This document shows positions 1 to 64,000 of a stretch of DNA of 64,000 nt, in pieces. The DNA comes from Acidimicrobiia bacterium (GTDB lineage: Bacteria > Actinomycetota > Acidimicrobiia > Spongiisociales > UBA11373), in assembly GCA_036478235.1 (NCBI GenBank), contig JAZGDZ010000089.1, positions 3,105 to 67,104 of the forward strand. Reading direction: 5' to 3'. Below the pieces are notes generated by a model. The model searched no databases. It saw only the letters and a list, made by a program, of their open reading frames with translations, and was not told the DNA's origin. Numbering within the stretch: the first letter of the stretch is position 1; each line of letters opens with the position of its first letter. The position numbers were made by a program, and so were the translations under genes.

Positions 1-1329
1 GTCAACTCACTGGTCTCCGCGGCACGGTCCGGAAAACAAGTTGTAGTCCTGGTCGAGCTCAAGGCCAGGTTCGACGAAGAAGCAAACATCGCCTGGGTCC
101 GCATCCTCGAGGAAGCGGGCGTGCACGTGGTATACGGCGTCGTCGGACTCAAGACCCACGCCAAGATCGCACTGGTCGTGAGACGGGAGGCCGGGGGGCT
201 GCGTCGCTACGCCCATATCGGAACGGGGAACTACAACCCGAAGACCGCCCGGCTGTACGAGGATCTGGGAGTGCTCACCGGCCGGGAGGAAATTGGGGCG
301 GACCTGTCCGAGTTGTTCAACGTCCTGACCGGCTACGCCCAACAGGCGGATTTTCGCCGCCTCCTGGTCGCTCCGGCCGGTCTCCGCTCCGGGATCATCG
401 ACCGCATCCGCGCCCAGGCCTCCCGGGGTACCGAGGGTCGCATCACGTTCAAGATCAACCACCTCGTCGATCCCGAGATCATCGACGAGCTCTATGCCGC
501 GTCCGCCGCCGGCACCCGCGTCGATTTGATGGTCCGTGGCATCTGCTGCCTGCGACCCGGAGTCGAGGGGCTGTCGGAGACCATCCGGGTGCGTTCCGTG
601 GTGGGCCGCCATCTAGAGCACTCGCGGATCTTCAAGTTCGGCGACGGTACCGATGCCGAGTATCTCATCGGCTCGGCGGACATGATGCCTCGCAACCTGG
701 ACGGAAGGGTCGAGGCGCTCGTCCCGATCGAGGAACCGATGCTGCAGGCCCGCCTCGAAGAGATCCTGGCCGTGGTGTTTGCCGACGATCGCCTGGCCTG
801 GGGGCTGCGCGACGACCGCTGGGACCGGGTGCCGACGGAGGCCGGGCTCAACTCGCACCTCCGCTTCCAGTCCCTCGCCCTGACGAGGGCGCAGGGGGCC
901 GAGCCCGACCCGGATCTGGCACTGGAAACGCCCGACGTCGTGGTCGCCGCCGGGGGAATCGTCACCAGGGGGCGGGATTCGGACCGGCCCGAGACCCTGG
1001 TCGTGCACCGCCCCGCCTACGACGATTGGTCGTTCCCCAAGGGCAAGGTCGATCCGGGAGAGCGCGAGGACGAGGCCGCCCTGCGCGAGGTCCGGGAGGA
1101 GACCGGACTGGAGTGCACCCTCGAGCAGGAGATCGGCAGCGTCGAGTACGCCGATAAGTCCGGCACCCGCAAGGTCGTGCGCTACTGGGCGATGGATCCG
1201 ATCGGGGGCGACTTCGAGCCGAACCAAGAAGTCGACGAGATCCGGTGGCTCGCGGCTTCCGCGGCGATCGATCTCCTCTCGTACGAGAGGGACCGCGCCC
1301 TGCTGCGCTCGACTATGGGCGCTGCATGA
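1..1329 (+). CDS. ppk: Polyphosphate kinase 1, C-terminal ~285 aa (5' end outside window), fused in frame to a C-terminal NUDIX hydrolase domain
   Basis: The frame is open from base 1. PPK1 motifs KQVVVLVELKARFDEE, HAKIALVVRRE and VGRHLEHSRIFKFGDG are present. With no intervening stop a Nudix box follows (GKVDPGEREDEAALREVREETG). Stop TGA at 1327-1329. Confidence 0.8.
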   Translation, partial: VNSLVSAARSGKQVVVLVELKARFDEEANIAWVRILEEAGVHVVYGVVGLKTHAKIALVVRREAGGLRRYAHIGTGNYNPKTARLYEDLGVLTGREEIGADLSELFNVLTGYAQQADFRRLLVAPAGLRSGIIDRIRAQASRGTEGRITFKINHLVDPEIIDELYAASAAGTRVDLMVRGICCLRPGVEGLSETIRVRSVVGRHLEHSRIFKFGDGTDAEYLIGSADMMPRNLDGRVEALVPIEEPMLQARLEEILAVVFADDRLAWGLRDDRWDRVPTEAGLNSHLRFQSLALTRAQGAEPDPDLALETPDVVVAAGGIVTRGRDSDRPETLVVHRPAYDDWSFPKGKVDPGEREDEAALREVREETGLECTLEQEIGSVEYADKSGTRKVVRYWAMDPIGGDFEPNQEVDEIRWLAASAAIDLLSYERDRALLRSTMGAA

Positions 1330-1781
1330 TCTACATCGTCCGCCACGTCCACGCCGGTAACCGGTCCAAGTGGTCGGGTCCCGACCACAAGCGGCCCGTC
1401 AGCCCGAGGGGGATCATTCAGGCCAAGGCCATCGCCGAGTACCTGGCCGACCGGGGTGCCCGTCAGATCTTCACCAGCCCCTACCTGCGCTGCATCCAAA
1501 CCGTTGCCCCGCTGGCGCATGCTCTCGGAGTCGGATACGTCGACCTCCCGGAACTCGCCGAGGGAGCGCCCCCCGAAGGGGCGGCAGCCCTGGTGCGCAC
1601 CGCCAAGCGGGGCACCGTCATCTGCTCCCACGGCGACGTGCTGCAGAGCCTCGTCGGCCACCTCGCTGCCCACGAAGCACCCATCGATCCCGACACCGAG
1701 ATCGAAAAGGGAGGTATCTGGCGGCTCAAGCTGGACGACGGGCGAGTTACGAAGGCCAAGTACGTACCGCCGATGAAGTAG
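1326..1781 (+). CDS. Histidine phosphatase family protein (SixA / phosphoglycerate-mutase-like; resembles the C-terminal domain of mycobacterial MutT1)
   Basis: Begins MIYIVRHVHAGNRS with the RHG catalytic motif and has a later SHGD motif. Its ATG overlaps the upstream TGA (ATGA). The upstream in-frame extension from 1245 is rejected. Confidence 0.7.
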   Translation: MIYIVRHVHAGNRSKWSGPDHKRPVSPRGIIQAKAIAEYLADRGARQIFTSPYLRCIQTVAPLAHALGVGYVDLPELAEGAPPEGAAALVRTAKRGTVICSHGDVLQSLVGHLAAHEAPIDPDTEIEKGGIWRLKLDDGRVTKAKYVPPMK

Positions 1782-1828
1782 CCGTTGGCCATTAGCCATT
1801 GGCCGTAAGCGCTGGCATCCACCAGCAG

Positions 1829-1891
1829 CGACTGGTGACTTGTGGCCGGCAACTGACGACTGGCGACCGGCGACTGGCGACTGGCGACTGG
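1829..1891. repeat. Heptanucleotide tandem repeat (CGACTGG)n, ~9 units with degeneracy
   Basis: Direct reading gives cgactgg tgacttg tggccgg caactga cgactgg cgaccgg cgactgg cgactgg cgactgg. It lies in the intergenic region upstream of pgl. Confidence 0.8.
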
Positions 1892-1976
1892 AAACTCTCC
1901 CCTCCAGGGCGAGGCAACGAGCGAAGCGAGTTGGTGGGGGTCGCGAGCGTGGCGACTGTCTACCATCGCCCGACTC

Positions 1977-2678
1977 ATGCGCATCCGGATTCTCACCAAC
2001 GCCGCCGCCCTCGCCGAGGTGGCCGCAGACGAGATCGCAGGCTGGCTCACGCGCCACGTCGACCGCACGATCGGCCTCGCGGGAGGCTCCACGCCGCGCC
2101 TGACCTACGAGCTGTTGGCCGATAGAACCGTCCCCTGGGAAGCCGTGCATGCCTGGATGACGGACGAACGTCACGTCCCCGAGAACCATCCGGAGTCGAA
2201 CGCCGGCATGGCCCGCCGGGCACTGTTCGACCACGTCCCGGCCACACTGCACGCCGTCCCGCACAACGAGAACCCGCAGGTGGCCGCCGCCGGATACGAA
2301 GAGATGCTGCGGCGCCTACTCGGCCCCACCCGCGGCGGCGGCCCACAGCCCGGGCTCGTCGTGCTCGGGGTCGGTGAGGACGGCCATACCGCCTCGCTGT
2401 TTCCGGGGTCGGCGGCCCTCGAAGAAAACGAGCGAGACTTCATGGCCAACTGGGTGGCAGACAAGGCCTCCTGGCGGCTCACTGCGACGCTGCCGCTGCT
2501 GGCGAGGGCTCGCCGCACCCTCTTTCTGGTGTCGGGCGAGCGCAAGGCTGGGGTCGTCGCCGAGATCCTGGAACGGAGCGCCGATCTCCCGGCGGCGGCG
2601 GTCCACCGTCTCGCCCGGGACTCGGTGTGGCTCCTGGACCGTGCCGCCGCCTCCGCCCTCTCCCAGGCGGGGACCTAG
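1977..2678 (+). CDS. pgl: 6-phosphogluconolactonase
   Basis: Motifs LAGGSTP, WEAVHAWMTDERHV and GEDGHTASLFPG are typical of the DevB/Pgl family. Confidence 0.85.
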   Translation: MRIRILTNAAALAEVAADEIAGWLTRHVDRTIGLAGGSTPRLTYELLADRTVPWEAVHAWMTDERHVPENHPESNAGMARRALFDHVPATLHAVPHNENPQVAAAGYEEMLRRLLGPTRGGGPQPGLVVLGVGEDGHTASLFPGSAALEENERDFMANWVADKASWRLTATLPLLARARRTLFLVSGERKAGVVAEILERSADLPAAAVHRLARDSVWLLDRAAASALSQAGT

Positions 2679-2840
2679 GAGTCTGCTGAGTGATGCCGTT
2701 GCTCATATCGGCGGCCAGGCGCGCCAGCCGCAAGGATCTCGGTTTCGCCACTCCTCATGCAGGAATGGCGGAACCGAGGACACCGCGAATGGCGATGATC
2801 TGGTCGTCGAGATGAGTGACATGTATTGCTCAGCGGGCTC

Positions 2841-3383
2841 TCAACCGTCCGAGGTGCTCGTCGTGCCGGAGCCATCAGAGGTGGTCGGCACCTCCGAGGT
2901 GCTCGACGTGTCGGAGCCGTCGGCGGTCGTCGTAGCCGTCGTCTCCGAAACCACCGAGGTACTGGATGTCGTCGGGGCTTCGAAGGTGTCGGTGGCCGGC
3001 TCACCCGTGAGTAGCAGCTCGAGCAGTCGCTCGCTGAGCGGCCCCTCGGGGTTCAGATCCGCTTCGGCAAACGCCCTCTCCTGGATCCCGGCAGGGTCAC
3101 ACCGCAGCGCCCGAACCCTGATGTCCAGATCACGCCCGGCCCGCTCCAGGTCGACGAGTCCCTCGGGCCACGCCTGGCGATCTGTGAACTCCCGCAGCAG
3201 GGTTTCGTCCAGTTCGGCGATCAAGTTCTCCAGGTACCGAACCGTGTCGGCGATGACGCGGTCGCACGTGTCATTCTCAATCGTCGTCGTCGTCGACGAC
3301 GTCGACGAAGTCGGCCCTGAGGCCGACGACTCGCACGCGGCCACGACGACAAGGAATACCGCCATTGCGGCACGGAGTCTCAC
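2841..3383 (-). CDS. Hypothetical acidic Ser/Thr-rich lipoprotein
   Basis: Signal peptide with lipobox (FLVVVAAC). Low-complexity S/T-rich termini. Same strand as the BMC operon and immediately downstream of it. Confidence 0.5.
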   Translation of the reverse strand: MRLRAAMAVFLVVVAACESSASGPTSSTSSTTTTIENDTCDRVIADTVRYLENLIAELDETLLREFTDRQAWPEGLVDLERAGRDLDIRVRALRCDPAGIQERAFAEADLNPEGPLSERLLELLLTGEPATDTFEAPTTSSTSVVSETTATTTADGSDTSSTSEVPTTSDGSGTTSTSDG

Positions 3384-3429
3384 TAGACGGCGAGATTACC
3401 TCCGGGCCGGAACTGCCCGGCCCCCTGGA

Positions 3430-3822
3430 TCACTCGTCGAAGAACCCGCCCTCGCCGGAACGCACACCCTCGAGGATGAACTGGCCGAAGACCGAATCGG
3501 CCGACAGGTCCCCGGCGCGGTTCGCCATCAGGGCCGCCATTTGCTCGTCCGAGCATCCCAGCTCGTCGGCGCGGGCGGTCAGCTCGTCACCCCGTGCCTC
3601 TACGTCGGCGAACACCTCAGGCGTCTCGTCGGATTCACCCAGAGCCGCCAGGGCCTCTATGTCGAGGTCGTCGATGATGTCGATCGTGTCCTGGAGCAGG
3701 GCGATGCCGGCGACCGCAAGCCCTTCACAGGAGTCGACCGACCCGGGATCGGCCGCATCGTCGTCTCCGCAGGTGGCGGTGACCAGTGCCATGGCGAGCA
3801 GGGCAACGGCGAGGCGTCTCAT
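3430..3822 (-). CDS. Hypothetical acidic lipoprotein
   Basis: Begins MRRLAVALLAMALVTATCG with a lipobox. Acidic helical composition. It starts 45 nt downstream of the last BMC-P gene. Confidence 0.5.
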   Translation of the reverse strand: MRRLAVALLAMALVTATCGDDDAADPGSVDSCEGLAVAGIALLQDTIDIIDDLDIEALAALGESDETPEVFADVEARGDELTARADELGCSDEQMAALMANRAGDLSADSVFGQFILEGVRSGEGGFFDE

Positions 3823-3867
3823 CGATCATTCCTTCGGTTCGGCTGCGGGGAGGTTACCGAGTTGGAA

Positions 3868-4158
3868 TCAAGCGATGGCGATCGAGTCACCGCCCACCCA
3901 GAGTTCGTCGATGATGCCCACGACCACGGCGCGGATGGGAGCGTGCGGATCGCCCACGATCTGACGGGCGCCGTTGCCCTCGTCGAGGATCAGCACCATC
4001 TCGCCGTGTCCGGCGCCGACGGCATCGACGCAAATCAGGTACCCGCCGGTGTCTTCGCCGGCCGAATCGAGCAGATCGCACATCAGCAGACGACGACCGT
4101 CGTAGATCGGATGGCTGATCGTCGACACGACCGTCCCCGAGATCCGCCCCAGCTTCAC
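3868..4158 (-). CDS. BMC vertex protein (BMC-P, EutN/CcmL/PduN family), paralog 1
   Basis: Begins MKLGRISGTVVST..., characteristic of EutN_CcmL. 96 aa. Overlaps the next gene by 4 nt. Confidence 0.8.
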   Translation of the reverse strand: MKLGRISGTVVSTISHPIYDGRRLLMCDLLDSAGEDTGGYLICVDAVGAGHGEMVLILDEGNGARQIVGDPHAPIRAVVVGIIDELWVGGDSIAIA

Positions 4159-4424
4159 GATCTGGAAACCTGATCGACGATCCCGACGATGGCGTGGTCC
4201 ACCGGGACGAACGGTTCCGGCATGGCCAGCGCTGCCTCACGGCTCCCCACGACGTAGACCAACTCCCCCGGCCCCGCCATCGCCACCGCGTCGGCTGCGA
4301 TCACCATGTCTCCTTCGGGGTTGCAATCGCGGTCGAGGGGCTGCACGACCAGAAAGCGAATCCCCTCCAGACCCTCGTACTTGACCGTTGCGACGAGCGT
4401 CCCGGTCACCTCAGCGAGCTGCAT
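4155..4424 (-). CDS. BMC vertex protein (BMC-P), paralog 2
   Basis: Begins MQLAEVTGTLVATVKYEGLEGIRFLVVQPLD..., an EutN/CcmL fold signature. Start placed at the internal Met; the arginine-rich upstream extension is rejected. Confidence 0.75.
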   Translation of the reverse strand: MQLAEVTGTLVATVKYEGLEGIRFLVVQPLDRDCNPEGDMVIAADAVAMAGPGELVYVVGSREAALAMPEPFVPVDHAIVGIVDQVSRS

Positions 4425-5013
4425 CGTCGTCCTCGCGGCCCATCCGAACAGAGAATCGGGAGTGATGGGTGAGGTTGTCGCCCATCTCGTCGTGGAGTTG
4501 CGGGATGACCGCGGAACCGACCAACTCGGAGTCGTCCACCCGACCCGAACCGATCTCCACAGCAGCCTCGACATCGGAAACGGCTCCGCCGAAGAGGAGA
4601 TAGGCCTTCCCGCCGAGGCCGTCGGCCAGGTTGATTTCGAGCAGGTCCACCGCGGCGCCCTTGAGTCCGGCGTCGGCCGCAGCCAGCACAGGTGCCACGG
4701 ACGCGGTCTCGATCACGCCCAGAGATTCGACCGGACCGGGAACTCGCATACCGCGTAGCGCCTCGACGACCCCGGGGTGGACGTCCAGAAGAACGATTTG
4801 GGCCACGAGTGACAACCCACCGATCTCGAGGCCTGCAGCGACCGACTCCTCGACGCTGGCCACATCGCCGGCCACCAGGACCAGGTACCTGCCCGGCTGG
4901 ACCGATCCGGCCACGAGGTCTCCGATCGGGGCACGCTTGACCATGGCGTCCCCGGCGACGATCCCAGTCGCCACCGAGTCAAACTCGAGCAGCCCGATGG
5001 CCGGGTTGGTCAC
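4411..5013 (-). CDS. Tandem-domain BMC shell protein (BMC-T, PduT-like)
   Basis: Starts with the canonical BMC motif AIGLLEFDSVATGIVAGDAMVKRA. A second BMC domain follows (SLGVIETASVAPVLAAADAGLKGAAVDLLEI). 200 aa. Confidence 0.7.
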   Translation of the reverse strand: MTNPAIGLLEFDSVATGIVAGDAMVKRAPIGDLVAGSVQPGRYLVLVAGDVASVEESVAAGLEIGGLSLVAQIVLLDVHPGVVEALRGMRVPGPVESLGVIETASVAPVLAAADAGLKGAAVDLLEINLADGLGGKAYLLFGGAVSDVEAAVEIGSGRVDDSELVGSAVIPQLHDEMGDNLTHHSRFSVRMGREDDDAAR

Positions 5014-6461
5014 ACGATCCTCAGGGCGCCCACGACCGCGATTCGGCGCTCCCGCGTGAAGGTGATCGGCCTCGTCATGCCGTCACCGCTCGGACTGGCG
5101 ATCGAGAACGAGGTGAACCCCTCCCCTCCCTGGCCGAGTCCGGCGTAGTTGGGGCCGTTGGCTATGAAGATGCTCACGTTGATGGATCGGGCCATCCGGG
5201 TGATGTTGGAGACGTCGTTCGAATGGATCGAGGCGGTGTGGCTGAAGCCGTGCTCCGACCGGATTGCCAGGTCGATTGCAGCATCGATGTCGGCCACGGC
5301 CGTGACCGGGAACACGGGCATCATCTGCTCCGTCCACACCAGGTTGTGATCGTTCGGGACCTGCGCCACCAGTAGTCGGGGGTCTCCGTCGACATCGACA
5401 CCGGCGGCCGCGGCGATGGCTCCGGCGTTCTTGCCGATCCACGAGCGGTTGATCACCCCGGGCCTCCCGGGGGGTCCCATCGAGTCGAAGATCACCCTCT
5501 CGACCTTCTTCAACTCGTGCTCTTTGAGTATGTGGGTGCCGTTGCGGCCCATTGCCCGCACCAGGTCGTCGAAGATCGACTTCACGGCGATCCCGGTCTT
5601 CTCGTCGGTGCAGACGACGTTGTTGTCGAACGATGCGCCGGCGACGATGTCTCGGGCCGCGCGCTCCACGTCGGCCGTCTCGTCCACAACGGCCGGAGGA
5701 TTGCCGGGACCCGCGGTCACCGAGCGCTTGTCGGTCTTGAGCGCCTCGCGCACGACTCCGGGGCCTCCGGTGACCAGCAGCACCCGGATCCCGGGATGCT
5801 GCATCAACTCCTGGGCGCTCTCGATGGTCGGCTCGGGGATCCCGGTCACCAGGTTCGGCGGCCCGCCGGCGGCCAGCACCGCCCGGTTGAGGAGGCGGAT
5901 GTTCTCCGCCGATACCCGCTTTGCGTTCGGATGGACGTTGAACACGACCGCGTTTCCCCCGCTGAGGATCGCGATGGTGTTGTTGATGATGGTCGATGTC
6001 GGGTTGGTGGTCGGGGTGATCGAGCCGATCAGCCCGAACGGGGCGTGCTCGGTGAGCATCATGCCGGCGTCGCCCGTCTCGATCAGCGGCTCGAGGTCCT
6101 CGGGTCCCGGGGTGCGGGTGGCGACGAGGATGTTCTTGCGCACCTTGTCTTCGGCGCGGCCGAGGCCGGTCTCCTCGTGGGCCATCGCGGCGAGGCGCTC
6201 CGCCTGATCGATCATCGCGGTCCGGATCGAGGCGACGACTGCAGAGCGGATCTCCAAGCCCATGGCCGTGTACGCCTTGTAGGCGCTCTCGGCCGCCTTC
6301 ACTGCTTCGCCGATTGTGGCGAACAGGCCCTCCCCGAGCTCCGCTTCGGGGATCTCCGCCGGAATGCGGGGATGCTCGGGAACGGCGTCCGGCGTGCCGC
6401 CGAGCCGGGTACGAACCCGGGCGATGATCTCGCGGATCTCTTGCTCGTCGAAGGCGCTCAC
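5010..6461 (-). CDS. CoA-acylating aldehyde dehydrogenase (EutE/PduP-like) with an N-terminal encapsulation-peptide-like extension
   Basis: Aldehyde dehydrogenase superfamily. N-terminal amphipathic segment [15 protein letters not shown] is followed by a Pro-rich linker. It sits inside the shell-protein operon. Confidence 0.8.
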
Positions 6462-6745
6462 TTCACGTACTTCACTTCACCGCCGACCTCCCAGGTGTCC
6501 ACGATCGCCATCACAACCGCGTCACAAGGCCGGTCCTTGGTCAGGACCGTCTGGCGGGCCGACGAACCGGTGGCGTACAGCACCACCTCACCGACCCCGG
6601 CACCGACGGCGTCGGCTGCGACGACGTATCCACCGGTCTCGGCCTGCTCGACGTCGAGCTGCTTGATCACCAGGAACTTGAGGCCCTCGAGGGTGTCTTC
6701 CTTCCTCGACGACACAAGCGTCCCGGCGACCCGTCCCAGAAGCAC
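6458..6745 (-). CDS. BMC vertex protein (BMC-P), paralog 3
   Basis: Begins [31 protein letters not shown]..., EutN/CcmL family. 95 aa. Confidence 0.8.
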
Positions 6746-6759
6746 GGGCTACCCCGTTC

Positions 6760-7062
6760 CTAGCTGGACTCCGCCTCGGCCTCTTCGTGACGGCCGAGCG
6801 GCATGACCAGATCGATGTTGGTGTGGGGACGGGCGATGAGGTGAGTGGCGACGACCTCACCGACCTTCTCGGCGCCGCGGATGCCGGCGTCGATCGCAGC
6901 CTTTACCGCGGCAACGTCGCCGCGAATGACCGCCGTCACATAGCCGCCGCCGGTCTTCTCGTACGACACGAGCTCGACCTTTGCGGCCTTCACCATCGCA
7001 TCTCCTGCCTCGACCACCGCGGCGAATCCGCGGCATTCGATCATCCCGAGTGCTTCAGCCAT
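6760..7062 (-). CDS. BMC hexamer shell protein (BMC-H, PduA/EutM-like)
   Basis: Matches the canonical single-domain BMC sequence MAEALGMIECRGFAAVVEAGDAMVKAAKVELVSYEKTGGGYVTAVIRGDVAAVKAAIDAG...ARPH. Confidence 0.85.
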   Translation of the reverse strand: MAEALGMIECRGFAAVVEAGDAMVKAAKVELVSYEKTGGGYVTAVIRGDVAAVKAAIDAGIRGAEKVGEVVATHLIARPHTNIDLVMPLGRHEEAEAESS

Positions 7063-7107
7063 GGGCTCTCGTTCTCCTTTTCGTTGTCAATCCTCCGGGC
7101 GGAGCCG

Positions 7108-7743
7108 CTAATTCGCCTCCGTGCCTTCGATGCCTTCGAGGCCTTCGAGCGCATCCACCGCGGCCCGCCAGCCGACGTCGATGTCCCGCTCCTCTCCCCC
7201 GAGATAGACCCTTCCCAGCGATCCGAACGAGCGGACCTCCAGGATGTTGATGTCGGCCGCCTTCTCGGCCTCGTTGGCGGCGAGGGCAGCGTAGGACGCC
7301 GGCTCCATCTCGAGCACATAGAGCGTCTGACCGGGAATGAGCATCTGGCCGTGGCGCATCCGGTTGATGAGCTGCGCCTGGTGGTCGTCGATCCGCCGGA
7401 TTATCTGCGATGAGGCGATGCGGGGCTTGACGCGATCGGTCTCCTCGTGGCCGATCTCCGACAGGATGGCCGCTCCGGCGGCGCGCACGTCGGCCTGTTC
7501 CGGTGAGTGGATCTCGAGCAGCCCGAAGTAGCGCTCGACGATTTGCATGCCCGGCTTGACATGGGTCGCCTTGAGAGCGATATCGGTGAGACGGTTGATC
7601 TCGATCCCTGGAGAGATCTCGACGTAGAGGCTGGCGTCGCCGGCGAGCGGGAGGAAACCCTGGGCGATCGTGCCCAGGAACGCCGCGTACTGCGGCTGGA
7701 GGCTGTCGAGGAACGAGTATCCCCGCAGGTCAATACCGGCCAC
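7108..7743 (-). CDS. Putative second tandem-domain BMC shell protein (BMC-T)
   Basis: 211 aa with two diverged BMC-like halves ([39 protein letters not shown] and [51 protein letters not shown]). Whether the domains are permuted (EutL/PduB-like) cannot be told from sequence alone. Confidence 0.55.
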
Positions 7744-8587
7744 TGGCTGTCCCTCCTGTCACGATCTCGATTCCGGCGGATGCTCCGATTCTGGTCGCAC
7801 CGGCCGCGATCATCTGTTTGGCGTCTTCGGCACTGCGAATCCCCCCGGAGGCCTTCACCCCCATGTCCGGCCCCACCGCCTCCCGCATCAGTGCCACGTC
7901 GTACACCGTCGCCCCGCCCGGGCCGAAACCGGTCGACGTCTTCACGAAGTGGGCACGGGCCCGGCGGGCGATCCGGGAGACAATCACCTTTTCGTCATCC
8001 TCGAGCAAAGCCGCCTCGATTATGACCTTGCACAACGCTCCCGCCTCGCGGCACGAATCCGTCACCCCGACGATGTCGCGCTCGACGAGCTCGTAGTCCC
8101 CCGACTTGAGAGCGCCGACATTGACGACCATGTCGATCTCGCGGGCGCCGTCGCGGATGGCGCGCCGCGCCTCCAAGGCCTTTACCTCCGGGGTGGTCGC
8201 TCCGAGCGGGAACCCGACAACGCAGCACGTCAGGACCTGGGACCCGCGCAGCCTCTCGGCCACCCTTTTCGCCCACGTCGGGTTGACACACACGCTGGCA
8301 AACCCGTACTCGATCGCCTCGTCGCACATCCGGTCGACCTCCGCCGCGGTGGCGTCGGGTCTGAGCAGCGTATGATCGATGAATCCGGCGAGGTCGCCGG
8401 GGACATCCGCCCCGTTTCCGCTGTACGAGACCCGGGCAGCGCCGGCGGCGATCACCGACCGCACCTTCTCCGAAGAGTGGGCGGCGCAGTCACCCACACA
8501 GGCGAGGTAGTCATCCCAGGCCTCGCCGGCGATGGCGGCAAGCACCTCCTGGGTGATGGCATCGACAAGTTGGTCGCGTTCGGTCAC
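7730..8587 (-). CDS. deoC: Deoxyribose-phosphate aldolase (class I, DeoC family) with a ~70-aa N-terminal extension
   Basis: DeoC core motifs [33 protein letters not shown] and FVKTSTGF. The N-terminal helix [17 protein letters not shown] resembles an encapsulation peptide. Confidence 0.8.
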
Positions 8588-9174
8588 GCCGTACTCCTCG
8601 CGTACTTGCTCTCGATGTCGTCGATCTTCTCGACCCTAAGCGCGTGGCGCCCCTCCCCCCAGGGAGTCGCCAGCCACGCCTCGACGATCTGCAGCGCCAG
8701 ATTCTCGCCGATCAGCCCGGCGCCCAGGGTCAGGACGTTGGCATGGTTGTGCTCGCGGCTGTTGCGCGCTGAGGAAACGTCGTAGCAGAGTGCGGCCCGC
8801 ACGCCGGGAACCTTGTTGGCCGCCATAGCCGACCCGATGCCGGCACCGTCGATCACTATCCCCCAGCGGCAACCTCCTCCCGCCACCTGCTCAGCCACCG
8901 CTTGGGCGAAATCGGGGTAATCGACCGACTCCGCCGAGTCCGTGCCGCAATCGACCACCTCGTGGCCTTGCTCGCGCAACCGGAAGGCGATCCGCTCCTT
9001 GAGCCGGAAACCCCCGTGGTCGGCGCCGATGGCGATCGCCTCGGTCTGACCCCCGGGCACCTCTTCGGGCGGTGGCGGAGGGGCCGACGCCGCTGGCGTG
9101 CGCCCCAGGTCGTCGACGATCTTCCCCACCAGAGCTCGGATCTCGTCTTCTCCGGGGACTTCAAGGCGCGGCAC
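8584..9174 (-). CDS. rpiB: RpiB/LacAB-family sugar-phosphate isomerase with an N-terminal encapsulation-peptide-like extension
   Basis: RpiB core motifs IAIGADHGGFRLKE, VVDCG and GAGIGSAMAANKVPGVRAA. It is preceded by EDEIRALVGKIVDDL plus an APPPPPEEVPGG linker. Confidence 0.8.
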   Translation of the reverse strand: MPRLEVPGEDEIRALVGKIVDDLGRTPAASAPPPPPEEVPGGQTEAIAIGADHGGFRLKERIAFRLREQGHEVVDCGTDSAESVDYPDFAQAVAEQVAGGGCRWGIVIDGAGIGSAMAANKVPGVRAALCYDVSSARNSREHNHANVLTLGAGLIGENLALQIVEAWLATPWGEGRHALRVEKIDDIESKYARSTA

Positions 9175-9242
9175 GCAGCGATTATCCCACGAAGAACCGC
9201 CGCGAGCCGGAGGCCTAGTCTCAAAACGAACGAAGGATCATC

Positions 9243-9851
9243 GTGGCAGACGACTCAGCCTTCATCTGGGACCGGCCGACCCCACAGGTGACGCCGCGAC
9301 GCCGCCCGCCTATCCCGGAATCCGCAGCCCCCTCGCTCGAAGGCAGGATCACACTTCGAGAGGCGGAGCACCGCTTCGGGGTTCGGGTCTCGACCCTCCG
9401 AGCCTGGTCACGCCGCGGGTCGGTTGATGCGATCCGAACGCCCGGGCCTCACGGCGAGCAATGGATGGTCACGACCGAGTCGGTGGCGCACCATCTCAGC
9501 CGTCGAGCACCCCGAGCCACACCGACCGACGCTCCCCGATCGACCGGGCCCACCGAGGACGGCACCGCGATGCTCGTTCCCCGCGACGCCTGGGACCGCC
9601 TCATGGACCAGCTGGGAAACCTGCACGAGGCCGGCATGAATCTGGCCGAGGCCCGGGAGCGGGCCGCCAAGGCCGAGACCGAGGCGACGTTCCTACGGGA
9701 ACGATTGACCGAGATGCGCTCGGAGCGCGACGAGCTGAAGGAGCAGGCGCGACCAACCCAGCCGGACGCCCGAAGTGCGCCGTCTCCCACCTCGGGGGGA
9801 TGGGATTCCTTCCGAAAGCGCTACGGCTGGCTGTGGAGACGGAGGCACTAG
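9243..9851 (+). CDS. MerR-like HTH transcriptional regulator with a C-terminal coiled coil, divergent from the BMC operon
   Basis: Helix-turn-helix segment ITLREAEHRFGVRVSTLRAWSRRG and a C-terminal heptad-like segment (LAEARERAAKAETEATFLRERLTEMRSERDELKE). GTG start. 68-nt divergent intergenic region. Confidence 0.5.
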   Translation: MADDSAFIWDRPTPQVTPRRRPPIPESAAPSLEGRITLREAEHRFGVRVSTLRAWSRRGSVDAIRTPGPHGEQWMVTTESVAHHLSRRAPRATPTDAPRSTGPTEDGTAMLVPRDAWDRLMDQLGNLHEAGMNLAEARERAAKAETEATFLRERLTEMRSERDELKEQARPTQPDARSAPSPTSGGWDSFRKRYGWLWRRRH

Positions 9852-9860
9852 CCTCGCTCG

Positions 9861-10775
9861 GTGCGCCTCAAGCATTGGACCCTCCTGCTCATCGCCGCCT
9901 TCGGGTGGGGGGCGGGGGGCGTGATCACCCGGGCCGCATTCAACGAAGGCCTGGACCCGGTCGGGTTCAGCGCCTATCGCTCAGCAGTCGCGGCGATCGT
10001 CGTGCTCTCTTACCGGCTCGCCCGACGAGGCCGGCTGGGGCTGGGGCGTCGCGCCTGGCGCGCCGGTGCGGTCCTCGGGACGATCAACCTCGCCGTGCCC
10101 TTCCTGCTGCTCACGATCGCCGTCTCCTTTGCATCGGCCGGGTTCGTAGGGCTGCTGGTGGCAAACATCCCGATCGGCACCGCCGTTTGGGCGCATCTCC
10201 TGGGTGAGGAGAAAATCGACGCGCCCAGAGCGGTCGGGCTGGGTGTCGCCTTGAGCGGGGTGATGCTCCTTCTGCTCTCCGGCGACAGCGGACTCGATGA
10301 GGGCGGCAACCCGACACTGGCGATAGGCCTGTCGCTGATCGGCCTCGCATTCGCCTCGTACTCGATCCTGTTCGCCAAGCGCGCCACCGCCACCCTCGAT
10401 CCGGTGTCCATCGCCGGGCCCCAGTTCGTCGTCGGGACCGGGCTCCTCTTGCTGCTGGTGCCGTTCACCGACGGCGTGCCCTCAGAGGTGACGACCGCCG
10501 GTTGGGCGCTCGTGGTGGCGGCGGGCCTCCTGTCCACCGCGCTGCCCTTCCTCGTGTTCTACACCGCTTTGCCCAACATCAGCGCGACCCAGGCGTCGCT
10601 GGTCGGCTACGTGGTACCGCTCGTCTCCATCGTGCTGGGGGTGGCCTGGCTGGACGAGCGGGTCACCGCCGCGATAGCCGCCGGAGGGGCACTGATCCTG
10701 GGGGGCATAGTCCTCGCCGATCGCGCCGCAGCACAGGGGCGTCCGGCCCCAACGATCACCGGGCAACCGGAGTAG
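9861..10775 (+). CDS. EamA/DMT-family transporter
   Basis: 10-TM profile. The sequence shows two repeated hydrophobic halves, as in duplicated EamA-domain (DMT) proteins. Confidence 0.7.
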   Translation: MRLKHWTLLLIAAFGWGAGGVITRAAFNEGLDPVGFSAYRSAVAAIVVLSYRLARRGRLGLGRRAWRAGAVLGTINLAVPFLLLTIAVSFASAGFVGLLVANIPIGTAVWAHLLGEEKIDAPRAVGLGVALSGVMLLLLSGDSGLDEGGNPTLAIGLSLIGLAFASYSILFAKRATATLDPVSIAGPQFVVGTGLLLLLVPFTDGVPSEVTTAGWALVVAAGLLSTALPFLVFYTALPNISATQASLVGYVVPLVSIVLGVAWLDERVTAAIAAGGALILGGIVLADRAAAQGRPAPTITGQPE

Positions 10776-10785
10776 CGTCCCGCCG

Positions 10786-11700
10786 GTGGCCGACACGTCC
10801 GTCCTCTCCATCACGGAACTGAGGTTCGCCTACGGTGACATCGTCGCCATCGACGGCATCACCCTGCAGGTGCCGAGCGGTCGCATCGGGCTGGTGGGAG
10901 CCAACGGGGCCGGCAAGACGACCCTGTTGAAGGTCCTGCTGGGAGTGCTCGAGCCCGCCGCCGGGACCGTCGTGGTCCTCGGCCACCCGGTTCCCCGAAA
11001 GACCCTCGAGGTGCGGTCCCGGGTCGGGTGGATGCCGGAAGACGACTGCCTTCCGCCCGATCAGACGGCGGCCGACTTCCTCGGATATGCCGCCGAGCTC
11101 GGCGGGCTCCCCGTCAAGGCGGCCCGCCAGCGTGCCAGCGACATCCTCAGCCTGGTGGGCCTCCACGAAGAACGCTTCCGCTACATGGGCGATTTCTCCA
11201 CCGGAATGAAGCAGCGTGCCAAACTCGCCCAGTCGATAGTCCACGACCCGGACCTCGTCCTGCTCGACGAACCCACCGCCGGGCTGGATCCCGAGGGTCG
11301 CGAGGAGATGCTCGATCTCATCAGGCGTTTCGACGATTTCGGGATCAACGCGGTCATCTCCTCCCACCTTCTCACCGACATCGAGTACACCTGCGACTGG
11401 GTGGTCATGCTCGACGGCGGCAAGGTGCTGCGATCGGGCCCGTTGACCGAGCTCTCCACTCCGGATGTCGCAGAGCTCGAGGTCATCGGTGACGCGCAGG
11501 CCGTGGCCCGCATCGCCCGCTCACTCGGAGCCGAGGTCACGGTCGACGACGACTCGCTGACTCTCACGGTCCCCGACGGCGATCCGTTCACGATCGCTCG
11601 CGACGCCGTCGTTGATGCCGGTGCTGCCTTCCGCAGACTCGGAGTCAAGCGGACCACGCTCGAGGACGTCTTCATGGCCGGGGGTGACACCGATGGCTGA
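10786..11700 (+). CDS. ABC transporter ATP-binding protein
   Basis: Walker A motif GANGAGKTTLLK. Signature and Walker B motifs present (LSGGMKQR-like FSTGMKQRA, LLDEPTAGLD). Confidence 0.85.
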   Translation: MADTSVLSITELRFAYGDIVAIDGITLQVPSGRIGLVGANGAGKTTLLKVLLGVLEPAAGTVVVLGHPVPRKTLEVRSRVGWMPEDDCLPPDQTAADFLGYAAELGGLPVKAARQRASDILSLVGLHEERFRYMGDFSTGMKQRAKLAQSIVHDPDLVLLDEPTAGLDPEGREEMLDLIRRFDDFGINAVISSHLLTDIEYTCDWVVMLDGGKVLRSGPLTELSTPDVAELEVIGDAQAVARIARSLGAEVTVDDDSLTLTVPDGDPFTIARDAVVDAGAAFRRLGVKRTTLEDVFMAGGDTDG

Positions 11701-12559
11701 GGGAGTGGTCTTCGACCTCGGGTACACGCCGCATGACGGTCTGCGGTTGGGAAGGTCCGGAGCCCGTAAGGCGCTGCTCAAGGATGGACTGCGTCGAGTG
11801 CTCGGGCTTCGCCGCAAGGCGCGCCGCAAGGTGCTGCCGGTGATCCTGATGGCGATCGCAGTCATGCCGGCACTGTTCTTCACTGCATTCGGAGTCATCA
11901 CCGGAGAGTTCGATGCAGCCGCGACCTTGTTCGACCACGAGAACTACTTCGATCTCAACGGAACAATGGCCCTCATCTTCGTGGCCCTCGCCTCCAGCGA
12001 ACTGCTCATCCCCGACCGGGTCAACGGGACGATGGCGGTCTATGCCTCACGGCCGCTGACGACCGCCGACTACGTGGCAGGACGGGCCGGGGCACTGGCG
12101 ATCGTCGTCTTTGCTTTTCTCTGGCTACCCCATGTCGTGCTCTTCATCGGACGCGCCTGGGTCGACGACGGCGGCTTCGGCTCCTACCTCGTCGACAACG
12201 CTGCGGTGATCTGGAAGACCGCTCTCGCCTCAATCGTCTACTTCGCCGGATACACCTCGATCGCATTCCTCGTCGCGGCGTTCTCGAAGAGGACTTCGGT
12301 CTCGGCCGGTGTGTACCTAGGGGTGGTCATGCTCTCCAATGCGACAGTCGAACTCGTCGACGCCGGGTTCTCAGTGTTCGGTCTCGGTGCGCTGCAGCAC
12401 CACCCCGGATACGTCAAGGACTGGATCCTGGGCACCTCCACGCAGACGTGGATCCCTGAGCAAGCGGGCATGGAACCGATTATGTCCCTGTTCGTCATCG
12501 TCGCCATGTCGGTCGCTGCTGGACTCATAGTCGTTGGCCGGTATAGGAGGGTGGCATGA
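11693..12559 (+). CDS. ABC-2 type transporter permease
   Basis: Multi-TM protein. Its ATG overlaps the preceding ATPase stop (ATGGCTGA). The upstream extension from 11612 is rejected. Confidence 0.55.
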   Translation: MAEGVVFDLGYTPHDGLRLGRSGARKALLKDGLRRVLGLRRKARRKVLPVILMAIAVMPALFFTAFGVITGEFDAAATLFDHENYFDLNGTMALIFVALASSELLIPDRVNGTMAVYASRPLTTADYVAGRAGALAIVVFAFLWLPHVVLFIGRAWVDDGGFGSYLVDNAAVIWKTALASIVYFAGYTSIAFLVAAFSKRTSVSAGVYLGVVMLSNATVELVDAGFSVFGLGALQHHPGYVKDWILGTSTQTWIPEQAGMEPIMSLFVIVAMSVAAGLIVVGRYRRVA

Positions 12560-13488
12560 CGGCATCGCCCGCCTTCGTCTCGGAGCCGACGGTCGTCGTC
12601 GACGGTCTCTCGAAGTGGTTCGGCCAGAAGGTGGCGATCTCCGACCTCTCCTGCTCGTTCGGGACCGGCATCACCGGGCTGCTCGGTCCGAACGGTGCCG
12701 GCAAGACCACCCTGCTGAGGGTCATCTGCGGCCTGCTCGGCCCGTCCGACGGATCGGTGAGAGTGCTCGACTCCGATCCCCGCCGGAATCCCGCTGTCTA
12801 CTCCGAGGTAGCGCTGGTTCCTGAGGAGGATGCCGTGTACGGATTCCTCACCGCCCGTCAGTTCGTCGGATACGCTGCCCGGCTCAGCGGAAGCCACCCG
12901 GACGCGGTCGACACCGCCATCGCCGAGGTGGACTTGCTCGACGCTGCCGATCGCCCCATCGCCGGCTTCAGCAAGGGCATGCGGCAGCGGGCCAAGGTGG
13001 CGGCTGCCCTTGTCACGAACGCCCAGATCCTGATTCTCGACGAGCCGCTCAACGGGACGGACCCGGTGCAGCGAGCGAAACTGATCGCCACGTTCCGCGG
13101 GCTCGCCGAGCAGAGGACCGTGATCGTGTCTTCCCACGTCCTCGCCGAGGTGGAACGCATGGCGGACCGGGTCCTGGCCATCGTCGACGGGAAGCTGGCC
13201 GCGGCCGGGGACGTCGCCGCCATCCGTCAGGCGATGTCCGACATCCCGTACCGGGTGCGGGTGGAGACCGACGCCCCTCGCCGGCTGGCCGGACCGTTGA
13301 TGGCGTCCCAGGATGTGAGCTCGGTCGCCGTGGAGGGACCGGTGCTCCACATCGAGACCTCCGATCTGAGCGCTCTGGGCCGGGCCGTGCCCCGGGTGGC
13401 ACGAGATTCGGGGATTCGGGTCACTGGCTTCGAGCCCGAGGACGAGTCTCTGGAGAGCGTGTTCCGCTACCTGGTGAGACGGCGATGA
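12556..13488 (+). CDS. ABC transporter ATP-binding protein (second pair)
   Basis: Walker A motif GPNGAGKTTLLR. Motifs FSKGMRQRA and LILDEPLNGTD. Confidence 0.85.
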   Translation: MTASPAFVSEPTVVVDGLSKWFGQKVAISDLSCSFGTGITGLLGPNGAGKTTLLRVICGLLGPSDGSVRVLDSDPRRNPAVYSEVALVPEEDAVYGFLTARQFVGYAARLSGSHPDAVDTAIAEVDLLDAADRPIAGFSKGMRQRAKVAAALVTNAQILILDEPLNGTDPVQRAKLIATFRGLAEQRTVIVSSHVLAEVERMADRVLAIVDGKLAAAGDVAAIRQAMSDIPYRVRVETDAPRRLAGPLMASQDVSSVAVEGPVLHIETSDLSALGRAVPRVARDSGIRVTGFEPEDESLESVFRYLVRRR

Positions 13489-14231
13489 AAGGCCAACTAG
13501 CCATAGTCAAAGTCACCCTCCGACAGCTGCTCGGAGGCAGGCGGATGATCATTCTCGGGCTCCTGGCGATGATTCCAGCGATCGTCGTCTGGCTCAGCAC
13601 CCGCAACCTGACCGGCTCCGCAATGTTCGATCGATACAACGACGGTGCGGTACCCACTCTCTTCCTGATCGTCGTGCCCATCTCGGCGATCGTCCTCGGT
13701 TCAGCGGCACTCGGAGATGAGCGCCGCGATGGAACACTCTCGTTTCTCATTGTCCGACCGCTCCGTCGCAGCTCCATCACCGCCGCCAAGCTGCTGGCAG
13801 CCTGGACCGCAGCAACCGCCGTAACGATCCTGTCCGGCGTCCTCGCCTCGGCCGCCTTGTCGGTGCGATCATCCGATTGGTCGACGCTGATTCCGACGGT
13901 CGTGGGAATCGCCATCTCGACCGCCTGTTACGCCTCCGTGTTCATGGTGGTTGGCCATCTGACGTCCCGCGCGGTGCTGATCGGCCTGGTCTACGTGTTC
14001 GTTTGGGAGTCGGGGATCTCGTTTGCGGCTCCCTCGCTCGCCAACGTGTCGCTGTTTCGAATCGGACTCACCGCATACACGGGCCTGCTTCCCGACTCTC
14101 GGTCGGCCCTGTCCGATCCGCTCGGCTCACTCGCCCCAGGGGCGGGTGGCGCCATCGCCAAGACCGCCCTACTCGGGATCCTCGCGGTAACCGTCGCGGC
14201 GGGCCTCCTCAAGCGACGCGACATCGCCTGA
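13485..14231 (+). CDS. ABC-2 type transporter permease (second pair)
   Basis: 6-TM hydrophobic protein. Overlaps the upstream ATPase by 4 nt. Confidence 0.6.
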   Translation: MKGQLAIVKVTLRQLLGGRRMIILGLLAMIPAIVVWLSTRNLTGSAMFDRYNDGAVPTLFLIVVPISAIVLGSAALGDERRDGTLSFLIVRPLRRSSITAAKLLAAWTAATAVTILSGVLASAALSVRSSDWSTLIPTVVGIAISTACYASVFMVVGHLTSRAVLIGLVYVFVWESGISFAAPSLANVSLFRIGLTAYTGLLPDSRSALSDPLGSLAPGAGGAIAKTALLGILAVTVAAGLLKRRDIA

Positions 14232-14271
14232 GTCCTGAGCACCCAGACAACGGACCGCTACCTTTGCGACG

Positions 14272-15837
14272 GTGACGGACCAGGGTCGCAGCGGCGGCCG
14301 CTCGCTGTACAGACGCATGGGGATCGCCGCCGCCATCGTCGCCGGCGGGGTCCTCCTCTCCAGAATCCTCGGTCTCGTCCGCCAGGTCGTGTTCGCCTGG
14401 ATCCTCGGCGCCGGAGCCACCGGTGACGAGTACTTCGTCGCATTCATCATCCCCGACTTCCTCAACTACCTCCTGGCCGGCGCCTACATGGCGATCACCT
14501 TGATCCCGATCCTGACGCGGCGGTTCGCCAAGGGTGACGACGAGGACGCCTGGAGGGCGTTCTGGGCGATTACCAGGCCACTGGCGATCGGGGTGACGGG
14601 TGTCGTGATCATCGCCATGCCGCTGGTGGAGCCAATCCTGCGGGCCATCGAACCCGGATTCACGGATGCCCAGGTGGCGACGGCGGCGCGGCTCACCCGA
14701 ATCGTTCTCCCGGCCCAGATCTTCTTCATCCTCGGCCAGCTGCTCACTGCCGTGCAGTTCTCCAGGGAGCGGTTCGTCATCCCGACGATCGGACCCATCG
14801 TCTACAACCTGGCGATCATCGCCGGCGGCCTGATCGGCGGGCTGGGGAGAGACAACCCCTCGGCCGACGGGTTCGCCTGGGGTGCGCTCGCCGGAGCCTT
14901 CGCCGGGATCTTTGTCCTCCAGGTGTGGGGCGCCTGGCGCGCAGGCCTCCGCCTTCCCAGCGGAGGGATCAGGCGTCACCCGGCCGTGCGTCGATACTTC
15001 GCTCTGGCGATCCCCCTCATGCTCGGCCAGTCGCTCGTCGTGCTCGACGAGCAGCTGGGACGAACATTCGGGTCACTGGTCTCCGACGGCGGGGTCTCGT
15101 GGCTCACCTTCGGCCGCCAAACGATGCTGGTGCCGGTTGGGGTGATCGCCCAGGCCGCCGGTGTCGCCACCTACCCCTTCCTGGCCCGGCTGGTCGCCGA
15201 AGGCCGCCACCGCGAGATGGCTGCCGCGGTGGGGCGAGCCATCCGCTACATACTTGTCGTGTCCCTGGCGGCGGCGGCGGCACTGATGGCGCTGTCGATG
15301 CCTGCGGTCAGGGCGCTGTACGAGCGGGGCTCGTTCGACGCCGCCGACACCGCGGCGACGGCCGGGACCGTCGTCTTCTTCGCCATCGGCATCCCGATGT
15401 GGGGTGCGCAGCAGATCTATGCCAGGGGGTTCTACGCCCGCGAGGAGATGTGGGCCCCGGTGGTCGTCGGGACCGCAGCGACCGCAGTCGCAGTCCCCGT
15501 GTACTGGATCCTCCAGGACCAGATGGGGGTAGACGGCCTGGCGCTGGCCAGCACGATCGCCATCACCGCGTACACGATCGCGCTCGCGGTCCTCTGGTAC
15601 GGACGGACCGGATGGGAGCACTTCCGGCCCCTGGCCCTTACCGCCCTCAGGAGCCTTCCGACCGCGGCTGTCGCCGGGTTCGTCGCCTGGTTCCTGGCAG
15701 ACCTCGTCATCGGCGACGGCGCAGGGTTCTGGCTCGACGTCACGGCCGTCGTCGTCGGTGGGGTCGCGGTCCTCGCCGTGGTGCTCGGCCCCCCGTGGGT
15801 TCGAAAGGATTTGGCCTCGGAAGGCAATAGGCAATAG
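14272..15837 (+). CDS. murJ: Lipid II flippase MurJ (MviN family)
   Basis: N-terminal MurJ signature SRILGLVRQVVFAWILGAGATGDEYFVAFIIPDFLNYLLAG. 14-TM architecture. Confidence 0.85.
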   Translation: MTDQGRSGGRSLYRRMGIAAAIVAGGVLLSRILGLVRQVVFAWILGAGATGDEYFVAFIIPDFLNYLLAGAYMAITLIPILTRRFAKGDDEDAWRAFWAITRPLAIGVTGVVIIAMPLVEPILRAIEPGFTDAQVATAARLTRIVLPAQIFFILGQLLTAVQFSRERFVIPTIGPIVYNLAIIAGGLIGGLGRDNPSADGFAWGALAGAFAGIFVLQVWGAWRAGLRLPSGGIRRHPAVRRYFALAIPLMLGQSLVVLDEQLGRTFGSLVSDGGVSWLTFGRQTMLVPVGVIAQAAGVATYPFLARLVAEGRHREMAAAVGRAIRYILVVSLAAAAALMALSMPAVRALYERGSFDAADTAATAGTVVFFAIGIPMWGAQQIYARGFYAREEMWAPVVVGTAATAVAVPVYWILQDQMGVDGLALASTIAITAYTIALAVLWYGRTGWEHFRPLALTALRSLPTAAVAGFVAWFLADLVIGDGAGFWLDVTAVVVGGVAVLAVVLGPPWVRKDLASEGNRQ

Positions 15838-16115
15838 GGGGGAAGGCTCAGGACATCGTTGGCGGTAGGTCCGCTCTTGCTATTGCGGAAGGCGAAGCCG
15901 AGGCGGAAGTCGGCCCGGGCATGAACACGGCCGCCGTGGGGCAGGGGCCCCACGTTGCGGAGGAGGGCCGACCGTGTCTTCCTCGAGTCGGTTCGACCCC
16001 TATCCGGTCTCGAACCTCCTCTCAAGCGTGCCTCGCCAAAGGCTCGGCGCCCCGTTCTACGCCTGTTTCGGATCGGCAATGCCGATCCGAAAGTCGGCCC
16101 GGGTATCAACATGGG

Positions 16116-16143
16116 GAGAGGGAGCGGCTTGCGCCGCTCCCTC
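16116..16143. terminator. Perfect 10-bp-stem hairpin between convergent murJ and sodN, a candidate bidirectional terminator
   Basis: agggagcggc ttgc gccgctccct. There is no strong T-run on either side. Confidence 0.35.
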
Positions 16144-16171
16144 TGTGGTTGCCCCTTACTCCGCCGTACGG

Positions 16172-16558
16172 CTAGCTCTTGGTCTTCTGGAAGATCTCCG
16201 TGATCTCGGCAATGAGCCGCAACAGCTCGTCACCGGATGCAGGGTCCATCGACTTCTTCGCATCACCCGCCTGCTTGGCAGCGCGCCAGAACAGATCGTG
16301 GAGTTGTGGGAACTCCTCCACGTGAGGCGGCTTGAAGTAGTCGGTCCAGAGCACCCACAAGTGGTGCTTCACGAGCTCGGCTCGTTGCTCCTTGATGATC
16401 ACGCAACGCTGCCGGAAGACCTCGTCGTCGGAGTCCTGGTATTTCTGTTGGATCGCCTGTACCGATTCGGCCTCGATCCGGGCCTGAGCAGGGTCGTACA
16501 CCCCACACATGAGGTCGCAGTGGGCGTGAGCCACACGCTTCGGCCTCAGCAATGACAT
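16172..16558 (-). CDS. sodN: Nickel-containing superoxide dismutase (NiSOD) precursor
   Basis: Leader MSLLRPKRVAHA is followed by the mature N-terminal Ni-hook HCDLMCGVYDPAQARIEAESV. The arginine-rich in-frame extension to 16882 is rejected. Confidence 0.85.
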   Translation of the reverse strand: MSLLRPKRVAHAHCDLMCGVYDPAQARIEAESVQAIQQKYQDSDDEVFRQRCVIIKEQRAELVKHHLWVLWTDYFKPPHVEEFPQLHDLFWRAAKQAGDAKKSMDPASGDELLRLIAEITEIFQKTKS

Positions 16559-16607
16559 CGACGAAGTCCTTCCTGCCGTTCGACCTCTGCACCCTACACT
16601 CGACCGG

Positions 16608-16994
16608 GTGGCCGAACCCACCGGAAAACAACTCGGGCGCGGCCGGGCCCTGGCGTCACTGATCGCCGCAGCTTTCACTCTGAGGATCCGGAGGTTCGAG
16701 ATCGCCGACCGCAGCATGGAGCCGACACTGGGCGACGGCAACTGGGTGCTGGGCGCAGTCCGTTCCGGGTCGGTTCGCCCCGGGGACATCGTGGTGCTCG
16801 AGATGCCCGGGCGCCCCGGCTTCGAGATCGTCAAGAGGGTGGCGGCAATCGGCGACGGCTCCCTGCTGCTCGAAGGGGACAACCCGGCGGCAGGAAGCGT
16901 CGACAGCGAAACCTTCGGCCCGGTGCCGGCTGCGGCCGTGTCGGCTCGCCTCGTCCTGCGCTACAGGCCGCTTCCACCTCGCCTCCTCAGATGA
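16608..16994 (+). CDS. sodX: NiSOD maturation protease SodX (S26 signal-peptidase family)
   Basis: S26 catalytic Ser motif DRSMEPTLGDG. Divergently adjacent to sodN, as is typical for the sodN-sodX pair. Confidence 0.75.
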   Translation: MAEPTGKQLGRGRALASLIAAAFTLRIRRFEIADRSMEPTLGDGNWVLGAVRSGSVRPGDIVVLEMPGRPGFEIVKRVAAIGDGSLLLEGDNPAAGSVDSETFGPVPAAAVSARLVLRYRPLPPRLLR

Positions 16995-17007
16995 AGCATC
17001 GCCGGAC

Positions 17008-19329
17008 ATGAACTGGCCCCGTCTGCTGCTTCGCCTGCTCGGTCGGCGCCTTCCCCGGACACAGGGGACGCTGCATGTCGGCGGCATCCACGAGCGGCTC
17101 TCGATCGGGCGCGATAGATTCGGAGTGCCCCACATCGAGGCTGCCAACGACACCGACGCCTGGTTCGGTCTCGGGTTCTGCCAGGGTCAGGACAGAGCGT
17201 TCCAGCTGGAGACGCGGCTCAGGCTGGTCCGCGGGACCCTGGCGGCCCTGTTGGGCTCAGACGCACTTGCGCTCGATCGCCTGTCGCGCCGGATCGACTT
17301 CGCCGGAGCCGGTCGCCGCAGCCTGGACATCCTCGAGGACGAGCCGCGTCGCAGGTACGAGGCCTTTGCCACCGGCGTGAGGGCCGGAATGGAAGAAGGC
17401 GGAGGTGCTCGATCCCACGAGTTCGTGCTGCTCCGCTCCCGGCCGACGCCGTTCCAGGCATCGGATGCCATCGGCTTTTTCGCGGTGCAGGCCTTCTCCC
17501 TCGCCTCGAACTGGGACGTCGAGCTGGCCCGTCTGCGGATGCTCGCCCTCGACGGGCCCGAGGCGGTCGCCGCGCTCCATCCGGCATATCCTCCCGATCA
17601 GCCGAGCTCGCTTCGGCCCGGCGAACATGTTGGTGCCGTCGTCGACGCCCTGGCCGATGACCTGGCCCGTGCCCGGAAGCTGTTCACCGCGGGAGGCGGC
17701 TCCAACAACTGGGCGATCGCCGGAGAGCGCACCGCCTCCGGGATGCCCATCCTCGCCAACGACCCGCATCTGGCTCCGATCCTCCCGGCCCACTGGTACC
17801 TGGCCCGGATCGCCACACCCGAGTGGTCGGTCGTCGGCGGCTCCATCCCGGGCACTCCCGCCTTCGCCTTCGGCCACAACGGAACCGCCGCCTGGGGCGT
17901 GACCGCAGGTCTCATCGACAACACCGACCTCTTCGTGGAGGAGGTGGGTCCCGATGGTCGCAGCGTCAAGCGCGGCGACGGCTACGAGGCGTGTGCCGTA
18001 CGGGTCGAGCAGATCGAGGTCAAGGGCGCCAATCCCGTGCGGCTGGAGGTGCTCGAGACGGATCGAGGACCGATCGTGGGACCGGCCTTCGAGGGCCCGT
18101 TCGGAGCGCTCTCGATGTCCGCCACCTGGCTGCAGGCGGGCGACGCCGGGGCGATCCTCGACATATGCCGGATCGAGTCGCTCGACGACCTGCACGAGGC
18201 GTTCCGCGGCTGGACCTCGGTTCCGCTCAACGTCGCGTATGCCGACGAGAAGGGCGCCATCGGCTGGCAGCTGATCGGCTCGGCGCCGGTCCGCGGGTGG
18301 GGCGGCGGAACCATTCCGACCTCGGCATCGGATCCGGCGACGGCATGGGCCGACGATCCCGTGCCGTACGACGAGCTTCCCCGGCTCGCCAACCCCGCCT
18401 CCGGGTTCGTGGTCACGGCGAACAATCTTCCCGCCGGCGACGGCCCGTATCTCGGCAGCGACTTCCTCGACGGCTACCGGGCCGCCCGGATCACCGATAT
18501 CCTGGCCGGCCGCTCCGACTGGGACGTGGCGGCGAGCTTGGATCTGCAGATGGACCGAGTCTCGATCCCCTGGCGCGAGCTGCGCGATGACGTGCTCGGC
18601 GCAGCCGCGACCGCCGGCGATCTCGGTGTCGCCGTCAACCTGCTGCGTGACTGGGATGGCGAGGTCGGGCCCGACTCGCCGGCGGCTGCGCTCTTCGAGC
18701 TGTTCGTCGCCGAGCTGTGCCGCTCCGTGGCCGAGGAACGCGCTCCCAACTCGTCCCGGTTCGCTCTCGGCGAGGGCTTCACCCCGCTGGTTCCCTTCAA
18801 CGCGCTGCTGGTGCGGCGGGTGTCCCACCTCGTGCGCTTGCTTCGGGAGCGGCCCGTCGGCTGGTTCGACGAGGGGTGGGACGAGGCGATCAACTCGGCT
18901 CTGCGCGGCGCACAAGCCATGCTGAAGGACCGGTTCGGCGCCGATCCGCGCCGCTGGGCGTGGGGTGAAGTCCGTCCGCTCACCCTGGTCCACCCCATGG
19001 GGCTCCGCAAGCCGCTCGACCGCGTTTGGAACATCGGGCCGATCCCTCACGGCGGGGATGCCAACACGGTCAACCCGGGGCCGGTGGATCCCTCCGACCC
19101 GCTGAGCAACCCCGACTTCGCCATCGCCTCGGGAAGGCTGGTCGTCGAGACCGGGTCCTGGGACCTGGCCAGGTTCTGTCTGGCGGGAGGCCAGTCCGGC
19201 AATCCCTTTTCGAAGAACTACGCCGACCAGGTTCCGCTGTGGGTCGCCGGGGATGCAATCGTGATCCCGTTCAGTCCAGCCGCCGCTCGCCGAACCGTAA
19301 GACGACGCCTCACCTTGGAGCCGGTTTGA
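17008..19329 (+). CDS. Penicillin acylase family protein (Ntn hydrolase; penicillin amidase / AHL-acylase-like)
   Basis: Motifs GVPHIEAANDTDAWFGLGFCQGQDRAFQLE and the nucleophile region GGSNNWAIAG. 773 aa, typical of a single-chain precursor. Confidence 0.75.
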   Translation: MNWPRLLLRLLGRRLPRTQGTLHVGGIHERLSIGRDRFGVPHIEAANDTDAWFGLGFCQGQDRAFQLETRLRLVRGTLAALLGSDALALDRLSRRIDFAGAGRRSLDILEDEPRRRYEAFATGVRAGMEEGGGARSHEFVLLRSRPTPFQASDAIGFFAVQAFSLASNWDVELARLRMLALDGPEAVAALHPAYPPDQPSSLRPGEHVGAVVDALADDLARARKLFTAGGGSNNWAIAGERTASGMPILANDPHLAPILPAHWYLARIATPEWSVVGGSIPGTPAFAFGHNGTAAWGVTAGLIDNTDLFVEEVGPDGRSVKRGDGYEACAVRVEQIEVKGANPVRLEVLETDRGPIVGPAFEGPFGALSMSATWLQAGDAGAILDICRIESLDDLHEAFRGWTSVPLNVAYADEKGAIGWQLIGSAPVRGWGGGTIPTSASDPATAWADDPVPYDELPRLANPASGFVVTANNLPAGDGPYLGSDFLDGYRAARITDILAGRSDWDVAASLDLQMDRVSIPWRELRDDVLGAAATAGDLGVAVNLLRDWDGEVGPDSPAAALFELFVAELCRSVAEERAPNSSRFALGEGFTPLVPFNALLVRRVSHLVRLLRERPVGWFDEGWDEAINSALRGAQAMLKDRFGADPRRWAWGEVRPLTLVHPMGLRKPLDRVWNIGPIPHGGDANTVNPGPVDPSDPLSNPDFAIASGRLVVETGSWDLARFCLAGGQSGNPFSKNYADQVPLWVAGDAIVIPFSPAAARRTVRRRLTLEPV

Positions 19330-19381
19330 CCCGCGGCAAGCAACGAAGGTCACCTTCATACAGGGGTATGCTCTAGCGCCT

Positions 19382-20497
19382 ATGTCTCGTATCTTCCTCC
19401 TCTTCGGTGCATTCGCGCTCGTCGCTTCGGCCTGCAGCGGAGACACCGCCACCACCACTACTACGTCGTCTTCCACCACTACCACTTCGACTCCCCCGAC
19501 CACGACCCCGTCGACGACGACCACCTCGACGATGCCCGCCAGTACGACCACCACGATTTACGTCGAGGGGACGACGGTCACGACGAACCCGCCGGGGTTC
19601 TCGTCGCCGGTCAACGGGCTTCCCGCTGAGGAGGAGATCAAGCTCGACCGTCGGGCGATCGGTGTCAAGATCGACAACCGTCCCGAGGGCCGACCGCAGT
19701 CGGGGGTGATGGACGCAGACTCCGTCATCGAGCTGCGCGTGGAAGGCGGTTATACGCGCTTCCTCGCCATCTTCCACGACAACGACAGCGAATACCTCGG
19801 GCCCGTTCGCTCGGTCCGACCCACCGACTCGACGGTCCTGGCCGCGATCGGGGCGCCCCTGGCGATGTCGGGAGGCCAGCCGTGGGTGCAGGCCGTGCAC
19901 ACGAGCCGGGGTGTCGGCTTGATCGGACCCGGAGCGGCCAACCTGTTCAGGATCTCTTCCAGGGTTGCTCCGTTCAATCTCTACGGGAACACCGCCGACA
20001 TGCGAGCCGGTGCCGATTCCCTTGAGTTCGACAACGATCCCCCGACGTCGCTCTATCCGATCGTCGAGTGGGAGTTTCCAGAGGCAATAGCTCACCAGAT
20101 CGTGCTCGATTGGTCCGACACGGTGACCGTCACCTGGGACTGGGACGGTGAGGTGTATCGCCGCACCCACAACGGCGAGGACCACGTGGTAGTCGACCAG
20201 AAAGGCAACCTGGAACGGATCACGGCCGAGGTGCTGGTCGTCCTCGGTGCCGAGTTCTACACCCAGTTCCCACCGCCATCGGATTCGGACTGGCAGGCGG
20301 TGCCGGCGCTCGACACCGCAGGCTCCGGTCGGGCGTGGGTCTTTGCCCGGGGCCGAATCTGGCAGGGAACCTGGCAGCGCGCCCAGTACGCGGACGAGTT
20401 CAAGCTGCTGAATTCCGATGGCACCCAAACCGGAGTACCCGCCGGCTTCTCCTGGGTCTCGATCTTCCCCGACCACCGTTCCGTCGACTGGTCTTGA
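19382..20497 (+). CDS. DUF3048-domain lipoprotein with a Thr/Ser-rich linker
   Basis: Begins MSRIFLLFGAFALVASAC with a lipobox. Poly-T/S linker. Conserved DUF3048-like core (AIGVKIDNRPE...). Confidence 0.6.
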   Translation: MSRIFLLFGAFALVASACSGDTATTTTTSSSTTTTSTPPTTTPSTTTTSTMPASTTTTIYVEGTTVTTNPPGFSSPVNGLPAEEEIKLDRRAIGVKIDNRPEGRPQSGVMDADSVIELRVEGGYTRFLAIFHDNDSEYLGPVRSVRPTDSTVLAAIGAPLAMSGGQPWVQAVHTSRGVGLIGPGAANLFRISSRVAPFNLYGNTADMRAGADSLEFDNDPPTSLYPIVEWEFPEAIAHQIVLDWSDTVTVTWDWDGEVYRRTHNGEDHVVVDQKGNLERITAEVLVVLGAEFYTQFPPPSDSDWQAVPALDTAGSGRAWVFARGRIWQGTWQRAQYADEFKLLNSDGTQTGVPAGFSWVSIFPDHRSVDWS

Positions 20498-21897
20498 GTG
20501 AAGCGGACTCGATAGCCCGGGAGGTACGAACCGGGGCAAGGTCCGCGAGCGAAGTCGTCGCCGAGGCCCTGGAGCGGACCGAGGCCGCTGCCCACCTCAA
20601 CCTTTTCACGCGCCTCGACCCCGAAGCCGCACTCGACAGGGCGGCCACGATCGACAGCTCCGTCGCCGCCGGAGCCGACCCTGGGCCCCTAGCTGGGGTG
20701 CCGATCGCCCTCAAGGACATCATCGACCAGACCGGGGTGCCGACCACGGTGGGATCGTCGTTTCTGCGCACCCCTGCTTCGTCCGATGCCCCCGTCGTGA
20801 CCCGCCTGGAGGCGGCCGGGGCGGTGATCATCGGACGCACCGGGCTCCACGAGTTCGCCTACGGGTTCTCCTCCGAGAACGATTGGTGGGGCCCGGTGCG
20901 CAACCCGTGGGACCCGGCGGCGTCGCCGGGCGGCTCATCCGGTGGTTCGGCTGCGGCGGTGGCGGCCGGCGTGACTCCCATCGGCATCGGCACCGACACG
21001 GGCGGATCGGTACGGGTTCCCGCCGCCCTGTGCGGCCTCGTGGGGCTCAAGGTGACCCACGGACGGATCCCGCTGACGGGCGTCTTCCCACTGGCGGCGT
21101 CGCTCGACACGGTGGGTCCGATCACACGATCCGTCGGCGATGCCGCCCTCGCCTACTCGACCCTCGCCGGCCACGACCCGGCCGATCGCTGGTCGATCGA
21201 TCGCCCCGTCGCAGGCCCGGCATCGGTGTCGCTCGGATCGCTCTCGGTGGGAATCCCCCACCCCTGGGTCGATCGGCCGCTGGCACCCGAACAGCGCATC
21301 GGCTTCTCCTGGTTCATCGAAGCCCTCGGGGAGGCCGGAGCCGCCCTCGAGCACTTCGACGAACCACGCATCGACGAATCCGACCTCCCTGCCGGCGCGT
21401 ATGCCGAAGTGGCCGACGTCCACCGCAGCTGGTTCACCGAGGATCGGGAACGCTACGGACCGACGATTCGAGACCGCCTCGCCACGCTGTTCGATCTCGA
21501 GCCGGCCGAGATCGAAGCGGCGGTGCGGTGGCGAGCCGGGCTGCGGGGTGCATTCGAGGACGGCTTCGAGCGGTTCGATTTACTCGTCACCCCGGCTACG
21601 GCCGCCCGATCCAAGGAGATCGGGGTCGACCTCGTCGACGTCGGAGCCGGGCCCGAGCCGTACCGGCCGGTCCTATCGTGGTTCACGCCCCTCGTCAACC
21701 AGGCCGGCCTGCCCGCCCTCGTCCTCCCGGTCGAGGTCCCCGAGATCGAGGGCCTTCCACCGTCGGTCCAGCTCATCGGGCCCCACTGGGAGGAGGCGCG
21801 GCTGCTGGCCGTGGGTCGGGCTCTCGAGGCACTCGGCACCGTCTCCTCGCGGACCCCGAATCGGCAGCTGTGGAACATACGACATCTGCGCCGGTAG
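20494..21897 (+). CDS. Amidase (amidase-signature family, GatA-like)
   Basis: AS-signature GGSSGGSAAAVAAG and a Ser-cisSer-Lys context. The start is uncertain: TTG at 20494 overlaps the upstream stop, and the 20335 start is rejected. Confidence 0.75.
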   Translation: MSEADSIAREVRTGARSASEVVAEALERTEAAAHLNLFTRLDPEAALDRAATIDSSVAAGADPGPLAGVPIALKDIIDQTGVPTTVGSSFLRTPASSDAPVVTRLEAAGAVIIGRTGLHEFAYGFSSENDWWGPVRNPWDPAASPGGSSGGSAAAVAAGVTPIGIGTDTGGSVRVPAALCGLVGLKVTHGRIPLTGVFPLAASLDTVGPITRSVGDAALAYSTLAGHDPADRWSIDRPVAGPASVSLGSLSVGIPHPWVDRPLAPEQRIGFSWFIEALGEAGAALEHFDEPRIDESDLPAGAYAEVADVHRSWFTEDRERYGPTIRDRLATLFDLEPAEIEAAVRWRAGLRGAFEDGFERFDLLVTPATAARSKEIGVDLVDVGAGPEPYRPVLSWFTPLVNQAGLPALVLPVEVPEIEGLPPSVQLIGPHWEEARLLAVGRALEALGTVSSRTPNRQLWNIRHLRR

Positions 21898-21904
21898 GCA
21901 TACA

Positions 21905-21918
21905 ATGAGACGCGTCTC
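21905..21918. promoter_or_regulatory. Perfect 14-bp palindrome TGAGACGCGTCTCA, ~100 nt upstream of korA; candidate operator
   Basis: Exact dyad symmetry read directly. Located between the amidase stop and the korA start. Confidence 0.35.
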
Positions 21919-22019
21919 AAACCCGGAGGACGACACGACAGACGCGATGCCCGGATCCACGGCCCGGTCACCGTCCACCCGCGTTCCCCATCCCCACTTA
22001 CTCAAGGAGTGATCGGACC

Positions 22020-23887
22020 GTGTCCGAAACCTCGACCATCGACTCGTTCCACGTCGAAGCCCAGAAGGTCTCGGCGGTCGTCATCCGCTTCGCCGGAGAC
22101 TCCGGCGACGGCATGCAGTTGGCCGGAACCCGGTTCACCGAGGCGTCGGCGATCTTCGGGAACGACCTGGCGACCTTCCCGAACTTCCCGTCGGAGATTC
22201 GCGCCCCCGCCGGCACCTTGCCGGGAGTCTCGTCGTTCCAGGTGCAGATCGCCGACCGCGACATCCTCACCGCAGGTGATCATCCCGACGTCCTGATGGC
22301 CATGAACCCGGCGGCCCTGAAAGCCAACCTCGGCGACCTCGCCCCCGCCGGGACGATCATCGTGAACAGCGACGTCTTCGAGGAACGCAACCTCCACAAG
22401 GCCGGCTACGAGACGAATCCCCTCACCGACGGGTCGCTGGACACCTACCGGGTCCTCGAGGTGCCGATGGACGAGCTGACGAAGGAGGCCGTCAAGGACT
22501 CCGGGCTCAAGGGACGCGGCGTCCTCCGATCCAGGAACTTCTTCGCGCTGGGCCTGATGGCCTGGATGTTCGATCGCCCCCACCAGCCGACACTTGATTG
22601 GATCGACCGAAAGTTCGGCACGGACGAGGCCGTCCGCTCGGGGAACGAGCTGGCCTTCAAGGCAGGATTCAACCTCGGCGAGACGACGGAGATGTTCCGG
22701 CACACGTACGAGGTGAAGCCGGCCGCACTGCCGCCGGGAACGTACACCAACGTCACGGGGAACCAATCGCTCGCCTGGGGCTTGATCGCGGCCGCCCAGG
22801 CCGCCCGGCTCCCCCTCTTCTACGCCTCATACCCCATCACGCCAGCGTCCGACGTGCTGCACCAGCTCGCCAAGCACCGCAACTTCGGCGTGAGGACCTT
22901 CCAGGCGGAAGACGAGATCGCCGCCGTCGGAGCTGCCGTCGGGGCGTCGTTCGCCGGTCATCTCGGCGTCACCGGCACCAGCGGCCCCGGGTTGGCGCTC
23001 AAGAGTGAGACGATCAGCCTGGCGCTGACGACCGAGCTTCCCCTGCTCATCATCGACGTGCAGCGGGGCGGCCCTTCCACCGGGCTCCCCACGAAGACGG
23101 AGCAGTCCGATCTTTTGATGGTGATGTACGGGAGGCACGGTGAGTCGCCACTGCCGGTCGTCGCCATCTCCTCGCCGTCGGACGCGTTCGAGACCACGAT
23201 CGAGGCAGCCCGGATAGCCCTCAAGTACATGACCCCCGTGATCCTGCTGTCCGATGGGTACATCGCAACGAGCGCCGAGCCGTGGCTGCTCCCCGATGTA
23301 TCGCAAATGCCCGACATCTCGGTGCCGTTCGCGACCGAGGCCAACGGTGAAGACGGCGGCTTCCTGCCGTACCTGCGCGACTCCGAGACGCTGGCCCGCC
23401 CCTGGGCGGTCCCGGGGACGCCCGGCCTGGAGCATCGGCTCGGCGGGCTGGAGAAGGAGGATGTCACCGGCAACGTCTCCTACAACCCGCAGAACCACGA
23501 AAAGATGACCCTCCTGCGGGAGCAGAAGATCTCCGGCATCGCCGATGACATCCCCCCGATCGTCATCGACCAGGACGAGGACGCCGAAGTGCTCGTGCTC
23601 GGATGGGGCTCGTCGTACGCGGCCATCCTGGCCGGGGTGCGTCGGGTGCGCGCCGCCGGACGCAAGGTGGCCCGGGTCCACCTGCGCTACCTCAACCCAT
23701 TCGCCAAGAACCTGGGGGAGATCCTGGAGCGCTACCCGAAGGTGCTCATTCCGGAGCTCAACCGCGGCCAACTGTGGCGGCTGGTGCGCGGCGAGTTCCT
23801 CACCGACGCGATCTCATACCCGAAGGTGCAGGGGCAGCCGTTCAAGGCAGTGGAGATCGAAACCAAGCTCCTGGAGATGCTCGAGTC

Positions 23888-23891
<4 letters not shown>
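22020..23891 (+). CDS. korA: 2-oxoglutarate (2-oxoacid):ferredoxin oxidoreductase, alpha subunit
   Basis: N-terminus SAVVIRFAGDSGDGMQLAG with the typical KorA/OorA domain order. 623 aa. Confidence 0.85.
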
Positions 23892-24904
<1,013 letters not shown>

Positions 24905-24910
24905 CGGTCA

Positions 24911-25045
24911 GACATCAGACATCAGACATCAGACATCGGACATCGGACATCGGACATCGGACATCGGACATCGGACATCGAAGAGGGTCCCATTCTGAGA
25001 TCTGAAATCTGAGATCTCTCATCTGAAATCTGAGATCTGAGCTAG
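24911..25045. repeat. Composite heptamer-repeat element: (GACATCR)x9 - spacer - (TCTGARA)x~8
   Basis: gacatca x3 + gacatcg x6 (24911-24973), then aagagggtcccat, then tctgaga tctgaaa tctgaga tctctca tctgaaa tctgaga tctgagc. Lies between convergent korB and the Mo-enzyme gamma subunit gene. Confidence 0.85.
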
Positions 25046-25053
25046 GCAAATCT

Positions 25054-26064
25054 CTACCGCCTGGCGACCTCTCTGAGGATGATCCACACGACCCCGGTCG
25101 CTGCGGCGAGGAGCAAGAGCACGGCGAGAGCGACCGCGACGAGGAGTGCCGTCCCCCAGAACCCACCGTCGACGCCGGGGCGGGGTACGGGCAGCGACGC
25201 AGCGGCCTCGTCGGTGATGTCCAACTCGATGAACTGGGCGATCGACTTCTGACCGTTGCGGTCACCCTCCGCCCCATCCCACACGGCGAATGCGACCAGC
25301 GTCGTCTGGTCGACTGCAAAGGAGGGGCCGTCTGCCGTCGTCTCGAAGTCACGAGCGAAGAGCGCCCGCCACTTGCCGTCGCGCCAGTGGCCGACCCCGG
25401 CCACGTCCTGGGCGGAGGCCGGCGTCAACGTTCCGAAGCCCTCGGCGACGAGGCTCTCGACCGGGCTGGGGTGGTCCGAGGAAGCGAGTGGATTCCCCAC
25501 GTTCTGCGCCGGGTTGAAGATGGCCTCATCGGCTCCTGGATAGGTGTCGACCGCAGTGTTGGGATAAGGGCTGGAGGCAAAGCCATCGTCGATGTCCTTC
25601 TGCCACACCGCCTTCCACTGCCAGATGCTGACGGGCAGGTCGGTGGACCCCATCGTGTACGGGGGATTGGACCCCTCCACCGATGGAAACTGGACGGCAG
25701 CGGCGTCGGCGAAGAGCGTGGAGCCGTTCACGGCGTCGTCCACCTCGTCGTCGGCCCATTCCAGGAGCAGGAAGAGCCGGAAATCAGCATGGAGCGCCCG
25801 CACCGTCAGGGAACCCACGGCGCCGCCCCCGAATGGCGGCACCAGCTCCTGGGCGCTGAGCGAGACCTGCCTGGAGTTGGCCCCGTCCCACACCGCGGAC
25901 CAGGGATCGTCCTCGAGGACCGGCGCCGATGCGGGTGTCGCCTCGAGCCGCGGTGCCTGCGACTTGACCGGGATCAGGCCGAATACCCCGCCGACGAGTG
26001 CCAGCGCGACCACCGCGACCACTGTGATGCTCGACCGGCGCGGGCTCCTAAAGGATTTCAGCAT
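25054..26064 (-). CDS. Heme-b gamma subunit of a type II DMSO-reductase-family enzyme (EbdC/DdhC-like domain) with a C-terminal transmembrane anchor
   Basis: N-terminal signal/anchor, then a conserved EB_dh-like core (HADFRLFLLLEWADDEVDD...AVQFP...IWQWKAVW...GHWRDGKWRALFAR). C-terminal hydrophobic helix FWGTALLVAVALAVLLLLAAATGVVWIIL followed by REVARR. Confidence 0.65.
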   Translation of the reverse strand: MLKSFRSPRRSSITVVAVVALALVGGVFGLIPVKSQAPRLEATPASAPVLEDDPWSAVWDGANSRQVSLSAQELVPPFGGGAVGSLTVRALHADFRLFLLLEWADDEVDDAVNGSTLFADAAAVQFPSVEGSNPPYTMGSTDLPVSIWQWKAVWQKDIDDGFASSPYPNTAVDTYPGADEAIFNPAQNVGNPLASSDHPSPVESLVAEGFGTLTPASAQDVAGVGHWRDGKWRALFARDFETTADGPSFAVDQTTLVAFAVWDGAEGDRNGQKSIAQFIELDITDEAAASLPVPRPGVDGGFWGTALLVAVALAVLLLLAAATGVVWIILREVARR

Positions 26065-26806
26065 GCCGTGGCTCCGGGTCCGGCGCTAAGAAGGGAGGAC
26101 ACTCGTCGAGGGGACAGCCGTCCGCTTCCGTCGGCTCCGGCGGCGCCGGCTCGTCCCGATAGCGGTCGACCCTGCCGATACGGAGAAAGCGTTCCTCCCA
26201 CCCGATGAACTCTGCGAGGAGACGACCCGCCGCGGTGTGCCAGTCGCGACCACCCGCCAAGACGACCCTCCCCGCGATCAACGGGGCCCAGCGGGCCAGA
26301 TGCTCCCGCAGAAACGTGCGGTGGGCCGCCCGGGTCGTGTCGAGCCCGGAGCGGTCACCCTCCTCGCGGGCGCGGGCTTCCTTGAGTGCAAGGAGATAGG
26401 CGAATTCCAGCTCGACGGCGAGATGATCCGGCCTGTCGCCATCGGGCCGGACGCCAAACGCCCGGTAGAAGCCGGAGACATCGGCCTGGTGCTGGGTCTG
26501 CTGGAACACGTGGCTGGCACTGAATGCCGTCTCGTAGGGCGGGCAGTCCTCGGAGTAGCTCAGGGTGAACACCGTCTGGTGGGACCGCTCGAGGTCGCGT
26601 GCCCCGGTCCCGGCGAGGGCGCGCTCCAGCGCCTTCACCCCGGCAGCGATCTCGTCTGAGACGAGGGTGGCCCCGACGCGAGCCACCTCCAGGGCGCCTT
26701 CGAGTTGAGCGTGGACATCCTTCGTCGGATAGGAGAATGCGAGCGAGAGCAGCCGGTACATCGAGGCCCGGGCCAGCGCCCTCTCCTCGGCTGTGGCGCG
26801 TTTCAT
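26048..26806 (-). CDS. TorD/NarJ/EbdD-family molybdoenzyme maturation chaperone (delta subunit)
   Basis: Family signature RPDHLAVELEFAYLLAL. ATG at 26806 with GGAGG 9 nt downstream of the beta subunit stop. The long Arg/Gly-rich upstream extension is rejected. Confidence 0.65.
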   Translation of the reverse strand: MKRATAEERALARASMYRLLSLAFSYPTKDVHAQLEGALEVARVGATLVSDEIAAGVKALERALAGTGARDLERSHQTVFTLSYSEDCPPYETAFSASHVFQQTQHQADVSGFYRAFGVRPDGDRPDHLAVELEFAYLLALKEARAREEGDRSGLDTTRAAHRTFLREHLARWAPLIAGRVVLAGGRDWHTAAGRLLAEFIGWEERFLRIGRVDRYRDEPAPPEPTEADGCPLDECPPFLAPDPEPRHAEIL

Positions 26807-26814
26807 GATCCTCC

Positions 26815-28053
26815 CTAGATCGAGTTCAAATACTGGTCCGGCCGCTCGAAGTGGGCCTCGACCACCGAGGTCCGCACGATCTCCTCGCCGTCTCTCCCGT
26901 AACCAACCACGGTGTCGTTGAAGACCTCCAACGGCCGACCGTTGACGTTGACCTCCGACACCTTCTCGCCCTCGATCACCTCGAACTTGAAGATGATCTT
27001 CTGCGACACCCGGAAGAGCTGGAGGACCGCCTGGGTACGCCTTGTCGGGCGCTCGTAGACGTCGATGGCCCTTCCCACACCGGGCCCGAACATCTGTCGC
27101 AGATAGGGCCGGGGCACCCATCGCGGGGGGATGTAATAGATGTTGGGTTGGGTGCCGAACTGGGGATAGAGCGGCAGAGCCACCTGTGCCTCGCGGATCA
27201 GGTGATAGAGCGGGTTGTCCGGGTCCTCTATCCAGCTCCCCGTCTCGGTCACCGGCACCAGACCCTGCAGACGAATCTGACCGGGGCACACCGCCATGCA
27301 CCGCGCCTCCATCGGCAGTCCATCTGTCAGCGGGTCGGACCCCTCGATACGGGGAAAGCACCCGATGCACTTTTCCGAGGTGCGTGTGTTGGGCCGGTAC
27401 AGCGATTTCTTATAGGGACACTGTTCGACGCACTTGCGATAACCCCGGCAGCGGCGTTGGTCGATGAGGACGATCCCGTCCTCCTCCCGCTTGTAGATGG
27501 CGTCGCGAGGGCAGGCGGCGAGGCAGGCCGGATATGCACAGTGGTTGCAAAGCCGCTGCAGATAGAAGAACCACGTGTGGTGCTCCGGCAGCACAGCCCC
27601 CTCGGACAGGGGCCGGGTGGCACGCGGCGAGTCCTCAAACAGGTTCGGGGCCGACCACTCCTCATCCTCCGGGATGTACCCGACCGCCTGCTGGCGGCCC
27701 TGCTCGGCGGCCTCGAAGATCGTCGCGCCTTCATAGACACCGTATGGGGCATCGGGGCTGGAGCCGCCCTCCTCCCAGGTCTGACCTCCTGGGTTGGCTC
27801 GCTCGATGAGATCCAGCGTCTTCAGATCCCAGTGATGGGGATAGCCGCCGTACGGCTTGGTCTCCACGTTGTTCCACCACATGTCCTCCTGCCCCTCGGA
27901 GAACGTCCAGGTCGACTTACACGCCATCGTGCAGGTCTGGCAGGCGATGCAGCGGTTGATGTTGAACACGGCGGCGAACTGCCACTGGCCCGCCCCCGGG
28001 TCCAGCCGGTACGTCATCTCCCGCCCCAGCTGCCAGTTGTACACGCTGGCCAT
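26815..28053 (-). CDS. Four-cluster iron-sulfur beta subunit (NarH/EbdB/DdhB-like) of a type II DMSO-reductase-family enzyme
   Basis: Motifs [42 protein letters not shown] and [15 protein letters not shown] are the characteristic Cys groups. Confidence 0.85.
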
Positions 28054-28382
28054 CAGTCAGCCTCCCTGTTCGCACCGTCGGGGATCGACTGTCCGAAGAC
28101 CTCGTCGATCAGCGCCTTCACCCCGTCCTCGCCGAGCGCCTGCATGACCGCCGCCGCTCCGGCGTACCGCCGAACGGTGAACATCCGGGCCACCCGCTCC
28201 CGCGACCAACCCAACATCGCGAACTCCTCTACGAACGTGCGCCCCATGGCCTTCACCCCGTCGTGACCGGGCGTCGCCAGCGAAACTGCGGTGGCGATGA
28301 AGGGGTCGGTGGGCTCCGCCTGCTTCGTCCTCCCCGAGCGCGACACCAACTCGATCGGCACGAATCCGTGATCCGGGCTCAT
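28053..28382 (-). CDS. Small hypothetical protein (109 aa, no Cys) encoded between the alpha and beta subunit genes
   Basis: My translation: MSPDHGFVPIELVSRSGRTKQAEPTDPFIATAVSLATPGHDGVKAMGRTFVEEFAMLGWSRERVARMFTVRRYAGAAAVMQALGEDGVKALIDEVFGQSIPDGANREAD. Its ATG overlaps the alpha subunit stop (ATGA) and its TGA overlaps the beta subunit ATG (TGATG). Confidence 0.45.
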   Translation of the reverse strand: MSPDHGFVPIELVSRSGRTKQAEPTDPFIATAVSLATPGHDGVKAMGRTFVEEFAMLGWSRERVARMFTVRRYAGAAAVMQALGEDGVKALIDEVFGQSIPDGANREAD

Positions 28383-31300
28383 GAGATGAACCCCCCATCC
28401 AGGTAACGCAGCATTCGCTCGTCCTCTCCGGCGGGGGACATCCCCGACTCCCCCGGCTTCCACCGCCCCTGACCGCCCAGGCCTCCGTCCTCCGCCTTGA
28501 CGACCCTGACCAGGGTCTCCTTGGGAACGGTATTGATGGCGTGGTTGTCGGCCTCGCCGCCGAACATGAAGGCAAACTCGATCTTCGACTTGTGGAACAG
28601 GGTGTCGGTCTGATGCATCGGCATCGCCCAGTCGCGGGTCACGCTCTGGTGGGAGCCGTAGCGATAGCTCGACTGATACCCGGTGTCCTCCGAAACGGCT
28701 CGCCCGTCGGGTCGCGTCTCGTGGGCGAGCACCGTCTTCTGGGTGGCGAGCCAATAGCCGTGCTTGGCCATCAGCACGTCGTAGGGGTATGCCGGGTTGA
28801 ACCTGACCCGCAGCATGAGCCGGGCGACCTTGTGGAACGGATCGCTGGTGTCGTTGGGGTCGTAGTTCGGATATGGGCGGTCGGCCGGGTTGGCGTCGAT
28901 GTACACATAGTCGCCGTCGTTGAGCCCCAGGTCGCGGGCGGCGTCGGGGTTCATGTGCACCTCGCGGTCGCCGACGTGGGGAAGGCGAACGTCCCGGCGA
29001 TGCGGGTCCCCAAAGTTGTTGCCCCAGATCACATGCCAGTCGGTCACCGCCCAACCGCTGTGCGTCGTGTGGCGGGTCTTGGGTGTGAGGAAGTAGAAGC
29101 GGTAACCCGCCTCCCATAGAGGATTCTTGGACTCCTTGACCCCCGACCACGGCATCTTGATGTTGCGCACCGTGCGCAGGTCGGGGTCCATCTCCGTCTC
29201 CGGGATCCCATAGTCCTCGGGTCGGATCAACGGGTTGGAGGACACGATCACGTTGGGCAAGTACGGCGTGGCCTCGGGACCTTCGCGATGGACGATGAAG
29301 TTCTCGCCGTACTCGATCGCCTCGGGGATGTCCACGTAGGAGTGCATCCGCCCGGTGTCCGTCCAGAAGGGCAGGTCGTCGTGGATCTGCTCCCAGAAGG
29401 GGATGCGGGGGTAGGTGCGGAACATCATGAGGGCGGCGCCGGGTTCGCCGTACTTCCCGGCCTTGATGTCGTCCACCGTGTAGCCGCGGGTGGTGGCCGA
29501 GGCGTCGAGTAGCCGCTGCAGATAGACCTCGGCGCGGTCCTCCAGGGCGAACTTCCAGTAGTCGGTGAACCGCTCGTCTTCGAGCTGCGTGCCGAGACGC
29601 TCGGCGACACGAGCCATGATCATCAGGTCGTCTTCGCTGTCGAACAGCGGGGCGATGCCGTCCCTCCCCCAGATCTGCAGGAACGGGTTGGAGCAAGACG
29701 CCGTCACCTCGGAGGTCTGGAACTCGACCCACGAATTGGCGGGCAGGATGAAGTCGGAAAGCTCGCACGACGAGGTCATCTCGATGTCCTGTGTGACAAT
29801 CATGTCGACGTGGGGGTTGACGTCTCTGATCACCATGTATGCGTGCTTGGCGTTGTTGATCAGGTTGACGTTGGTGGTCCAGATGACCTTGGTCGGCGTT
29901 GGCATGTGGCTCTCGCCGGTAAAGTTCTTTCGCCCGAACTTCGGCGTCTCCACGATCAGCGCCTTGTCCCCGTGGTCCCAGTAGGCGGGCTCCTCGTCCT
30001 TGGCGTAGTTGTGGACGGAGATTTCCTTGCCGTCGGCGGTGTCGTCGAGGTTGGGGTTGAACGGGTCCTCGGCCACCCAACCCTTGAACCCGGGTCCAGA
30101 CCACTCCGTTGCCTGCCACAGGGCGGCCTTGTAGTTGCCGGCCCACGTGTGGCTCCCGGCGCCAAGCCGGCCGATGTTGCCGGTGAGCATCAGGGGGAGA
30201 TAGGTGGCCCGGTTGTGCAGGGTGGCATGGAACCAGTGATTGATTCCCTCTCCGGTGTGGATCCCCACCGGCTTGATCGTCGCGATGTCGTTCGCCAGCC
30301 TCTCGATGAGATCGATCGGCGTGCCCGTGATCTCGTGCACCGTGTCCAGGTCGTAGTCCTGGAGATGATCCCGGTGTGCCTCCCAGATGGTCAGCACCTG
30401 CACCTCGGTTCCGTCGGTCAGCACGACCGGGCCGCGGAATCCGAGGTCGGGCTCGAAGCCCGCCGCCGCCATCCGACCCCCGACGTCGTCGCGGGTGATG
30501 GCCCGGAGCTCGCCTCGACCCTTGTCGAAAATCACCCGGTCGCCGCCGATGGCCTCGTACTGCTCGGTCGTGAGCTTCTGCTTGCTGAAGCTGGGCCCGG
30601 CGGCGTCCAGTCCCGGCTCATAATCGGGGAACACATCCGATGCCCGGAGGCGCTCCAAGTTGTCCTCACGCAGCAACAGGGGGAAGTCTGTGTACTTGAG
30701 AACGAAGTCCTCGTCGTAGAGGTCCCGATCCATCAGGATCTTCGTGATCGCCAGGAAGATTGCGGTGTCGGAGAGCCCGGGGCGCACCGGAAGCCAATAG
30801 TCCGATTTGGTGGCGGGCGGGCTGTACTCGGGGGTGATCGTGACGATCTTGCCGCCGCGCTCCATGATGTTCGAGAAGAAGTGCGACTCGGGCATCTTGT
30901 TCTCGACGAGGTTCTTCCCCACCTGGATAGTGAGCTTGGAGTGAGCCAGGTCGTTGAAGTCGGGCTCGGATGTCTGCAACCCGTGGACGAAGGGGTGGCC
31001 GGGGGCCTGGTCGCCGTGCCAGGTGTAGTTGGACCAGTTGCGCCCCGCCTTGGCCTGGTCGGGCCCCACGCCGCGGACGTGGGTGTCGAGCAGAGCGAGA
31101 GTGTTGCTCATCCGGTACATGCCGTACTTGCCGATGACGCCGAGCAGGCCCATCCCGCCTCTCAGCTTCATCGTTCTGGTGCCGGCCCCGCCCATGGCCT
31201 CGATCATCTCGGGTTGGTATCCCTCGGCAGCGAGGCGGGCGGCTCCTTGCTCCCCGGAGTAGGTCGCGGCGACGTTCGTGAGACCGCGGGCCACGTATTC

Positions 31301-31828
31301 GTACGCCTCGTCCCAGGACAGCCGGGTGAAGGAGTCGGTGCCCCGGGAGTCGAACATGTACTTGGTCCGGTTGGCCGGCGTCAGCTCCGGAAAGCCATCG
31401 TCGGCCCACTGCTTCCAACCGACCCGCACCATGGGGAAGCGGAGTCGATACGGGCCGTAGACCCTGCGATGGAAAGTCTGCCCCTTGGGGCAGCCGCGCG
31501 GGTTCCACTTGACGGAGGCGGTGTTGCCGAGCTGGTCGGCGTAGGAGCCGGCGTCGTAGTTGGGCTCGATTCGCTGGATGACCCCGTTGCGCTCGAAGAC
31601 CCGTAGCCGGCAGGCGTGGGTGTCATTGGGCGAGCAAACGAAGGTGAAGCTGCGGTCGTAGGCGTACTGGTCGCGATAGACCTGCTCCCAGTTCCGGTAC
31701 GGATACGCGGTGAGCGGATTGTCCACTCCCTCGGCCAGCTGAAGGTTCCTGAGCAAGGGGAAGCTGGCGGCGCCAGCGGCGGCCACCGCACCCAGCTTGA
31801 GGAAATCCCTTCGAGTCAGGTTCGGCAT
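28379..31828 (-). CDS. Molybdopterin catalytic alpha subunit of a type II (Nar-like) DMSO-reductase-family oxidoreductase, Tat-exported, substrate unknown
   Basis: True N-terminus MPNLTRRDFLKLGAVAAAGAAS has a twin-arginine motif. N-terminal FeS (FS0) region VCSPNDTHAC...C. 1149 aa, in the NarG/EbdA/NxrA size class. The 333-aa in-frame upstream extension overlapping the next gene is rejected. Confidence 0.8.
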   Translation of the reverse strand: MPNLTRRDFLKLGAVAAAGAASFPLLRNLQLAEGVDNPLTAYPYRNWEQVYRDQYAYDRSFTFVCSPNDTHACRLRVFERNGVIQRIEPNYDAGSYADQLGNTASVKWNPRGCPKGQTFHRRVYGPYRLRFPMVRVGWKQWADDGFPELTPANRTKYMFDSRGTDSFTRLSWDEAYEYVARGLTNVAATYSGEQGAARLAAEGYQPEMIEAMGGAGTRTMKLRGGMGLLGVIGKYGMYRMSNTLALLDTHVRGVGPDQAKAGRNWSNYTWHGDQAPGHPFVHGLQTSEPDFNDLAHSKLTIQVGKNLVENKMPESHFFSNIMERGGKIVTITPEYSPPATKSDYWLPVRPGLSDTAIFLAITKILMDRDLYDEDFVLKYTDFPLLLREDNLERLRASDVFPDYEPGLDAAGPSFSKQKLTTEQYEAIGGDRVIFDKGRGELRAITRDDVGGRMAAAGFEPDLGFRGPVVLTDGTEVQVLTIWEAHRDHLQDYDLDTVHEITGTPIDLIERLANDIATIKPVGIHTGEGINHWFHATLHNRATYLPLMLTGNIGRLGAGSHTWAGNYKAALWQATEWSGPGFKGWVAEDPFNPNLDDTADGKEISVHNYAKDEEPAYWDHGDKALIVETPKFGRKNFTGESHMPTPTKVIWTTNVNLINNAKHAYMVIRDVNPHVDMIVTQDIEMTSSCELSDFILPANSWVEFQTSEVTASCSNPFLQIWGRDGIAPLFDSEDDLMIMARVAERLGTQLEDERFTDYWKFALEDRAEVYLQRLLDASATTRGYTVDDIKAGKYGEPGAALMMFRTYPRIPFWEQIHDDLPFWTDTGRMHSYVDIPEAIEYGENFIVHREGPEATPYLPNVIVSSNPLIRPEDYGIPETEMDPDLRTVRNIKMPWSGVKESKNPLWEAGYRFYFLTPKTRHTTHSGWAVTDWHVIWGNNFGDPHRRDVRLPHVGDREVHMNPDAARDLGLNDGDYVYIDANPADRPYPNYDPNDTSDPFHKVARLMLRVRFNPAYPYDVLMAKHGYWLATQKTVLAHETRPDGRAVSEDTGYQSSYRYGSHQSVTRDWAMPMHQTDTLFHKSKIEFAFMFGGEADNHAINTVPKETLVRVVKAEDGGLGGQGRWKPGESGMSPAGEDERMLRYLDGGFIS

Positions 31829-32808
31829 CACACTCCCCTCTCGTCGTCGGAGCCGTCCCCGATCGATCCTTGGGTAATGAGAAAGAGCCCGAGCAGGGCG
31901 CTCAGGTTGTGATGGACCGCCGTTGGGGCGGTCCCGGCCACCCAGAGGAGAGCGATCCCGGCGGCGATCAGGCGGACTCTCCCGTCGCTGACGGCTCCGG
32001 CGGCCAGCATCCCCGATGCTGCTGCCGCCGCCACGTAGAAGATCAACGGCAGCCCCAGCGTCGCTCCGAGCGCCCAGGTCGAGAGGAGAGCCGAGAAGCC
32101 GGGCCGGGACAGCATGAGACCGGCAGCCATGGCGGCGGCAACGAATCCCGCGATCCGCACCGCCCGGGTTGTTCCGCCCCCGGCGAAGGAGATCGCCGCC
32201 AGCACCGGAGCAGCGAGCAGAGCGGCCTCGGCGCCGGAGCGCACCAGGGCCGAGTCGCCCACCGCCGGGGCCAGAAATGCGATCTGCCCCAATGCGACTC
32301 CGAAGCCGGCGCTCACCGCTGCCGCCCGCATGAATCCCCGCGGCCCGGGAGCTGCAACCAGCACCGCCGCCCCCAGGATCACAAAGCCATGGAGAGCCCC
32401 CCGTGTCCCGGTCCCGACGGCGACGGAGGCGATCACGGTGAACGCGGCGGCGACCGGGAGGATGGTCCCGGCGAATCGCCGGGGCACCCGGGATGCGACG
32501 CCGACGGTGAATGCCGAGATGACAACGAGCGCAGCCACCGCTCCGGCGATGCCCGACCCGCCGAGCTCCAGACCCCTGGCCAGTGCTGGTCGGGACGGAG
32601 CCAAATAGGCCACCAGGGCGGCGCCGACCCGGTCGACCAGGATCTCGGCCAAGGCCAGGAGTGCTGCGGCGCCTGCCAGCATATGGGCCGTGGCGGGGAG
32701 TCGGTGGGAGGCTGCTCTCGCCGTCGGTGCGGACGGAACTACTGCTGGAATGGGTCGAACCCTCTTCGAGAGCGCCGGTGCTGTCATCGTCGACAAGGTT
32801 ATAGTCAT
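31828..32808 (-). CDS. Ala-rich polytopic integral membrane protein, first gene of the Mo-enzyme operon
   Basis: Eight or more hydrophobic segments. Its stop overlaps the alpha subunit start (TGATG). The start could be a later Met (MLAGAAALL). Confidence 0.45.
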   Translation of the reverse strand: MTITLSTMTAPALSKRVRPIPAVVPSAPTARAASHRLPATAHMLAGAAALLALAEILVDRVGAALVAYLAPSRPALARGLELGGSGIAGAVAALVVISAFTVGVASRVPRRFAGTILPVAAAFTVIASVAVGTGTRGALHGFVILGAAVLVAAPGPRGFMRAAAVSAGFGVALGQIAFLAPAVGDSALVRSGAEAALLAAPVLAAISFAGGGTTRAVRIAGFVAAAMAAGLMLSRPGFSALLSTWALGATLGLPLIFYVAAAAASGMLAAGAVSDGRVRLIAAGIALLWVAGTAPTAVHHNLSALLGLFLITQGSIGDGSDDERGV

Positions 32809-32861
32809 CCTGATAGATGAACGTCAAGCTAAGAAGTGGACGTTGTGGATAGGCCCCAGCC

Positions 32862-33365
32862 GTGAAGGTGACTCTGGGCCGACGCGGTGACTACGCAGTT
32901 CGGGCAATGATGAACGTCGCCCGCCACTCCCCGCAGCGGCGCAAGGCCCGCCAGATCGTGGCGGAGATGGACCTCCCCGAACGCTACGCCACCCAGATCC
33001 TCGGCACCCTGGTCAACTCCGGGTTCCTCGAAGCCCAGGCCGGGCCCGACGGTGGATACACCCTCGGCCGCTCCGCCGACGAGATAAGCCTCCTGGAGGT
33101 GGTCGAGCTCGCCGAGGGCCCGGTCACCCTCGACCAGTGCACGCTGCGGGGCGGGCCCTGCGACTGGGTGGCCTCGTGCCCGCTGCACGAATCGTGGGCC
33201 GCCGCCCAGACCGCCTTCACCGACCGGCTCCGGGCAACGACCTTTGCCGAACTGGCAGCGGCGGATGCGGCGATGAACGCCGACGGTGACCAGACCGAAC
33301 AGCCCCACCGGATTCATATCGAGCGGCGTGGAATCCGGCCGTCGCTAGATCACCCCACCAAGTAG
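32862..33365 (+). CDS. Rrf2-family transcriptional regulator (IscR/NsrR-like, predicted FeS-binding)
   Basis: N-terminal wHTH GDYAVRAMMNVAR...LPERYATQILGTLVNSGFLE. Three Cys in CTLRGGPCDWVASCPL with spacing typical of Rrf2 cluster ligands. Divergent from the Mo-enzyme operon. Confidence 0.75.
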   Translation: MKVTLGRRGDYAVRAMMNVARHSPQRRKARQIVAEMDLPERYATQILGTLVNSGFLEAQAGPDGGYTLGRSADEISLLEVVELAEGPVTLDQCTLRGGPCDWVASCPLHESWAAAQTAFTDRLRATTFAELAAADAAMNADGDQTEQPHRIHIERRGIRPSLDHPTK

Positions 33366-33372
33366 GGCTCGT

Positions 33373-34110
33373 TCAGCTCCCGCTGAGTGCGGCCTTGGCA
33401 TCTTTCATGGTGAACCGCCCCTCGGTGATCTCGCGGCCGACGATGATCCCGGAGAGGCGGCGCCCCTCGGCCTCGAGCGCCACCAGTGCCTTCAGATCAT
33501 CCATGTCCCGGGCTCCGCCGGCGGCCACCACCGGCTCGCTGGCCAATCCCAAGGCGCGCCGCAGGATTCCGAGGTTGGACTGCTCCGTCAGCGCATCCCG
33601 TCCCGCCTCGGCGACGTGAAAGGAGGCAACGCCGGCCGACGACAGTTCCAGAAGCACCTCCTCCATGTACCTCCCGCTGTTGACGGTCCAGCCCCGTATC
33701 GCCAGCTCCTCGTCGGGGCGAACATCGATGCTGACCGCGATGCTGTCCGGGTAGTCCCGGCACAGGTCCCAGATCATGACCTGATCCTCAATCGCCGCGG
33801 TCCCCATCACCACCCGCCAGGCGCCAAAACCGAGGAGACGCTCGACCTCTGCAGGGGAACGCACTCCGCCGGCGACTTGTACCGGGATCTCCACGGCCGC
33901 GATGAGTTCCTCGATCAGAGGCCGGTTCTCGTAGTCTCCGTATGCGGCCGCATCGAGATCGACAACCTGGAGCCTGTCCGCCCCCTTGGCCTCCCAGCCC
34001 TTGGCCCGATCCACCGGATCTGCGTCGAGCGAGATCGCTTCCCGCACGTTTCCCGTAGGCAAGCGCACGGCCTTGCGATCGAGGATGTGGACGCGGGCGA
34101 ACAGATCCAT
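33373..34110 (-). CDS. hisA: HisA/PriA-family (beta/alpha)8 isomerase (ProFAR isomerase)
   Basis: Motifs VVDLDAA, PVQVAGGVRS, RVVMGTAA, SIDVRPDE, GW..NSG, AAGGARD and IVGREITEGRFTMKDA align along the whole length with HisA. Confidence 0.8.
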   Translation of the reverse strand: MDLFARVHILDRKAVRLPTGNVREAISLDADPVDRAKGWEAKGADRLQVVDLDAAAYGDYENRPLIEELIAAVEIPVQVAGGVRSPAEVERLLGFGAWRVVMGTAAIEDQVMIWDLCRDYPDSIAVSIDVRPDEELAIRGWTVNSGRYMEEVLLELSSAGVASFHVAEAGRDALTEQSNLGILRRALGLASEPVVAAGGARDMDDLKALVALEAEGRRLSGIIVGREITEGRFTMKDAKAALSGS

Positions 34111-34152
34111 GCGGTCACCCTAGAGCACCAACGTGGCCTGAGAGCGATGCCC

Positions 34153-34989
34153 TCAGATCCCGGCGAAGAGATCAGGGTCGGCCGGATCGCACTCCACCAG
34201 AGAGTGGACGAGGGTGAGGCTCTCGAAACCGATGAACCGCTGCAGCACGTCGGCAGGCAGGGTCCGCACCCACGAGTCCGGGGCGAGCTGGGTCTCGTGG
34301 GCGAGCAGCGCCCGATGCTTTTGATCGAGCCATTCGCCCACGTCGATCCTTGTCGTGATCAGTCCTTCCGGCGATCCCGCCGCCGGCTCCGCGGTGGCCT
34401 CCGCCCCACCGAGGTCGGGGGTCATCTCACGCCGAACCTCGTCCATGCCCCGCCGCGACCAGGTGACCCAGTACAGCTTGGAAGGCGCCCAGGGCTCGCC
34501 GAACCCTAGAGCCGGGTAGCGGCCGGTATCGGCAGCGGCCCAGTAAGCCGCCGTCCCGATGCGATGCACCTGAATGTGATCGGGGTGCCCGTATCCGCCG
34601 AAGGGATCGTATGCGGTCACGACGGCCGGGCGACGATCCCGGATGATCCGCACCAGGCGGCCCACCGCCTCCGCGAAATCGGCACCCCACAACGAGTCGG
34701 GATGGTGATTGTCGGCGGTCCCCATCATCCCCGAGTCCCGGTAGCCGAGGAACTCGAGATCTGCCACGCCGAGCGCCTCGAGGGCGGCACCCAACTCCGC
34801 CTCTCGTATCTCGCCCAGTCGTTCGCGTACCTCGTCGACGTCGGTGCGGTTGTGGATCTCCCCCGCCTCGCCTCGAGTGGCGGTGACGACGGTCACCGGC
34901 AGGTCGGCCTCGGCCGTTGCGGCGAGAATCCCTCCGGTGCTGATCGACTCGTCGTCGGGGTGGGCGTGAAAGGCAAGGAGACCGGGCAT
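34153..34989 (-). CDS. PIG-L / LmbE-family N-acetylglucosaminyl deacetylase (MshB/Mca-like)
   Basis: N-terminal zinc-binding motif AHPDDE and the HPDH motif. Confidence 0.75.
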   Translation of the reverse strand: MPGLLAFHAHPDDESISTGGILAATAEADLPVTVVTATRGEAGEIHNRTDVDEVRERLGEIREAELGAALEALGVADLEFLGYRDSGMMGTADNHHPDSLWGADFAEAVGRLVRIIRDRRPAVVTAYDPFGGYGHPDHIQVHRIGTAAYWAAADTGRYPALGFGEPWAPSKLYWVTWSRRGMDEVRREMTPDLGGAEATAEPAAGSPEGLITTRIDVGEWLDQKHRALLAHETQLAPDSWVRTLPADVLQRFIGFESLTLVHSLVECDPADPDLFAGI

Positions 34990-35318
34990 GAGCGCTCGAC
35001 TCTACCGGCGTCGACCTCTCCCCAGGCTGCCGGGTGCGCCGCTTTCCGCCTGTCGGCGCACCCTCAGCTGTCGATGGCTCTTCGCCTTACGGCTCATCGC
35101 TGTGCGGCCCGGGGTCCCCAGCCCCAGGCCGCCGAGTTCGCGCCTATCGGCGCGCCCTCATAAAACGCGAACTCCCCTAGCTTTCCCCATCTGGGCGATG
35201 GCAGGAAGGGCGCCCGACGACGCAAGCAACCATTTCGCGCTTCCTCGTGGTTTCGGGTAGGGTCGCCAACCCCGGCGGGACGATCCGCCGGCCGCCAAGA
35301 GCGCAAGGGCCGGAGACG

Positions 35319-36425
35319 ATGCGCCACACGAAACGACTCATCACGGTCACCGCAGCGATGGTGATGATGGCCGTCCTCACCACACCGGGCGCGCTGGGCA
35401 ACCACGACACGAGCCCCAACACCGGTCCCGACCACGCCTTCGGCGAGGACGTCAACTATTCACTCGTGTTCCCGGTGGTCGGCCCCAACCAATTCGGCGA
35501 CCACTTCTGGTCCCCTCGCGGCAGCGGGGTCCACCACGCAGTCGACATCATGGCCGACAAGATGACCCCGGTCGTCGCCGCCGCCTCGGGCACCGTCACC
35601 TGGGTCGGCTCGCGGTGCTGCACGCTGCGCATCAAGCACGACGACGGGTGGTCGTCGAGCTACATCCACCTCAACAACGACACTCCCGGCACCGACGACG
35701 GCCAGGGCTGGGGCATCGCCTCAGGCATCCAGCGGGGCACCAAGGTCAAGGCGGGCCAGCTCATCGGATGGGTGGGTGACAGCGGCAACGCTGAGGGCAC
35801 CTTCTCCCATCTCCACTTTGAGCTGATCGACCCCCACGGCGTCAACGTGAATCCGTATGTGTCCCTCAAGGCCGCCAACAGCGGCGTCGCCGTGGCCATC
35901 TGCAAGCAGCCGAACGTGGGATCGATCAGCTCTCTGACCGGCGGCTCGGGCCTCCTCAAGAACGGAGCACGCGGCCTCGCCGTCACCCAGCTCCAGGAGT
36001 TCCTCTCCGCCATCGGGCACGACGTCGGCACGATCGACGGGATCTTCGGGCCGAAGACGCGGGCCGGAATCCGCCAGTTCCAGGAGCGTCAGGGACTCAG
36101 CCCCGACGGGGTGGTAGGGCCCAAGACTCGCAGCGCGATCCACCGGATCGCCGATGCCCTGCCCGCCGCGGCGGTGCTCGATCGGAGCGGCCGAATCCTC
36201 CGACCCGGAGCCCGCGGCACCGACGTGAAGCAACTGCAACAGATACTCCTCATGGCCGGCCACGATCCGGGCGGGGCAGATGGAGTGCTCGGACCGAAGA
36301 CCCAGGCGGCGATCGAGGCCTTCCAGGCGAAGGCCGGCCTTGCCGTGGACGGCAAGATCGGGCCCAATACGAGAGCGCAGCTGTCGGCGGCCCTCGGCCT
36401 CGCCGGCCTCCGGCTCTGCAGCTGA
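35319..36425 (+). CDS. Secreted M23-family metallopeptidase with two C-terminal peptidoglycan-binding (PG_binding_1) repeats
   Basis: Signal peptide MRHTKRLITVTAAMVMMAVL. LytM motifs HHAVDI and GDSGNAEGTFSHLHFE. Two LQ..L...G.D.G..DGIFGPKT.AAI repeats. The upstream extension from 35247 is rejected. Confidence 0.8.
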   Translation: MRHTKRLITVTAAMVMMAVLTTPGALGNHDTSPNTGPDHAFGEDVNYSLVFPVVGPNQFGDHFWSPRGSGVHHAVDIMADKMTPVVAAASGTVTWVGSRCCTLRIKHDDGWSSSYIHLNNDTPGTDDGQGWGIASGIQRGTKVKAGQLIGWVGDSGNAEGTFSHLHFELIDPHGVNVNPYVSLKAANSGVAVAICKQPNVGSISSLTGGSGLLKNGARGLAVTQLQEFLSAIGHDVGTIDGIFGPKTRAGIRQFQERQGLSPDGVVGPKTRSAIHRIADALPAAAVLDRSGRILRPGARGTDVKQLQQILLMAGHDPGGADGVLGPKTQAAIEAFQAKAGLAVDGKIGPNTRAQLSAALGLAGLRLCS

Positions 36426-36496
36426 CGGTGCGGCTCTGTAGTGGGTTCCGATACCGACGGCACAGGCCTGACCCGTGATCGGGTTAGCCTCGCCGG

Positions 36497-36925
36497 GTGC
36501 CCTCCGACACCTTCACTCATAGCGTCTCCGTCGAAGCGACTCCCGAGGCGATCCATGCGGCACTCCAGGACCCGGAGACCTGGAAAGGCATTGGACCCAT
36601 CGACGACGTGTGGGATGCCTCCCATCACGGAGACGAGCTCGCCGAGTTCAGCTGGAGCGCCCGCGCCGCCGGCAAGACCTGGGAGGGAACGGCGCGGCGG
36701 TCCGGGGACGACGGGATCGAGTCGATGACACTCGACCTGGACTCGCCCGAAATCGGCGGCTCGATCACGGTAAGCGTGAAGCCGACAGACGCAGGCACCT
36801 CTCTGACCGTAACCCTCGACGCCCACTCCAAGGGACGGCTCGCCGGGATGTTCTGGGGTGTGGTCGCCAACGCCCTACGCCGCGGCCTGGCCAGGCAGGT
36901 CGACTCGTTCGGAGATCGGTTCTAG
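36497..36925 (+). CDS. SRPBCC-superfamily protein (polyketide cyclase/dehydrase-like)
   Basis: 142 aa with composition and length typical of the family. Weak motif evidence only. Confidence 0.45.
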   Translation: MPSDTFTHSVSVEATPEAIHAALQDPETWKGIGPIDDVWDASHHGDELAEFSWSARAAGKTWEGTARRSGDDGIESMTLDLDSPEIGGSITVSVKPTDAGTSLTVTLDAHSKGRLAGMFWGVVANALRRGLARQVDSFGDRF

Positions 36926-37048
36926 ACATCAGACATCAGACATCAGACATCAGACATCAGACATCAGACATCAGACATCGAAGAGTGTTCTTTCTGAAGT
37001 CTGAAGTCTGAAATCTGAAATCTGCTATCTGCAATCTGAAGTCTGAAA
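36925..37048. repeat. Composite heptamer-repeat element, second copy: (GACATCA)x7 + GACATCG - spacer - (TCTGAAR)x~8
   Basis: The array begins in the TAG stop of the SRPBCC gene. The second array is tctgaag tctgaag tctgaaa tctgaaa tctgcta tctgcaa tctgaag tctgaaa and runs into the atpC terminator region. Confidence 0.85.
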
Positions 37049-37052
37049 TCTA

Positions 37053-37069
37053 GCGAGGCTAAGCCTCGC
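37053..37069 (-). terminator. Palindromic hairpin GCGAGGCT-A-AGCCTCGC overlapping the atpC stop; candidate atp-operon terminator
   Basis: 8-bp stem read directly. On the minus strand it is followed by the T-containing heptamer array. Confidence 0.3.
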
Positions 37070-37388
37070 CCTCCTCCGCCTCCGCAAACGCCTCAGCCAG
37101 CTCGCGAGCCTGGTCGGCGTCGCCGTCGGCGATCTCGGCCCGGTCGGTGAGCAACGTCACCTCGTTGCGGAAGATCTGGAGGAAGCCGCCGTGGAGCGCC
37201 ACCGTCACCGGATTCCCATCGACCGGATGGATCACCGTCGACCCGGTGGCAAGGGCCGCCATCGTCGGCTCGTGATCCGCCAGCACTCCGATCTCGCCCT
37301 CGGTGGTGCGAGTGATGAGCATCTCGGCCTCACCGGACCAGACGATGGCCTCGGGTGACACCACGTCGAGCTTGAAAGGCTTAGCCAT
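37059..37388 (-). CDS. atpC: F1Fo ATP synthase epsilon subunit
   Basis: The N-terminal beta-sandwich pattern LDVVSPEAIVWSGEAEMLITRTTEGEIGVLADHEP matches AtpC. Confidence 0.85.
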   Translation of the reverse strand: MAKPFKLDVVSPEAIVWSGEAEMLITRTTEGEIGVLADHEPTMAALATGSTVIHPVDGNPVTVALHGGFLQIFRNEVTLLTDRAEIADGDADQARELAEAFAEAEEGEA

Positions 37389-37411
37389 CGCTCGCTTCTC
37401 CGAAGCTCGCA

Positions 37412-37472
37412 GACATCAGACGACAGATATCAGACGACGGTTTATCTGAAATCTGAAATCTGAAATCTGAAA
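37412..37472. repeat. Third, shorter copy of the heptamer composite: degenerate (GACRWCA)x4 then (TCTGAAA)x4, inside the atpD-atpC intergenic region
   Basis: gacatca gacgaca gatatca gacgacg ... tctgaaa x4. It lies within an operon on the coding strand. Confidence 0.75.
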
Positions 37473-37478
37473 TCCGCT

Positions 37479-39804
<2,326 letters not shown>

Positions 39805-39810
39805 TGCCGG

Positions 39811-41322
39811 CTACTCCTCGAACGTCTCGATGAAGGCGCCGATCGCGGCGTCCAGCGCATCGCCGTCGGGCAGGGTCCCACTGGCGGCTATCCCGTCGAG
39901 CAGGTCGCCGTAGCGGGTGCGCACATAATCGGCCAGGCCCTTCTCGAAGTCGGCGATCCGCTCCTCGGGCACCCCGTCCATGAACCCCTTCGTCACCGCG
40001 TAGATGGCGAGCACCTGGTCGGCGACCGCCACGGGGGCGTACTGCAGCTGCTTGAGCACCTCCACCACCCGGCGGCCCCTCTCCAGCTGAGCCTGCGAAG
40101 CGGCGTCGAGGTCGGAACCGAATCCGGCGAACGCCTCCAGCTCGCGGAACTGCGCCAGGTCGAGCCGCAGGGACCCGGCCACGCTCTTCATGGCCTTGAT
40201 CTGGGCGTTGCCGCCGACCCGGGACACCGAGATGCCGGCGTTGATGGCCGGGCGGACTCCGGAGTAGAACAGGTCTGTCTCGAGATAGATCTGGCCGTCG
40301 GTGATCGAGATCATGTTCGTCGGGATGTAGGCGGAGACGTCTCCCGCCTTGGTTTCAACGATGGGGAGCCCGGTGAGCGATCCACCTCCGAGATCGTCGC
40401 TGAGCTTGGCGCAGCGCTCCAGCAGGCGGCTGTGCAGATAGAAGACGTCGCCGGGGTACGCCTCCCGCCCCGGCGGACGGCGCAGCAGCAGCGAGATCTC
40501 GCGGTAGGCCACGGCCTGCTTCGACAAGTCGTCGAAGATGACCAGGGCGTGCTCGCCTTTGTACATCCAGTGCTGCCCGATGGCCGAGCCGGCGTACGGG
40601 GCGTACATCTGGAGGGCCGGAGCCACCGAGGCGGGAGCGTTCACGACGACCGTGTAATCCATCGCCCCGTACTCGGCCAGGACCTCGACGACTCCGGCCA
40701 CTGTTGATGCCTTCTGGCCCACGGCGACGTAGATGCACTTCACGTCCGTGTCGCGCTGGTTGATGATCGTGTCGACCACGAGCGCGGTCTTGCCGGTCTG
40801 GCGGTCGCCGATGATCAGTTGGCGCTGGCCGCGTCCGATCGGTGTCATCGCATCGATCGCCTTGACACCCGTCTGCAGCGGCTGGTGCACCGGCCGGCGC
40901 TCGATCACCGACGGGGCCTGCACCTCGAGCAGCCGCGACTCGGTGGCCTCGATCGGGCCCTTCCCGTCGATCGGGCCCCCGAGCGGGTCGATCACCCGGC
41001 CGAGCAGGGCATCGCCCACCGGCACCGACAGAACCCTTCCCGTCTGACGGACGATGTCACCCTCCTGGATGTGGGTGGCGTCGCCCATGATCACGGCGCC
41101 GATCGAATCCTCGTCGAGGTTCAGCGCCACACCGAGGAGCCCGCCGGGGAACTCCAGAAGCTCGGACGCCATCGCTCCCTCGAGGCCCTCGACCCGGGCC
41201 ACGCCGTCACCGATGGCGGCGACGTAGCCGACGATGGCGGCTTCGAGGCCCGGTTCCCACCCCTCGAGGTTCTTGCGGAGCGCCGCGGCGATCTCCTGGG
41301 GATTGATGGTCAGTTCGGCCAT
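39811..41322 (-). CDS. atpA: F1Fo ATP synthase alpha subunit
   Basis: P-loop GDRQTGKT and alpha-specific N-terminal domain. Confidence 0.95.
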
Positions 41323-41330
41323 GGTGCTCC

Positions 41331-41870
41331 TCAGCGCCTCGTCAACGTTTCACGAAGTTCTTGCATACGGTGCGACAGCGAACCGTCGATCACCGTGTCG
41401 CCGACCCTGGCGACGATTCCCCCCATCACGGCGGGATCGACAACGGTCTTCACCTCGACATCCTTGCCGGTCGCACGCGACAGCGACTCGGCGAGCCTGG
41501 CGACCGTCTCGTCGTCGAGCTCCACCGCCGATCGCACCTCTGCAATCGCCTTGTTGCGCTCGGCCGCCGCCCTCTCGGCAAGCCTGTCGGCGATGGCAGA
41601 GAGTTCCGAGGCCATCCCCACCCCGACGACGAAGTTCACGAGGTTCACGGCCAGAGCCGAGGTCTTGTCTCCCAGCAGGTCGTCGACGATGCCCTTCTTG
41701 CGATCGACCGGCAGACGCGGGTCGGTCATCGCGTCGCGCAGGTCCGGCGACGACTCGAAGGCACGGGCGATCCGGAACAGCTCGTCACCAACACGGGCAA
41801 GCTCGCCCTCGGCCTTGGCCACCTCGAGGATCGCCGCGGCGTAGCCGTCGATGCGGGGGTCACCGGCCAT
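41331..41870 (-). CDS. atpH: F1Fo ATP synthase delta subunit (OSCP)
   Basis: 179 aa. ATGA overlap with the atpF stop. Position and order are conserved. The Arg/Gly-rich upstream extension is rejected. Confidence 0.8.
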
Positions 41871-42433
41871 CAGCCCTCCAGAGTTTCCAGGTCGTCGATG
41901 TACTGCTCGACGAGGGTGCGCTGCGCCGCCTCGTCGACGCTGCCGGCCACGACCTTCTGCGCCAGTTCGAGCGAGAGCGCGGCCACTTCGTCTCTTATCT
42001 GGGCGGAGGCGCGCTGCTTCTCCGAAGCGGCGTCTTCGCGGGCCTTGCCCCGAATCGAGTCCGCCTCGGCCTCGGCCTTCGACACCAGGTCTGACCGCAG
42101 CGCATCGGCCGTCTGTCGGGCATCGTCGACGATCGTGTTCGCCTCTCCGCGGGCCGAGGCGAGCTGCTCCTTGTAATCCCCCAAAAGGCTCTCCGCTTCC
42201 GCCTTGGCCTTCTCCGCCTCGGTCAGCTGGCCGGTGATCGCCTCCTGCCGCGCCGCCAGAACGCGATCTACCGCCGGCAGCACCCACTTCCAGACGAACA
42301 CGAAGATGATCGAAAAGGCGATCACGCCGGCGATCAGCTCCGCGGGGTCGGGGAGGAGCAGGTCGATGCCGCCGTTCTCCTCCTCAACAGCCTCTCCGGC
42401 GAGGACGATCATCGGTGCCATGAATTGGATCAT
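41870..42433 (-). CDS. atpF: F1Fo ATP synthase subunit b
   Basis: Single N-terminal TM helix followed by a long Ala/Glu/Lys-rich coiled coil. Confidence 0.85.
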   Translation of the reverse strand: MIQFMAPMIVLAGEAVEEENGGIDLLLPDPAELIAGVIAFSIIFVFVWKWVLPAVDRVLAARQEAITGQLTEAEKAKAEAESLLGDYKEQLASARGEANTIVDDARQTADALRSDLVSKAEAEADSIRGKAREDAASEKQRASAQIRDEVAALSLELAQKVVAGSVDEAAQRTLVEQYIDDLETLEG

Positions 42434-42445
42434 GTGTCCGATCTC

Positions 42446-42673
<228 letters not shown>

Positions 42674-42678
42674 TTAGC

Positions 42679-43494
42679 TCAGTGCTCCGGATGCACTGAT
42701 GTCTGGATGTACACCGCCGACAGCAGCGTGAAGATGTATGCCTGCAGCACTGCCACGACGAATTCGAACACGAAGATCCCGAGGCCGAACACGAACCACG
42801 GCAGGCCGATGACCGACCTGATCCCGATGTCTCCGACGGCGGCAAAGAAGACCCAGCCCGACGCCAGCAGCAGCGTGAGCATGAGATGGCCGGCCACCAG
42901 GTTCGCGAAGAGCCGCACCGCCAACGTGAGCGGGCGCAGCAGGAAGACCGAGACGAACTCGATCAGCCCCACCAGCCAGCGCAGCGCGATCGGGACGCTC
43001 TTGGGCCACACGATGTCGAAGAGGTAGCGAAATCCGTTCTTGTAGAAGCCGACGACCACAAAGATCAGCCAGGTGGTGACGGCGAGCATGAGCGGGATCG
43101 CCATCCGCGACGTCAGCGGGAAGTTGATCAGCGGGGTCAGCTCGAAGAGGTTGGCCACGAGGATGAACATGAAGATCGACAGCAGGTAGGGGGTGTAGCG
43201 GGAGCCCTCGGGCCCGATCGTGCCTTTGGCCACGTCATCGCGCACGAACGTGACAACCGACTCCATGGCGAGGCCGAACTTGGAGGGAACGACCCGGACC
43301 CGACGGAACCCGAAGTAGAGCAGCGCCAGGACGATGAACATCGCCAAGAAGGTGAGCACGACCGTCCGGGTGAAGTCAAACGGCCCGATCGAGAAGAGGG
43401 CCTGCTTGAACTCGAACAGCTCGATCACGTTTCCCGGAGCACAGATGATCTCCTCCGCCGGATCGCACTCAGTTGCGAGTATCAGGACGTCCAC
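42679..43494 (-). CDS. atpB: F1Fo ATP synthase subunit a
   Basis: Conserved Arg-containing helix LRLFANLVAGHL. Confidence 0.9.
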   Translation of the reverse strand: MDVLILATECDPAEEIICAPGNVIELFEFKQALFSIGPFDFTRTVVLTFLAMFIVLALLYFGFRRVRVVPSKFGLAMESVVTFVRDDVAKGTIGPEGSRYTPYLLSIFMFILVANLFELTPLINFPLTSRMAIPLMLAVTTWLIFVVVGFYKNGFRYLFDIVWPKSVPIALRWLVGLIEFVSVFLLRPLTLAVRLFANLVAGHLMLTLLLASGWVFFAAVGDIGIRSVIGLPWFVFGLGIFVFEFVVAVLQAYIFTLLSAVYIQTSVHPEH

Positions 43495-43898
43495 TCGAGC
43501 TCCCTCTCGTCTCCCCGGGCGACGGCCATCGCCTCGAGAGTCAGCAGCACCAAATAGGTCGCGATTGCGGCCACTCCGAACGCAATGCGGTCGATTGCGA
43601 ACAAGCGCGCCACGAGCAACATCGACACCGTGATGGTGAGCAGCCGCAGCGCAAAGCCGAACAGCGCGGCGGCATGATAGGCACCCAGTGAGATGCGCGC
43701 CGCCGTCGACAGGATGACTCCCGAGGCGAGCAGGTTGACGACGATCACGACGACGCCGATCGCCGCCGCGATCGCCCCGTCGAGCCCCCGGACCATCCAG
43801 GCGACCGTCACCGCCAGGGGGCCGACGACGACGGTCCGCTTGACCGTGTGGCGGGCGAGGATCACCTCGATGTCGGGGAGGGCCTGCCGCTCAGACAC
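43482..43898 (-). CDS. atpI: ATP synthase protein I (AtpI-like), 4-TM
   Basis: Small hydrophobic protein immediately upstream of atpB. Length and topology typical. Confidence 0.6.
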   Translation of the reverse strand: MSERQALPDIEVILARHTVKRTVVVGPLAVTVAWMVRGLDGAIAAAIGVVVIVVNLLASGVILSTAARISLGAYHAAALFGFALRLLTITVSMLLVARLFAIDRIAFGVAAIATYLVLLTLEAMAVARGDERELEWTS

Positions 43899-44166
43899 CG
43901 TCGTCCTCGTTTGCGATCTTCCACATCCGCCAGAATCCGATGACCGACCCGGCGATGATCCCCAGCACCACGAGGATCGGGTCTGTACCGAGCCAGATGT
44001 CGGCGAGGTAGCCGAGGAGGAATCCCGACATGATCGTCGGGAAGAATCCGGCCGCCTCGAAGCCGGCGGCGACGTTGCGCCCTATCTCCTCGTGATGGCG
44101 GTTCACCCGCTGGCCCCCTTCGCCCTTTATGATTTCCTTCACAGCTCGTCTCCGCCCTTGGGGCAA
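43891..44166 (-). CDS. AtpZ/AtpR-family small membrane protein (putative F0F1-ATPase-associated subunit)
   Basis: 91 aa. Basic N-terminus followed by the two-helix motif GFFPTIMSGFLLGYLADIWLG. Confidence 0.55.
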   Translation of the reverse strand: MPQGRRRAVKEIIKGEGGQRVNRHHEEIGRNVAAGFEAAGFFPTIMSGFLLGYLADIWLGTDPILVVLGIIAGSVIGFWRMWKIANEDDGV

Positions 44167-44176
44167 GCAGCTCGCC

Positions 44177-45445
44177 TCACACGTGACCCGGGAAGTCGGC
44201 CGGATACGGCGGGAACTTGGAGGCGAGCGCCCCGATCTCCGATCGAACGCCGTCGAGAACGCCGGTGTCGTCGCGTTGCCGCAGGGCGCGGATCATGAGC
44301 CGGCCGACCTCCTGCACCTCGGGTTCCTGCATCCCGCAGGTCGTTGCCGCCGGCAGCCCGACCCGCAGGCCACTCGCCCGGTAGGGGGGGCGGGGATCAA
44401 ACGGGATCGTGTTGAAGTTGAGCGTCACTCCGACGTCGTACAGCAGCCGGGCGGCGTCCCGGCCGGTGAAGTCCTCGTCGATCGATCGGAGATCGATGAG
44501 GAACATGTGGTTGTCGGTCCCCCCCGAGACGACCCGAACTCCCTCTTCGGACACCGCGGCGGCCATCGCCGCGGCGTTCTCGACGATCTGAGCGGTGTAG
44601 TCGCGATAGGCCGGGGTCGCCGCCTCGGCGAAACAGACGGCTTTGCCGGCGATGTGGTTGTTGAGCGGACCCCCCTGAGCGTTGGGGAAGACGCCCTTGT
44701 CGATCTGGGCCCCGAACTCCTCGCGCCCCATGATCAGGCCGCCCCGGGCCCCCCGCATCGCCTTGTGGGTCGTGGCGGTGACGACGTCGGCGTGGGGCAC
44801 CGGGTTGGGATGCGCTCCACCGGCGATGAGGCCGATGATGTGGGCCGCATCGACCATGAACAAAGCTCCTACCTCGTCGGCTATCTCACGGAACGCGGCC
44901 CAGTCGAGCAAACGTGAGTACGCCGAGTAACCGGCGACGATCATCTTGGGGCGCTCGGCGTGCGCGATCCGTCGCACCTCGTCGAAGTCGACCGTCTCGG
45001 TCTCGGGGTTGACGCCGTAGGCGACGAAGTTGTAGAGGATGCCCGAGAAGTTGACGTGGGAACCGTGGGTCAGGTGGCCGCCCTGGTCGAGGCTCATCCC
45101 GAGGATCTTGTCCCCCACCTCGAGCAGTCCGAAGTAGACACCCATGTTCGCCTGGGCCCCGCTGTGGGCCTGGACGTTCACGTACTCCGCCCCGAAGAGT
45201 GCCTTGGCCCGCTCGATCGCCAGATTCTCGACCTCGTCCACCACCTCACAGCCCTCGTAGTAACGCTTGCCGGGGTATCCCTCGGAGTACTTGTTGGTGA
45301 GGACCGACCCCGACGCCTCCATGACGGCGCGGGACACGAAGTTCTCGGATGCGACGAGGTGCACGTGCGACCGCTGACGGTCGGCATCGCGCTGGATGAG
45401 CGAGGCGACCGCAGGATCGACGTCGGAAAGTGGAGCGTCGAACAT
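44177..45445 (-). CDS. glyA: Serine hydroxymethyltransferase
   Basis: Motifs LVASENFVSRAVMEA and the PLP-lysine region TTTHKAMRGARGG. Confidence 0.95.
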   Translation of the reverse strand: MFDAPLSDVDPAVASLIQRDADRQRSHVHLVASENFVSRAVMEASGSVLTNKYSEGYPGKRYYEGCEVVDEVENLAIERAKALFGAEYVNVQAHSGAQANMGVYFGLLEVGDKILGMSLDQGGHLTHGSHVNFSGILYNFVAYGVNPETETVDFDEVRRIAHAERPKMIVAGYSAYSRLLDWAAFREIADEVGALFMVDAAHIIGLIAGGAHPNPVPHADVVTATTHKAMRGARGGLIMGREEFGAQIDKGVFPNAQGGPLNNHIAGKAVCFAEAATPAYRDYTAQIVENAAAMAAAVSEEGVRVVSGGTDNHMFLIDLRSIDEDFTGRDAARLLYDVGVTLNFNTIPFDPRPPYRASGLRVGLPAATTCGMQEPEVQEVGRLMIRALRQRDDTGVLDGVRSEIGALASKFPPYPADFPGHV

Positions 45446-45502
45446 GGAAGTCCTCCTGGGAGCGTCAGGCTAGTGCCACCAACGTGAGGCCCGGGCGCCC
45501 GG

Positions 45503-46129
45503 TCAGCCGGGCGACCGGCGTTCCGTCACGGAGTCGATGATGGCGATACCGGCTATCGGGATGAGCGGAGCGGCCACGATCGCCAGGCCCGGCGAGATCA
45601 AGTAGACGACCTTTGTGTAGGCCGCCAGGCCTACTGCGGTCCACAGGCGCCACGACCGCAGATGGATTCCCTCCTCGCTCCTCATCGTCCACGCCGCGCC
45701 GAGGCCGATCGCCAGCACGAAGCCGGTTGCCGGCTCGCGCGCTGCAAACGAACCTCCCACGAAAGCTCCCAGCACGATCAACGAGGCGACCGCCGCCGAG
45801 CGCCACGGTGAGGTCGCCCGTGAGACCAGGCCGACGATGAGCAAGAGGAGCGGGATCATCACAGCGGACGCGACGGCGGCGAGGATCGCCGCCGAGTCGT
45901 TTCCGTCCCCGGCCTGGACAATGGCGGTGGCCACGAACCCGAATGCGAGAACCGACACGATCGTCCCGGCGGCCACCGCGGCCCAACGGCGCCGAGACGA
46001 GATGGGCCCTTCCCACGCCGGCTGCTCGGTGGACGGCACCCGACGGCGCCGCTCGGGTTTCGAGTACCGCTCCAGCATCGTCCTGCGCTCGGAGGCGGGG
46101 CGCTCCCGCCGACCCCGCTGCCGGCTCAT
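45503..46129 (-). CDS. Hypothetical integral membrane protein (~208 aa)
   Basis: Five or six hydrophobic helices. Its ATG overlaps the tsaC stop (ATGA). The Arg/Gly-rich extension to 46408 is rejected. Confidence 0.45.
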   Translation of the reverse strand: MSRQRGRRERPASERRTMLERYSKPERRRRVPSTEQPAWEGPISSRRRWAAVAAGTIVSVLAFGFVATAIVQAGDGNDSAAILAAVASAVMIPLLLLIVGLVSRATSPWRSAAVASLIVLGAFVGGSFAAREPATGFVLAIGLGAAWTMRSEEGIHLRSWRLWTAVGLAAYTKVVYLISPGLAIVAAPLIPIAGIAIIDSVTERRSPG

Positions 46130-46698
46130 GGGACCTCCACATCGACGGGACCCGGCCGAAGTACCTCCGCAACGCTGCCCGTGAAGTCGACCACGGTGGA
46201 CGCCGCCCCGCCTCCCCCGCCCGGAACGTAGACGGACACCGCTGATCCCAGGAGGCGGCGGGCGGCGCGGTCGTCGCCGGCGGCTACTCCCCCGGAGCGA
46301 TTGGCGCTGGTCACCGCCAGCGGACCCGCCGTCTCCAGCAGCGCCAGCGCCGCCGGATGGTCGGGAACCCGGACTCCGACGGTGTCCTGCTCCGGGTCCC
46401 CGATCCACTCCGCAAGACCAGCCACCCTGCGCAGCACCAGTGTGAGACCGCCCGGCCAGTGGCGGGCCGCCAGGCGGCCCGCCGGCTCGCTCAAGACTGC
46501 GATGCTCCCCGCCTGCTCGACGTCAGCCACGAGGATCGGGATGGGCTTGAGCCCTGACCGCCCTTTTGCTGCGAAGAGGCGCTCGACCGCGGACCGGTCC
46601 CACGGGTCGGCGGCGATCCCGTACACCGTGTCCGTCGGTAGGCCGATGATCTCGCCGCGGCGCAGGGCGGTGAGGGCGTTTTCGATAATCGACATCAT
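46126..46698 (-). CDS. tsaC: L-threonylcarbamoyladenylate synthase (TsaC/YrdC short form)
   Basis: Motifs GEIIGLPTDTVYGIAADP and SANRSG are typical of YrdC/Sua5. Confidence 0.8.
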   Translation of the reverse strand: MMSIIENALTALRRGEIIGLPTDTVYGIAADPWDRSAVERLFAAKGRSGLKPIPILVADVEQAGSIAVLSEPAGRLAARHWPGGLTLVLRRVAGLAEWIGDPEQDTVGVRVPDHPAALALLETAGPLAVTSANRSGGVAAGDDRAARRLLGSAVSVYVPGGGGGAASTVVDFTGSVAEVLRPGPVDVEVP

Positions 46699-46783
46699 GC
46701 GGCGAGCGGGCAGCTTGCAGCTTGCAGCTTGCAGCGAGGCGCGCACGGTGTCGACTGCACGCTGCACGCTGTTTGCTGCAGGC

Positions 46784-47578
46784 TCAGATACAACACGACG
46801 CCCCTTTCCGGGCCACCAGAATCCGATCCCTGCCGGCGAGGTCCTGGCGGACCTCGCGGTCGAAGGCGAAGAAGAGGCCGTCGGCCGCCATCCCCTGGGT
46901 CTCCCCGATCTCGCAGATCACCCAACCCCCGATTCCCACCCACCAAGAGCCCTCGTCGGCGATCCGCTCCAGGATCTCGGTACCGGCCGGGCCCGACACG
47001 AGCGCCACCCTGGGCTCGTGGTCCCGCACCTCGGCTGGAAGCTCGGCGAAATCCTTCTCGGCAACGTAGGGCGGATTTGCCACCGCCAGATCGATGCGTC
47101 CCATGAGCCGTTTCGGAAGCGGCTCGAACAGGTCACCGTGGAGGAAGGCCACGTCGAGTCCGGTGCGGGCGGCGTTCTCCTTGGCAAGCGCCAGGGCGTC
47201 CTCGCTGACATCGATCCCGTACACCTGCGCATCGGGAAAGGAATGCTTCAGGGCGAGGGCCAGCGCGCCCGAACCGGTTCCGAGATCGACGATCACGGTG
47301 CCCGGTCCCGCCGCGCCGAGCGACGTCACCGCCTCCTCCCACACCCGTTCCGTCTCGGGACGGGGGATGAGAGCCCGCTCGTCTACGAGGAGGTCGACCG
47401 GCCCGAACTGCACCGAGCCCTCGAGGTACTGCAGCGGTTCGCCCGCCAAGCGCCGTGCCGCCAGAGCATCGATGCGGGAAATCTCCGCTGGTGTCGGCGG
47501 CTCGAGCGTCAACGAGGCGTGGCCACGACCGGTTACGGCCATGGCCAGGCGCTGTCGCTCGTGGGAGGGAAGGGGCAT
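46784..47578 (-). CDS. prmC: Release factor glutamine N5-methyltransferase PrmC (HemK)
   Basis: Motifs EPLQYLEGSVQFGPVDLLVDERALIPRPETE, the SAM motif VIVDLGTGSGALA and the catalytic VANPPYV. Start chosen at MPLPSH; an earlier start is possible. Confidence 0.8.
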   Translation of the reverse strand: MPLPSHERQRLAMAVTGRGHASLTLEPPTPAEISRIDALAARRLAGEPLQYLEGSVQFGPVDLLVDERALIPRPETERVWEEAVTSLGAAGPGTVIVDLGTGSGALALALKHSFPDAQVYGIDVSEDALALAKENAARTGLDVAFLHGDLFEPLPKRLMGRIDLAVANPPYVAEKDFAELPAEVRDHEPRVALVSGPAGTEILERIADEGSWWVGIGGWVICEIGETQGMAADGLFFAFDREVRQDLAGRDRILVARKGASCCI

Positions 47579-47714
47579 GTCCGAAGGGTAAGCCGCCCTG
47601 AGCGGACAAGCAGGTCGAGCCCGACGTGGCCCCTCCTCCGAAGTCAGGCGCGCCGCCGGCCGAGGCACCGACATGGCGGTACCGTGCCCACCCATCCGAG
47701 AGAGAGGAAAGTTC

Positions 47715-48083
47715 GTGGCAAACAAGATCGTTCACTTCGAGATCATGGGGTCCGACGGTGAGGCTCTCGCCGGGTTCTACCGCGAAGTCTTCGGATGGGA
47801 CCCCGAGCCGGTGGAGGGCACCGACGGCTATCACCTGGTCGGGGAGGAGGACACCGGAGTCGGCGGAGCCGTCGGTCAGGGAACCGAGGAGATGCAGTCC
47901 TACGTGACGATGTATCTCGGAGTCGACGACATAGACGAGCACCTGGCCAAGATCGAAGGCACCGGAGGAGCCACCGTCACGCCCAAGCAGGTGATCCCGG
48001 GGGTTGTCGCCTTTGCACTGTTCCGCGACCCCGCAGGCAACGTGATGGGCTTGGCCGAGAACGAGACGCCGCCGGCCGAGTAG
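47715..48083 (+). CDS. VOC-family protein (glyoxalase / bleomycin-resistance fold)
   Basis: Pattern KIVHFEIMGSDGEALAGFYREVFGW...VAFALFRDPAGNVMGL. GTG start assumed; the in-frame upstream part is rejected. Confidence 0.6.
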   Translation: MANKIVHFEIMGSDGEALAGFYREVFGWDPEPVEGTDGYHLVGEEDTGVGGAVGQGTEEMQSYVTMYLGVDDIDEHLAKIEGTGGATVTPKQVIPGVVAFALFRDPAGNVMGLAENETPPAE

Positions 48084-48087
48084 TCGG

Positions 48088-50010
48088 ATGACGCAGACGG
48101 CACCCTTCGGGTCGTGGGAGTCGCCGATCAGCGCGGCCGAGGTGACGCGCGCCGGCCTCCGCTTCGGCGACGTCCTCAGGGTGGACGGTGGCGACCTCTA
48201 TTGGGTGGAGAGCCGCCCCGAGGAGGCCGGCCGGAGCGTGATCGTGCGCCGCAGCGCTGCACGGGTGGTAGACGACATCGGGCCCGACGACTTCAACGCC
48301 CGGACGAGGGTCCACGAGTACGGGGGCGGTGCGTATGCGGTCGGCGACGGCGCGGTGTTCGCCACCCGATTCGAGGATCAGCGCCTGTACCGGATCGATC
48401 GTGAAGGTGATCCGATCGCCCTCACACCCGACCCGGACCCACCGGCCGGCCTCCGCTACGCCGATCTCGACATCGCCGATGGGTGGGTGGTCTGCGTGCG
48501 GGAGCATCACCGCGGTGACGGTGAGCCCCGCAACGAGCTCGTGCGGATCGACCTCACCGGCTCTTCACCCCCGGCCGTCATCGCCACCGGCCGGGACTTC
48601 TACTCGTCGCCCCGGGTCTCACCCGACCGGGCCGCCCTGGCTTGGCTCGAGTGGGACCACCCCAACATGCCGTGGGACGGAACCGAATTGCGGGTCGCCC
48701 ACTTCGACTCGACCGGGTCTCTCGGCGAGTCGACGCTCATCGCCGGCGGCGTCGAAGAGTCGGTCACCCAGCCGGAGTGGGCTCCGAACGGAACGCTCCA
48801 CTACGTGTCGGACCGCACCGGATGGTGGAACCTCTACCGCCACGGCCCATCCCAGGACGGGGCCGTGCTGCCGATGAACGCCGAGTTCGGGCTGCCGGGA
48901 TGGGTCTTCGCCACACGCCGCTACTGCTTCCTCGACGACGGAACCTTGTTGGCCGCCCATTCCTCGCCAGACGGTGACCGACTGCTCGCCGTCGAGAGTG
49001 AGGAGGCGCGAACGATCGAGCTTCCCTTTCGGTCGCTCGGTTCGACGATGGCCTCGCGGGAACGCAGCCTGTACCTGCTGGCGGGCGGTCCCGGCTCCCC
49101 GACTGCGGTGATCGAGATCGATATCGACTCCGGCGCCCACCAGGTGCTGCGAAGCGCCGACACGGCGATCGACGAGCGGTTCGCCAGCATCCCCGAGGCG
49201 ATCACGTTCGACACCCCGGACGGGAAGGCCCACGCCCTCTACTACCCGCCCACCAACCCGGAGTTCACCGGGCCCGAAGACGAGGCCCCACCCCTGATCG
49301 TCGAGATCCACGGCGGACCCACCGGGCAGGCACGCACCCCCTTGAACCCCTCGTACCTGTTCTGGACCAGCCGCGGCTTCGGCATCGTCGACGTTGATTA
49401 CGGGGGGTCCTCGGGATACGGCCGCGAGTACCGCAACCGACTCCGCGGCAACTGGGGAGTGGTGGACGTGAGGGACTGTGCCCTCGCTGCTGCCCACATC
49501 GCCTCGATCGGAAAGGCCGACCCCGATCGGCTCATCATCACCGGCGGCAGCGCCGGTGGGTACACCACCCTCCTCGCCCTGGCGCTACACGACGAGTTCG
49601 CCGCAGGCGCGTCGTGGTACGGCATCGCCAGCCTCGAGGCCCTCGCTCGGCACACCCACAAGTTCGAGGCCCGCTACCTCGACCGGCTCATTGGTCCCTA
49701 CCCGGAGTCGAAGGCGATCTACACCGAGCGTTCCCCTCTCACGCACATCGACCGGATGAACACGCCGGTGATCCTGCTTCAAGGCCTCGACGACGAAGTC
49801 GTGCCGCCCGCACAGGCCGAGATGATGCGCGACGCACTCGTGGCTCGCGGCGTGCCGGTGGCATGCGTGATGTTCGAGGGCGAGGGCCACGGCTTCAGAG
49901 ACGCCCGGAACCAGATCAGAGCGCTGGAGTCAGAGCTGTCCTTTTACAGCCAGGTGCTCGGCTTCGAGCCCGCCGGAGACATCGAGCCCGTCGCGGTGCA
50001 GGGGCTCTGA
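48088..50010 (+). CDS. S9-family serine peptidase (prolyl oligopeptidase / acylaminoacyl-peptidase-like) with an N-terminal beta-propeller
   Basis: Nucleophile motif GGSAGGY, and DDEVVP...GEGHGF from the catalytic triad region. 640 aa. Confidence 0.8.
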   Translation: MTQTAPFGSWESPISAAEVTRAGLRFGDVLRVDGGDLYWVESRPEEAGRSVIVRRSAARVVDDIGPDDFNARTRVHEYGGGAYAVGDGAVFATRFEDQRLYRIDREGDPIALTPDPDPPAGLRYADLDIADGWVVCVREHHRGDGEPRNELVRIDLTGSSPPAVIATGRDFYSSPRVSPDRAALAWLEWDHPNMPWDGTELRVAHFDSTGSLGESTLIAGGVEESVTQPEWAPNGTLHYVSDRTGWWNLYRHGPSQDGAVLPMNAEFGLPGWVFATRRYCFLDDGTLLAAHSSPDGDRLLAVESEEARTIELPFRSLGSTMASRERSLYLLAGGPGSPTAVIEIDIDSGAHQVLRSADTAIDERFASIPEAITFDTPDGKAHALYYPPTNPEFTGPEDEAPPLIVEIHGGPTGQARTPLNPSYLFWTSRGFGIVDVDYGGSSGYGREYRNRLRGNWGVVDVRDCALAAAHIASIGKADPDRLIITGGSAGGYTTLLALALHDEFAAGASWYGIASLEALARHTHKFEARYLDRLIGPYPESKAIYTERSPLTHIDRMNTPVILLQGLDDEVVPPAQAEMMRDALVARGVPVACVMFEGEGHGFRDARNQIRALESELSFYSQVLGFEPAGDIEPVAVQGL

Positions 50011-50057
50011 CGCGCAGCCCCGGCCCGGCTCCAAACCGGGCCGGAGTCAACGCCCGC

Positions 50058-51995
50058 TCACCCGGAGGTAACCGTCGCCTCCATCCCCGCTTCACGGTGG
50101 CCGGGAATGTTGCAGAAGAAGCTCGCGGCCGGCGTTCCTTCCGGCACGACGAACGTGATCTCGGCGAACTCCCCCGGCGCCGCCTCGACCAACACTCCGT
50201 ACTCGGTGATCTCGAGGTTGTGCACGACCGCCCCTTCGTTGCGGAGACGCAGCGTGACCTCGTCTCCCGGAGTCAGGTTCAACTCAGGCAAGTCGAAGGC
50301 GAACTCGGTGGCGACGACCTCGATGACGCCGTCTGTCACCTCGCTCTCTTCGGAACGTTCGCTCCCCGGCACCACCGGGAAGCCGTTCTGGAATCCCCAC
50401 ACCCAGAACATCTCGTTGGAAGTGTGCATCGCACCGGCCGTGTCGTATCCGGTGTCGATCGGACTCCAGACCCCCGTACTCACGTCGAAGCCGATGACGG
50501 CGACGTCGACCGCGGCCGATCCGTTCGGTCCTCCGGCAGCATCAGGCGTCGGAATCCCCGGATAGGCGAAGTAGACGTCGTCGCCGAGACGATCGATCTC
50601 GAAGGGGCTCGCCTCCATCTCCTTGGGCGGAGCAGCCCGCAGCAGGCCGCCGCGGTTGACCGTCGCCTCGAAGAATCCGGTGAGAGCCGTCTCCACGTCG
50701 CCCCTTCTCACCGCGTCGGCGGCGTTGAAGCGGAGCGAGTTGAGGGCGCCGATGATGTCGCCCACCTCCCAGGTAGTGAGGCGGGTCACCCCGGCGAACG
50801 AACCGGTGGCTCCGTCGTACCCCTCCATCATCTCGACGAAGAGCCCGACCGCCCGGTCGCGATGATCCTCGTCGTCCAGCACCCGGGCCGATTCCATGAG
50901 CCCGCGGATGGCCCGCGCCTGCTCGACCGGGCCATTTGGCTCGACGGCGGCGAGAGCGTCACCCAGGGTGGAGAGCCGGTCCAGTGCCCGGCTGCGCAGC
51001 GAGGCGTCCTCGGTGGAGGCGGCGAACCACACCATCGCCTGAGCGGCCTGGCTCATACCCAGGACGTCGCTCGGCTCGACCGCTTCCAGCAGCTCGAACA
51101 GTCCGTCCACTTCGGGGGCCAGCACGGCGAGATAGGCCGGGTCGCCGTAGACCCCGTTGAACGAGTCCGCCTGCTGCAACGTGAGCCGCAGGTCGGACAA
51201 GGCAATCAGCATCTGGAACTGGTCCACATCCGCCGCGGTCCCTCCGCTGGGCGTCACCGTGGTGCCGTCGTACTGTGCTTCGGCGACAAAGAAGCCGTCC
51301 CCGGCCCGCAACTCGTCGAGGGCGAACCTCGCCTGGGCCTTGGCCTCGGCGAACAAGACAATGCCCTTGAAACGATCCATCGCTCCGAAGGAGTCGGTCG
51401 GGGCGCCCGCCCAACCCCCGTTGTTGAACAGCTTGGCCCACTCGAGCTCCTTGAGGATCGTCTGCGCCTGGGCCGAGGGAATCAATCGGGTGTCGAAGGC
51501 GTCCGGCGACCAGCGCCAGTTGGTGAAGTCCATGGGATCGCCGTTGAAAGCGTTGGCAAAGGTGGCATCACCCCCGGCATACACCGCCCGGATCAAGCCG
51601 GCGTTGGCCGGCATGACAACGTGCTCGCCCTCGTCGGGACCCTGGTCCACTGCGGCGACCATCTGCATGACCGCCTCCATCGGCGGCTCGAGCGGAACAC
51701 CCAGCCCGGCCATCATGACGACGCTGCCCAGGTTGTACCGGCTGTACCAGTATCCGTTCCAGGCCACTGCCTCGATGTCGTATCCGGAGAGACCGCCTCG
51801 GAAAGCGGCCACCTCGACGGCGACCGGGCCTGCCGGCGACGTGGTCGCCGCCGCGGTATCCGCCGGGGTTGTCGGCACTGTGGTCGATGACACGGCATCC
51901 GTCCCATGCGACTCTGAGCATGCCGCCGCCACCAGTGCCAGAGCGGCGACCACCACGGCGAACCGCCGCACGGACCGGCCCTGTAATCCAATCAT
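50058..51995 (-). CDS. Large lipoprotein (645 aa) with a C-terminal cupredoxin (type-1 copper) domain
   Basis: Begins MIGLQGRSVRRFAVVVAALALVAAAC with a lipobox. C-terminal ligand set VVHNLEI ... FFCNIPGHREAGMEA (His, Cys, His, Met). The 164-aa upstream extension is rejected. Confidence 0.6.
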   Translation of the reverse strand: MIGLQGRSVRRFAVVVAALALVAAACSESHGTDAVSSTTVPTTPADTAAATTSPAGPVAVEVAAFRGGLSGYDIEAVAWNGYWYSRYNLGSVVMMAGLGVPLEPPMEAVMQMVAAVDQGPDEGEHVVMPANAGLIRAVYAGGDATFANAFNGDPMDFTNWRWSPDAFDTRLIPSAQAQTILKELEWAKLFNNGGWAGAPTDSFGAMDRFKGIVLFAEAKAQARFALDELRAGDGFFVAEAQYDGTTVTPSGGTAADVDQFQMLIALSDLRLTLQQADSFNGVYGDPAYLAVLAPEVDGLFELLEAVEPSDVLGMSQAAQAMVWFAASTEDASLRSRALDRLSTLGDALAAVEPNGPVEQARAIRGLMESARVLDDEDHRDRAVGLFVEMMEGYDGATGSFAGVTRLTTWEVGDIIGALNSLRFNAADAVRRGDVETALTGFFEATVNRGGLLRAAPPKEMEASPFEIDRLGDDVYFAYPGIPTPDAAGGPNGSAAVDVAVIGFDVSTGVWSPIDTGYDTAGAMHTSNEMFWVWGFQNGFPVVPGSERSEESEVTDGVIEVVATEFAFDLPELNLTPGDEVTLRLRNEGAVVHNLEITEYGVLVEAAPGEFAEITFVVPEGTPAASFFCNIPGHREAGMEATVTSG

Positions 51996-52230
51996 TTCTA
52001 CCTCCTCGTGATTTCCTTCACAAGAACACGACCGGGATGCGGCACGCACGGGCCAAAAGTCCTTCGGTGTGTCGTAACTCCGACGTTGCAGGAGGCACAC
52101 CGACGGAAGTCCGTCAATCGGCGGCCGATGGCAGACCCTGCGCCCGCCCGCAATCCGCAACTCGCGGGCACTCCCTACAATCCGGCGCCGCAGGTGGACG
52201 AGGTATCCACAACGACCCGGGAGGCGGCAG

Positions 52231-55176
52231 GTGGGGGCACGACGATCCAGCCGTGTTGCGGCCCTCACACTGGCGATGGTTCTCGTGGTGGCGGCTTGCA
52301 CAGATTCCGACACGACGGCCACCACGACGATCGCCCCGACGACCACCGCCCCGACGACCACCGCCGCAACGGCCGGAACTGCTACAACCACCACGACCAC
52401 CCGGCCTCCCCCCGAACTCCCGACCTTCGCCGACGACGACGATGAGATCGATACCGACGAGGCAGTTCGGATCGGGGTGCTCGACAACGGGCTGACCTAC
52501 TACATCCGCGAGAACCGGGCTCCCGGCGGGCGGGCTCAGCTCCGGTTGGCGGTGCGAGCCGGATCGATCCAGGAGGCCGAAGATCAGCGCGGTGCCGCCC
52601 ACTACCTCGAGCACATGATGTTCAACGGCACCGAGCGCTTCCCGGCCAACGAGCTGGTGCTCGTCCTGCAGCGCTTCGGAGCCGAGTTCGGCGCCGACAT
52701 CAACGCCTACACCTCGTACGAAGAGACGGTCTACGAGCTGGAGCTGCCCACCGACGACGCGGCAACGATCGCGGCGGGATTCGACGTCCTCTTCGAGTGG
52801 GCCACGGCCGTTGCCCTGGACCCTGCCGAGGTCGACCTGGAGCGGGGCGTGCTCGTCGAGGAATGGCGGTTGCGCGACCAGGGCTTCTGGGGCCGGTACT
52901 TCGTGGGCGTCACCGAACGGCTCCTGGCGGAGACCCCTTATGAGGATCACGAGCCTCTCGGCACCCCCGAGGAGGTGGCGGCGACCACCCCGGAGGGTTT
53001 GCGCCACTTCTTCGAGACCTGGTATCGGACCGACACGATGGCCATCGTGGCCGTCGGTGACTTCGACGCCGACGTGATCGAACAGCTCATCTTCGAGCGA
53101 TTCAACGCCGTCGACGCGGCTACCGATCCCGAGCCGGTGCCGGAACCGGCGACGTCCGCAGCCGAGCGGCCGACCTTCTTCATCCTCACCGATCCCGAAT
53201 TCCCCCAGGCATGGGCAGAGCTCAACTACCCGCTTCCCGTCATCCCCGGCCCGGGATCGGTGGGCTCGGTCCGGCAGTCGATGGCCCTCGACCTGGCCTG
53301 GGACATGATCGTCACCCGGCTTGCCGAGGAAACGCTGCGGGGCGACGTCCCGTTCTTCGACCCCTCATTCGCCGCCAACCCACTGGTGAGAGCACAACGA
53401 ACCCCCGGCCTGGCGGCGTTTGCGCATCCCGAGGATCTTGCGGTCACCACCGAGGCGCTGCTCGCCGAGGTGCAACGAGCCCGCGCCCACGGCTTCACCG
53501 AGGGTGAGATGGAAAGAGCCATCGACGACATGCGGGGCGGTGTGGAGCTGGAGTTCGACGAGCGGGGTACCACCCAGGACGCCGCCTACGCCGGACGATA
53601 CGTCGAGCACTTCCTCGGAGACGTGCCCATCCCCTCTGCCGAGGACTGGCACGACCTCCGCCTCCGGCTCCTCGACGAGGTGACCGCCAATCAGGTGTGG
53701 GACACCTTTGCGGCGACAATCGCCTCGACGGCCCCGTTCGTCATCATCGTCGCCCCCGAGGCGTTGGCGGGACTGATACCCGACAAGGATGGGTTGGCGG
53801 AGATCGTGGAGCGGGTGGCCACCACCGACTATGAGCCGTTCACCGATGACGCCACAGCCCTCGAGACCCTGATGGAACGGCCCGACACGACCCTGGTGAA
53901 CTCCAGAGGCCAGTTCTCGGACACCGGTCTCACCGAACTGACCCTCGCCAACGGATCCCGCGTCGTCTTCCTGGTGACCACGATCCGCGACGACGTGGTG
54001 GTGTTCAGAGCCTCCAGCCCGGGGGGATGGGCAACATTGCCCCCCGGCGATGTCGTCGAGGCTCAGATGATCTCGGACGTGGTGCTCAAGAGCGGGGTCG
54101 GCGACATCGACCAGGTCACCCTGGAGCGGACGCTGTCGGGGCTGATAGTTTCGCTCGCACCCTTCATCGACGAGGTGCACGAGGGCTTCTTCGGCGAGGC
54201 GGCCACCCAGGATCTGGAGACCCTGCTCCAACTGGTGCACCTGTACATGACCGAGCCGCGGTTCGAGCAGACCGCCCTCGACATTGCGATCGGCGAGACC
54301 CTCCCCTTCGCCGCCAATCCGGACCAGGTGCCGGATCTCGCCGTGTCCGCCGCCGTGGCCGAAGAGCGCTTCTCCGGTGACGCCCGGTTCGGCGTGCTCC
54401 CCACCGAGGATGACCTGACGACCTTCGACCTGGAACAGGCCGCTGAGCTCTTCGTCGATCGCTTCGACGATCCCGGCGACTTCGTGTTCGTCTTCGCCGG
54501 TGACTTCGATCAAGACGAGGTCGAGGATCTCGCCAGGCGCTACTTGGGATCGATCCCGGGGCCGGGAGACACCGAACCCTTCGTCAACGTGCGTCCCGAC
54601 CCACCCGACGGAGTCATCGAGCGGGTCGTCGAGGCGGGAACGGGACAACTGGGAGGAGTCACCTTCCTGTTCAGCAACCCGATCACGCTCGACCCCGACA
54701 CCCGGATCGAGATCGACCTCCTCGACCTCGTCATCCAGCAGCGTCTCACCGAGAGGATTCGCGAGGAGCTGTCGGCGTCGTACTCTCCGTTCGCCTTGGT
54801 CGAGTTGGTCGAGGAGCCCGAGCAGTCCGTCGAGTTCAGGATCCAGATCAGCGGCGATCCGGACGGGCTCGACGAGGTGGTCGAACAGACCTTGGCAGTG
54901 CTGGCCGACCTGCGTGACAACGGTCCCACCGAGGACGAGCTGGCGATCGCCGCCGAGCAGCTGCTGCGCGACTACGAGTTGGTCTCGAACGAGCTGCTCT
55001 CCCAGGCGATCGTCTTCAGCGCCGAGCACCCCGACGAGTTCCTCTCGGAGATCATCGCCCGCATCGATCGCACCTTCGATCCAACCCGACAGGACATCCG
55101 TGACCTGGCGAGAGCGCTGCTCCCCGGGGACGATTACATCCTGGTGAAGCTGGTTCCGATCGGTTTCGAGGGATAG
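52231..55176 (+). CDS. M16-family zinc metallopeptidase (pitrilysin/insulinase-like, tandem M16 halves) lipoprotein
   Basis: Lipobox LVVAAC. Inverted zinc motif HYLEHMMFNGT (HxxEH). 981 aa, with a second inactive-like half. Confidence 0.8.
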   Translation: MGARRSSRVAALTLAMVLVVAACTDSDTTATTTIAPTTTAPTTTAATAGTATTTTTTRPPPELPTFADDDDEIDTDEAVRIGVLDNGLTYYIRENRAPGGRAQLRLAVRAGSIQEAEDQRGAAHYLEHMMFNGTERFPANELVLVLQRFGAEFGADINAYTSYEETVYELELPTDDAATIAAGFDVLFEWATAVALDPAEVDLERGVLVEEWRLRDQGFWGRYFVGVTERLLAETPYEDHEPLGTPEEVAATTPEGLRHFFETWYRTDTMAIVAVGDFDADVIEQLIFERFNAVDAATDPEPVPEPATSAAERPTFFILTDPEFPQAWAELNYPLPVIPGPGSVGSVRQSMALDLAWDMIVTRLAEETLRGDVPFFDPSFAANPLVRAQRTPGLAAFAHPEDLAVTTEALLAEVQRARAHGFTEGEMERAIDDMRGGVELEFDERGTTQDAAYAGRYVEHFLGDVPIPSAEDWHDLRLRLLDEVTANQVWDTFAATIASTAPFVIIVAPEALAGLIPDKDGLAEIVERVATTDYEPFTDDATALETLMERPDTTLVNSRGQFSDTGLTELTLANGSRVVFLVTTIRDDVVVFRASSPGGWATLPPGDVVEAQMISDVVLKSGVGDIDQVTLERTLSGLIVSLAPFIDEVHEGFFGEAATQDLETLLQLVHLYMTEPRFEQTALDIAIGETLPFAANPDQVPDLAVSAAVAEERFSGDARFGVLPTEDDLTTFDLEQAAELFVDRFDDPGDFVFVFAGDFDQDEVEDLARRYLGSIPGPGDTEPFVNVRPDPPDGVIERVVEAGTGQLGGVTFLFSNPITLDPDTRIEIDLLDLVIQQRLTERIREELSASYSPFALVELVEEPEQSVEFRIQISGDPDGLDEVVEQTLAVLADLRDNGPTEDELAIAAEQLLRDYELVSNELLSQAIVFSAEHPDEFLSEIIARIDRTFDPTRQDIRDLARALLPGDDYILVKLVPIGFEG

Positions 55177-55189
55177 GCGGCAGCCAAGA

Positions 55190-55392
55190 GATCGCCCGCC
55201 GAGCGCAGCGAGGCGATTGCCCTGAAACAGCGATCGGCTCCAAAGGAGCCGGGCAATCGGCTGCGCCGGGCAGAGCCTCAGCGATCGCCCGCCGAGCGCA
55301 GCGAGGCGATTGCCAGCTGCTGATCGCCCGCCGAGCGCAGCGAGGCGAATGCCAGCAACTGATCGCCCGCCGAGCGCAGCGAGGCGATTGCC
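55190..55392. repeat. Complex tandem array: four copies of the 32-bp core GATCGCCCGCCGAGCGCAGCGAGGCGATTGCC with spacers of 61, 7 and 7 nt, plus related flanking motifs
   Basis: Copies at 55190-55221, 55283-55314, 55322-55353 (1 mismatch) and 55361-55392. Flanking segments gcgatcggctccaaaggagccgggcaatcgg and gcgatcgactccgagggagccaagcaatcag are related. Lies between convergent M16 peptidase and prfA. Confidence 0.85.
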
Positions 55393-55426
55393 AATGATTG
55401 CGATCGACTCCGAGGGAGCCAAGCAA

Positions 55427-56506
55427 TCAGCCTTCGCTGAGTCGTCTCGCCTCGTCGTCGAGTGTGAGGGCGTCGACGAACCCGTCCAGGGCGCCCTCGA
55501 GGATCTCGGGGAGCCGCTTGATCGTCAGCCCGATCCGGTGATCGGTGACCCGGTTCTCCCGGTAGTTGTAGGTGCGGATCTTCTCGGCGCGCTCCCCCGA
55601 TCCCACCTGGGCCTTGCGGCTCGCCGCCAGCTCCGACATCTGGCGGTCCATCTCGATCTGGAAGAGACGAGCGCGCAGAACCCGCAGGGCCTTGGCCTTG
55701 TTCTGCAGCTGCGACTTCTCGTCCTGGCAGGTGACGACGAGCCCGGTCGGCTTGTGGGTCACGCGAACGGCCGAGTCGGTGGTGTTTACCGACTGCCCGC
55801 CCGGTCCTGAAGAACGGAAAACGTCTATCTCGAGGTCGTTCTCATTGATCTCGATCTCGACCTCGTCGGCTTCCGGCAGCACCGCCACCGTGGCGATCGA
55901 GGTGTGCACCCGTCCCTGGGACTCGGTCTTGGGGACCCGCTGCACCCGGTGCGAACCCGCCTCGAACTTGAAACGCGAGTAGGCGCCCGAACCCTTCACA
56001 GCAAATGTGACCTCCTTGAACCCGCCCGACTCTCTCGCCGAGGTCGAGATCGGCTCGATCAACCAGCCGTGCGTCTCGGCATATCGCTGATACATCCGGT
56101 ACAGGTCTCCGGCCCAGATGGCGGCCTCGCCGCCTCCGACCGCCGCTCGAATCTCGACAATGACGTCCTTCTCGTCGTTGGGGTCCTTGGGCACCAACAT
56201 CAGCCGGAGCTTCGACTCCAGCTCGTCGGCGACGGCGAGGCGATCCTCGGCCATCGTCTTCAACTCGGCGGCGAGCTCGGCATCCTGCTCCGCTGCGGCG
56301 AGCTCACCCGCCTCATCGGCATCCTGAGCGGCGGCGCGCTGCTCGTGGAACACGTCGACGACCTGCTTGAGTCCAGCGTGGCGCTTGGCCACTTCGGTGT
56401 AACGAGATCGGTCGGCCAGCACCTCCGGATCGGCCATGGTGTCGAGAGTCTCCTCGTACGCCTGCTCGATCTCGGTGAGGCGCTCGACGAGGGCATCGTC
56501 CATCAC
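55427..56506 (-). CDS. prfA: Peptide chain release factor 1
   Basis: Motif GGQ ([11 protein letters not shown]) and the RF1-type tripeptide region [15 protein letters not shown]. Confidence 0.95.
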
Positions 56507-57435
56507 GAGGACACCACGTATCCCAGAGCTCCGGGAGCGACGGGACCTCGGCGCTCGACCATGGAGCGCTCCTCTTCGTCCAGCGCCGCCAAGAGCGACG
56601 CCACCGCAACCTCGACCTGGTCGTCGGTCGGCTCCCTTGTGGTGAGACGCTGCAGCCAGATTCCGGGCCGAGAGGCCAGGCTCATCCAGCGATGGTTTGC
56701 GGCGAGCTTGAGGATCTCATACGAAATGCCGGCGATGACAGGGATGAGCAGCACCCTGCTGGCCACCAGCCAGAACCAGCCCGGCCTGCCAACGGCGGTG
56801 AACACGACGATGGCGATGAGGATCACGATCAGGAGGAAGTTGGTCCCACACCTGGGATGGCGCGGGCTGTGCTTCTGAATCTCGTCGAGCGCGAGTGGAT
56901 CGCCGGCTTCGTAGGCGTGGATGGTCTTGTGTTCGGCCCCGTGATACATGAACACCCGGGCGATCTCGGCGGAGCGACCGATTGCCCAGATGTAGCCGAC
57001 GAACAGCAGCACTCGCACGACGCCGTCGACCACGTTGAAGACGATCGTGGACTCGCCCAGAAACCGCTCGGCGCCCCGAGCGACGAGCAGCGGAAAGAGC
57101 ATGAAGAGGGCGATGAAGAAGACCAGGGCGACGATCATGGCTCCGGCGATGTGGCGTGGCTTGATCTCCTCCTCGTCCTCGTCGGTGGCCTTCATCGCCG
57201 ACCACGACAATGCCCGGAACCCCAGGCTGAGGGACTCGATCAGCACCATCACCCCGCGGATCAGGGGGACCTTGGCCGCTCGGGAGCGAGCCGACAGCCG
57301 AGGTAGCTCGTCGCAGCGGGCCTCGATGACACCGTCGGGACGCCGCACCGCGACCGACCACGCCTTGGGGGCGCGCATCATCACGCCTTCGATGACGGCC
57401 TGGCCTCCGACGGTGGCACCCGGCGGGCGGCTCAA
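56503..57435 (-). CDS. DUF1385-domain membrane protein (YqhQ-like)
   Basis: Motifs QAVIEGVMMR and FMYHGAEHKTIHAYE are characteristic of DUF1385. Overlaps prfA by 4 nt. Confidence 0.7.
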   Translation of the reverse strand: MSRPPGATVGGQAVIEGVMMRAPKAWSVAVRRPDGVIEARCDELPRLSARSRAAKVPLIRGVMVLIESLSLGFRALSWSAMKATDEDEEEIKPRHIAGAMIVALVFFIALFMLFPLLVARGAERFLGESTIVFNVVDGVVRVLLFVGYIWAIGRSAEIARVFMYHGAEHKTIHAYEAGDPLALDEIQKHSPRHPRCGTNFLLIVILIAIVVFTAVGRPGWFWLVASRVLLIPVIAGISYEILKLAANHRWMSLASRPGIWLQRLTTREPTDDQVEVAVASLLAALDEEERSMVERRGPVAPGALGYVVSS

Positions 57436-57441
57436 GTCAGA

Positions 57442-57753
57442 TCACTCGTCCTGTTCGGACTCGGTGCTCTCTGCCGTGGCCTCAAGGGCCGGCTGAGGAG
57501 ACGGGGCGGCCTTCTCGCCGTAACGCCGGCGGAAGCGCTCGATGCGACCGCCGGAGTCCACCAAGATCTGCTTTCCGGTGTAGAAGGGATGACTGGCGCT
57601 GGACATCTCGACACGCACCATCGGGTAGGTGTTGCCGTCCTCCCACTCGATCGTCTCATCGGTGGCCGCGGTCGACCGGGTGAGGAACTTGAAATCCGAT
57701 GAGGTGTCGACGAACACGACCTCTCGATAATCGGGGTGGATGCCTTGCTTCAC
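57442..57753 (-). CDS. rpmE: 50S ribosomal protein L31, Cys-less (non-zinc) form with an acidic C-terminal tail
   Basis: Begins [14 protein letters not shown] and has HPFYTGKQ. No CxxC motifs anywhere in its 103 aa. Confidence 0.85.
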
Positions 57754-57784
57754 TGTTGCTGCTCCTGCGAGGTGATGATGCTAA

Positions 57785-59299
57785 TCAGGACCCGGGCTGG
57801 GTCGACTTGGCGATATCGGCCAGGAACTCGGCGTTCGACTTCGTGTTCTTCAGTCGATCGATGAGAAGTTCGAGGCCGGCCGCAGGTTCGGCGAGGGCCA
57901 GCAGCACCCGGCGCAGCTTCCACACCTGGGCGAGCTCGTCCCTGTTGAACAGCAGCTCCTCCTTACGGGTGCCCGAGGACGCGATGTCGATGGCCGGATA
58001 GACCCGCTTGTCGGCGAGCTTGCGGTCGAGCCGCAGCTCCATGTTCCCGGTGCCTTTGAACTCTTCGAAGATCACCTCGTCCATCCGCGAACCGGTCTCG
58101 ACGAGCGCCGTTCCCAGGATGGTAAGGCTCCCCCCCTCCTCGATGTTGCGGGCAGCACCGAAGAACCGCTTCGGCGGATACAACGCCGTCGAGTCCACGC
58201 CACCGGAAAGGATCCGGCCCGATGCCGGAGTCGCCAGGTTGTAGGCCCGGGCGAGCCGGGTGATCGAGTCGAGCAGGATCACGACGTCGTTGCCCATCTC
58301 CACCATCCTGCGAGCCCGCTCGATGGCGAGATCCGCCACCTGGGTGTGCTCCTCGGCCGGGCGGTCGAAGGTGGAAAAGATCACCTCGCCCTTGACAGAA
58401 CGCTGCATGTCGGTGACCTCCTCGGGCCGCTCGTCGACGAGCACGACGATGAGCTGGCACTCGGGGTTGTTGGAGGTGATCGAGTTGGCGATCTCCTTGA
58501 GCACCGTCGTCTTGCCGGCCTTCGGCGGAGAGACGATCAGGCCGCGCTGGCCCTTTCCGATCGGGGCGATGAGATCGACGATCCGGGCCAGAACGTGGTT
58601 CGGCTCCCCGTCCACCTCGAGGCGAAGCCGGTCGTCGGGGAACAGCGGGGTGAGATCACCGAACTTGGGACGCTTGTGAGCATCCTCGACGGTCATGCCG
58701 TTGACGTGCTCGATACGGGTGAGCGCCGGAAACTTCTCCTTGGACCGGGGAGGGCGGATCGGGCCGCTGACGATGTCACCCTTGCGCAGGCCGAACTTGC
58801 GCACCTGGCTGGCCGACACGTAGCAGTCCTTGTCCCCGGGGAGGTAGCCGGTGACCCGGAGGAAACCGTAACCCTCGGGGAGGATGTCGAGGATGCCCTC
58901 GCGGTCCTCGAGGTCGGCCTCATCCCATTGCTGCTGGTGACCACCACCGCCGCCGCGGCTGCGACGCCTGCGCTGGCCGCCCCCGGAGCCGCTCTTGGAC
59001 TGGCCGCCCCCGGAGCTGCCCTGGGACTGGCCTCCTCCGGACGCCTTCTTGGCGGCGGGCTTGTCGTCGCCGCCGGCGTCACCGCCGTCGGACGATGCTC
59101 CGTCGCCGGAACGGCGCTCTTCGATCTCGGGCAGATCGACCGGCGCCGGCTCACCGCTGGCCTCGAATCCGTCTGAGTCGATGATCACCGCGATCAGCTT
59201 CGACTTCTGCAGGCTCTTGTGGCCTTCGATCTCAAGCGATGCCGCGATCGTGCGCAGTTCGTCGAGATTCTTCTCCTGGAGCTTGGCTCTGGTGGTCAT
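57785..59299 (-). CDS. rho: Transcription termination factor Rho with a Gly/Ser/Arg-rich N-terminal insertion
   Basis: Walker A motif [18 protein letters not shown]-binding OB region. 504 aa, with a low-complexity insert typical of actinobacterial Rho. Confidence 0.95.
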
Positions 59300-59967
59300 T
59301 TGCTCCCTCTCTGATCGGCGAGCGCCTCCTGATAGGCGTCCCAGTCCTGGTTGAACCGCTCGTTACCGATGTCGGTGAGCGGATGGTTGAAAAGCTTGTC
59401 CATCACGGCGAACGGCATCGTGGCGGCGTCGGCTCCGATCCTGGCCGCCTCCACGACGTGGCGGGGGTGACGCAGGCTGGCTGCGAGCACCTGGGTCTTA
59501 TGTCCCTGCACGGCGTAGATCTCCACTATCTCTTCGAGCAGCGCGAGGCTGTCGTTGGCGATGTCGTCCACCCGGCCGAGGAAGGGCGAGACGAATGTGG
59601 CTCCAATGGTGGCGGCCAGGATCGCCTGGGCCCCCGAGAACACGAGGGTGACGTTGATCGGGATCCCCTCGCTGGTGAGGCGAGCACCGGCGGTGACGCC
59701 CGCCCTGGTCATCGGAACCTTGATGACGATGTTGTCTGCGATATCGACGAGCTGTTTCGCCTGAGCGAGCATCTCCTCGGGCGCATCGGCCACGACTTCG
59801 GCCGAGACCGGCCCCTTGACGATGTCGGTGATCGCCTTTAGGAGGTCGTGGAATTCGAGCCCCTCCCGGGCGGCGAGGGTCGGATTGGTCGTGAGACCCT
59901 CGAGGATGCCCCAGGAATGGGCGGTTTCGATGTCGGCCAAATGAGCCGTATCGAGGAACAGCTTCAA
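59296..59967 (-). CDS. tal: Transaldolase / fructose-6-phosphate aldolase family (short TalC/FSA-type)
   Basis: Motifs [10 protein letters not shown]...GLTTNPTL, the Schiff-base lysine region IVIKVPMT and [11 protein letters not shown]. Confidence 0.85.
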
Positions 59968-60116
59968 CGGATTCTCCAGAACGTAGTTCTGATTCGGGGA
60001 CCCGCCAGACCGAGCACACGCGTGAGCCGGCGGACGGAGTCCGGGGAAACGGGTGATCTACCCGAGGAGGTGATTGTAGAGCGTCTTCGCCGCTGGGCAA
60101 AGGCGCATCGCCCGGA

Positions 60117-61136
60117 TCACCAGCCGAGTGCCTCCCGGACCGCATCGGCCTCGGGGGCCACGGGATCGGGTTGCATGGTTTCATCGACCGCAATGGCAGG
60201 GTCCTTGAGCCCGTGTCCGGTCAGCGTGCATACAACCGGCCCCTCAGGCAGGTCGCCCCGATACTTGATCAGGCCGGCGACCGATGCCGCCGACGCCGGC
60301 TCGCAGAACACGCCGACGCTCGAGGCCAGCAGGTCGTACGCAGCCAGGATCTCCTCGTCGGTCACCGCCTCGATCCGCCCGTGCGACTCATCGCGGGCGG
60401 CCACCGCCCCTTCCCACGAGGCGGGGCGACCGATCCGGATCGCGGTGGCCACCGTCTCGGGCTCGTCGATCGGCTCACCGCGGACGATTGGAGCCGCCCC
60501 GGCCGCCTGGAAGCCCCACATCCGAGGTGCGGCGCCCGAGGCCCGATACCCCTTCCAGTGGGCGGCAATGTTTCCGGCGTTGCCCACCGGCAGGCAGTGG
60601 ACCGCGGGGGCACTTCCCAGCGCCTCCATCACCTCCCAGGCGACGGTCTGCTGCCCCTCTATCCGGTCGGGGTTGACGGAGTTGACCAAGACCACGTCGT
60701 CGCCGGTGATCTCCCGGACGACGCCGAGGGCAGCATCGAAGTTGCCGTGCACGGCGACCACCCTTGCCCCGTGCCGGACGGCCTGTGCCAGCTTTCCCAG
60801 AGCCACGTTTCCCGCGGGGAGGATCACGACCGCCTCGATTCCGGCCCGAGCCGCGTACGCCGCGGCCGACGCCGAGGTGTTTCCGGTGGAGGCGCACACG
60901 ACTGCCCCCGCCCCGCGCCCGACGGCCTTGGAGACGGCCAGCGTCATCCCCCGATCCTTGAACGATCCGGTCGGATTGGCCCCCTCCACCTTGAGATGGA
61001 CATCACGATCGACCATCGCGGACAGAGCGGGGGCGGCCAGCAGCGGCGTGTTTCCCTCGAGAAGAGTCACCGCGGCCACTCCGTCGTCGATGTCGAGACG
61101 ATCCCGGTACACCTCGATGAGGCCCGGCCAGCTCAC
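60117..61136 (-). CDS. thrC: Threonine synthase
   Basis: PLP-lysine motif [11 protein letters not shown]. Full-length ThrC pattern. Confidence 0.9.
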
Positions 61137-62413
61137 CCGTCCTCGCTCTCCACCCGGATCACCGAGGCGATGGATTCGACCGCGGCGAGCGACCGGAGCG
61201 CCTCGACCGCGGCCTGCTGGGCGGCCTCGGGAGCGGTGTGGGTCACCAGCACGAGGGTGGCCGAGTCGCCCCGGCCCTCCTGACGGACCGAGAGGATGCT
61301 CACCCCGGCCTCACTGAAGGCGCCCGCTATCTGTGCCAGCACACCCGGGCTGTCCACCACCTCCAGCCGGACATACCACTGGGTGTCGACCGTCCCGAAG
61401 TCGACGACGTCGCCGGGCTCCACCCTGATCCGGGGAACCACCCGGGAGCCGGACAGGTGCACGCGGGCGGCGTCAATGACGTCGCCGAGCACGGCGGTGG
61501 CGGTGGGCTCTCCGCCGGCCCCCGGCCCGGCGAAGAGCAGCTCGCCGACGGAAGGGCCCTCTATGTAGATGGCGTTCGTCGCCCCGCGAATCGCCGCGAG
61601 CGGATGATCGACGGAGAGCATGAGCGGGTGCACCCGGACACTCACCCCATCACTGCGCCGCTCGGCGACGGCAAGCAGCCGAATCACGAACCCGAGCTCA
61701 TCGGCGGCGCGGAAATCGGCGGCGCTGATCGCGGTTATCCCCTCCGCGTGGACCCGATCCGGCGCCACCCAGGTTCCGAAGGCGAGACCGGCGAGGATCG
61801 CCGCCTTCGCAGCCGCATCGGCTCCGGACACGTCGGCCGTGGGGTCGGCCTCGGCGTATCCGAGGCGCTGCGCTTCGGCGAGTGCCTCCTCATATCCGAC
61901 ACCCTCGTCGGCCATCGATGTGAGGATGAAGTTCGTCGTCCCGTTGACGATCCCCAGCACGCGAGCCACCTGCTCGCCGGCGAGCGTCTCGGTCAGCGGT
62001 CGGATGATCGGGATACCTCCTCCAACGGTCGCCTCGAAGAGCAGCGGCACGCCGGCCTCGGCGGCGGCAGCGAACAACTCGGGTCCCCGGGCAGCGACCA
62101 GCTCCTTGTTGGCGGTGACCACCGGCTTTCTCGCCCGAAGTGCGGCCAGCACCAGAATCCCCGCTGGATCGAGACCGCCCATCACCTCGACGATCAGGTC
62201 GACGGCGGGATCGTCGACGAGGTCCATGACCTCGGCCGTGACGATCTCGGACGGGATGCCGGGACGCTCTTTCGAGACGTCGCGCACGGCCACCCTGCGA
62301 ACCTCCAGGTCGAGGCCGGTCTTGGCGGTCACCACGGCTCGCTCCTCCACGAGCCGACGCACCAGCGTGCCGCCGACGGTCCCCGCTCCCGCGATCCCGA
62401 TTCCGATCGTCAT
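61133..62413 (-). CDS. hom: Homoserine dehydrogenase (with C-terminal ACT domain)
   Basis: Rossmann motif [11 protein letters not shown]-terminal ACT-like segment [22 protein letters not shown]. The short upstream extension is rejected. Confidence 0.9.
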
Positions 62414-62447
62414 CGTGAAATCGTACCGGCAGCGGTCGGCCGCGCCG

Positions 62448-64000
62448 CTACATCGTCTCCGGCGCACTCAGGCCGAGCACGCCCAGCACCGCCAGAAGCA
62501 CGCTCTTGGCGGCCTCTACCAGCCACAGACGTGCCTGGGTGACGGATGCGTCCTCGGTGACCACCCGGCATTCGGTGTAGAAGCGGTGAAACGCTGTGGC
62601 GAAGTCCGCCCCGTAGGCAGCGACGCGGTGCGGGGCCCGCCGTCGCGCCGCCTCGGCGATCTCCTCTCCCAGCCGGTCGGCTTCCCGCAGCATGGCAAGC
62701 TCGGTCGGTTCGGTGAGCACGGAGAGATCCACTTCTTCCAGAGGGGCACGAGCGACGCCCTGCTCCGCGGCAAACCGCTCCAGCGAGCACATCCGGGCAT
62801 GGGCGTACTGGAGGTAGTACACGGGATTGTCCATCGACTGCGCCTTCGCCGCCTCCAGATCGAAGTTGATCGCCGTGTCCGGGCTGAAGGCGGCCAGGTG
62901 GTAGCGGGTGGCATCCGGCCCCACTTCTTCGAGCACCTCGCGGAAGGAGACGAACTCGCCGGTCCGCGTCGACATCCTCACCGGTTCACCGCCCCGATTC
63001 ACACTGACCATCTGATTGATGACGATCTCGAGGCTATCCGGGTCGTATCCCAGCGCCTCCACTGCCGCCTTCATCCGCGCGATGTATCCGTGGTGGTCTG
63101 CCCCCCAAACGTTGATGACTCGATCAAACCCGCGCTCAAACTTGTTCCGGTGATAGGCGACGTCGGGAGCGATGTAGGTGTACTCGCCGTCGGATTTCAC
63201 CAGCACCCGGTCCTTCTCGTCGCCGAAGTCCGTGGTCCGGAACCACACCGCCCCTTCGGCCTCGTACACGTGGCCCCGTTCCCGCAGCACGTCGATCGAG
63301 CGATCCACGTCGCCGGTGCCGTGCAGCGTCGTCTCGCTGAACCAGACGTCGAAGGGGATTCGCGCCAGATCGAGCGTCTCCTCGATTTCCTGCATTGCCC
63401 GCTCTTGCCCCCACTGCCGGATTCGGTCGCGCCGGTCGTCGACGTCGGCCAGCGCATCGCCCTGTTCGGCCGCCAGCTCGGCGGCCCACTCTGCAACGTA
63501 CCCACCGTGGTAACCGTCCCTGGGAAAGTCCACATCCCGGCCCACGGCCTGGAGATACCGCGCCTCGAGGCTTGCGGCGTAGCGGTCCATCTGCACGCCG
63601 GCGTCGTTGTAGTAGTACTCGCGGCTCACCGAGTGGCCGGCGTAGTCGAGCGTCCGCGCGATGACATCTCCGATGACGCCTCCCCGGCCGTGGCCGATGT
63701 GGAGCGGTCCGTTCGGGTTGGACGAAACGAACTCCACCTGAATCCTCTCCCCAGACCCCGGCTTGCCGCGGGCGTGGTCCGGTCCGCCGGCTGCCGCCTT
63801 CCTCAAGACCTGCAGGTACCACTCGGGCCCCAGCGTGAAGTTGATGAACCCCGGCCCGGCCACCTCGGTGGCGACGAGGTGATCGATCTCGGGCAGATGC
63901 TCCAGGACGACGACGGCCAGGTCGCGCGGCGGCATCCCGGCGTGCTTCGCCGCCACCAGGGCTACGTTGGACGCCCAGTCGCCGTGGTCCCGATCGCGGG
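62448..64000 (-). CDS. argS: Arginine--tRNA ligase, N-terminus outside window
   Basis: HIGH motif PNGPLHIGHGRGG lies only ~85 aa from the in-window start, so the N-terminal add-1 domain must lie beyond 64000. The C-terminal DALR anticodon-binding region is present. Confidence 0.85.
   Translation of the reverse strand, partial: RDRDHGDWASNVALVAAKHAGMPPRDLAVVVLEHLPEIDHLVATEVAGPGFINFTLGPEWYLQVLRKAAAGGPDHARGKPGSGERIQVEFVSSNPNGPLHIGHGRGGVIGDVIARTLDYAGHSVSREYYYNDAGVQMDRYAASLEARYLQAVGRDVDFPRDGYHGGYVAEWAAELAAEQGDALADVDDRRDRIRQWGQERAMQEIEETLDLARIPFDVWFSETTLHGTGDVDRSIDVLRERGHVYEAEGAVWFRTTDFGDEKDRVLVKSDGEYTYIAPDVAYHRNKFERGFDRVINVWGADHHGYIARMKAAVEALGYDPDSLEIVINQMVSVNRGGEPVRMSTRTGEFVSFREVLEEVGPDATRYHLAAFSPDTAINFDLEAAKAQSMDNPVYYLQYAHARMCSLERFAAEQGVARAPLEEVDLSVLTEPTELAMLREADRLGEEIAEAARRRAPHRVAAYGADFATAFHRFYTECRVVTEDASVTQARLWLVEAAKSVLLAVLGVLGLSAPETM

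Follow-up and report, generated by a model that had tools for sequence, protein, structure and literature searches.

An Acidimicrobiia microcompartment operon of probable SPU3 type

The sugar-phosphate utilising (SPU) loci are among the commonest types of bacterial microcompartment (BMC), with 280 loci in 26 phyla. In the SPU3 loci catalogued by Sutter et al., 2021 (Supplementary Data 2; RBG_16_68_21, RBG_16_68_12), deoxyribose-phosphate aldolase (DERA), a CoA-acylating aldehyde dehydrogenase (AldDh) and an RpiB-like protein (RPI) are the only enzymes, AldDh and DERA carry N-terminal encapsulation peptides (EPs), and the shell genes are a single BMC-H, three BMC-P of which two are adjacent, a Tdp resembling CcmP, and a Ts with neither PduS nor a pore cysteine. 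RPI and DERA are fused in 12-20 of these loci. The only SPU with biochemistry is of another subtype, the SPU6 of Chloroflexi bacterium GWB2_54_36 (Dwyer, Sutter, Kerfeld, 2024; PMC11585597), whose DERA cleaves deoxyribose 5-phosphate (dR5P) in vitro and whose RpiB-like protein is inactive on ribose 5-phosphate (R5P) and forms a complex with DERA. The SPU-type "archaeal microcompartments" of Hodarchaeales, for which a role in DNA salvage was proposed and whose shell was reconstituted with EP-dependent cargo recruitment (bioRxiv 2025.11.08.687404), also have a DERA and AldDh core; reconstitution of an archaeal SPU-type shell is likewise described in PMC12747264. More distantly, in EUT and PDU a signature enzyme yields a volatile aldehyde that is consumed by an encapsulated acylating AldDh.

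The window analysed here, a 64-kb stretch of DNA from an uncultured Acidimicrobiia bacterium, contains nine such genes, all on the minus strand between 3868 and 9174 (Table 1). Gene calls rest on Pfam and NCBIfam profile searches, with PDB matches added, and each of the nine has profile or PDB support far above chance expectation. This bears out an earlier note that described a complete shell set with three enzymes. The interval it gave, 2841-9851, does contain the operon, but the remainder holds two lipoprotein genes and a divergent helix-turn-helix (HTH) gene. Its wording "tightly overlapping" fits six of the eight junctions (overlaps of 4 or 14 nt) but not Tdp-to-H and H-to-P1, which are gaps of 45 and 14 nt.

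Table 1. Positions of the operon genes and flanking features in the window, with the main evidence for each.
Feature	Position	Strand	Length	Evidence or remark
Lipoprotein genes, two, acidic	2841..3822	-	130 aa (3430-3822); 180 aa (3383-2841)	Signal peptide and lipobox Cys in sequence
BMC-P pentamer protein P3	3868..4158	-	96 aa	PF03319, E 5.9e-24; adjoins P2
BMC-P pentamer protein P2	4155..4424	-	89 aa	PF03319, E 2.9e-23
BMC-Ts, single-layer tandem-domain trimer, PduT-like	4411..5013	-	200 aa	Two PF00936 domains, E 7.6e-33
CoA-acylating aldehyde dehydrogenase (AldDh)	5010..6461	-	483 aa	PRK15398, 592 bits
BMC-P pentamer protein P1	6458..6745	-	95 aa	PF03319, E 3.6e-28
BMC-H hexamer protein	6760..7062	-	100 aa	PF00936, E 2.7e-28, full domain; only BMC-H of the locus
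BMC-Tdp, double-stacking tandem-domain trimer, CcmP-like	7108..7743	-	211 aa	NF053796 CcmP, 331.5 bits
DERA/DeoC deoxyribose-phosphate aldolase, SPU signature enzyme	7730..8587	-	285 aa	TIGR00126 equivalog, 265 bits (cutoff 117)
RpiB-like protein	8584..9174	-	196 aa	PF02502, E 2e-54, residues 47-184
Extended -10 promoter element TGGGATAAT	9181..9189	-		Ends 6 nt before the GTG start codon of RpiB
HTH protein, candidate regulator of the operon	9243..9851	+	202 aa	Weak HTH_17/MerR Pfam matches

The published SPU3 description and the window agree on each feature compared: three enzymes only, N-terminal EPs, a CcmP-like Tdp, one BMC-H, a BMC-P triplet with an adjacent pair, and a Ts without pore cysteine or PduS. 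RPI and DERA are separate genes here, and the lineage adds to the catalogued description a divergent HTH gene and the downstream lipoprotein genes. Comparison with the catalogue, proposed in the earlier note, leads to the locus of Actinobacteria bacterium RBG_16_68_21, a different metagenome-assembled genome (MAG), which is labelled SPU3 and is a syntenic orthologue (proteins 60-91% identical, same order); its orthologue of P1 (95 aa) is "SPU3 (main)" in the BMC-P tree of Sutter et al. The class proposed in that note, SPU, and the core from dR5P through acetaldehyde to acetyl-CoA agree with each test made and with the literature (PMC8217296, PMC11585597), the finer placement being SPU3. Its view that no substrate or physiology had been demonstrated is outdated as regards substrate by the SPU6 work, and it overrated the novelty of a common class in which a close orthologue was already listed. 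With the subtype catalogued since 2021 and a partial test published in 2024, the locus is an ordinary new example. I consider it probable that this is a complete SPU3-type metabolosome operon working as set out below in shell, cargo, chemistry, cofactors, RpiB-like protein and transcription. As read from its genes, it would encode a protein-shelled bacterial organelle, used most likely for the breakdown of deoxyribose phosphate derived from DNA.

The nine-gene order is complete in all seven Acidimicrobiia MAG loci (of ten fetched) whose length covers it and in one Acidobacteriota MAG, and its first part is kept, as far as the contig ends, in two further MAGs, one of Planctomycetota and one unclassified. 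Might the locus nevertheless be SPU by resemblance only, and in fact an inactive relic or another BMC type, either HO-like or a metabolosome with an incomplete core? The HO shell of Haliangium ochraceum (5V74, 5V76, 5DIH) also has one BMC-H, a BMC-P triplet and a Ts (HO-T1) without a pore cysteine, the window Tdp scores 250 bits to 5V76 and 227 bits to 5V74, and the core contains neither a phosphotransacylase (PTAC) nor an NAD-recycling enzyme. However, HO has two Tdp paralogues and a main locus without DERA or RPI, whereas the window has one Tdp and both enzymes within the main locus, with EPs. With the SPU3 label on the catalogued orthologue, catalytic residues all intact, a frameshift-free cassette with 56-92% identity among Acidimicrobiia and Acidobacteriota, and 120 or more metagenomic clusters of DERA orthologues (at >=74% identity), I give this reading almost no credence.

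By homology, the facets of the SPU3-type shell would be built from the one BMC-H, which is 88-92% identical among Acidimicrobiia and Acidobacteriota loci, and the vertices from the three BMC-P paralogues. P2 is 44% identical to P1 and 32% to P3, and its start is taken at 4424 (89 aa, as in the source record) rather than at the longest ORF start, 4574. The trimers would be a gated CcmP-like Tdp and a PduT-like Ts without a metal-binding pore. Of the shell proteins, whose calls the earlier note tied to profile thresholds, Tdp falls narrowly under the Pfam BMC gathering score (22.1 versus 24.5) and, at 331.5 bits, under the CcmP equivalog cutoff of 340 bits. Its assignment is nonetheless unambiguous from the match to the crystallised CcmP of the beta-carboxysome (4HT5; see also 5LSR), at 65% identity over 204 residues and 283 bits. 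The Glu-Arg gate is kept (Glu70-Arg71, read from the sequence), and a precomputed annotation adds PF27545 CsoS1D_N. CcmP, a proposed route for sugar phosphates or larger metabolites, belongs to a carboxysome, whereas the window Tdp belongs to a putative catabolic metabolosome. Ts matches PduT (3PAC) with 125 bits and has no pore cysteine, "svqpgry" in the window lying opposite "ticpgkf", so that Gln39 stands where PduT has its Fe-S cysteine.

The DERA of the window matches the PDB DERA 8QPS over residues 66-283 (264 bits), and D152, K187 and K216 are invariant in the alignment. Its 55-60% identity to characterised DERAs and its intact Asp/Lys/Lys suggest that it is an aldolase acting on dR5P. 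The 65-residue N-terminal extension begins with an amphipathic helix (3-20), also present in the AF2 model, followed by C30-x3-C34-x2-H37, a Cys/His motif partly degenerate in this copy; residues 22-41 and 48-61, most of the extension past the helix, have pLDDT <50. AldDh matches the BMC acylating AldDh 5JFL (396 bits) with "SFDNN..C" kept and catalytic Cys284 intact, and begins with an EP (helix about residues 5-21, then a Pro-rich linker). The RpiB-like protein likewise starts with an EP-like helix (about residues 9-25) before a Pro-rich linker (26-45); its best 15-residue stretch, 11-25, reaches a hydrophobic moment of 0.58, which exceeds the 95th percentile for 15-mers of the core. The helices are kept among orthologues of the cargo proteins, the RpiB-like one included, and the linkers vary. 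Read as encapsulation peptides, helix and linker would package all three proteins inside the shell. SPU6 is similar in its small operon with RPI adjoining DERA, its three BMC-P, its EP-bearing RPI and its DERA (extension of roughly 70 residues, conserved D/K/K), but its AldDh is of a EUT3-like clade with a C-terminal EP, its Tdp is of the "blue" clade rather than CcmP-like, and Ts is absent.

[quoted passage not shown] The called genes of the window include no PTAC, PduS, alcohol dehydrogenase, TPI or deo genes. Unlike EUT and PDU, then, the locus has no EutBC, PduCDE, PduL/Pta, alcohol dehydrogenase or PduS, so that internal cofactor recycling is missing. The Hodarchaeales loci also differ: they possess PTAC and MNdh/PduS, their Ts has a Cys pore, their DERA is fused to a flavoprotein, and a BMC-P bears a DNA-binding IDR, all features that the window lacks. 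Since phosphotransacylase, alcohol dehydrogenase and PduS are absent from the 64 kb and the Ts pore carries Gln, CoA/acetyl-CoA and NAD+/NADH would have to pass through the shell, and the gated pore of Tdp, roughly 14 Å wide, is the most plausible route. That Tdp is the acetyl-CoA exit in SPU types without PTAC is a hypothesis of Dwyer et al. (PMC11585597).

The source of the substrate is unsupported, because genes for deoxynucleoside or dR5P supply (deoA/B/D, transporters) are absent from the 64 kb. The same lack of nearby deo or nucleoside-uptake genes, and the reversibility of the DERA and acylating AldDh reactions, would suit an organelle not meant for DNA or deoxyribose catabolism at all, but one running in reverse to make dR5P from G3P and acetaldehyde, the latter derived from acetyl-CoA, or serving as a general sink for acetaldehyde made elsewhere. 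This is very unlikely, as the known metabolosomes of the same AldDh family are all catabolic, DERA is the sole aldehyde producer of the locus, as metabolosome signature enzymes are, bacterial deoxyribose comes via ribonucleotide reductase, and a sink needs no encapsulated DERA conserved over 26 phyla.

What, then, does the RpiB-like protein contribute to deoxyribose-phosphate breakdown? Against 3HE8 (165 bits), "givi-D-gag" of the window lies opposite "givi-C-gtg": the catalytic Cys is replaced by Asp109 and the Thr/Ser by Ala111, substitutions from which I conclude that, judged by sequence, it is not a ribose-5-phosphate isomerase. Cys66 is likewise Asp in all SPU RPIs (Dwyer et al., 2024; PMC11585597), SPU6 included. 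Most likely, it is a DERA-bound partner that supplies an encapsulation peptide. A purely structural role, however, is hard to square with the strict conservation of the pocket. Among 30 sequences (45-85% identity), six of nine active-site positions fall within the 20 invariant columns of 152 (hypergeometric P about 1.6e-4, hand-computed) and the other three are nearly invariant; D52, H53, H142, N143, R176, H177 and R180 are invariant or nearly so in about 30 loci of many phyla. These phosphate-binding and ring-opening residues suggest that sugar phosphate binding is retained.

Might it instead be an active isomerase, with Asp109 as catalytic base and not R5P but another sugar phosphate as its substrate (for example G3P/DHAP or some other triose or tetrose phosphate, or else a rare pentose phosphate), so that the organelle's substrates are wider than or different from dR5P alone? 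Asp109 and Ala111 are fixed in DeoC-adjacent copies across the same loci, whereas housekeeping paralogues have Cys/Ser at 109/111. Such housekeeping copies occur on the same contigs, so the SPU paralogue is specialised rather than decaying. In addition, M. tuberculosis RpiB functions with a carboxylate base, and the TPI of SPU1 and SPU4 is missing from SPU3. Yet the activity of SPU6 RPI on R5P is negligible and DERA kinetics are no better in the complex, dR5P itself cannot undergo aldose-ketose isomerisation, an alternative substrate is still to be named, LacA, with Asp at the same position, is the non-catalytic partner of LacB, and ligand binding alone explains the conserved pocket equally well. 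An isomerase is thus a rather unlikely alternative to the DERA-bound partner.

Transcription would probably start at the RpiB start codon, driven by the conserved extended -10 element, and the mRNA is probably leaderless. TGNGATAAT occurs once in the 64 kb, at this element, and the 12-mer CGTGGGATAATC has exactly one copy in each of nine Acidimicrobiia loci (9/9), just upstream of the RpiB start. The divergent HTH protein may control the operon; the SPU6 regulator, in contrast, is GntR/UTRA. The window protein has a winged HTH of HTH_17/BldC/Xis-like type at 35-88, followed by a linker, a helix of 56 residues (114-169) and, at the C-terminus, a basic aromatic helix; its AF2 model (pLDDT 80) has BldC and mycobacteriophage Xis as top Foldseek matches, at E 0.04 only. 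Of 1813 homologues, the best 120 are mostly about 190-200 aa. The HTH gene is divergent from RpiB throughout, even where identity falls to 56-59%, and the gene on its far side varies, but it is missing from the Acidobacteriota copy of the cassette, and lineage synteny instead of regulation could be the cause of the linkage.

Whether the two lipoprotein genes, which follow P3 on its strand after 45 nt, belong to the operon is uncertain. Neither protein has a Pfam match in the profile search, and only 38 homologues were found. The genes are not present downstream of P3 in the Acidobacteriota locus, while all Acidimicrobiia relatives with contigs reaching that far have one or both there, on the same strand. 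The mature proteins have a pI of 4.05 and are extracytoplasmic, and are therefore not cargo.

A cassette of nine minus-strand genes occupies 3868-9174 of the window, and profile and PDB matches for every one of them confirm what the earlier note had proposed, that shell proteins and three enzymes are encoded together in one real operon. Third-position GC of the nine open reading frames is 0.79-0.89 in a sequence of 67% GC, which is typical of real genes at that composition. The interval originally proposed, 2841-9851, holds the operon but also takes in a pair of downstream lipoprotein genes and, on the upstream side, a divergent HTH gene. Likewise, the description of the genes as tightly overlapping applies to six of the eight junctions (overlaps of 4 or 14 nt) but not to the remaining two, which are gaps of 45 and 14 nt.

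Features of the SPU-type operon, its surroundings and the rest of the window. The nine operon genes come first, in order of transcription from the RpiB-like gene to BMC-P P3.
Feature	Positions	Strand	Product and evidence
RpiB-like	8584-9174	-	196 aa; PF02502, E 2e-54
DeoC/DERA	7730-8587	-	285 aa; TIGR00126 equivalog, 265 bits vs cutoff 117
BMC-Tdp	7108-7743	-	211 aa; CcmP structure matches
BMC-H	6760-7062	-	100 aa; PF00936
BMC-P P1	6458-6745	-	95 aa; PF03319
CoA-acylating AldDh	5010-6461	-	483 aa; PRK15398, 592 bits
BMC-Ts	4411-5013	-	200 aa; two PF00936 domains
BMC-P P2	4155-4424	-	89 aa; PF03319
BMC-P P3	3868-4158	-	96 aa; PF03319
DERA N-terminal region with Cys/His motif	8390-8587	-	DERA residues 1-66
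DERA C-terminal barrel segment	7730-7800	-	14 residues
Extended -10 element	9181-9189	-	
Upstream region with partly palindromic stretch	9175-9242		
HTH gene	9243-9851	+	202 aa
Lipoprotein gene	3430-3822	-	
Lipoprotein gene	2841-3383	-	
PPK-NUDIX gene	1-1329	+	829 aa; extends left of the window (L001 15133-17622)
Histidine phosphatase	1245-1781		
6-phosphogluconolactonase-like gene	1977-2678		
Type II DMSO-reductase-family cluster	25054-32827	-	

Five shell proteins score above the Pfam gathering threshold: the BMC-H, one of the two tandem BMC-T and all three BMC-P paralogues (P1-P3). The double-stacking tandem protein (Tdp) falls just under the Pfam BMC threshold (22.1 against 24.5), yet it shares 65% identity over 204 residues with CcmP, a beta-carboxysome protein of known crystal structure (4HT5; 283 bits). 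CcmP is its top match in both NCBIfam and PDB, the Haliangium shell proteins 5V76 and 5V74 are also near, and the Glu-Arg gate is retained. In the single-layer tandem protein (Ts), alignment places Gln39 ('svqpgry') at the position of the PduT Fe-S ligand Cys38 ('ticpgkf'). The three BMC-P are 32-44% identical to one another, P2 and P3 adjoining (3868-4424) and P1 lying apart.

SPU loci are defined by a DeoC-type aldolase, an acylating aldehyde dehydrogenase (AldDh) and at least three BMC-P, in most cases joined by an RpiB-type protein, and 280 of them have been catalogued from 26 phyla in seven subtypes (Sutter et al., 2021; PMC8217296). Subtype SPU3 is described as having AldDh, pfam01791 and pfam02502 as its sole enzymes, N-terminal encapsulation peptides (EPs) on AldDh and DERA (the DeoC aldolase), one BMC-H, a BMC-P triplet and a CcmP-like Tdp, and its phyla include Actinobacteria (PMC8217296). 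The window locus contains a DERA (pfam01791) with the catalytic Asp/Lys/Lys, an AldDh (pfam00171) and an RpiB-type protein (pfam02502) with Asp at the position of E. coli Cys66. These are its only enzymes, and the called genes of the window include no phosphotransacylase (PTAC), PduS, AlcDH or TPI. The EP of AldDh is at the N-terminus, the Tdp falls in the CcmP-like clade, and the Ts has no pore cysteine, with no PduS in the window. The Tdp of RBG_16_68_12 carries the catalogue label 'SPU3 ccmPlike'. Furthermore, the locus of Actinobacteria bacterium RBG_16_68_21 (L010) is syntenic with that of the window, its proteins being 60-91% identical, and its 95-aa BMC-P, the orthologue of P1, appears in the shell-protein trees of 2021 as 'bmcType=SPU3 (main)', with the label 'viridian2'. 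This feature-by-feature match and the SPU3 label of a syntenic locus together settle the SPU3 assignment. The reading as an SPU-type metabolosome thus stands, all SPU features sought in the sequence having been found, and comparison with the curated catalogue, which the earlier note had suggested as a check, agrees with it in both description and label. As one more example of a catalogued subtype the locus is ordinary, since publications already cover its type, its subtype and a close orthologue.

Other microcompartment types were rejected. SPU6 has a C-terminal EP on AldDh, a blue-clade Tdp and no Ts and is confined to Chloroflexi, whereas here the EP is N-terminal, the Tdp CcmP-like, a Ts present and the host a member of the Acidimicrobiia. 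HO-type loci have two Tdp paralogues and a main locus devoid of DERA or RPI (the RpiB-like protein), whereas here the Tdp is single and DERA and RPI open the operon. As for PDU, EUT, GRM and RMM, their signature enzymes are absent: Pfam matches of the locus and the rest of the window include no diol dehydratase, ethanolamine ammonia-lyase, glycyl-radical or aminoacetone/aminopropanol enzyme. The match to Pdu, Eut, Grp or RMM that would have spoken against an SPU locus therefore did not arise.

Activity of DERA on deoxyribose 5-phosphate (dR5P) and a DERA-RPI complex are known only for SPU6, whose DERA and RPI were expressed by Dwyer, Sutter and Kerfeld (2024; PMC11585597). Relieved of its N-terminal extension, that DERA was soluble, dimeric and active on dR5P, and the RPI co-purified with it at roughly 1:1 (PMC11585597). 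The RPI, in which Asp replaces E. coli Cys66 ('in all SPU RPIs'), was essentially inactive on ribose 5-phosphate, and the authors propose that it is a packaging partner and that PTAC-less SPU types export acetyl-CoA through the Tdp pore (PMC11585597). Shell formation is known only for an archaeal SPU-type system, which was reconstituted with EP-dependent cargo recruitment (2025 preprint, bioRxiv 2025.11.08.687404). A full-text literature search turned up no SPU for which physiology has been studied in vivo. The claim that neither substrate nor physiology had been demonstrated thus holds for the organelle in cells but not at the enzyme level, where SPU6 DERA cleaves dR5P (PMC11585597).

The proposed core pathway from dR5P through acetaldehyde to acetyl-CoA is upheld by intact D152, K187 and K216 in DERA and Cys284 in AldDh, and by the activity of the SPU6 orthologue on dR5P. 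Inside the shell, DERA would split dR5P into G3P and acetaldehyde, and AldDh would convert the acetaldehyde to acetyl-CoA, making NADH. Because the window holds no recycling enzyme and an Fe-S cluster has no place in the Ts pore, both CoA/acetyl-CoA and NAD(H) would have to cross the shell, and the gated Tdp, as the only pore of suitable size, would be their route. The DERA chemistry is demonstrated for an orthologue; encapsulation, cofactor traffic and the physiological source of dR5P are inferred. Few microcompartment types are as widespread as SPU, and each well-resolved locus helps to define the minimal functional set. With three cargo and six shell proteins and no cofactor-recycling enzyme, this SPU3 cassette is close to the smallest form of a complete metabolosome. 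It is thus well suited to clean reconstitution in a heterologous host, and it could serve to test CoA and NAD traffic through the gated Tdp pore.

The window DERA is 55-60% identical to characterised DERAs, with D152, K187 and K216 invariant in the alignment, and matches PDB 8QPS at 264 bits; its PDB and Pfam matches begin at residue 66. AldDh matches 5JFL at 396 bits, and the structural match, which includes the catalytic Cys284, begins at residue 30-45. In both enzymes the region of homology is preceded by a conserved amphipathic helix and a variable Pro-rich linker. The helix of AldDh has 16 residues and that of DERA, at residues 3-20 in the AF2 model, begins an N-terminal extension of ~65 residues that is kept in BMC-linked DERA orthologues and absent from stand-alone DeoC such as that of locus L018.

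In DERA, a Cys/His motif, C30-x3-C34-x2-H37, follows the encapsulation helix and precedes the aldolase barrel. CxxxCxxH is present in 118 of the 120 close DERA homologues listed, 61 of which have an extra Cys at -3 and 22 a His at -4 instead. Four-Cys versions (CxxCxxxCxxxC, CxxCxxCxxC) occur in other phyla, and the extensions of Spirochaete and Firmicute DERAs have no such motif. The fullest form in related lineages is CxxCxxxCxxHC, which I take to be ancestral, and relatives at least 74% identical have CxxCxxxCxxH or CxxxCxxH. The window DERA keeps only C30, C34 and H37, with Tyr27 and Ser38 at the other positions. The motif has the look of a site for a metal or an Fe-S centre, partly degenerate in the window; the AF2 model is uninformative here, residues 22-41 and 48-61 being at pLDDT <50. 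Text searching turned up no mention of the motif in Dwyer 2024 or in the Hodarchaeales preprint. A phmmer search with the 66-residue extension module against 1.84 billion representatives gave 28 matches, and the four that were read revealed it on no other enzyme, being DERA N-termini or frameshifted or chimeric fragments. Separately, a 13-residue stretch of the extension resembles a segment of the C-terminal barrel of the same protein, and the pattern [IV]xxGAxR[IV] recurs in the DERA extensions of other phyla. The likeness may reflect a partial internal duplication or a strand docking onto the barrel.

In the RpiB-like protein, Asp109 aligns with the Cys of 3HE8. Asp occupies this catalytic-Cys position in 31 DeoC-adjacent copies (30 unique, 45-85% identical), whereas three housekeeping copies keep Cys. 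Invariant columns number 20 of 152 in the DeoC-adjacent set, and six of them are active-site positions (D52, H53, D109, H142, R176 and R180; hand-computed hypergeometric P ~1.6e-4); A111, N143 and H177 are almost invariant. Housekeeping RpiB on related contigs has Cys at 109 and Ser at 111. The enrichment of active-site positions among invariant columns argues that the RpiB-like protein still binds a sugar phosphate and that its role goes beyond a purely structural one. In L001, the fetched locus that extends the window to the left, a housekeeping RpiB of 152 aa, whose catalytic positions hold Cys and Ser, is encoded at 17637-18095, adjoining the polyphosphate kinase gene, ~1.2-1.6 kb left of window position 1 and ~8 kb from the BMC RpiB-like gene. 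With this gene on the same contig, the organism keeps a normal R5P isomerase beside the Asp variant.

A reading that joins the two features, and that I consider improbable, is that both the RpiB-like pocket and the DERA Cys/His cluster are functional rather than structural in SPU3. The RpiB-like protein would then act as an isomerase or as an allosteric sugar-phosphate sensor, and a metal or Fe-S centre held by the DERA extension would couple the organelle to redox state. The setting is a subtype devoid of PduS, PTAC and a Cys-pore Ts, and both features are conserved and unexplained. If true, this would be a second, undescribed layer of SPU biochemistry. The value of the locus lies in a compact target for reconstitution and in small leads (the RpiB-like pocket, the Cys/His motif, the promoter and the HTH gene), and little in discovery.

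When one genome per species was scanned, ten MAG loci from Acidimicrobiia emerged. The nine-gene order is identical in all seven that are long enough, and the three shorter ones agree to their contig ends. An Acidobacteriota MAG (L012) has the same nine genes in the same order at 9436-14719, with 56-88% identity and with neither the HTH gene nor the lipoprotein genes, as would be expected had the SPU3 operon moved horizontally as one unit. A Planctomycetota MAG and one unclassified MAG share the first part of the order, as far as their contigs reach. SPU3-bearing Acidimicrobiia contigs also hold Ni-SOD and F-type ATP synthase. Close DERA orthologues are numerous in metagenome collections, and this abundance, together with the distribution in Acidimicrobiia, bears on the idea that environmental DNA is recycled by SPU organelles. 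The closest syntenic copy (L002, CAXMOL010000106.1; most proteins 75-91% identical) is binned as 'uncultured Kiloniellaceae', an alphaproteobacterial family. It also carries the flanking HTH, EamA, lipoprotein and Pgl genes and is probably a mis-binned Acidimicrobiia contig.

Only the alignment of orthologous upstream regions revealed a conserved extended -10 element, TGGGATAAT, which ends 6 nt upstream of the GTG of the RpiB-like gene; a generic sigma-70 scan of 2600-9900 gave no promoter. The 12-mer CGTGGGATAATC occurs once per locus, just here, in nine Acidimicrobiia loci. A conserved -10 element abutting the GTG suggests that the operon mRNA is probably leaderless, and it confirms use of the EP-bearing start codon. 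Just upstream of the element, a GC-rich, partly palindromic stretch, CCTCCGGC...GGCGG, could be an operator; a repeat search of the divergent intergenic region gave only short, unconvincing dyads. A terminator scan of 2600-9900 gave nothing convincing in the interval that separates P3 from the lipoprotein genes, and an Rfam scan of the whole window matched no riboswitch or leader RNA.

The HTH gene encodes an HTH_17/BldC/Xis-like winged HTH followed by a 56-residue helix. In Acidimicrobiia it is always divergent from the SPU3 operon, and it stays beside the RpiB-like gene even at 56-59% identity, its far-side neighbour varying; its product is a candidate regulator of the operon. A Foldseek search with the model matched only the 50-residue wHTH (BldC, Xis; E ~0.04) and gave no whole-length structural match. 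The public record annotates only the last 93 codons of the gene (9570-9851), and homologues of 190-202 aa cover the full ORF. Beyond P3, the two small lipoproteins are very acidic (pI 4.05), have two further conserved Cys and are weakly alike (26% over 61 aa). One or both of their genes follow the last BMC-P on the same strand in all Acidimicrobiia relatives with a long enough contig, and the family is tiny, with 38 homologues and no Pfam match.

The remaining window is housekeeping, with F-type ATP synthase, SHMT, RF1, Rho and 2-oxoacid:ferredoxin oxidoreductase, as well as a molybdopterin oxidoreductase cluster, Ni-SOD, MurJ and ABC transporters. Its called genes include no PTAC, PduS, Adh, TPI or deoA/B/D. 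The type II DMSO-reductase-family cluster resembles ethylbenzene dehydrogenase or a periplasmic Nar-like oxidoreductase: besides a molybdopterin subunit of 1149 aa it encodes 4Fe-4S and EB_dh haem subunits, together with a chaperone of the NarJ-like kind (Nitrate_red_del). At the left end, a polyphosphate kinase joins PPK1 domains to a C-terminal NUDIX hydrolase domain, a fusion that to my knowledge is unusual, and its gene is followed by those for a histidine phosphatase and a 6-phosphogluconolactonase-like protein.

Follow-up and report, generated by a model that had tools for sequence, protein, structure and literature searches.

N-terminal extensions of the three cargo proteins in a likely SPU-type microcompartment locus from Acidimicrobiia

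Described systems and the Acidimicrobiia locus

The SPU type of bacterial microcompartment has been described in previous studies (Axen 2014; Sutter 2021; Dwyer, Sutter and Kerfeld 2024, PMC11585597), the last of which reported N-terminal extensions on its deoxyribose-5-phosphate aldolase (DERA, or DeoC), its RpiB-type protein (RPI) and its aldehyde dehydrogenase (AldDH). An extension of ~70 aa was found in all SPU DERAs, a typical N-terminal encapsulation peptide (EP) in SPU RPIs, and an N-terminal EP on AldDH in all SPU subtypes but SPU6. Deletion of the DERA extension resulted in soluble protein, RPI and DERA formed a 1:1 complex in the sole SPU system studied, and Asp replaced the catalytic Cys in all SPU RPIs, the single assayed one having little or no activity (PMC11585597). 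The definition of EPs comes from Kinney 2012 and Aussignargues 2015 (PMC4594438), and EP-deletion variants of archaeal SPU-like cargo lost their recruitment to the shell (preprint PMC12747264).

In the window analyzed here, a 64-kb stretch of DNA, the genes for RPI, DERA, AldDH and six shell proteins (BMC-H, BMC-Ts, a CcmP-like BMC-Tdp and three BMC-P) form a nine-gene operon on the minus strand (Table 1). This locus is likely to encode the cargo set of an SPU-type (sugar-phosphate/DNA-sugar degrading) microcompartment in an Acidimicrobiia MAG or genome with ~67% G+C, and a 196-aa protein identical to RPI is annotated in an NCBI Acidimicrobiia MAG. PduS has been reported in all SPU subtypes but SPU6 (PMC11585597), whereas the 64-kb window as a whole yielded no PduS homologue, and the locus is therefore typed as SPU and not to subtype. 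DERA retains the catalytic residues D152, K187 and K216 (best PDB match, E=1e-77), and AldDH retains the catalytic Cys284 (nearest PDB entry 5jfl, E=3e-117). Among the shell proteins, BMC-Tdp matched the NCBIfam model beta_CO2some_P (E=2e-99) with 331.5 bits, slightly below the 340-bit cutoff of that model. BMC-Ts, which contains no Cys at all and has the pore segment SVQPGRYL, matched the PduT-type NCBIfam model below its cutoff, and Gln occupies what we take to be the PduT Fe-S ligand site. The listed open reading frame 4155-4574 is over-called, as its EutN domain begins at residue 51 (MQLAEV). A divergent MerR/BldC-like protein is a possible regulator of the operon, judging from its gene position.

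Table 1. Features of the locus, with positions in the window
Feature	Positions	Strand	Basis or remarks
BMC-P pentamer protein, third of three	3868..4158	-	Pfam PF03319, E=5.9e-24
BMC-P pentamer protein, second of three	4155..4424	-	EutN domain from MQLAEV
BMC-Ts, tandem-domain shell protein	4411..5013	-	two Pfam BMC domains
CoA-acylating AldDH, 483 aa	5010..6461	-	NCBIfam PRK15398, residues 5-483
AldDH Pro-rich linker, residues 22-44	6330..6398	-	5 Pro in 23 residues
AldDH putative EP helix, residues 4-21	6399..6452	-	no Pro or internal Gly, then GG-T-P
BMC-P pentamer protein, first of three	6458..6745	-	Pfam PF03319, E=3.6e-28
BMC-H shell hexamer protein	6760..7062	-	Pfam PF00936, E=2.7e-28
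BMC-Tdp, CcmP-like double-stacking shell trimer	7108..7743	-	CcmP PDB 4ht5, E=1.5e-83
DERA/DeoC, 285 aa	7730..8587	-	NCBIfam deoC, residues 66-276
DERA conserved helix-strand segment and junction (...VPGD), residues 39-65	8393..8473	-	AF2, helix 39-47, strand 53-55
DERA Cys/His stretch Y-LA-C30-VG-D33-C34-AA-H37-S, residues 27-38	8474..8509	-	pLDDT <50
DERA N-terminal EP-like helix, residues 3-20	8528..8581	-	AF2, pLDDT 57-71
RPI, RpiB-family, 196 aa	8584..9174	-	Pfam PF02502 (LacAB_rpiB), residues 47-184
RPI flexible linker, residues 24-45, Pro/Ala-rich	9040..9105	-	pLDDT 48-60, without secondary structure
RPI EP helix, residues 9-23 (EDEIRALVGKIVDDL)	9106..9150	-	AF2, pLDDT ~87
Extended -10-like box TGGGATAAT	9181..9189	-	6 nt upstream of RPI GTG
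MerR/BldC-like HTH protein, divergent from operon	9243..9851	+	weak, sub-threshold HTH matches

The three N-termini quoted in a first-pass annotation of this DNA are present on the minus strand at the coordinates it gave, and the linker that it described on AldDH is indeed Pro-rich. Its view that three EP-tagged enzymes, an aldolase among them, would be unusual did not survive comparison with the literature: EPs are predicted on four Pdu proteins (PduD, PduE, PduP and PTAC) and occur at the C-terminus of class II aldolases (PMC4594438), and the exact same three extensions have been published for SPU (PMC11585597). Because the tails, although real, are an already-published hallmark of the SPU type, the finding is for the most part an ordinary one. 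Two details may be new, namely the Cys/His motif of the DERA N-terminus and the likeness of the RPI and AldDH peptides.

Start sites and distribution of the extensions

The extensions precede the start of free-standing homologues by ~45 residues in RPI, ~44 in AldDH and ~65 in DERA. In RPI, the N-terminus MPRLEVPGEDEIRALVGKIVDDLGRTPAASAPPPPPEEVPGG lies ahead of IAIGADHGG, the NCBIfam rpiB models begin at residue 46-47, and solved RpiBs align there from their own residue 3. The canonical start of DERA falls at residues 65-75: Pfam DeoC begins at residue 70 (profile position 6), and residues 2-12 of the PDB DERAs align from residue ~65. The EutE-type model PRK15398 aligns from AldDH residue 5 onward.

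At ~67% G+C long spurious open frames are common, and the frames of several relatives are open far upstream of the conserved start, so that the extensions might be annotation artefacts with the true starts at the catalytic cores. Such an explanation appears extremely improbable. The DERA GTG overlaps the RPI stop (GTGA) downstream of a GAGGAG Shine-Dalgarno-like site, and the AldDH GTG, the first start past an in-frame TGA, overlaps a BMC-P stop. Relatives keep ATG or GTG at the proposed starts, peptide conservation begins exactly there (from residue 2-5 on), and conservation in the DERA extension is similar to that in its core. Moreover, 8/8 loci keep the box CGTGGGATAATCG unchanged 6-7 nt ahead of the RPI GTG, although the rest of the intergenic region has diverged. 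Its position implies a leaderless operon mRNA; a generic sigma-70 scan found no full promoter. Given the stop/start overlaps, the conserved start codons and peptides and the invariant box, the sequence evidence shows that the extensions are not over-called and that all three cargo proteins are translated with them.

The association of the DERA extension with shell genes was examined in 80 DERA loci, which were scored for extension room and for shell genes in the available flank (up to 10 kb). All 32 shell-linked DERA genes could accommodate an extension of 21 aa or more, and a helix equivalent to DERA residues 3-20 is encoded in 31. A further 30 genes, none of them shell-linked, could hold 10 aa at most (Fisher p=1.5e-9); these belong mostly to Clostridium, bacilli and other Firmicutes/Mollicutes, together with two archaeal MAGs. 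An alternative is that the extensions serve a role outside microcompartments, such as oligomerisation or regulation of free cytosolic enzymes, and at least 12 extension-bearing DERA loci show no shell gene in the available flank (up to 10 kb); they come from Acidobacteriota, Clostridia and two other MAGs, and in some of them RPI is adjacent. This alternative is nevertheless very unlikely, considering the strong shell-gene association, the presence of at most 10 residues before the core in every no-room gene, and published cases in which a satellite DERA gene encodes an EP-like extension while the shell genes are located elsewhere in the genome (PMC8217296). The proposal of the first-pass annotation that all three extensions are specific to microcompartment-associated homologues is supported. 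Family models and solved free-standing homologues begin after the extensions.

Helices, linkers and the Cys/His motif

In RPI, the helix is predicted with high confidence and is more conserved (0.70) than the disordered linker that follows (0.27; core, 0.85), and the motif-to-core distance varies between 36 and 46 residues. The AldDH peptide has a conservation of 0.84 among 10 relatives, and its spacing to the core varies across phyla (26-59 residues). Amphipathicity was assessed by asking, against permutations, how strongly large hydrophobic residues gather on one face of the helix, which gave p=0.004 for RPI, p=0.006 for AldDH and p=0.057 for DERA; the plain Eisenberg hydrophobic moment reached significance for neither DERA nor AldDH, and that of DERA did not exceed shuffles. 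Both RPI and AldDH fit the EP definition, in which a variable linker comes after a conserved helix. In addition, the two peptides resemble each other (Smith-Waterman score 42, p=0.0004-0.0005), a likeness that recurs in 11/11 syntenic loci (p<=0.02 each) and is greater for same-locus than for cross-locus pairs (p=0.004). Because of this likeness, the two helices probably use one common docking site.

The description of every extension as an amphipathic helix plus a flexible linker holds for these two proteins and only in part for DERA, whose predicted helix is moderately confident and weakly amphipathic. Residues 1-65 of DERA show a conservation of 0.76-0.88, compared with 0.85 in the TIM-barrel core, with zero indels in 57 homologues; within them, residues 39-65 reach 0.80-0.88 and a GAxR anchor is kept across phyla. 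C30, C34 and H37 never vary, 56/57 homologues have D33, and position 27 is Cys in 27/57. The DERA extension therefore lacks the poorly conserved linker of the EP definition and does not fully fit it. The term "SPU-specific N-terminal domain" suits this conserved, fixed-length stretch and its invariant Cys-Cys-His motif better than a helix-plus-linker description does.

An alternative reading sees in the extension chiefly an accessory domain that is folded and might bind metal, ancestrally through Cys4 and in this clade through Cys2-3/His. Such a domain would contribute to structure, to redox sensing or regulation, or to the nucleation of a core; the first helix would then be part of it, and RPI would carry DERA into the shell. 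The indel-free conservation, the invariant C30, C34 and H37 and the nearly invariant D33 are consistent with such a domain. So are the four-Cys motifs (CxxCxxxCxxxC and similar) widespread in more distant relatives, with at least three Cys in 23 of 37 evaluable representatives, the flavoprotein-like domain inserted beside the motif in some relatives (two of them bacterial), and an RPI-DERA complex that forms without the DERA extension (PMC11585597). On the other hand, the motif matched nothing in Pfam or PDB, the DERA in the window has two Cys and His only, and some relatives have none. The N-terminal helix is also retained in short-extension DERAs without the motif and in RPI-DERA fusions, and the motif does not correlate with a Cys at the BMC-Ts pore site that is presumed to correspond to the PduT Fe-S ligand. 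On balance, we regard this alternative as rather unlikely, and favor an EP-like helix that would stand at the start of a conserved, fixed-length 65-residue module.

Proposed packaging model and comparison with known systems

RPI, which had been listed as isomerase cargo, does belong to the RpiB family, but PDB alignments place Asp109 at the catalytic Cys (His142 is retained), and D109 is invariant in 58 homologues. Because of this replacement and the little or no activity of the assayed SPU RPI, it may be an adaptor rather than an enzyme. In the proposed model, the extensions of RPI and AldDH would act as canonical EPs, and, by analogy with Pdu/Eut, the helices would bind the luminal face of shell tiles and/or promote cargo coalescence. 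RPI would probably serve chiefly as a packaging adaptor complexed with DERA, given the 1:1 complex in the studied SPU system, and the acylating AldDH would convert acetaldehyde to acetyl-CoA within the shell, as in the published SPU model. Shell targeting of all three proteins is inferred.

The helices could instead mainly drive cargo-cargo coalescence, with an enzyme core that nucleates and is then enclosed by the shell, without direct tile binding. Full-length SPU6 DERA is insoluble and its N-terminal deletion soluble (PMC11585597), EPs reportedly favor the aggregation of core proteins (PMC11585597; PMC4594438), and the similar, co-varying RPI and AldDH peptides are also compatible with helix-helix pairing. 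However, direct EP binding between Pdu shell tiles has been reported (cited in PMC11585597), and an SPU-like archaeal system shows EP-dependent recruitment to pre-formed shells (preprint PMC12747264), which makes coalescence as the main role somewhat doubtful. Coalescence and tile binding are not mutually exclusive.

Compared with the Hodarchaeales SPU-like microcompartments (PMC12747264), the locus shares DERA and AldDH cargo with predicted EPs. Their loci encode more enzymes and their DERA is fused to a flavoprotein domain, which the DERA in the window lacks and the two bacterial relatives have. With the Pdu/Eut EPs (PduP, PduD, EutC and EutE), it shares a 15-20 aa helix at the terminus that has a hydrophobic face, a linker of low conservation (in RPI and AldDH), a presence on encapsulated homologues only, and an AldDH N-terminus that can be aligned to the beginning of the EutE-type family model. 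The carriers differ, being a class I aldolase and an RpiB-like protein for which targeting is inferred, and the DERA "linker" is conserved and of fixed length.

The closest correspondence is with SPU itself. The RPI linker is ~22 aa here as opposed to ~75 aa in the studied Chloroflexi protein, the putative regulator is MerR/BldC-like instead of GntR, the host belongs to the Acidimicrobiia, a lineage absent from the text of PMC11585597, and the Cys/His motif of the DERA extension is undiscussed there. As in SPU, PTAC is absent, and DERA, an RpiB-type RPI and an acylating AldDH are encoded together with a BMC-H, BMC-T and BMC-P triplet and with a BMC-Tdp that is CcmP-like as in SPU2 and SPU3. 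The likeness extends to the cargo proteins: a DERA extension of ~65-70 aa in which a helix is followed by a low-confidence segment, an RPI with an N-terminal EP and Asp for the catalytic Cys, and an AldDH with an N-terminal EP.

The Acidimicrobiia operon and its class

Nine cargo and shell genes form a single minus-strand operon (3868 to 9174), and this locus is a new Acidimicrobiia member of the sugar phosphate utilising (SPU) type of bacterial microcompartment (BMC), known here from its genes. The features by which the type is recognised were found together: genes for deoxyribose-5-phosphate aldolase (DERA, or DeoC; pfam01791) and CoA-acylating aldehyde dehydrogenase (AldDH; pfam00171) lie beside BMC-H/T (pfam00936) and BMC-P (pfam03319) shell genes, the BMC-P paralogues form a triplet of three EutN_CcmL proteins, and DERA carries an N-terminal extension of the ~70-aa kind, here with 65 residues before the core. 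The third cargo protein, RPI, belongs to the RpiB family; the annotation of one NCBI Acidimicrobiia MAG includes an identical 196-aa protein, and the closest loci, at 76-85% identity, are in Acidimicrobiia MAGs. Elsewhere, the window consists of ordinary chromosomal DNA (e.g., ATP synthase, SHMT, MurJ, Rho, and RF1). An assignment of the locus to the 'ACI' type was dropped, since ACI stands for Acidobacteria and involves other enzymes.

Genes of the SPU operon and other features of the window
Feature	Position	Strand	Remarks
RPI	8584-9174	-	first in transcription order
DERA	7730-8587	-	second in operon
CcmP-like BMC-Tdp	7108-7743	-	third in operon; E=1.5e-83 to CcmP
BMC-H	6760-7062	-	fourth in operon
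BMC-P, first of three	6458-6745	-	fifth in operon
AldDH	5010-6461	-	sixth in operon
BMC-Ts, tandem-domain	4411-5013	-	seventh in operon
BMC-P, second	about 4155-4424	-	eighth in operon
BMC-P, third	3868-4158	-	last of nine
MerR/BldC-like HTH gene	9243-9851		divergent from operon
Two small ORFs	2841-3383, 3430-3822	-	directly downstream of last BMC-P
Ethylbenzene-dehydrogenase/DMSO-reductase type gene cluster	25054-32827	-	
TGGGATAAT, upstream of RPI	9181-9189	-	inside CGTGGGATAATCG
RPI peptide pattern	9097-9156		shared with AldDH
AldDH peptide pattern	6393-6449		shared with RPI
DERA Cys/His motif	8474-8509		DERA residues 27-38
RPI Asp109	8848-8850		catalytic Cys position of RpiB

Several observations concern individual genes. 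The second BMC-P had been listed as a 139-aa ORF (4155-4574), which is over-called; its EutN domain does not begin until residue 51 (MQLAEV), which makes the ATG at 4424 the probable start and lets the gene overlap the end of BMC-Ts. The BMC-Ts is cysteine-free, and the pore position that we take to be the Fe-S ligand site of PduT is occupied by Gln, or by His in close relatives. The two small ORFs have lipoprotein-like signal sequences and no Pfam match. In the ethylbenzene-dehydrogenase/DMSO-reductase type cluster, genes for an EB_dh haem subunit and a 4Fe-4S dicluster subunit accompany a 1482-aa ORF that encodes a molybdopterin oxidoreductase domain; the start of this ORF is probably over-called because a TAT signal occurs at residue ~336.

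To our knowledge, native SPU compartments have never been isolated, published examples included; at this locus, a shell encapsulating DERA and AldDH and degrading deoxyribose-5-phosphate is predicted from the genes. In the published SPU model, DERA would produce acetaldehyde from deoxyribose-5-phosphate, and AldDH would turn it into acetyl-CoA within the shell. The catalytic residues of DERA (D152, K187, and K216) and AldDH (Cys284) are present. By analogy with Pdu/Eut work and an archaeal SPU-like system, encapsulation peptides (EPs) may bind the shell and/or coalesce the cargo; in the archaeal system, EP deletion abolished recruitment (preprint PMC12747264).

With its CcmP-like BMC-Tdp, lack of PTAC, and N-terminal AldDH EP, the locus resembles SPU2/3, from which it differs in that a PduS homologue, reported for all SPU subtypes but SPU6 (PMC11585597), is absent from the window. 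No such homologue (RnfC or Complex1_51K-type) was detected among the 49 window proteins scanned, which cover every GC3-supported ORF of at least 250 aa, and neither PTAC nor alcohol dehydrogenase was found in the window. A PduS homologue could sit elsewhere in the genome, and its absence here touches the SPU subtype, not SPU membership. Without it, how electrons would be exported or NAD+ recycled is not obvious from the window.

Start codons and the RPI and AldDH peptides

The first-pass annotation had described EP-like N-terminal extensions on all three cargo enzymes, and the N-termini it quoted match the window exactly. Automated annotation frequently truncates SPU cargo starts (PMC11585597). 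The GTG of DERA overlaps the RPI stop (GTGA) downstream of GAGGAG, and that of AldDH overlaps the BMC-P stop, with no other start between it and a preceding in-frame TGA. Relatives have ATG or GTG at the matching positions, where peptide conservation begins; farther upstream, their frames are open by chance and encode unrelated Arg/Pro-rich noise. These findings support the cargo start codons as correct and the extensions as translated.

Upstream of RPI, alignment of eight loci revealed an invariant element, CGTGGGATAATCG, whose end lies 6-7 nt from the GTG, while the remainder of the intergenic region (9175-9242) has diverged. A generic scan for sigma-70 promoters returned nothing there, and the box emerged by alignment alone. 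Its inner part, TGGGATAAT, suggests an extended -10 element and a leaderless operon mRNA, a reading that would fix the RPI start at 9174.

The EP definition is that of Kinney 2012 and Aussignargues 2015. It describes an amphipathic helix of 15-20 aa with a poorly conserved linker, found on encapsulated homologues only (PMC4594438). In RPI, residues 9-23 form an AF2-predicted helix (pLDDT ~87) and residues 24-45 are unstructured in the model (pLDDT 48-60). Conservation, scored as majority-residue frequency over 58 homologues, is 0.70 in the helix, 0.27 in the linker, and 0.85 in the core, and the distance from EP motif to core varies from 36 to 46 residues. The predicted helix and the variable, poorly conserved linker fit the EP definition, as the earlier description of RPI had it.

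In AldDH, residues 4-20 lack Pro and Gly; GG-T-P and a linker containing 5 Pro come next, and the core starts from residue ~45. Conservation is 0.84 in the helix segment (ten relatives) and 0.72 in the linker in close relatives; across phyla, the linker is unalignable and the EP-to-core spacing ranges over 26-59 residues. Alignment to PRK15398, the EutE-type NCBIfam model, runs from residue 5, which places the peptide as in EutE-type BMC dehydrogenases. The N-terminal 45 residues gave only insignificant matches to PDB sequences, to designed helical repeats. Judged by these sequence features, AldDH would also fit the EP definition, in agreement with the helix and Pro-rich linker initially proposed.

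The RPI peptide is similar to that of AldDH (Smith-Waterman score 42, p=0.0004-0.0005), and the resemblance recurs in 11/11 syntenic loci. They share the pattern E-x-EIR-x-[IL][IV]-x-[KR]-[IV]...LG-x-TP, and same-locus pairs are closer than cross-locus pairs (pairing permutation p=0.004, with locus kinship ignored). These alignments hint that the two peptides co-evolve for one docking site, which would explain their likeness.

In RPI, Asp109, invariant in 58 homologues, occupies the catalytic Cys position of RpiB (IVIDGAGIGS aligned to givicgtglg of PDB 3ph3, the best-matching RpiB structure). According to the authors of the SPU study, all SPU RPIs have Asp for this Cys, and an assayed SPU RPI showed little or no activity and formed a 1:1 RPI-DERA complex (PMC11585597). 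Thus, the role proposed for SPU RPIs, that of a packaging adaptor without catalysis, may also apply to the RPI here; as the bearer of the most canonical tag of the three, the protein is best viewed in this role. In addition, a different N-terminal module of ~60 aa (..ITEADAR..GG.VTPLA.D.L..) was observed on RPI beside extension-bearing DERA in loci of Acidobacteriota and one Planctomycete (L012, at about 9300-9500, L013, L020, and L057). It replaces the EP helix, or follows it in L057, and its sole match is a sub-threshold one to PDU_like (PF15953, E=0.053).

Amphipathicity, which had been asserted for all three cargo helices, is suggestive rather than decisive. As Ala and Arg dominate the Eisenberg scale, clustering of large hydrophobic residues was tested instead, giving p values of 0.004 (RPI), 0.006 (AldDH), and 0.057 (DERA); this test is weakly discriminating, and model EPs scored no better in it. 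The Eisenberg moment compared with permutations was non-significant in all three helices (RPI p=0.13, DERA p=0.69, AldDH p=0.40-0.51). In an 18-residue Eisenberg scan, the RPI helix was the top segment of its own protein (p=0.04), and the DERA and AldDH helices were not above shuffles.

The DERA extension

Secondary-structure prediction placed a helix in DERA (residues 3-20, pLDDT 57-71), as it did in RPI, followed by a stretch with pLDDT <50 (22-38), a second helix (39-47), and a strand (53-55). The helix of the first-pass annotation was thus recovered; its flexible linker was not. The whole extension is conserved at 0.76-0.88, compared with 0.85 for the catalytic barrel, and residues 22-65 score 0.77-0.88 with no indels in 57 homologues, so that the poorly conserved linker of the EP definition is lacking. 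DERA thus fits the EP definition in part only, and its N-terminus behaves as a conserved domain instead of a flexibly tethered tag.

Its invariant residues include C30, C34, H37, R43, G49, and R52, and D33 is nearly invariant. An extension-only search yielded 54 clusters at 50% identity, most of which have four Cys at the motif position (e.g., CxxCxxxCxxxC and CxxCxxCxxC); CxxCxxxCxxH occurs in most Acidimicrobiia and YxxCxxxCxxH in the subclade of the window. A metal site is a reasonable guess for the Cys/His stretch, which is unmentioned in the main text of the SPU paper (PMC11585597) and in the papers returned by full-text search. A Pfam search with six DERA extensions, including four-Cys variants, found no family, and a Molybdop_Fe4S4 match (E=0.084) was discounted as sub-threshold. 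The motif does not track Cys at the PduT-like Fe-S ligand position of the BMC-Ts pore: the position is Gln or His in the clade of the window, and in Firmicute loci with Cys there, the DERA extensions are short and the motif is absent.

A broader proposal, which we regard as tentative and rather unlikely as a whole, is that the DERA extension is a conserved metal-binding domain behind an EP helix, and that the RPI and AldDH peptides co-evolve through competition for a single shell docking site. If so, the domain, ancestrally with four Cys and with Cys2-3/His(/Asp) in Acidimicrobiia, would hold Zn or an Fe-S cluster and could be a structural or redox-responsive element in SPU compartments, controlling cargo nucleation or DERA activity.

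Two other loci, L048 (2288-3097 and upstream) and L052 (upstream of 9081), have an inserted domain of ~150-200 aa that separates the EP helix from the DERA core, with a weak Flavoprotein match in L048 (PF02441, E=0.0011). These insertions are similar to the Flav+DERA fusions reported in Hodarchaeales microcompartments.

Distribution across loci and relation to published systems

Free-standing homologues lack the extensions, in line with BMC specificity. RpiB family models begin at residue 46-47 of RPI, and PDB RpiBs align from the same residues, at their own residue 3; for DERA, the NCBIfam deoC and Pfam DeoC models begin at residues 66 and 70, respectively, and PDB DERAs align from residue ~65, at their own residue 2-12. 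Moreover, a DERA scan of one genome per species yielded 80 loci. The 32 DERA genes with shell-gene matches in the flank could all encode an extension of at least 21 aa, and an EP-like helix is visible in 31 of them, including three RPI-DERA fusions in which it lies between the two domains. Of the 30 DERA genes with at most 10 residues possible before the core, not one has a shell gene nearby (Fisher p=1.5e-9); they come mostly from Clostridium, bacilli, and other Firmicutes/Mollicutes, with two archaeal MAGs in addition.

For at least 12 extension-bearing DERA genes, most of them from Acidobacteriota and Clostridia, no shell gene was found in the flank, of which up to 10 kb was available; such loci include L012, L013, L018-L020, L022, and L070 (Acidobacteriota) and L055, L062, and L071 (Clostridia). 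They may be satellites of compartments encoded elsewhere, and satellite DERA genes with EP-like extensions have been described (PMC8217296).

The suggestion that three EP-tagged enzymes are unusual relative to Pdu/Eut did not survive comparison: Pdu has four predicted EPs (PduD, PduE, PduP, and PTAC), and class II aldolases bear EPs in other BMC types (PMC4594438). Two details go beyond the published description, namely the DERA extension as a conserved Cys/His domain and the likeness and within-genome co-variation of the RPI and AldDH tags, suggestive of a shared docking site; the general view of metabolosome cargo packaging is changed by neither. Otherwise, the initial observation is real and its interpretation largely right, and it concerns an already published property of the SPU class. 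The main value of this analysis is confirmation, in a compact nine-gene Acidimicrobiia SPU locus with the published targeting extensions, which, having six shell genes and three short tags, is small and clean enough to be a candidate for reconstitution or engineering. As Dwyer, Sutter, and Kerfeld reported in 2024, every DERA in SPU microcompartments has an N-terminal extension of ~70 aa with a helix and then a low-confidence segment, the RPIs have a typical N-terminal EP, and the AldDH EP is N-terminal in all subtypes save SPU6, which is exactly the same trio of extensions as found here (PMC11585597).

Follow-up and report, generated by a model that had tools for sequence, protein, structure and literature searches.

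A probable NXR-type nitrite:nitrate oxidoreductase operon with two conserved unnamed accessory genes in an Acidimicrobiia bacterium

An intact operon for a molybdenum enzyme with predicted export

Which substrate does the molybdoenzyme encoded at this Acidimicrobiia locus act on, and in which direction? The original prediction described an uncharacterised operon of the type II DMSO-reductase family whose substrate could not be inferred. The family call holds, and each subunit passes its HMM checks. Both reservations proved too cautious: the enzyme falls inside the NXR clade, with a full-length match to the crystallised and kinetically characterised Kuenenia NXR, and nitrite/nitrate would be the expected pair; physiological direction is what the sequence cannot give. 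We consider it probable that the locus is an NXR-type nitrite:nitrate oxidoreductase operon of the 'periplasmic NXR' clade (Nitrospira/Nitrospina/anammox), carried by an uncultured Acidimicrobiia host.

Re-checking the ORF coordinates bore out the predicted gene order, strands and sizes (Table 1), everything except the Rrf2 gene lying on the minus strand. The described architecture stands likewise: a leading membrane protein (M), Tat-type alpha, four-cluster beta, TorD/NarJ-like chaperone and EbdC-like heme-b gamma, with a divergent Rrf2 regulator. Together with the small ORF X, this gives the order M-A-X-B-D-C. Neighbours overlap by 1 nt (M/alpha), 4 nt (alpha/orf109, ATGA), 1 nt (orf109/beta) and 17 nt (chaperone/gamma), leaving X translationally coupled on both sides. 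GC3 is high (0.83–0.86) in every ORF of the operon region, as expected of genuine genes in a genome of 67% GC. The operon is intact. Its predicted product is a molybdenum enzyme, exported and tethered to the membrane, that recognisably belongs to a known family; two conserved accessory genes without names and a dedicated putative Fe-S regulator accompany it.

Table 1. Genes and predicted regulatory features of the operon region (positions within the window, the whole 64-kb stretch of DNA analysed)
Feature	Coordinates	Strand	Details
NxrC-type gamma	25054-26064	-	336 aa
TorD/NarJ-family chaperone, NxrD-like	26048-26806	-	252 aa
NxrB-type beta	26815-28053	-	412 aa
Small protein X (109-aa ORF, orf109)	28053-28382	-	109 aa
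NxrA-type alpha	28379-31828	-	1149 aa, N-terminus MPNLTRRDFLK
Membrane protein M	31828-32808	-	maximal ORF, 326 aa; likelier 31828..32787, 319 aa
Sigma-70-type promoter (predicted)	32798..32827	-	-35 TTGACG 32827-32822, 18-nt spacer, -10 TATAAC 32803-32798
25-bp inverted repeat AACGTC-N13-GACGTT	32820..32844		putative Rrf2 operator, overlaps -35 box
Rrf2-family regulator	32862-33365	+	167 aa, divergent from operon

The alpha subunit belongs with NxrA

Residues 3–1148 of alpha align to residues 2–1144 of Kuenenia NxrA (PDB 7b04_B) with 1700 bits; PcrA, EbdA and NarG reach 168, 145 and 121 bits. The subunit contains PF00384 and is 62–64% identical to Brocadia and Nitrospinaceae NxrA (64% for Nitrospinaceae), which are 66–67% identical to one another. 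NxrA identities have been tiered at ~60% within the clade, ~40% to Nitrotoga-type enzymes and ~20% to NarG/EbdA (PMC8387239). Our assignment to the NXR clade rests on these PDB scores, identities and tiers, the accompanying tree containing neither Nitrospira NxrA nor outgroups. That NJ tree, unrooted and built from 81 members of the clade, places alpha in an Acidimicrobiia-type clade (bootstrap 200/200), whose union with Dehalococcoidia/Tepidiforma sequences is likewise recovered in 200/200 replicates. The Acidimicrobiia/Dehalococcoidia subclade has no characterised member. NxrABC of Nitrospina and Nitrospira share the wider clade and the periplasmic orientation; they come from obligate or primary nitrite oxidisers, the present enzyme from an Acidimicrobiia bacterium.

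The catalytic and cofactor residues of the Kuenenia enzyme are named in its structure paper (PMC8387239). Alpha C65, N68, D69, C73, C113 and D273 equate to KsNxrA C67, N70, D71, C75, C115 and D275, so that the Mo-coordinating Asp (D273), the substrate-positioning Asn (N68) and the three Cys plus Asp of FS0 are all present. Inspection of the Mo ligand and substrate site, a check put forward with the original prediction, thus matched D273 and N68 to Kuenenia D275 and N70. Over the 81 loci C65, N68, C73, C113 and D273 are invariant; the D69 position is Asp in 73 and Cys in 8. It is the full-length alignment to Kuenenia NXR, with every catalytic and cofactor residue kept, that makes nitrite/nitrate the expected substrate pair.

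A type II enzyme acting on something else (chlorate/perchlorate, selenate, DMS, or ethylbenzene- or steroid-type hydroxylation) would share much of this locus, and yet we think it improbable. The Ebd, Ser, Clr, Ddh and Pcr systems have in common with it a Tat-exported alpha, a four-cluster beta, an EbdC-type heme-b gamma and an A-B-chaperone-C layout, the A-B-D-C gene order being found in some of them. The generic type II models are also the best NCBIfam hits, though under their cut-offs (TIGR03479/03478/03477: alpha 327 versus 985, beta 266 versus 481, gamma 140 versus 170 bits); the enzyme is related to this curated subfamily but lies outside it. Its alpha exceeds theirs in length by ~200 aa, and the similarity is distant (145–168 bits to EbdA and PcrA, against 1700 to NxrA), and it is predicted to be membrane-tethered whereas those enzymes are soluble. 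The Asn that positions the substrate, invariant here, is Ile in EbdA (PMC8387239). Identity of at least 61% over the whole clade suggests a single conserved reaction, and neither chlorite dismutase nor hydrocarbon-pathway genes occur nearby in the window.

Export bears on a second alternative, a respiratory nitrate reductase of NarGHI type that faces the cytoplasm and whose Tat motif is vestigial. The motif (T-R-R-D-F-L-K) matches the consensus, is retained in 77 of 81 relatives and exceeds two curated cut-offs (TAT_signal PF10518, 23.0 versus 22.7 bits; TIGR01409, 20.7 versus 16.7 bits), predicting Tat export of alpha. The size of alpha is within the NarG range, KEGG-style pipelines pool such subunits under narG/nxrA, and E. 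coli NarGHJI likewise has Mo-bis-MGD with an Asp ligand, an FS0–FS4 wire and a NarJ-family chaperone. The E. coli enzyme differs in facing the cytoplasm, in its FS0 ligand (His, not Asp), in its diheme NarI membrane anchor and in a NarG that gives only ~120 bits with alpha. With 133 bits, the narG equivalog TIGR01580 stays far below its cut-off of 1084, placing alpha outside cytoplasmic NarG; NarI is absent, and gamma is instead an exported EB_dh heme-b protein. Low equivalog score, Tat signal, EB_dh gamma and missing NarI effectively refute the respiratory NarGHI reading, which we consider barely conceivable.

Beta and gamma complete an NXR-type complex

Beta matches NxrB (PDB 7b04_A) over its full length with 585 bits, compared with 205 for PcrB, 199 for EbdB and 165 for NarH; its family matches are Fer4_11 and DMSO_red_II_bet (266 bits). 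Its 15 Cys fall in a 4+4+3+4 pattern (groups starting at residues 35, 169, 202 and 229), providing three [4Fe-4S] and one [3Fe-4S] cluster; the 12-residue group III lacks its second Cys. Gamma carries PF09459 (EB_dh, 100 bits), scores 95 bits with NxrC (PDB 7b04_C) and 67 with EbdC, and has M138 and K273 at the positions of M155 and K305, which bind heme in KsNxrC. Hydrophobic segments at 13–31 and 308–326 correspond to an N-terminal signal and a C-terminal TM anchor, and no CxxCH motif was found in the 336 aa. The chaperone matches PF02613 (71.8 bits) and, below its cut-off of 152, the type II DMSOR chaperone model TIGR03482 (81.8 bits).

All three subunits align full length with Kuenenia stuttgartiensis NXR-ABC (PDB 7B04; Chicano et al. 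2021, PMC8387239). The two systems share the Mo-Asp, substrate Asn, 3Cys/1Asp FS0, Met/Lys heme b, Tat signal on alpha and TorD-like chaperone in the cluster. Kuenenia NxrC is soluble, whereas gamma here has its C-terminal membrane anchor. In the anammoxosome, the Kuenenia complex and the heme-c protein NXR-T together build tubules; neither the operon described here nor the annotated genes around it include an NXR-T-like gene.

Two conserved accessory proteins, X and M

Protein X has no Cys, signal peptide or TM helix, and no Pfam, NCBIfam, PDB sequence or fold match. Its AF2 model contains a confident C-terminal three-helix domain (residues 42–96); the N-terminal 40 aa are modelled with low confidence and bear a conserved EPTDP...TPG.DG motif. 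Of 81 loci searched by HMM, 68 have a homologue, which follows alpha directly in 67 and lies upstream of it in L012. Among these are the Nitrospinota loci L058 and L061, where, as here, the gene sits between nxrA and nxrB; the L061 gamma differs (~530 aa, two CxxCH, no C-terminal anchor) and this locus is without M. None of seven anammox loci yielded X by HMM. In Brocadia and its relatives, which also lack M, the order is C-B-D-(319-aa Cys-rich ORF)-A, unlike M-A-X-B-D-C with a divergent Rrf2. A library of 1.84 billion proteins holds 452 representative clusters of X homologues, whose named members are all labelled 'hypothetical protein'. X thus belongs to an unannotated family conserved beside nxrA. 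Nitrobacter NxrX, annotated as a peptidyl-prolyl isomerase, is also encoded between nxrA and nxrB; X resembles it in position only, with no rotamase or other Pfam match. X would most likely serve as a maturation factor or small subunit.

Protein M has ~10 TM helices (11 helices in its AF2 model, pTM 0.77), no Pfam or NCBIfam match and no specific PDB fold match. An iterated HMM found homologues in 38 related loci, all of Chloroflexota/Actinomycetota type, mostly directly after gamma and always alongside a TM-anchored gamma. R60, G84, E194, W245, G248, P254, Y258 and G292 are conserved; the alignment shows no conserved His, Cys or Met, and no conserved heme or metal ligands. M may most plausibly act as a membrane partner or dock for the tethered complex. 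The roles given here for X and M are guesses, neither protein having a fold or family match.

The predicted M coordinates stand as a maximal ORF; the start does not. Its ATG at 32808 falls within the promoter's conserved -10 box, making 32787 the likelier start. From there the protein begins MTAPALS, common to the 91%-identical relative L085. A public gene call starts M further in, at 32682 (284 aa).

A putative Fe-S regulator over a conserved promoter

The divergent regulator has the winged-helix Rrf2 signature (PF02082, 103 bits; TIGR00738, 92 bits) and, like NsrR, IscR, RsrR and RirA, three clustered Cys. It differs from these named Fe-S regulators in its CX6CX5C spacing and in equivalog scores under the cut-offs (RirA 64.5 versus 193, IscR 57.6 versus 207, NsrR 39.3 versus 182 bits; CymR also below). 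The best PDB matches reach ~34–43 bits (CymR, RsrR, IscR, NsrR). Putative Fe-S ligands are D10, C93, C100, C106 and H109; we take D10 to occupy the NsrR Asp8 ligand position and H109 that of IscR His107, offsets that fit the PDB alignment. Orthologues adjoin pNXR operons in L002, L003, L005, L021, L084–L086 and the Chloroflexia loci L046 and L057. The three Cys are kept in 10 of 10 aligned orthologues, the His is conserved too, and D10 is kept in nine, the N-terminus of L002 being mis-called. On its three conserved Cys the protein is a putative Fe-S-type regulator matching no named equivalog.

Promoter and operator (Table 1) are predicted from conservation. This -35/-10 pair, with a 17–18 nt spacer, recurs in all seven Acidimicrobiia-type loci examined; the final C of its -10 box explains why a generic scan passed over it here. 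The inverted repeat is the sole match to its pattern in the window even with one mismatch allowed (0.26 expected), although 23 of 100 shuffles contain at least one match, so the pattern by itself is not statistically rare in the window. Its weight as a candidate operator comes instead from its position in relatives. Among the first 81 loci the exact repeat occurs only in L001–L003, each time in the Rrf2/operon intergenic region; with a relaxed pattern it also turns up in the corresponding place in L084, L005 and L021, and L085 has a near-match by eye. The Rrf2 gene with its promoter/operator arrangement is conserved in seven loci, and Tepidiforma loci carry a divergent Crp/FNR-type regulator at the Rrf2 position. 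Bound to the repeat that overlaps the -35 box, Rrf2 would probably act as a repressor of the operon, and derepression would follow modification of its cluster, whether by NO, O2, a redox change or the like.

Assembly, electron path and direction

By homology, the TorD/NarJ-like chaperone would retain NxrA in the cytoplasm while Mo-bis-MGD and FS0 are inserted, after which NxrA and NxrB would be exported jointly via Tat. NxrC would be exported separately, acquire one Met/Lys-ligated heme b and tether the complex to the outer membrane face by its C-terminal helix. Electrons could then run from the Mo site, with Asp273 as its ligand and Asn68 to position the substrate, through FS0 (3 Cys + Asp69) and FS1–FS4 of NxrB to the NxrC heme b.

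As to direction, regulated nitrate reduction under low O2 or NO is favoured at somewhat short of even chances; nitrite oxidation into an aerobic chain is a lesser but serious possibility, and the remainder goes to both, depending on conditions. Were the enzyme mainly a nitrite oxidase, nitrite would be oxidised outside the membrane and electrons passed from the NxrC heme b to an actinobacterial bcc-aa3 chain, allowing the Acidimicrobiia host to gain energy lithotrophically or lithoheterotrophically, or to detoxify nitrite. The physiologically understood clade members come from the nitrite oxidisers Nitrospira, Nitrospina and anammox bacteria (PMC8387239, PMC3578206). Met/Lys heme b is described as a likely contributor to a high redox potential (PMC8387239), and with the active site facing outward, protons are released on the outer side of the membrane (PMC3578206). 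The Kuenenia enzyme nevertheless works in both directions (PMC8387239), and the likely hosts belong to heterotroph lineages in which surveys annotate such genes as narGH (PMC12008989, PMC13335318). Beyond the operon, the window holds no nitrogen-cycle, cytochrome c, oxidase or CO2-fixation genes, so local context supports neither a direction nor a redox partner. The neighbouring regulators also count against a mainly oxidative role, being of the Fe-S Rrf2 and Crp/FNR kinds that usually govern NO- or anoxia-responsive genes.

Among relatives the NXR module is found in differing chromosomal contexts. In the close relative L084, 5.5 kb separate it from an operon for an aa3-type oxidase, which favours nitrite oxidation. 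In L088, a 73%-identical relative, genes for a nirA-type nitrite reductase and an Nrt-like ABC transporter stand directly upstream on the same strand, the only context that would back nitrite/nitrate catalysis.

A complete NXR-type operon among housekeeping genes

The operon is real and intact. The original prediction had listed six minus-strand genes and a divergent Rrf2 gene at 25054–33365, and this list was borne out exactly, the order being membrane protein M, alpha, small protein X (orf109), beta, chaperone and gamma (M-A-X-B-D-C); the subunit calls also passed Pfam and NCBIfam checks. Start and stop codons overlap at four junctions (M/alpha, alpha/orf109, orf109/beta and chaperone/gamma), and the GC3 of the operon genes (0.83–0.86) is like that of other real genes in this 67% GC sequence.

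Genes of the operon and its divergent regulator, in window coordinates
Gene	Coordinates	Strand	Remarks
Membrane protein M, polytopic	31828–32808 (maximal ORF)	-	No Pfam/NCBIfam match
Alpha, 1149 aa	28379–31828	-	N-terminus MPNLTRRDFLK; NxrA-type
orf109 (X), 109 aa	28053–28382	-	No Pfam/NCBIfam match
Beta, 412 aa	26815–28053	-	NxrB best PDB match
Chaperone, 252 aa	26048–26806	-	Family call passed by Pfam/NCBIfam
Gamma, 336 aa	25054–26064	-	NxrC best PDB match
Rrf2 regulator, 167 aa	32862–33365	+	Divergent from operon

The surrounding genes are of the housekeeping type (ATP synthase operon, Rho, RF1, SHMT, homoserine dehydrogenase, MurJ and polyphosphate kinase), with peptidases and a KorAB-like 2-oxoacid:ferredoxin oxidoreductase as further neighbours. 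Elsewhere in the 64-kb window there are no genes for the nitrogen cycle, cytochrome c, oxidases or CO2 fixation, and an Rfam scan of its whole length returned no riboswitch or any RNA family. A generic promoter/terminator scan, which also missed the operon promoter, found no convincing terminator 3′ of gamma.

The KorAB-like enzyme (22020–24904, plus strand; 623 aa with POR/POR_N and 338 aa with TPP_enzyme_C) is convergent with the operon. The pair is syntenic in the related loci L085 (91% identical) and L086, and not in L084 (on a 4.16-Mb contig) or L089, so enzyme and operon probably lie side by side by chance. The gap between the gamma stop and the KorB-like gene (24911–25041) holds two 7-nt tandem arrays, GACATCG x10 (24911–24980) and TCTGAGA x about 7 (24994–25041). 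In syntenic L085 this position also holds a pair of 7-nt arrays, built from other units (GCAGATT-like, and CTGCCGT x about 10); no such arrays occur in relatives whose genomic context differs. Elsewhere, an 809-aa ORF (50058–52487, minus strand) has a gene-like GC3 of 0.82 and no Pfam match.

The enzyme is of the NxrABC kind

In a search of all PDB sequences, alpha matched Kuenenia stuttgartiensis NxrA over its full length (7b04_B, 1700 bits, residues 3–1148 on 2–1144); PcrA, EbdA and NarG score 168, 145 and about 120 bits, respectively. The best PDB matches of beta and gamma are NxrB (585 bits) and NxrC (95 bits). Alpha stays far under the cut-off of the narG equivalog, and the curated models of the type II DMSOR subfamily likewise give scores far under theirs, so the enzyme is neither NarG nor a member of the curated Ebd/Ser/Clr/Pcr subfamilies; the equivalog and PDB scores together rule out a NarG-type reading.

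In Kuenenia NXR, Asp275 ligates Mo, Asn70 (Ile in EbdA) positions the substrate, the FS0 cluster has an unusual 3Cys/1Asp ligand set (C67, D71, C75 and C115) and the NxrC heme b is held by Met155 and Lys305 (PMC8387239). Aligning the Mo-Asp and substrate site put D273 and N68 of the window alpha at the positions of Asp275 and Asn70. The FS0 ligands (C65, D69, C73 and C113) and gamma M138 and K273 likewise align with their Kuenenia counterparts. Beta contains 15 Cys residues grouped 4+4+3+4, the pattern expected of three [4Fe-4S] clusters and one [3Fe-4S] cluster. The FS0 Asp (alpha 69) is replaced by Cys in 8 of the 81 loci of the main comparison set (L008, L010, L011, L016, L017, L018, L058 from Nitrospinaceae and L067 from Rokubacteria), which would carry an all-Cys FS0 cluster.

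The window alpha is 62–63% identical to Brocadia NxrA and 64% to Nitrospinaceae NxrA, which share 66–67% with each other. Kuenenia NxrA is ~60% identical to NxrA of nitrite oxidisers, ~40% to Nitrotoga/Hydrogenobaculum types and ~20% to Nitrobacter-type, Nar and EbdA proteins (PMC8387239); by these tiers, 62–64% places the window enzyme in the tightest one. Judged from sequence, its substrate pair is very probably nitrite/nitrate. The earlier statement that the substrate could not be inferred was thus too cautious: the pair is predictable, and only the direction is not.

Distribution and phylogeny

NXR produces virtually all biological nitrate, and NXR-type genes serve as markers for nitrite oxidisers. 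At this locus an NXR-type operon is complete, well conserved and part of the Acidimicrobiia core chromosome. When genomes were scanned at one per species, more than 560 from many phyla had this alpha type (62–85% identity to the window alpha in the best 80 of these), so marker surveys cannot equate the enzyme with nitrification; pipelines that label this alpha type narG may be wrong.

The nearest alpha homologues (80–91% identity) come from Acidimicrobiia/Actinomycetota MAGs, followed at ~70% by Dehalococcoidia/Chloroflexota. In an unrooted NJ tree of 81 alpha sequences, built without Nitrospira and outgroups, the window and five other Acidimicrobiia-type sequences form one group (bootstrap 200/200), joined by one Chloroflexota sequence (195/200) and then by a Dehalococcoidia/Tepidiforma group (200/200). 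Other parts of the tree hold the anammox and Nitrospinota sequences. The Acidimicrobiia/Dehalococcoidia subclade is without a characterised member. Yellowstone Chloroflexota nitrite oxidisers have been cultured, and use a different, Nitrotoga-like NXR (PMC11009272), which makes them uninformative on this subclade. Literature on Acidimicrobiia and nxr yielded survey-level mentions only; in the Acidimicrobiia order UBA5794 such genes were counted as narGHI or nxrAB and read as nitrate reductases (PMC12008989; PMC13335318).

The whole module (Rrf2, then M-A-X-B-D-C) occupies at least three chromosomal neighbourhoods in Acidimicrobiia-type genomes (L084, L089 and L085/L086), and appears to move or rearrange as one unit. 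Three loci carry odd labels, reflecting either wrong binning or recent transfer. L004 (labelled Chloroflexota, with an M gene) and L005 (labelled Kiloniellales, with M and Rrf2 genes) have alpha subunits 82% identical to the window's, and L016, labelled Saprospiraceae, groups with Dehalococcoidia. A single 558-aa product (Fer4 domains plus Nitrate_red_del) spans beta and chaperone in the gene call of the Tepidiforma MAG locus L087 (13715–15391), and reflects either fused genes or an artefact (miscall or frameshift).

Gamma architectures and membrane protein M

The enzyme kind is the known part of this system; what the locus adds is the X and M families, three gamma architectures and a conserved Rrf2 promoter/operator. 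The window gamma has a hydrophobic signal at its N-terminus, a heme-b domain and, at residues 308–326, a C-terminal helix of strong hydrophobicity. Across loci, the three architectures track the alpha tree: an anchored form of ~320–370 aa without CxxCH (Chloroflexota and Actinomycetota, including the window); an unanchored form of ~520–570 aa carrying two CxxCH motifs (Omnitrophota, non-anammox Planctomycetota, Binatia, a Nitrospinota MAG and Methylomirabilales); and a soluble form of ~323 aa in anammox bacteria.

With the window M as seed, an iterated HMM search found homologues in 38 loci, all with an anchored gamma (C-terminal hydrophobicity being borderline in one, L032). The M gene directly follows gamma in most Chloroflexota; a position before alpha is confined to the Acidimicrobiia clade and its sister. 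Pfam searches with eight homologues gave no credible family; the AF2 model is confident (10–11 helices, pTM 0.77), and no specific fold relative of it was found. R60, E194, W245 and Y258 are conserved in the family, and no His, Cys or Met is, so M is not a cytochrome. An HH motif near the C-terminus was dropped as a candidate heme ligand, being conserved only within the Acidimicrobiia clade. We take M as the likely membrane partner of the tethered complex. Judged from taxonomic distribution and from what is generally known of cell envelopes, anchor and M may be an adaptation of monoderm (single-membrane) phyla, in which an exported enzyme would otherwise be lost.

Small protein X

X has no Cys, signal peptide or TM helix. 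Close relatives conserve an N-terminal EPTDP...TAVSL.TPG.DG and a C-terminal FVEEFA..GW.RE...MF motif, and the AF2 model combines a confident three-helix domain (42–96) with a low-confidence N-terminus. There is no credible family by Pfam on ten distant members, no fold match by Foldseek against the PDB and no match of the X profile to PDB sequences. Against 1.84 billion representative proteins, the profile found 452 clusters, all of small proteins, whose named members are all 'hypothetical protein'. By HMM, X lies directly 3′ of alpha in 67 of 81 loci, including both Nitrospinota loci, and in none of seven anammox loci; one locus (L012) has it upstream of alpha, and a distant member, P0137, belongs to the same operon type. 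This distribution, together with the lack of a named member, makes X an unnamed, conserved part of NXR-type operons outside anammox bacteria. Literature searches for a gene between nxrA and nxrB gave no hits. With low confidence, we suggest that X is a maturation factor or small subunit. Both X and M are conserved, unnamed and travel with the enzyme, making them obvious candidates for inclusion in attempts at recombinant periplasmic NXR production.

Brocadiaceae loci, where X is absent, encode a 319-aa protein with a C-terminal CxxC...CxxC between the chaperone gene and nxrA (for example, L071, 8975–9934). We rejected this ORF as a diverged X; it is an unrelated Cys-rich protein.

Rrf2 regulator, conserved promoter and putative operator

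The Rrf2 protein is distant from CymR, RsrR, IscR and NsrR (about 34–43 bits) and below every equivalog cut-off. Ten orthologues were aligned, all encoded beside NXR-type operons, eight of them from Acidimicrobiia-type and two from Chloroflexia loci. All ten keep C93, C100, C106 and H109, and nine keep D10; the remaining one (L002) has a mis-called N-terminus. We take the three cysteines to be cluster ligands, with D10 presumably equivalent to NsrR Asp8 and H109 to IscR His107, offsets that fit the PDB alignment.

All seven Acidimicrobiia-type loci share an operon-facing promoter in the intergenic region (-35 TTGACG/A, 17–18 nt spacer, -10 TATAAC/TATATA/TACAAG) and an AACGTY-N13-RACGTT inverted repeat that extends with its right arm into the -35 box. 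A search of the 64 kb that tolerated one mismatch found no copy besides the window repeat at 32820–32844 (0.26 matches expected). Among the first 81 loci, the exact repeat occurs only in L001–L003, each time at this spot; a relaxed-pattern scan placed it at the same position in L084, L005 and L021, and a near-match in L085 was read by eye. This layout predicts that Rrf2 would repress the operon and that cluster modification would release repression. The Rrf2 gene and putative operator offer a testable switch that could reveal when these bacteria use the enzyme. Tepidiforma-type loci have a divergent Crp/FNR-type regulator in place of Rrf2.

Given the overlap between the -10 box and the ATG at 32808, M probably starts at 32787, which would give a nearly leaderless transcript. 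L085 has the same peptide, MTAPALS, as is encoded from there; in the public gene call, M starts at 32682.

Direction of use

Other authors hold that direction is not assignable from sequence in this clade (PMC10839748; PMC10732223). We place mainly nitrate reduction at a little under an even chance; the host lineages are likely heterotrophs, and the adjacent regulators belong to the Fe-S Rrf2 and Crp/FNR kinds, whose usual targets are genes that respond to NO or anoxia. Mainly nitrite oxidation is plausible at a lower probability. It is favoured by the nitrite-oxidising organisms from which the understood clade members come, the outward-facing active site, an aa3-type COX1/2/3 operon 5.5 kb from the module in L084, and the Met/Lys heme b, which likely contributes to high redox potential (PMC8387239). 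The remaining share goes to condition-dependent use in both directions; Kuenenia NXR runs both ways (PMC8387239).

A more specific proposal, which we consider unlikely, is that in Acidimicrobiia and Dehalococcoidia-type Chloroflexota the tethered NXR oxidises nitrite aerobically, and that X (following nxrA in most non-anammox loci) and M (the membrane partner in Chloroflexota/Actinomycetota-type loci) are functionally required, previously unrecognised NXR parts. If true, nitrite oxidation by this enzyme type would be added to these two phyla.

In L088, a 73%-identical relative, the stretch directly upstream of M-A-X-B-D-C on the same strand (3454–9987) encodes a NIR_SIR (nirA-type) reductase, an Nrt-like transporter (NMT1_2/BPD_transp_1/ABC_tran) and a small Oxidored_molyb protein. 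These neighbours tie the enzyme to nitrate/nitrite metabolism and fit either direction.
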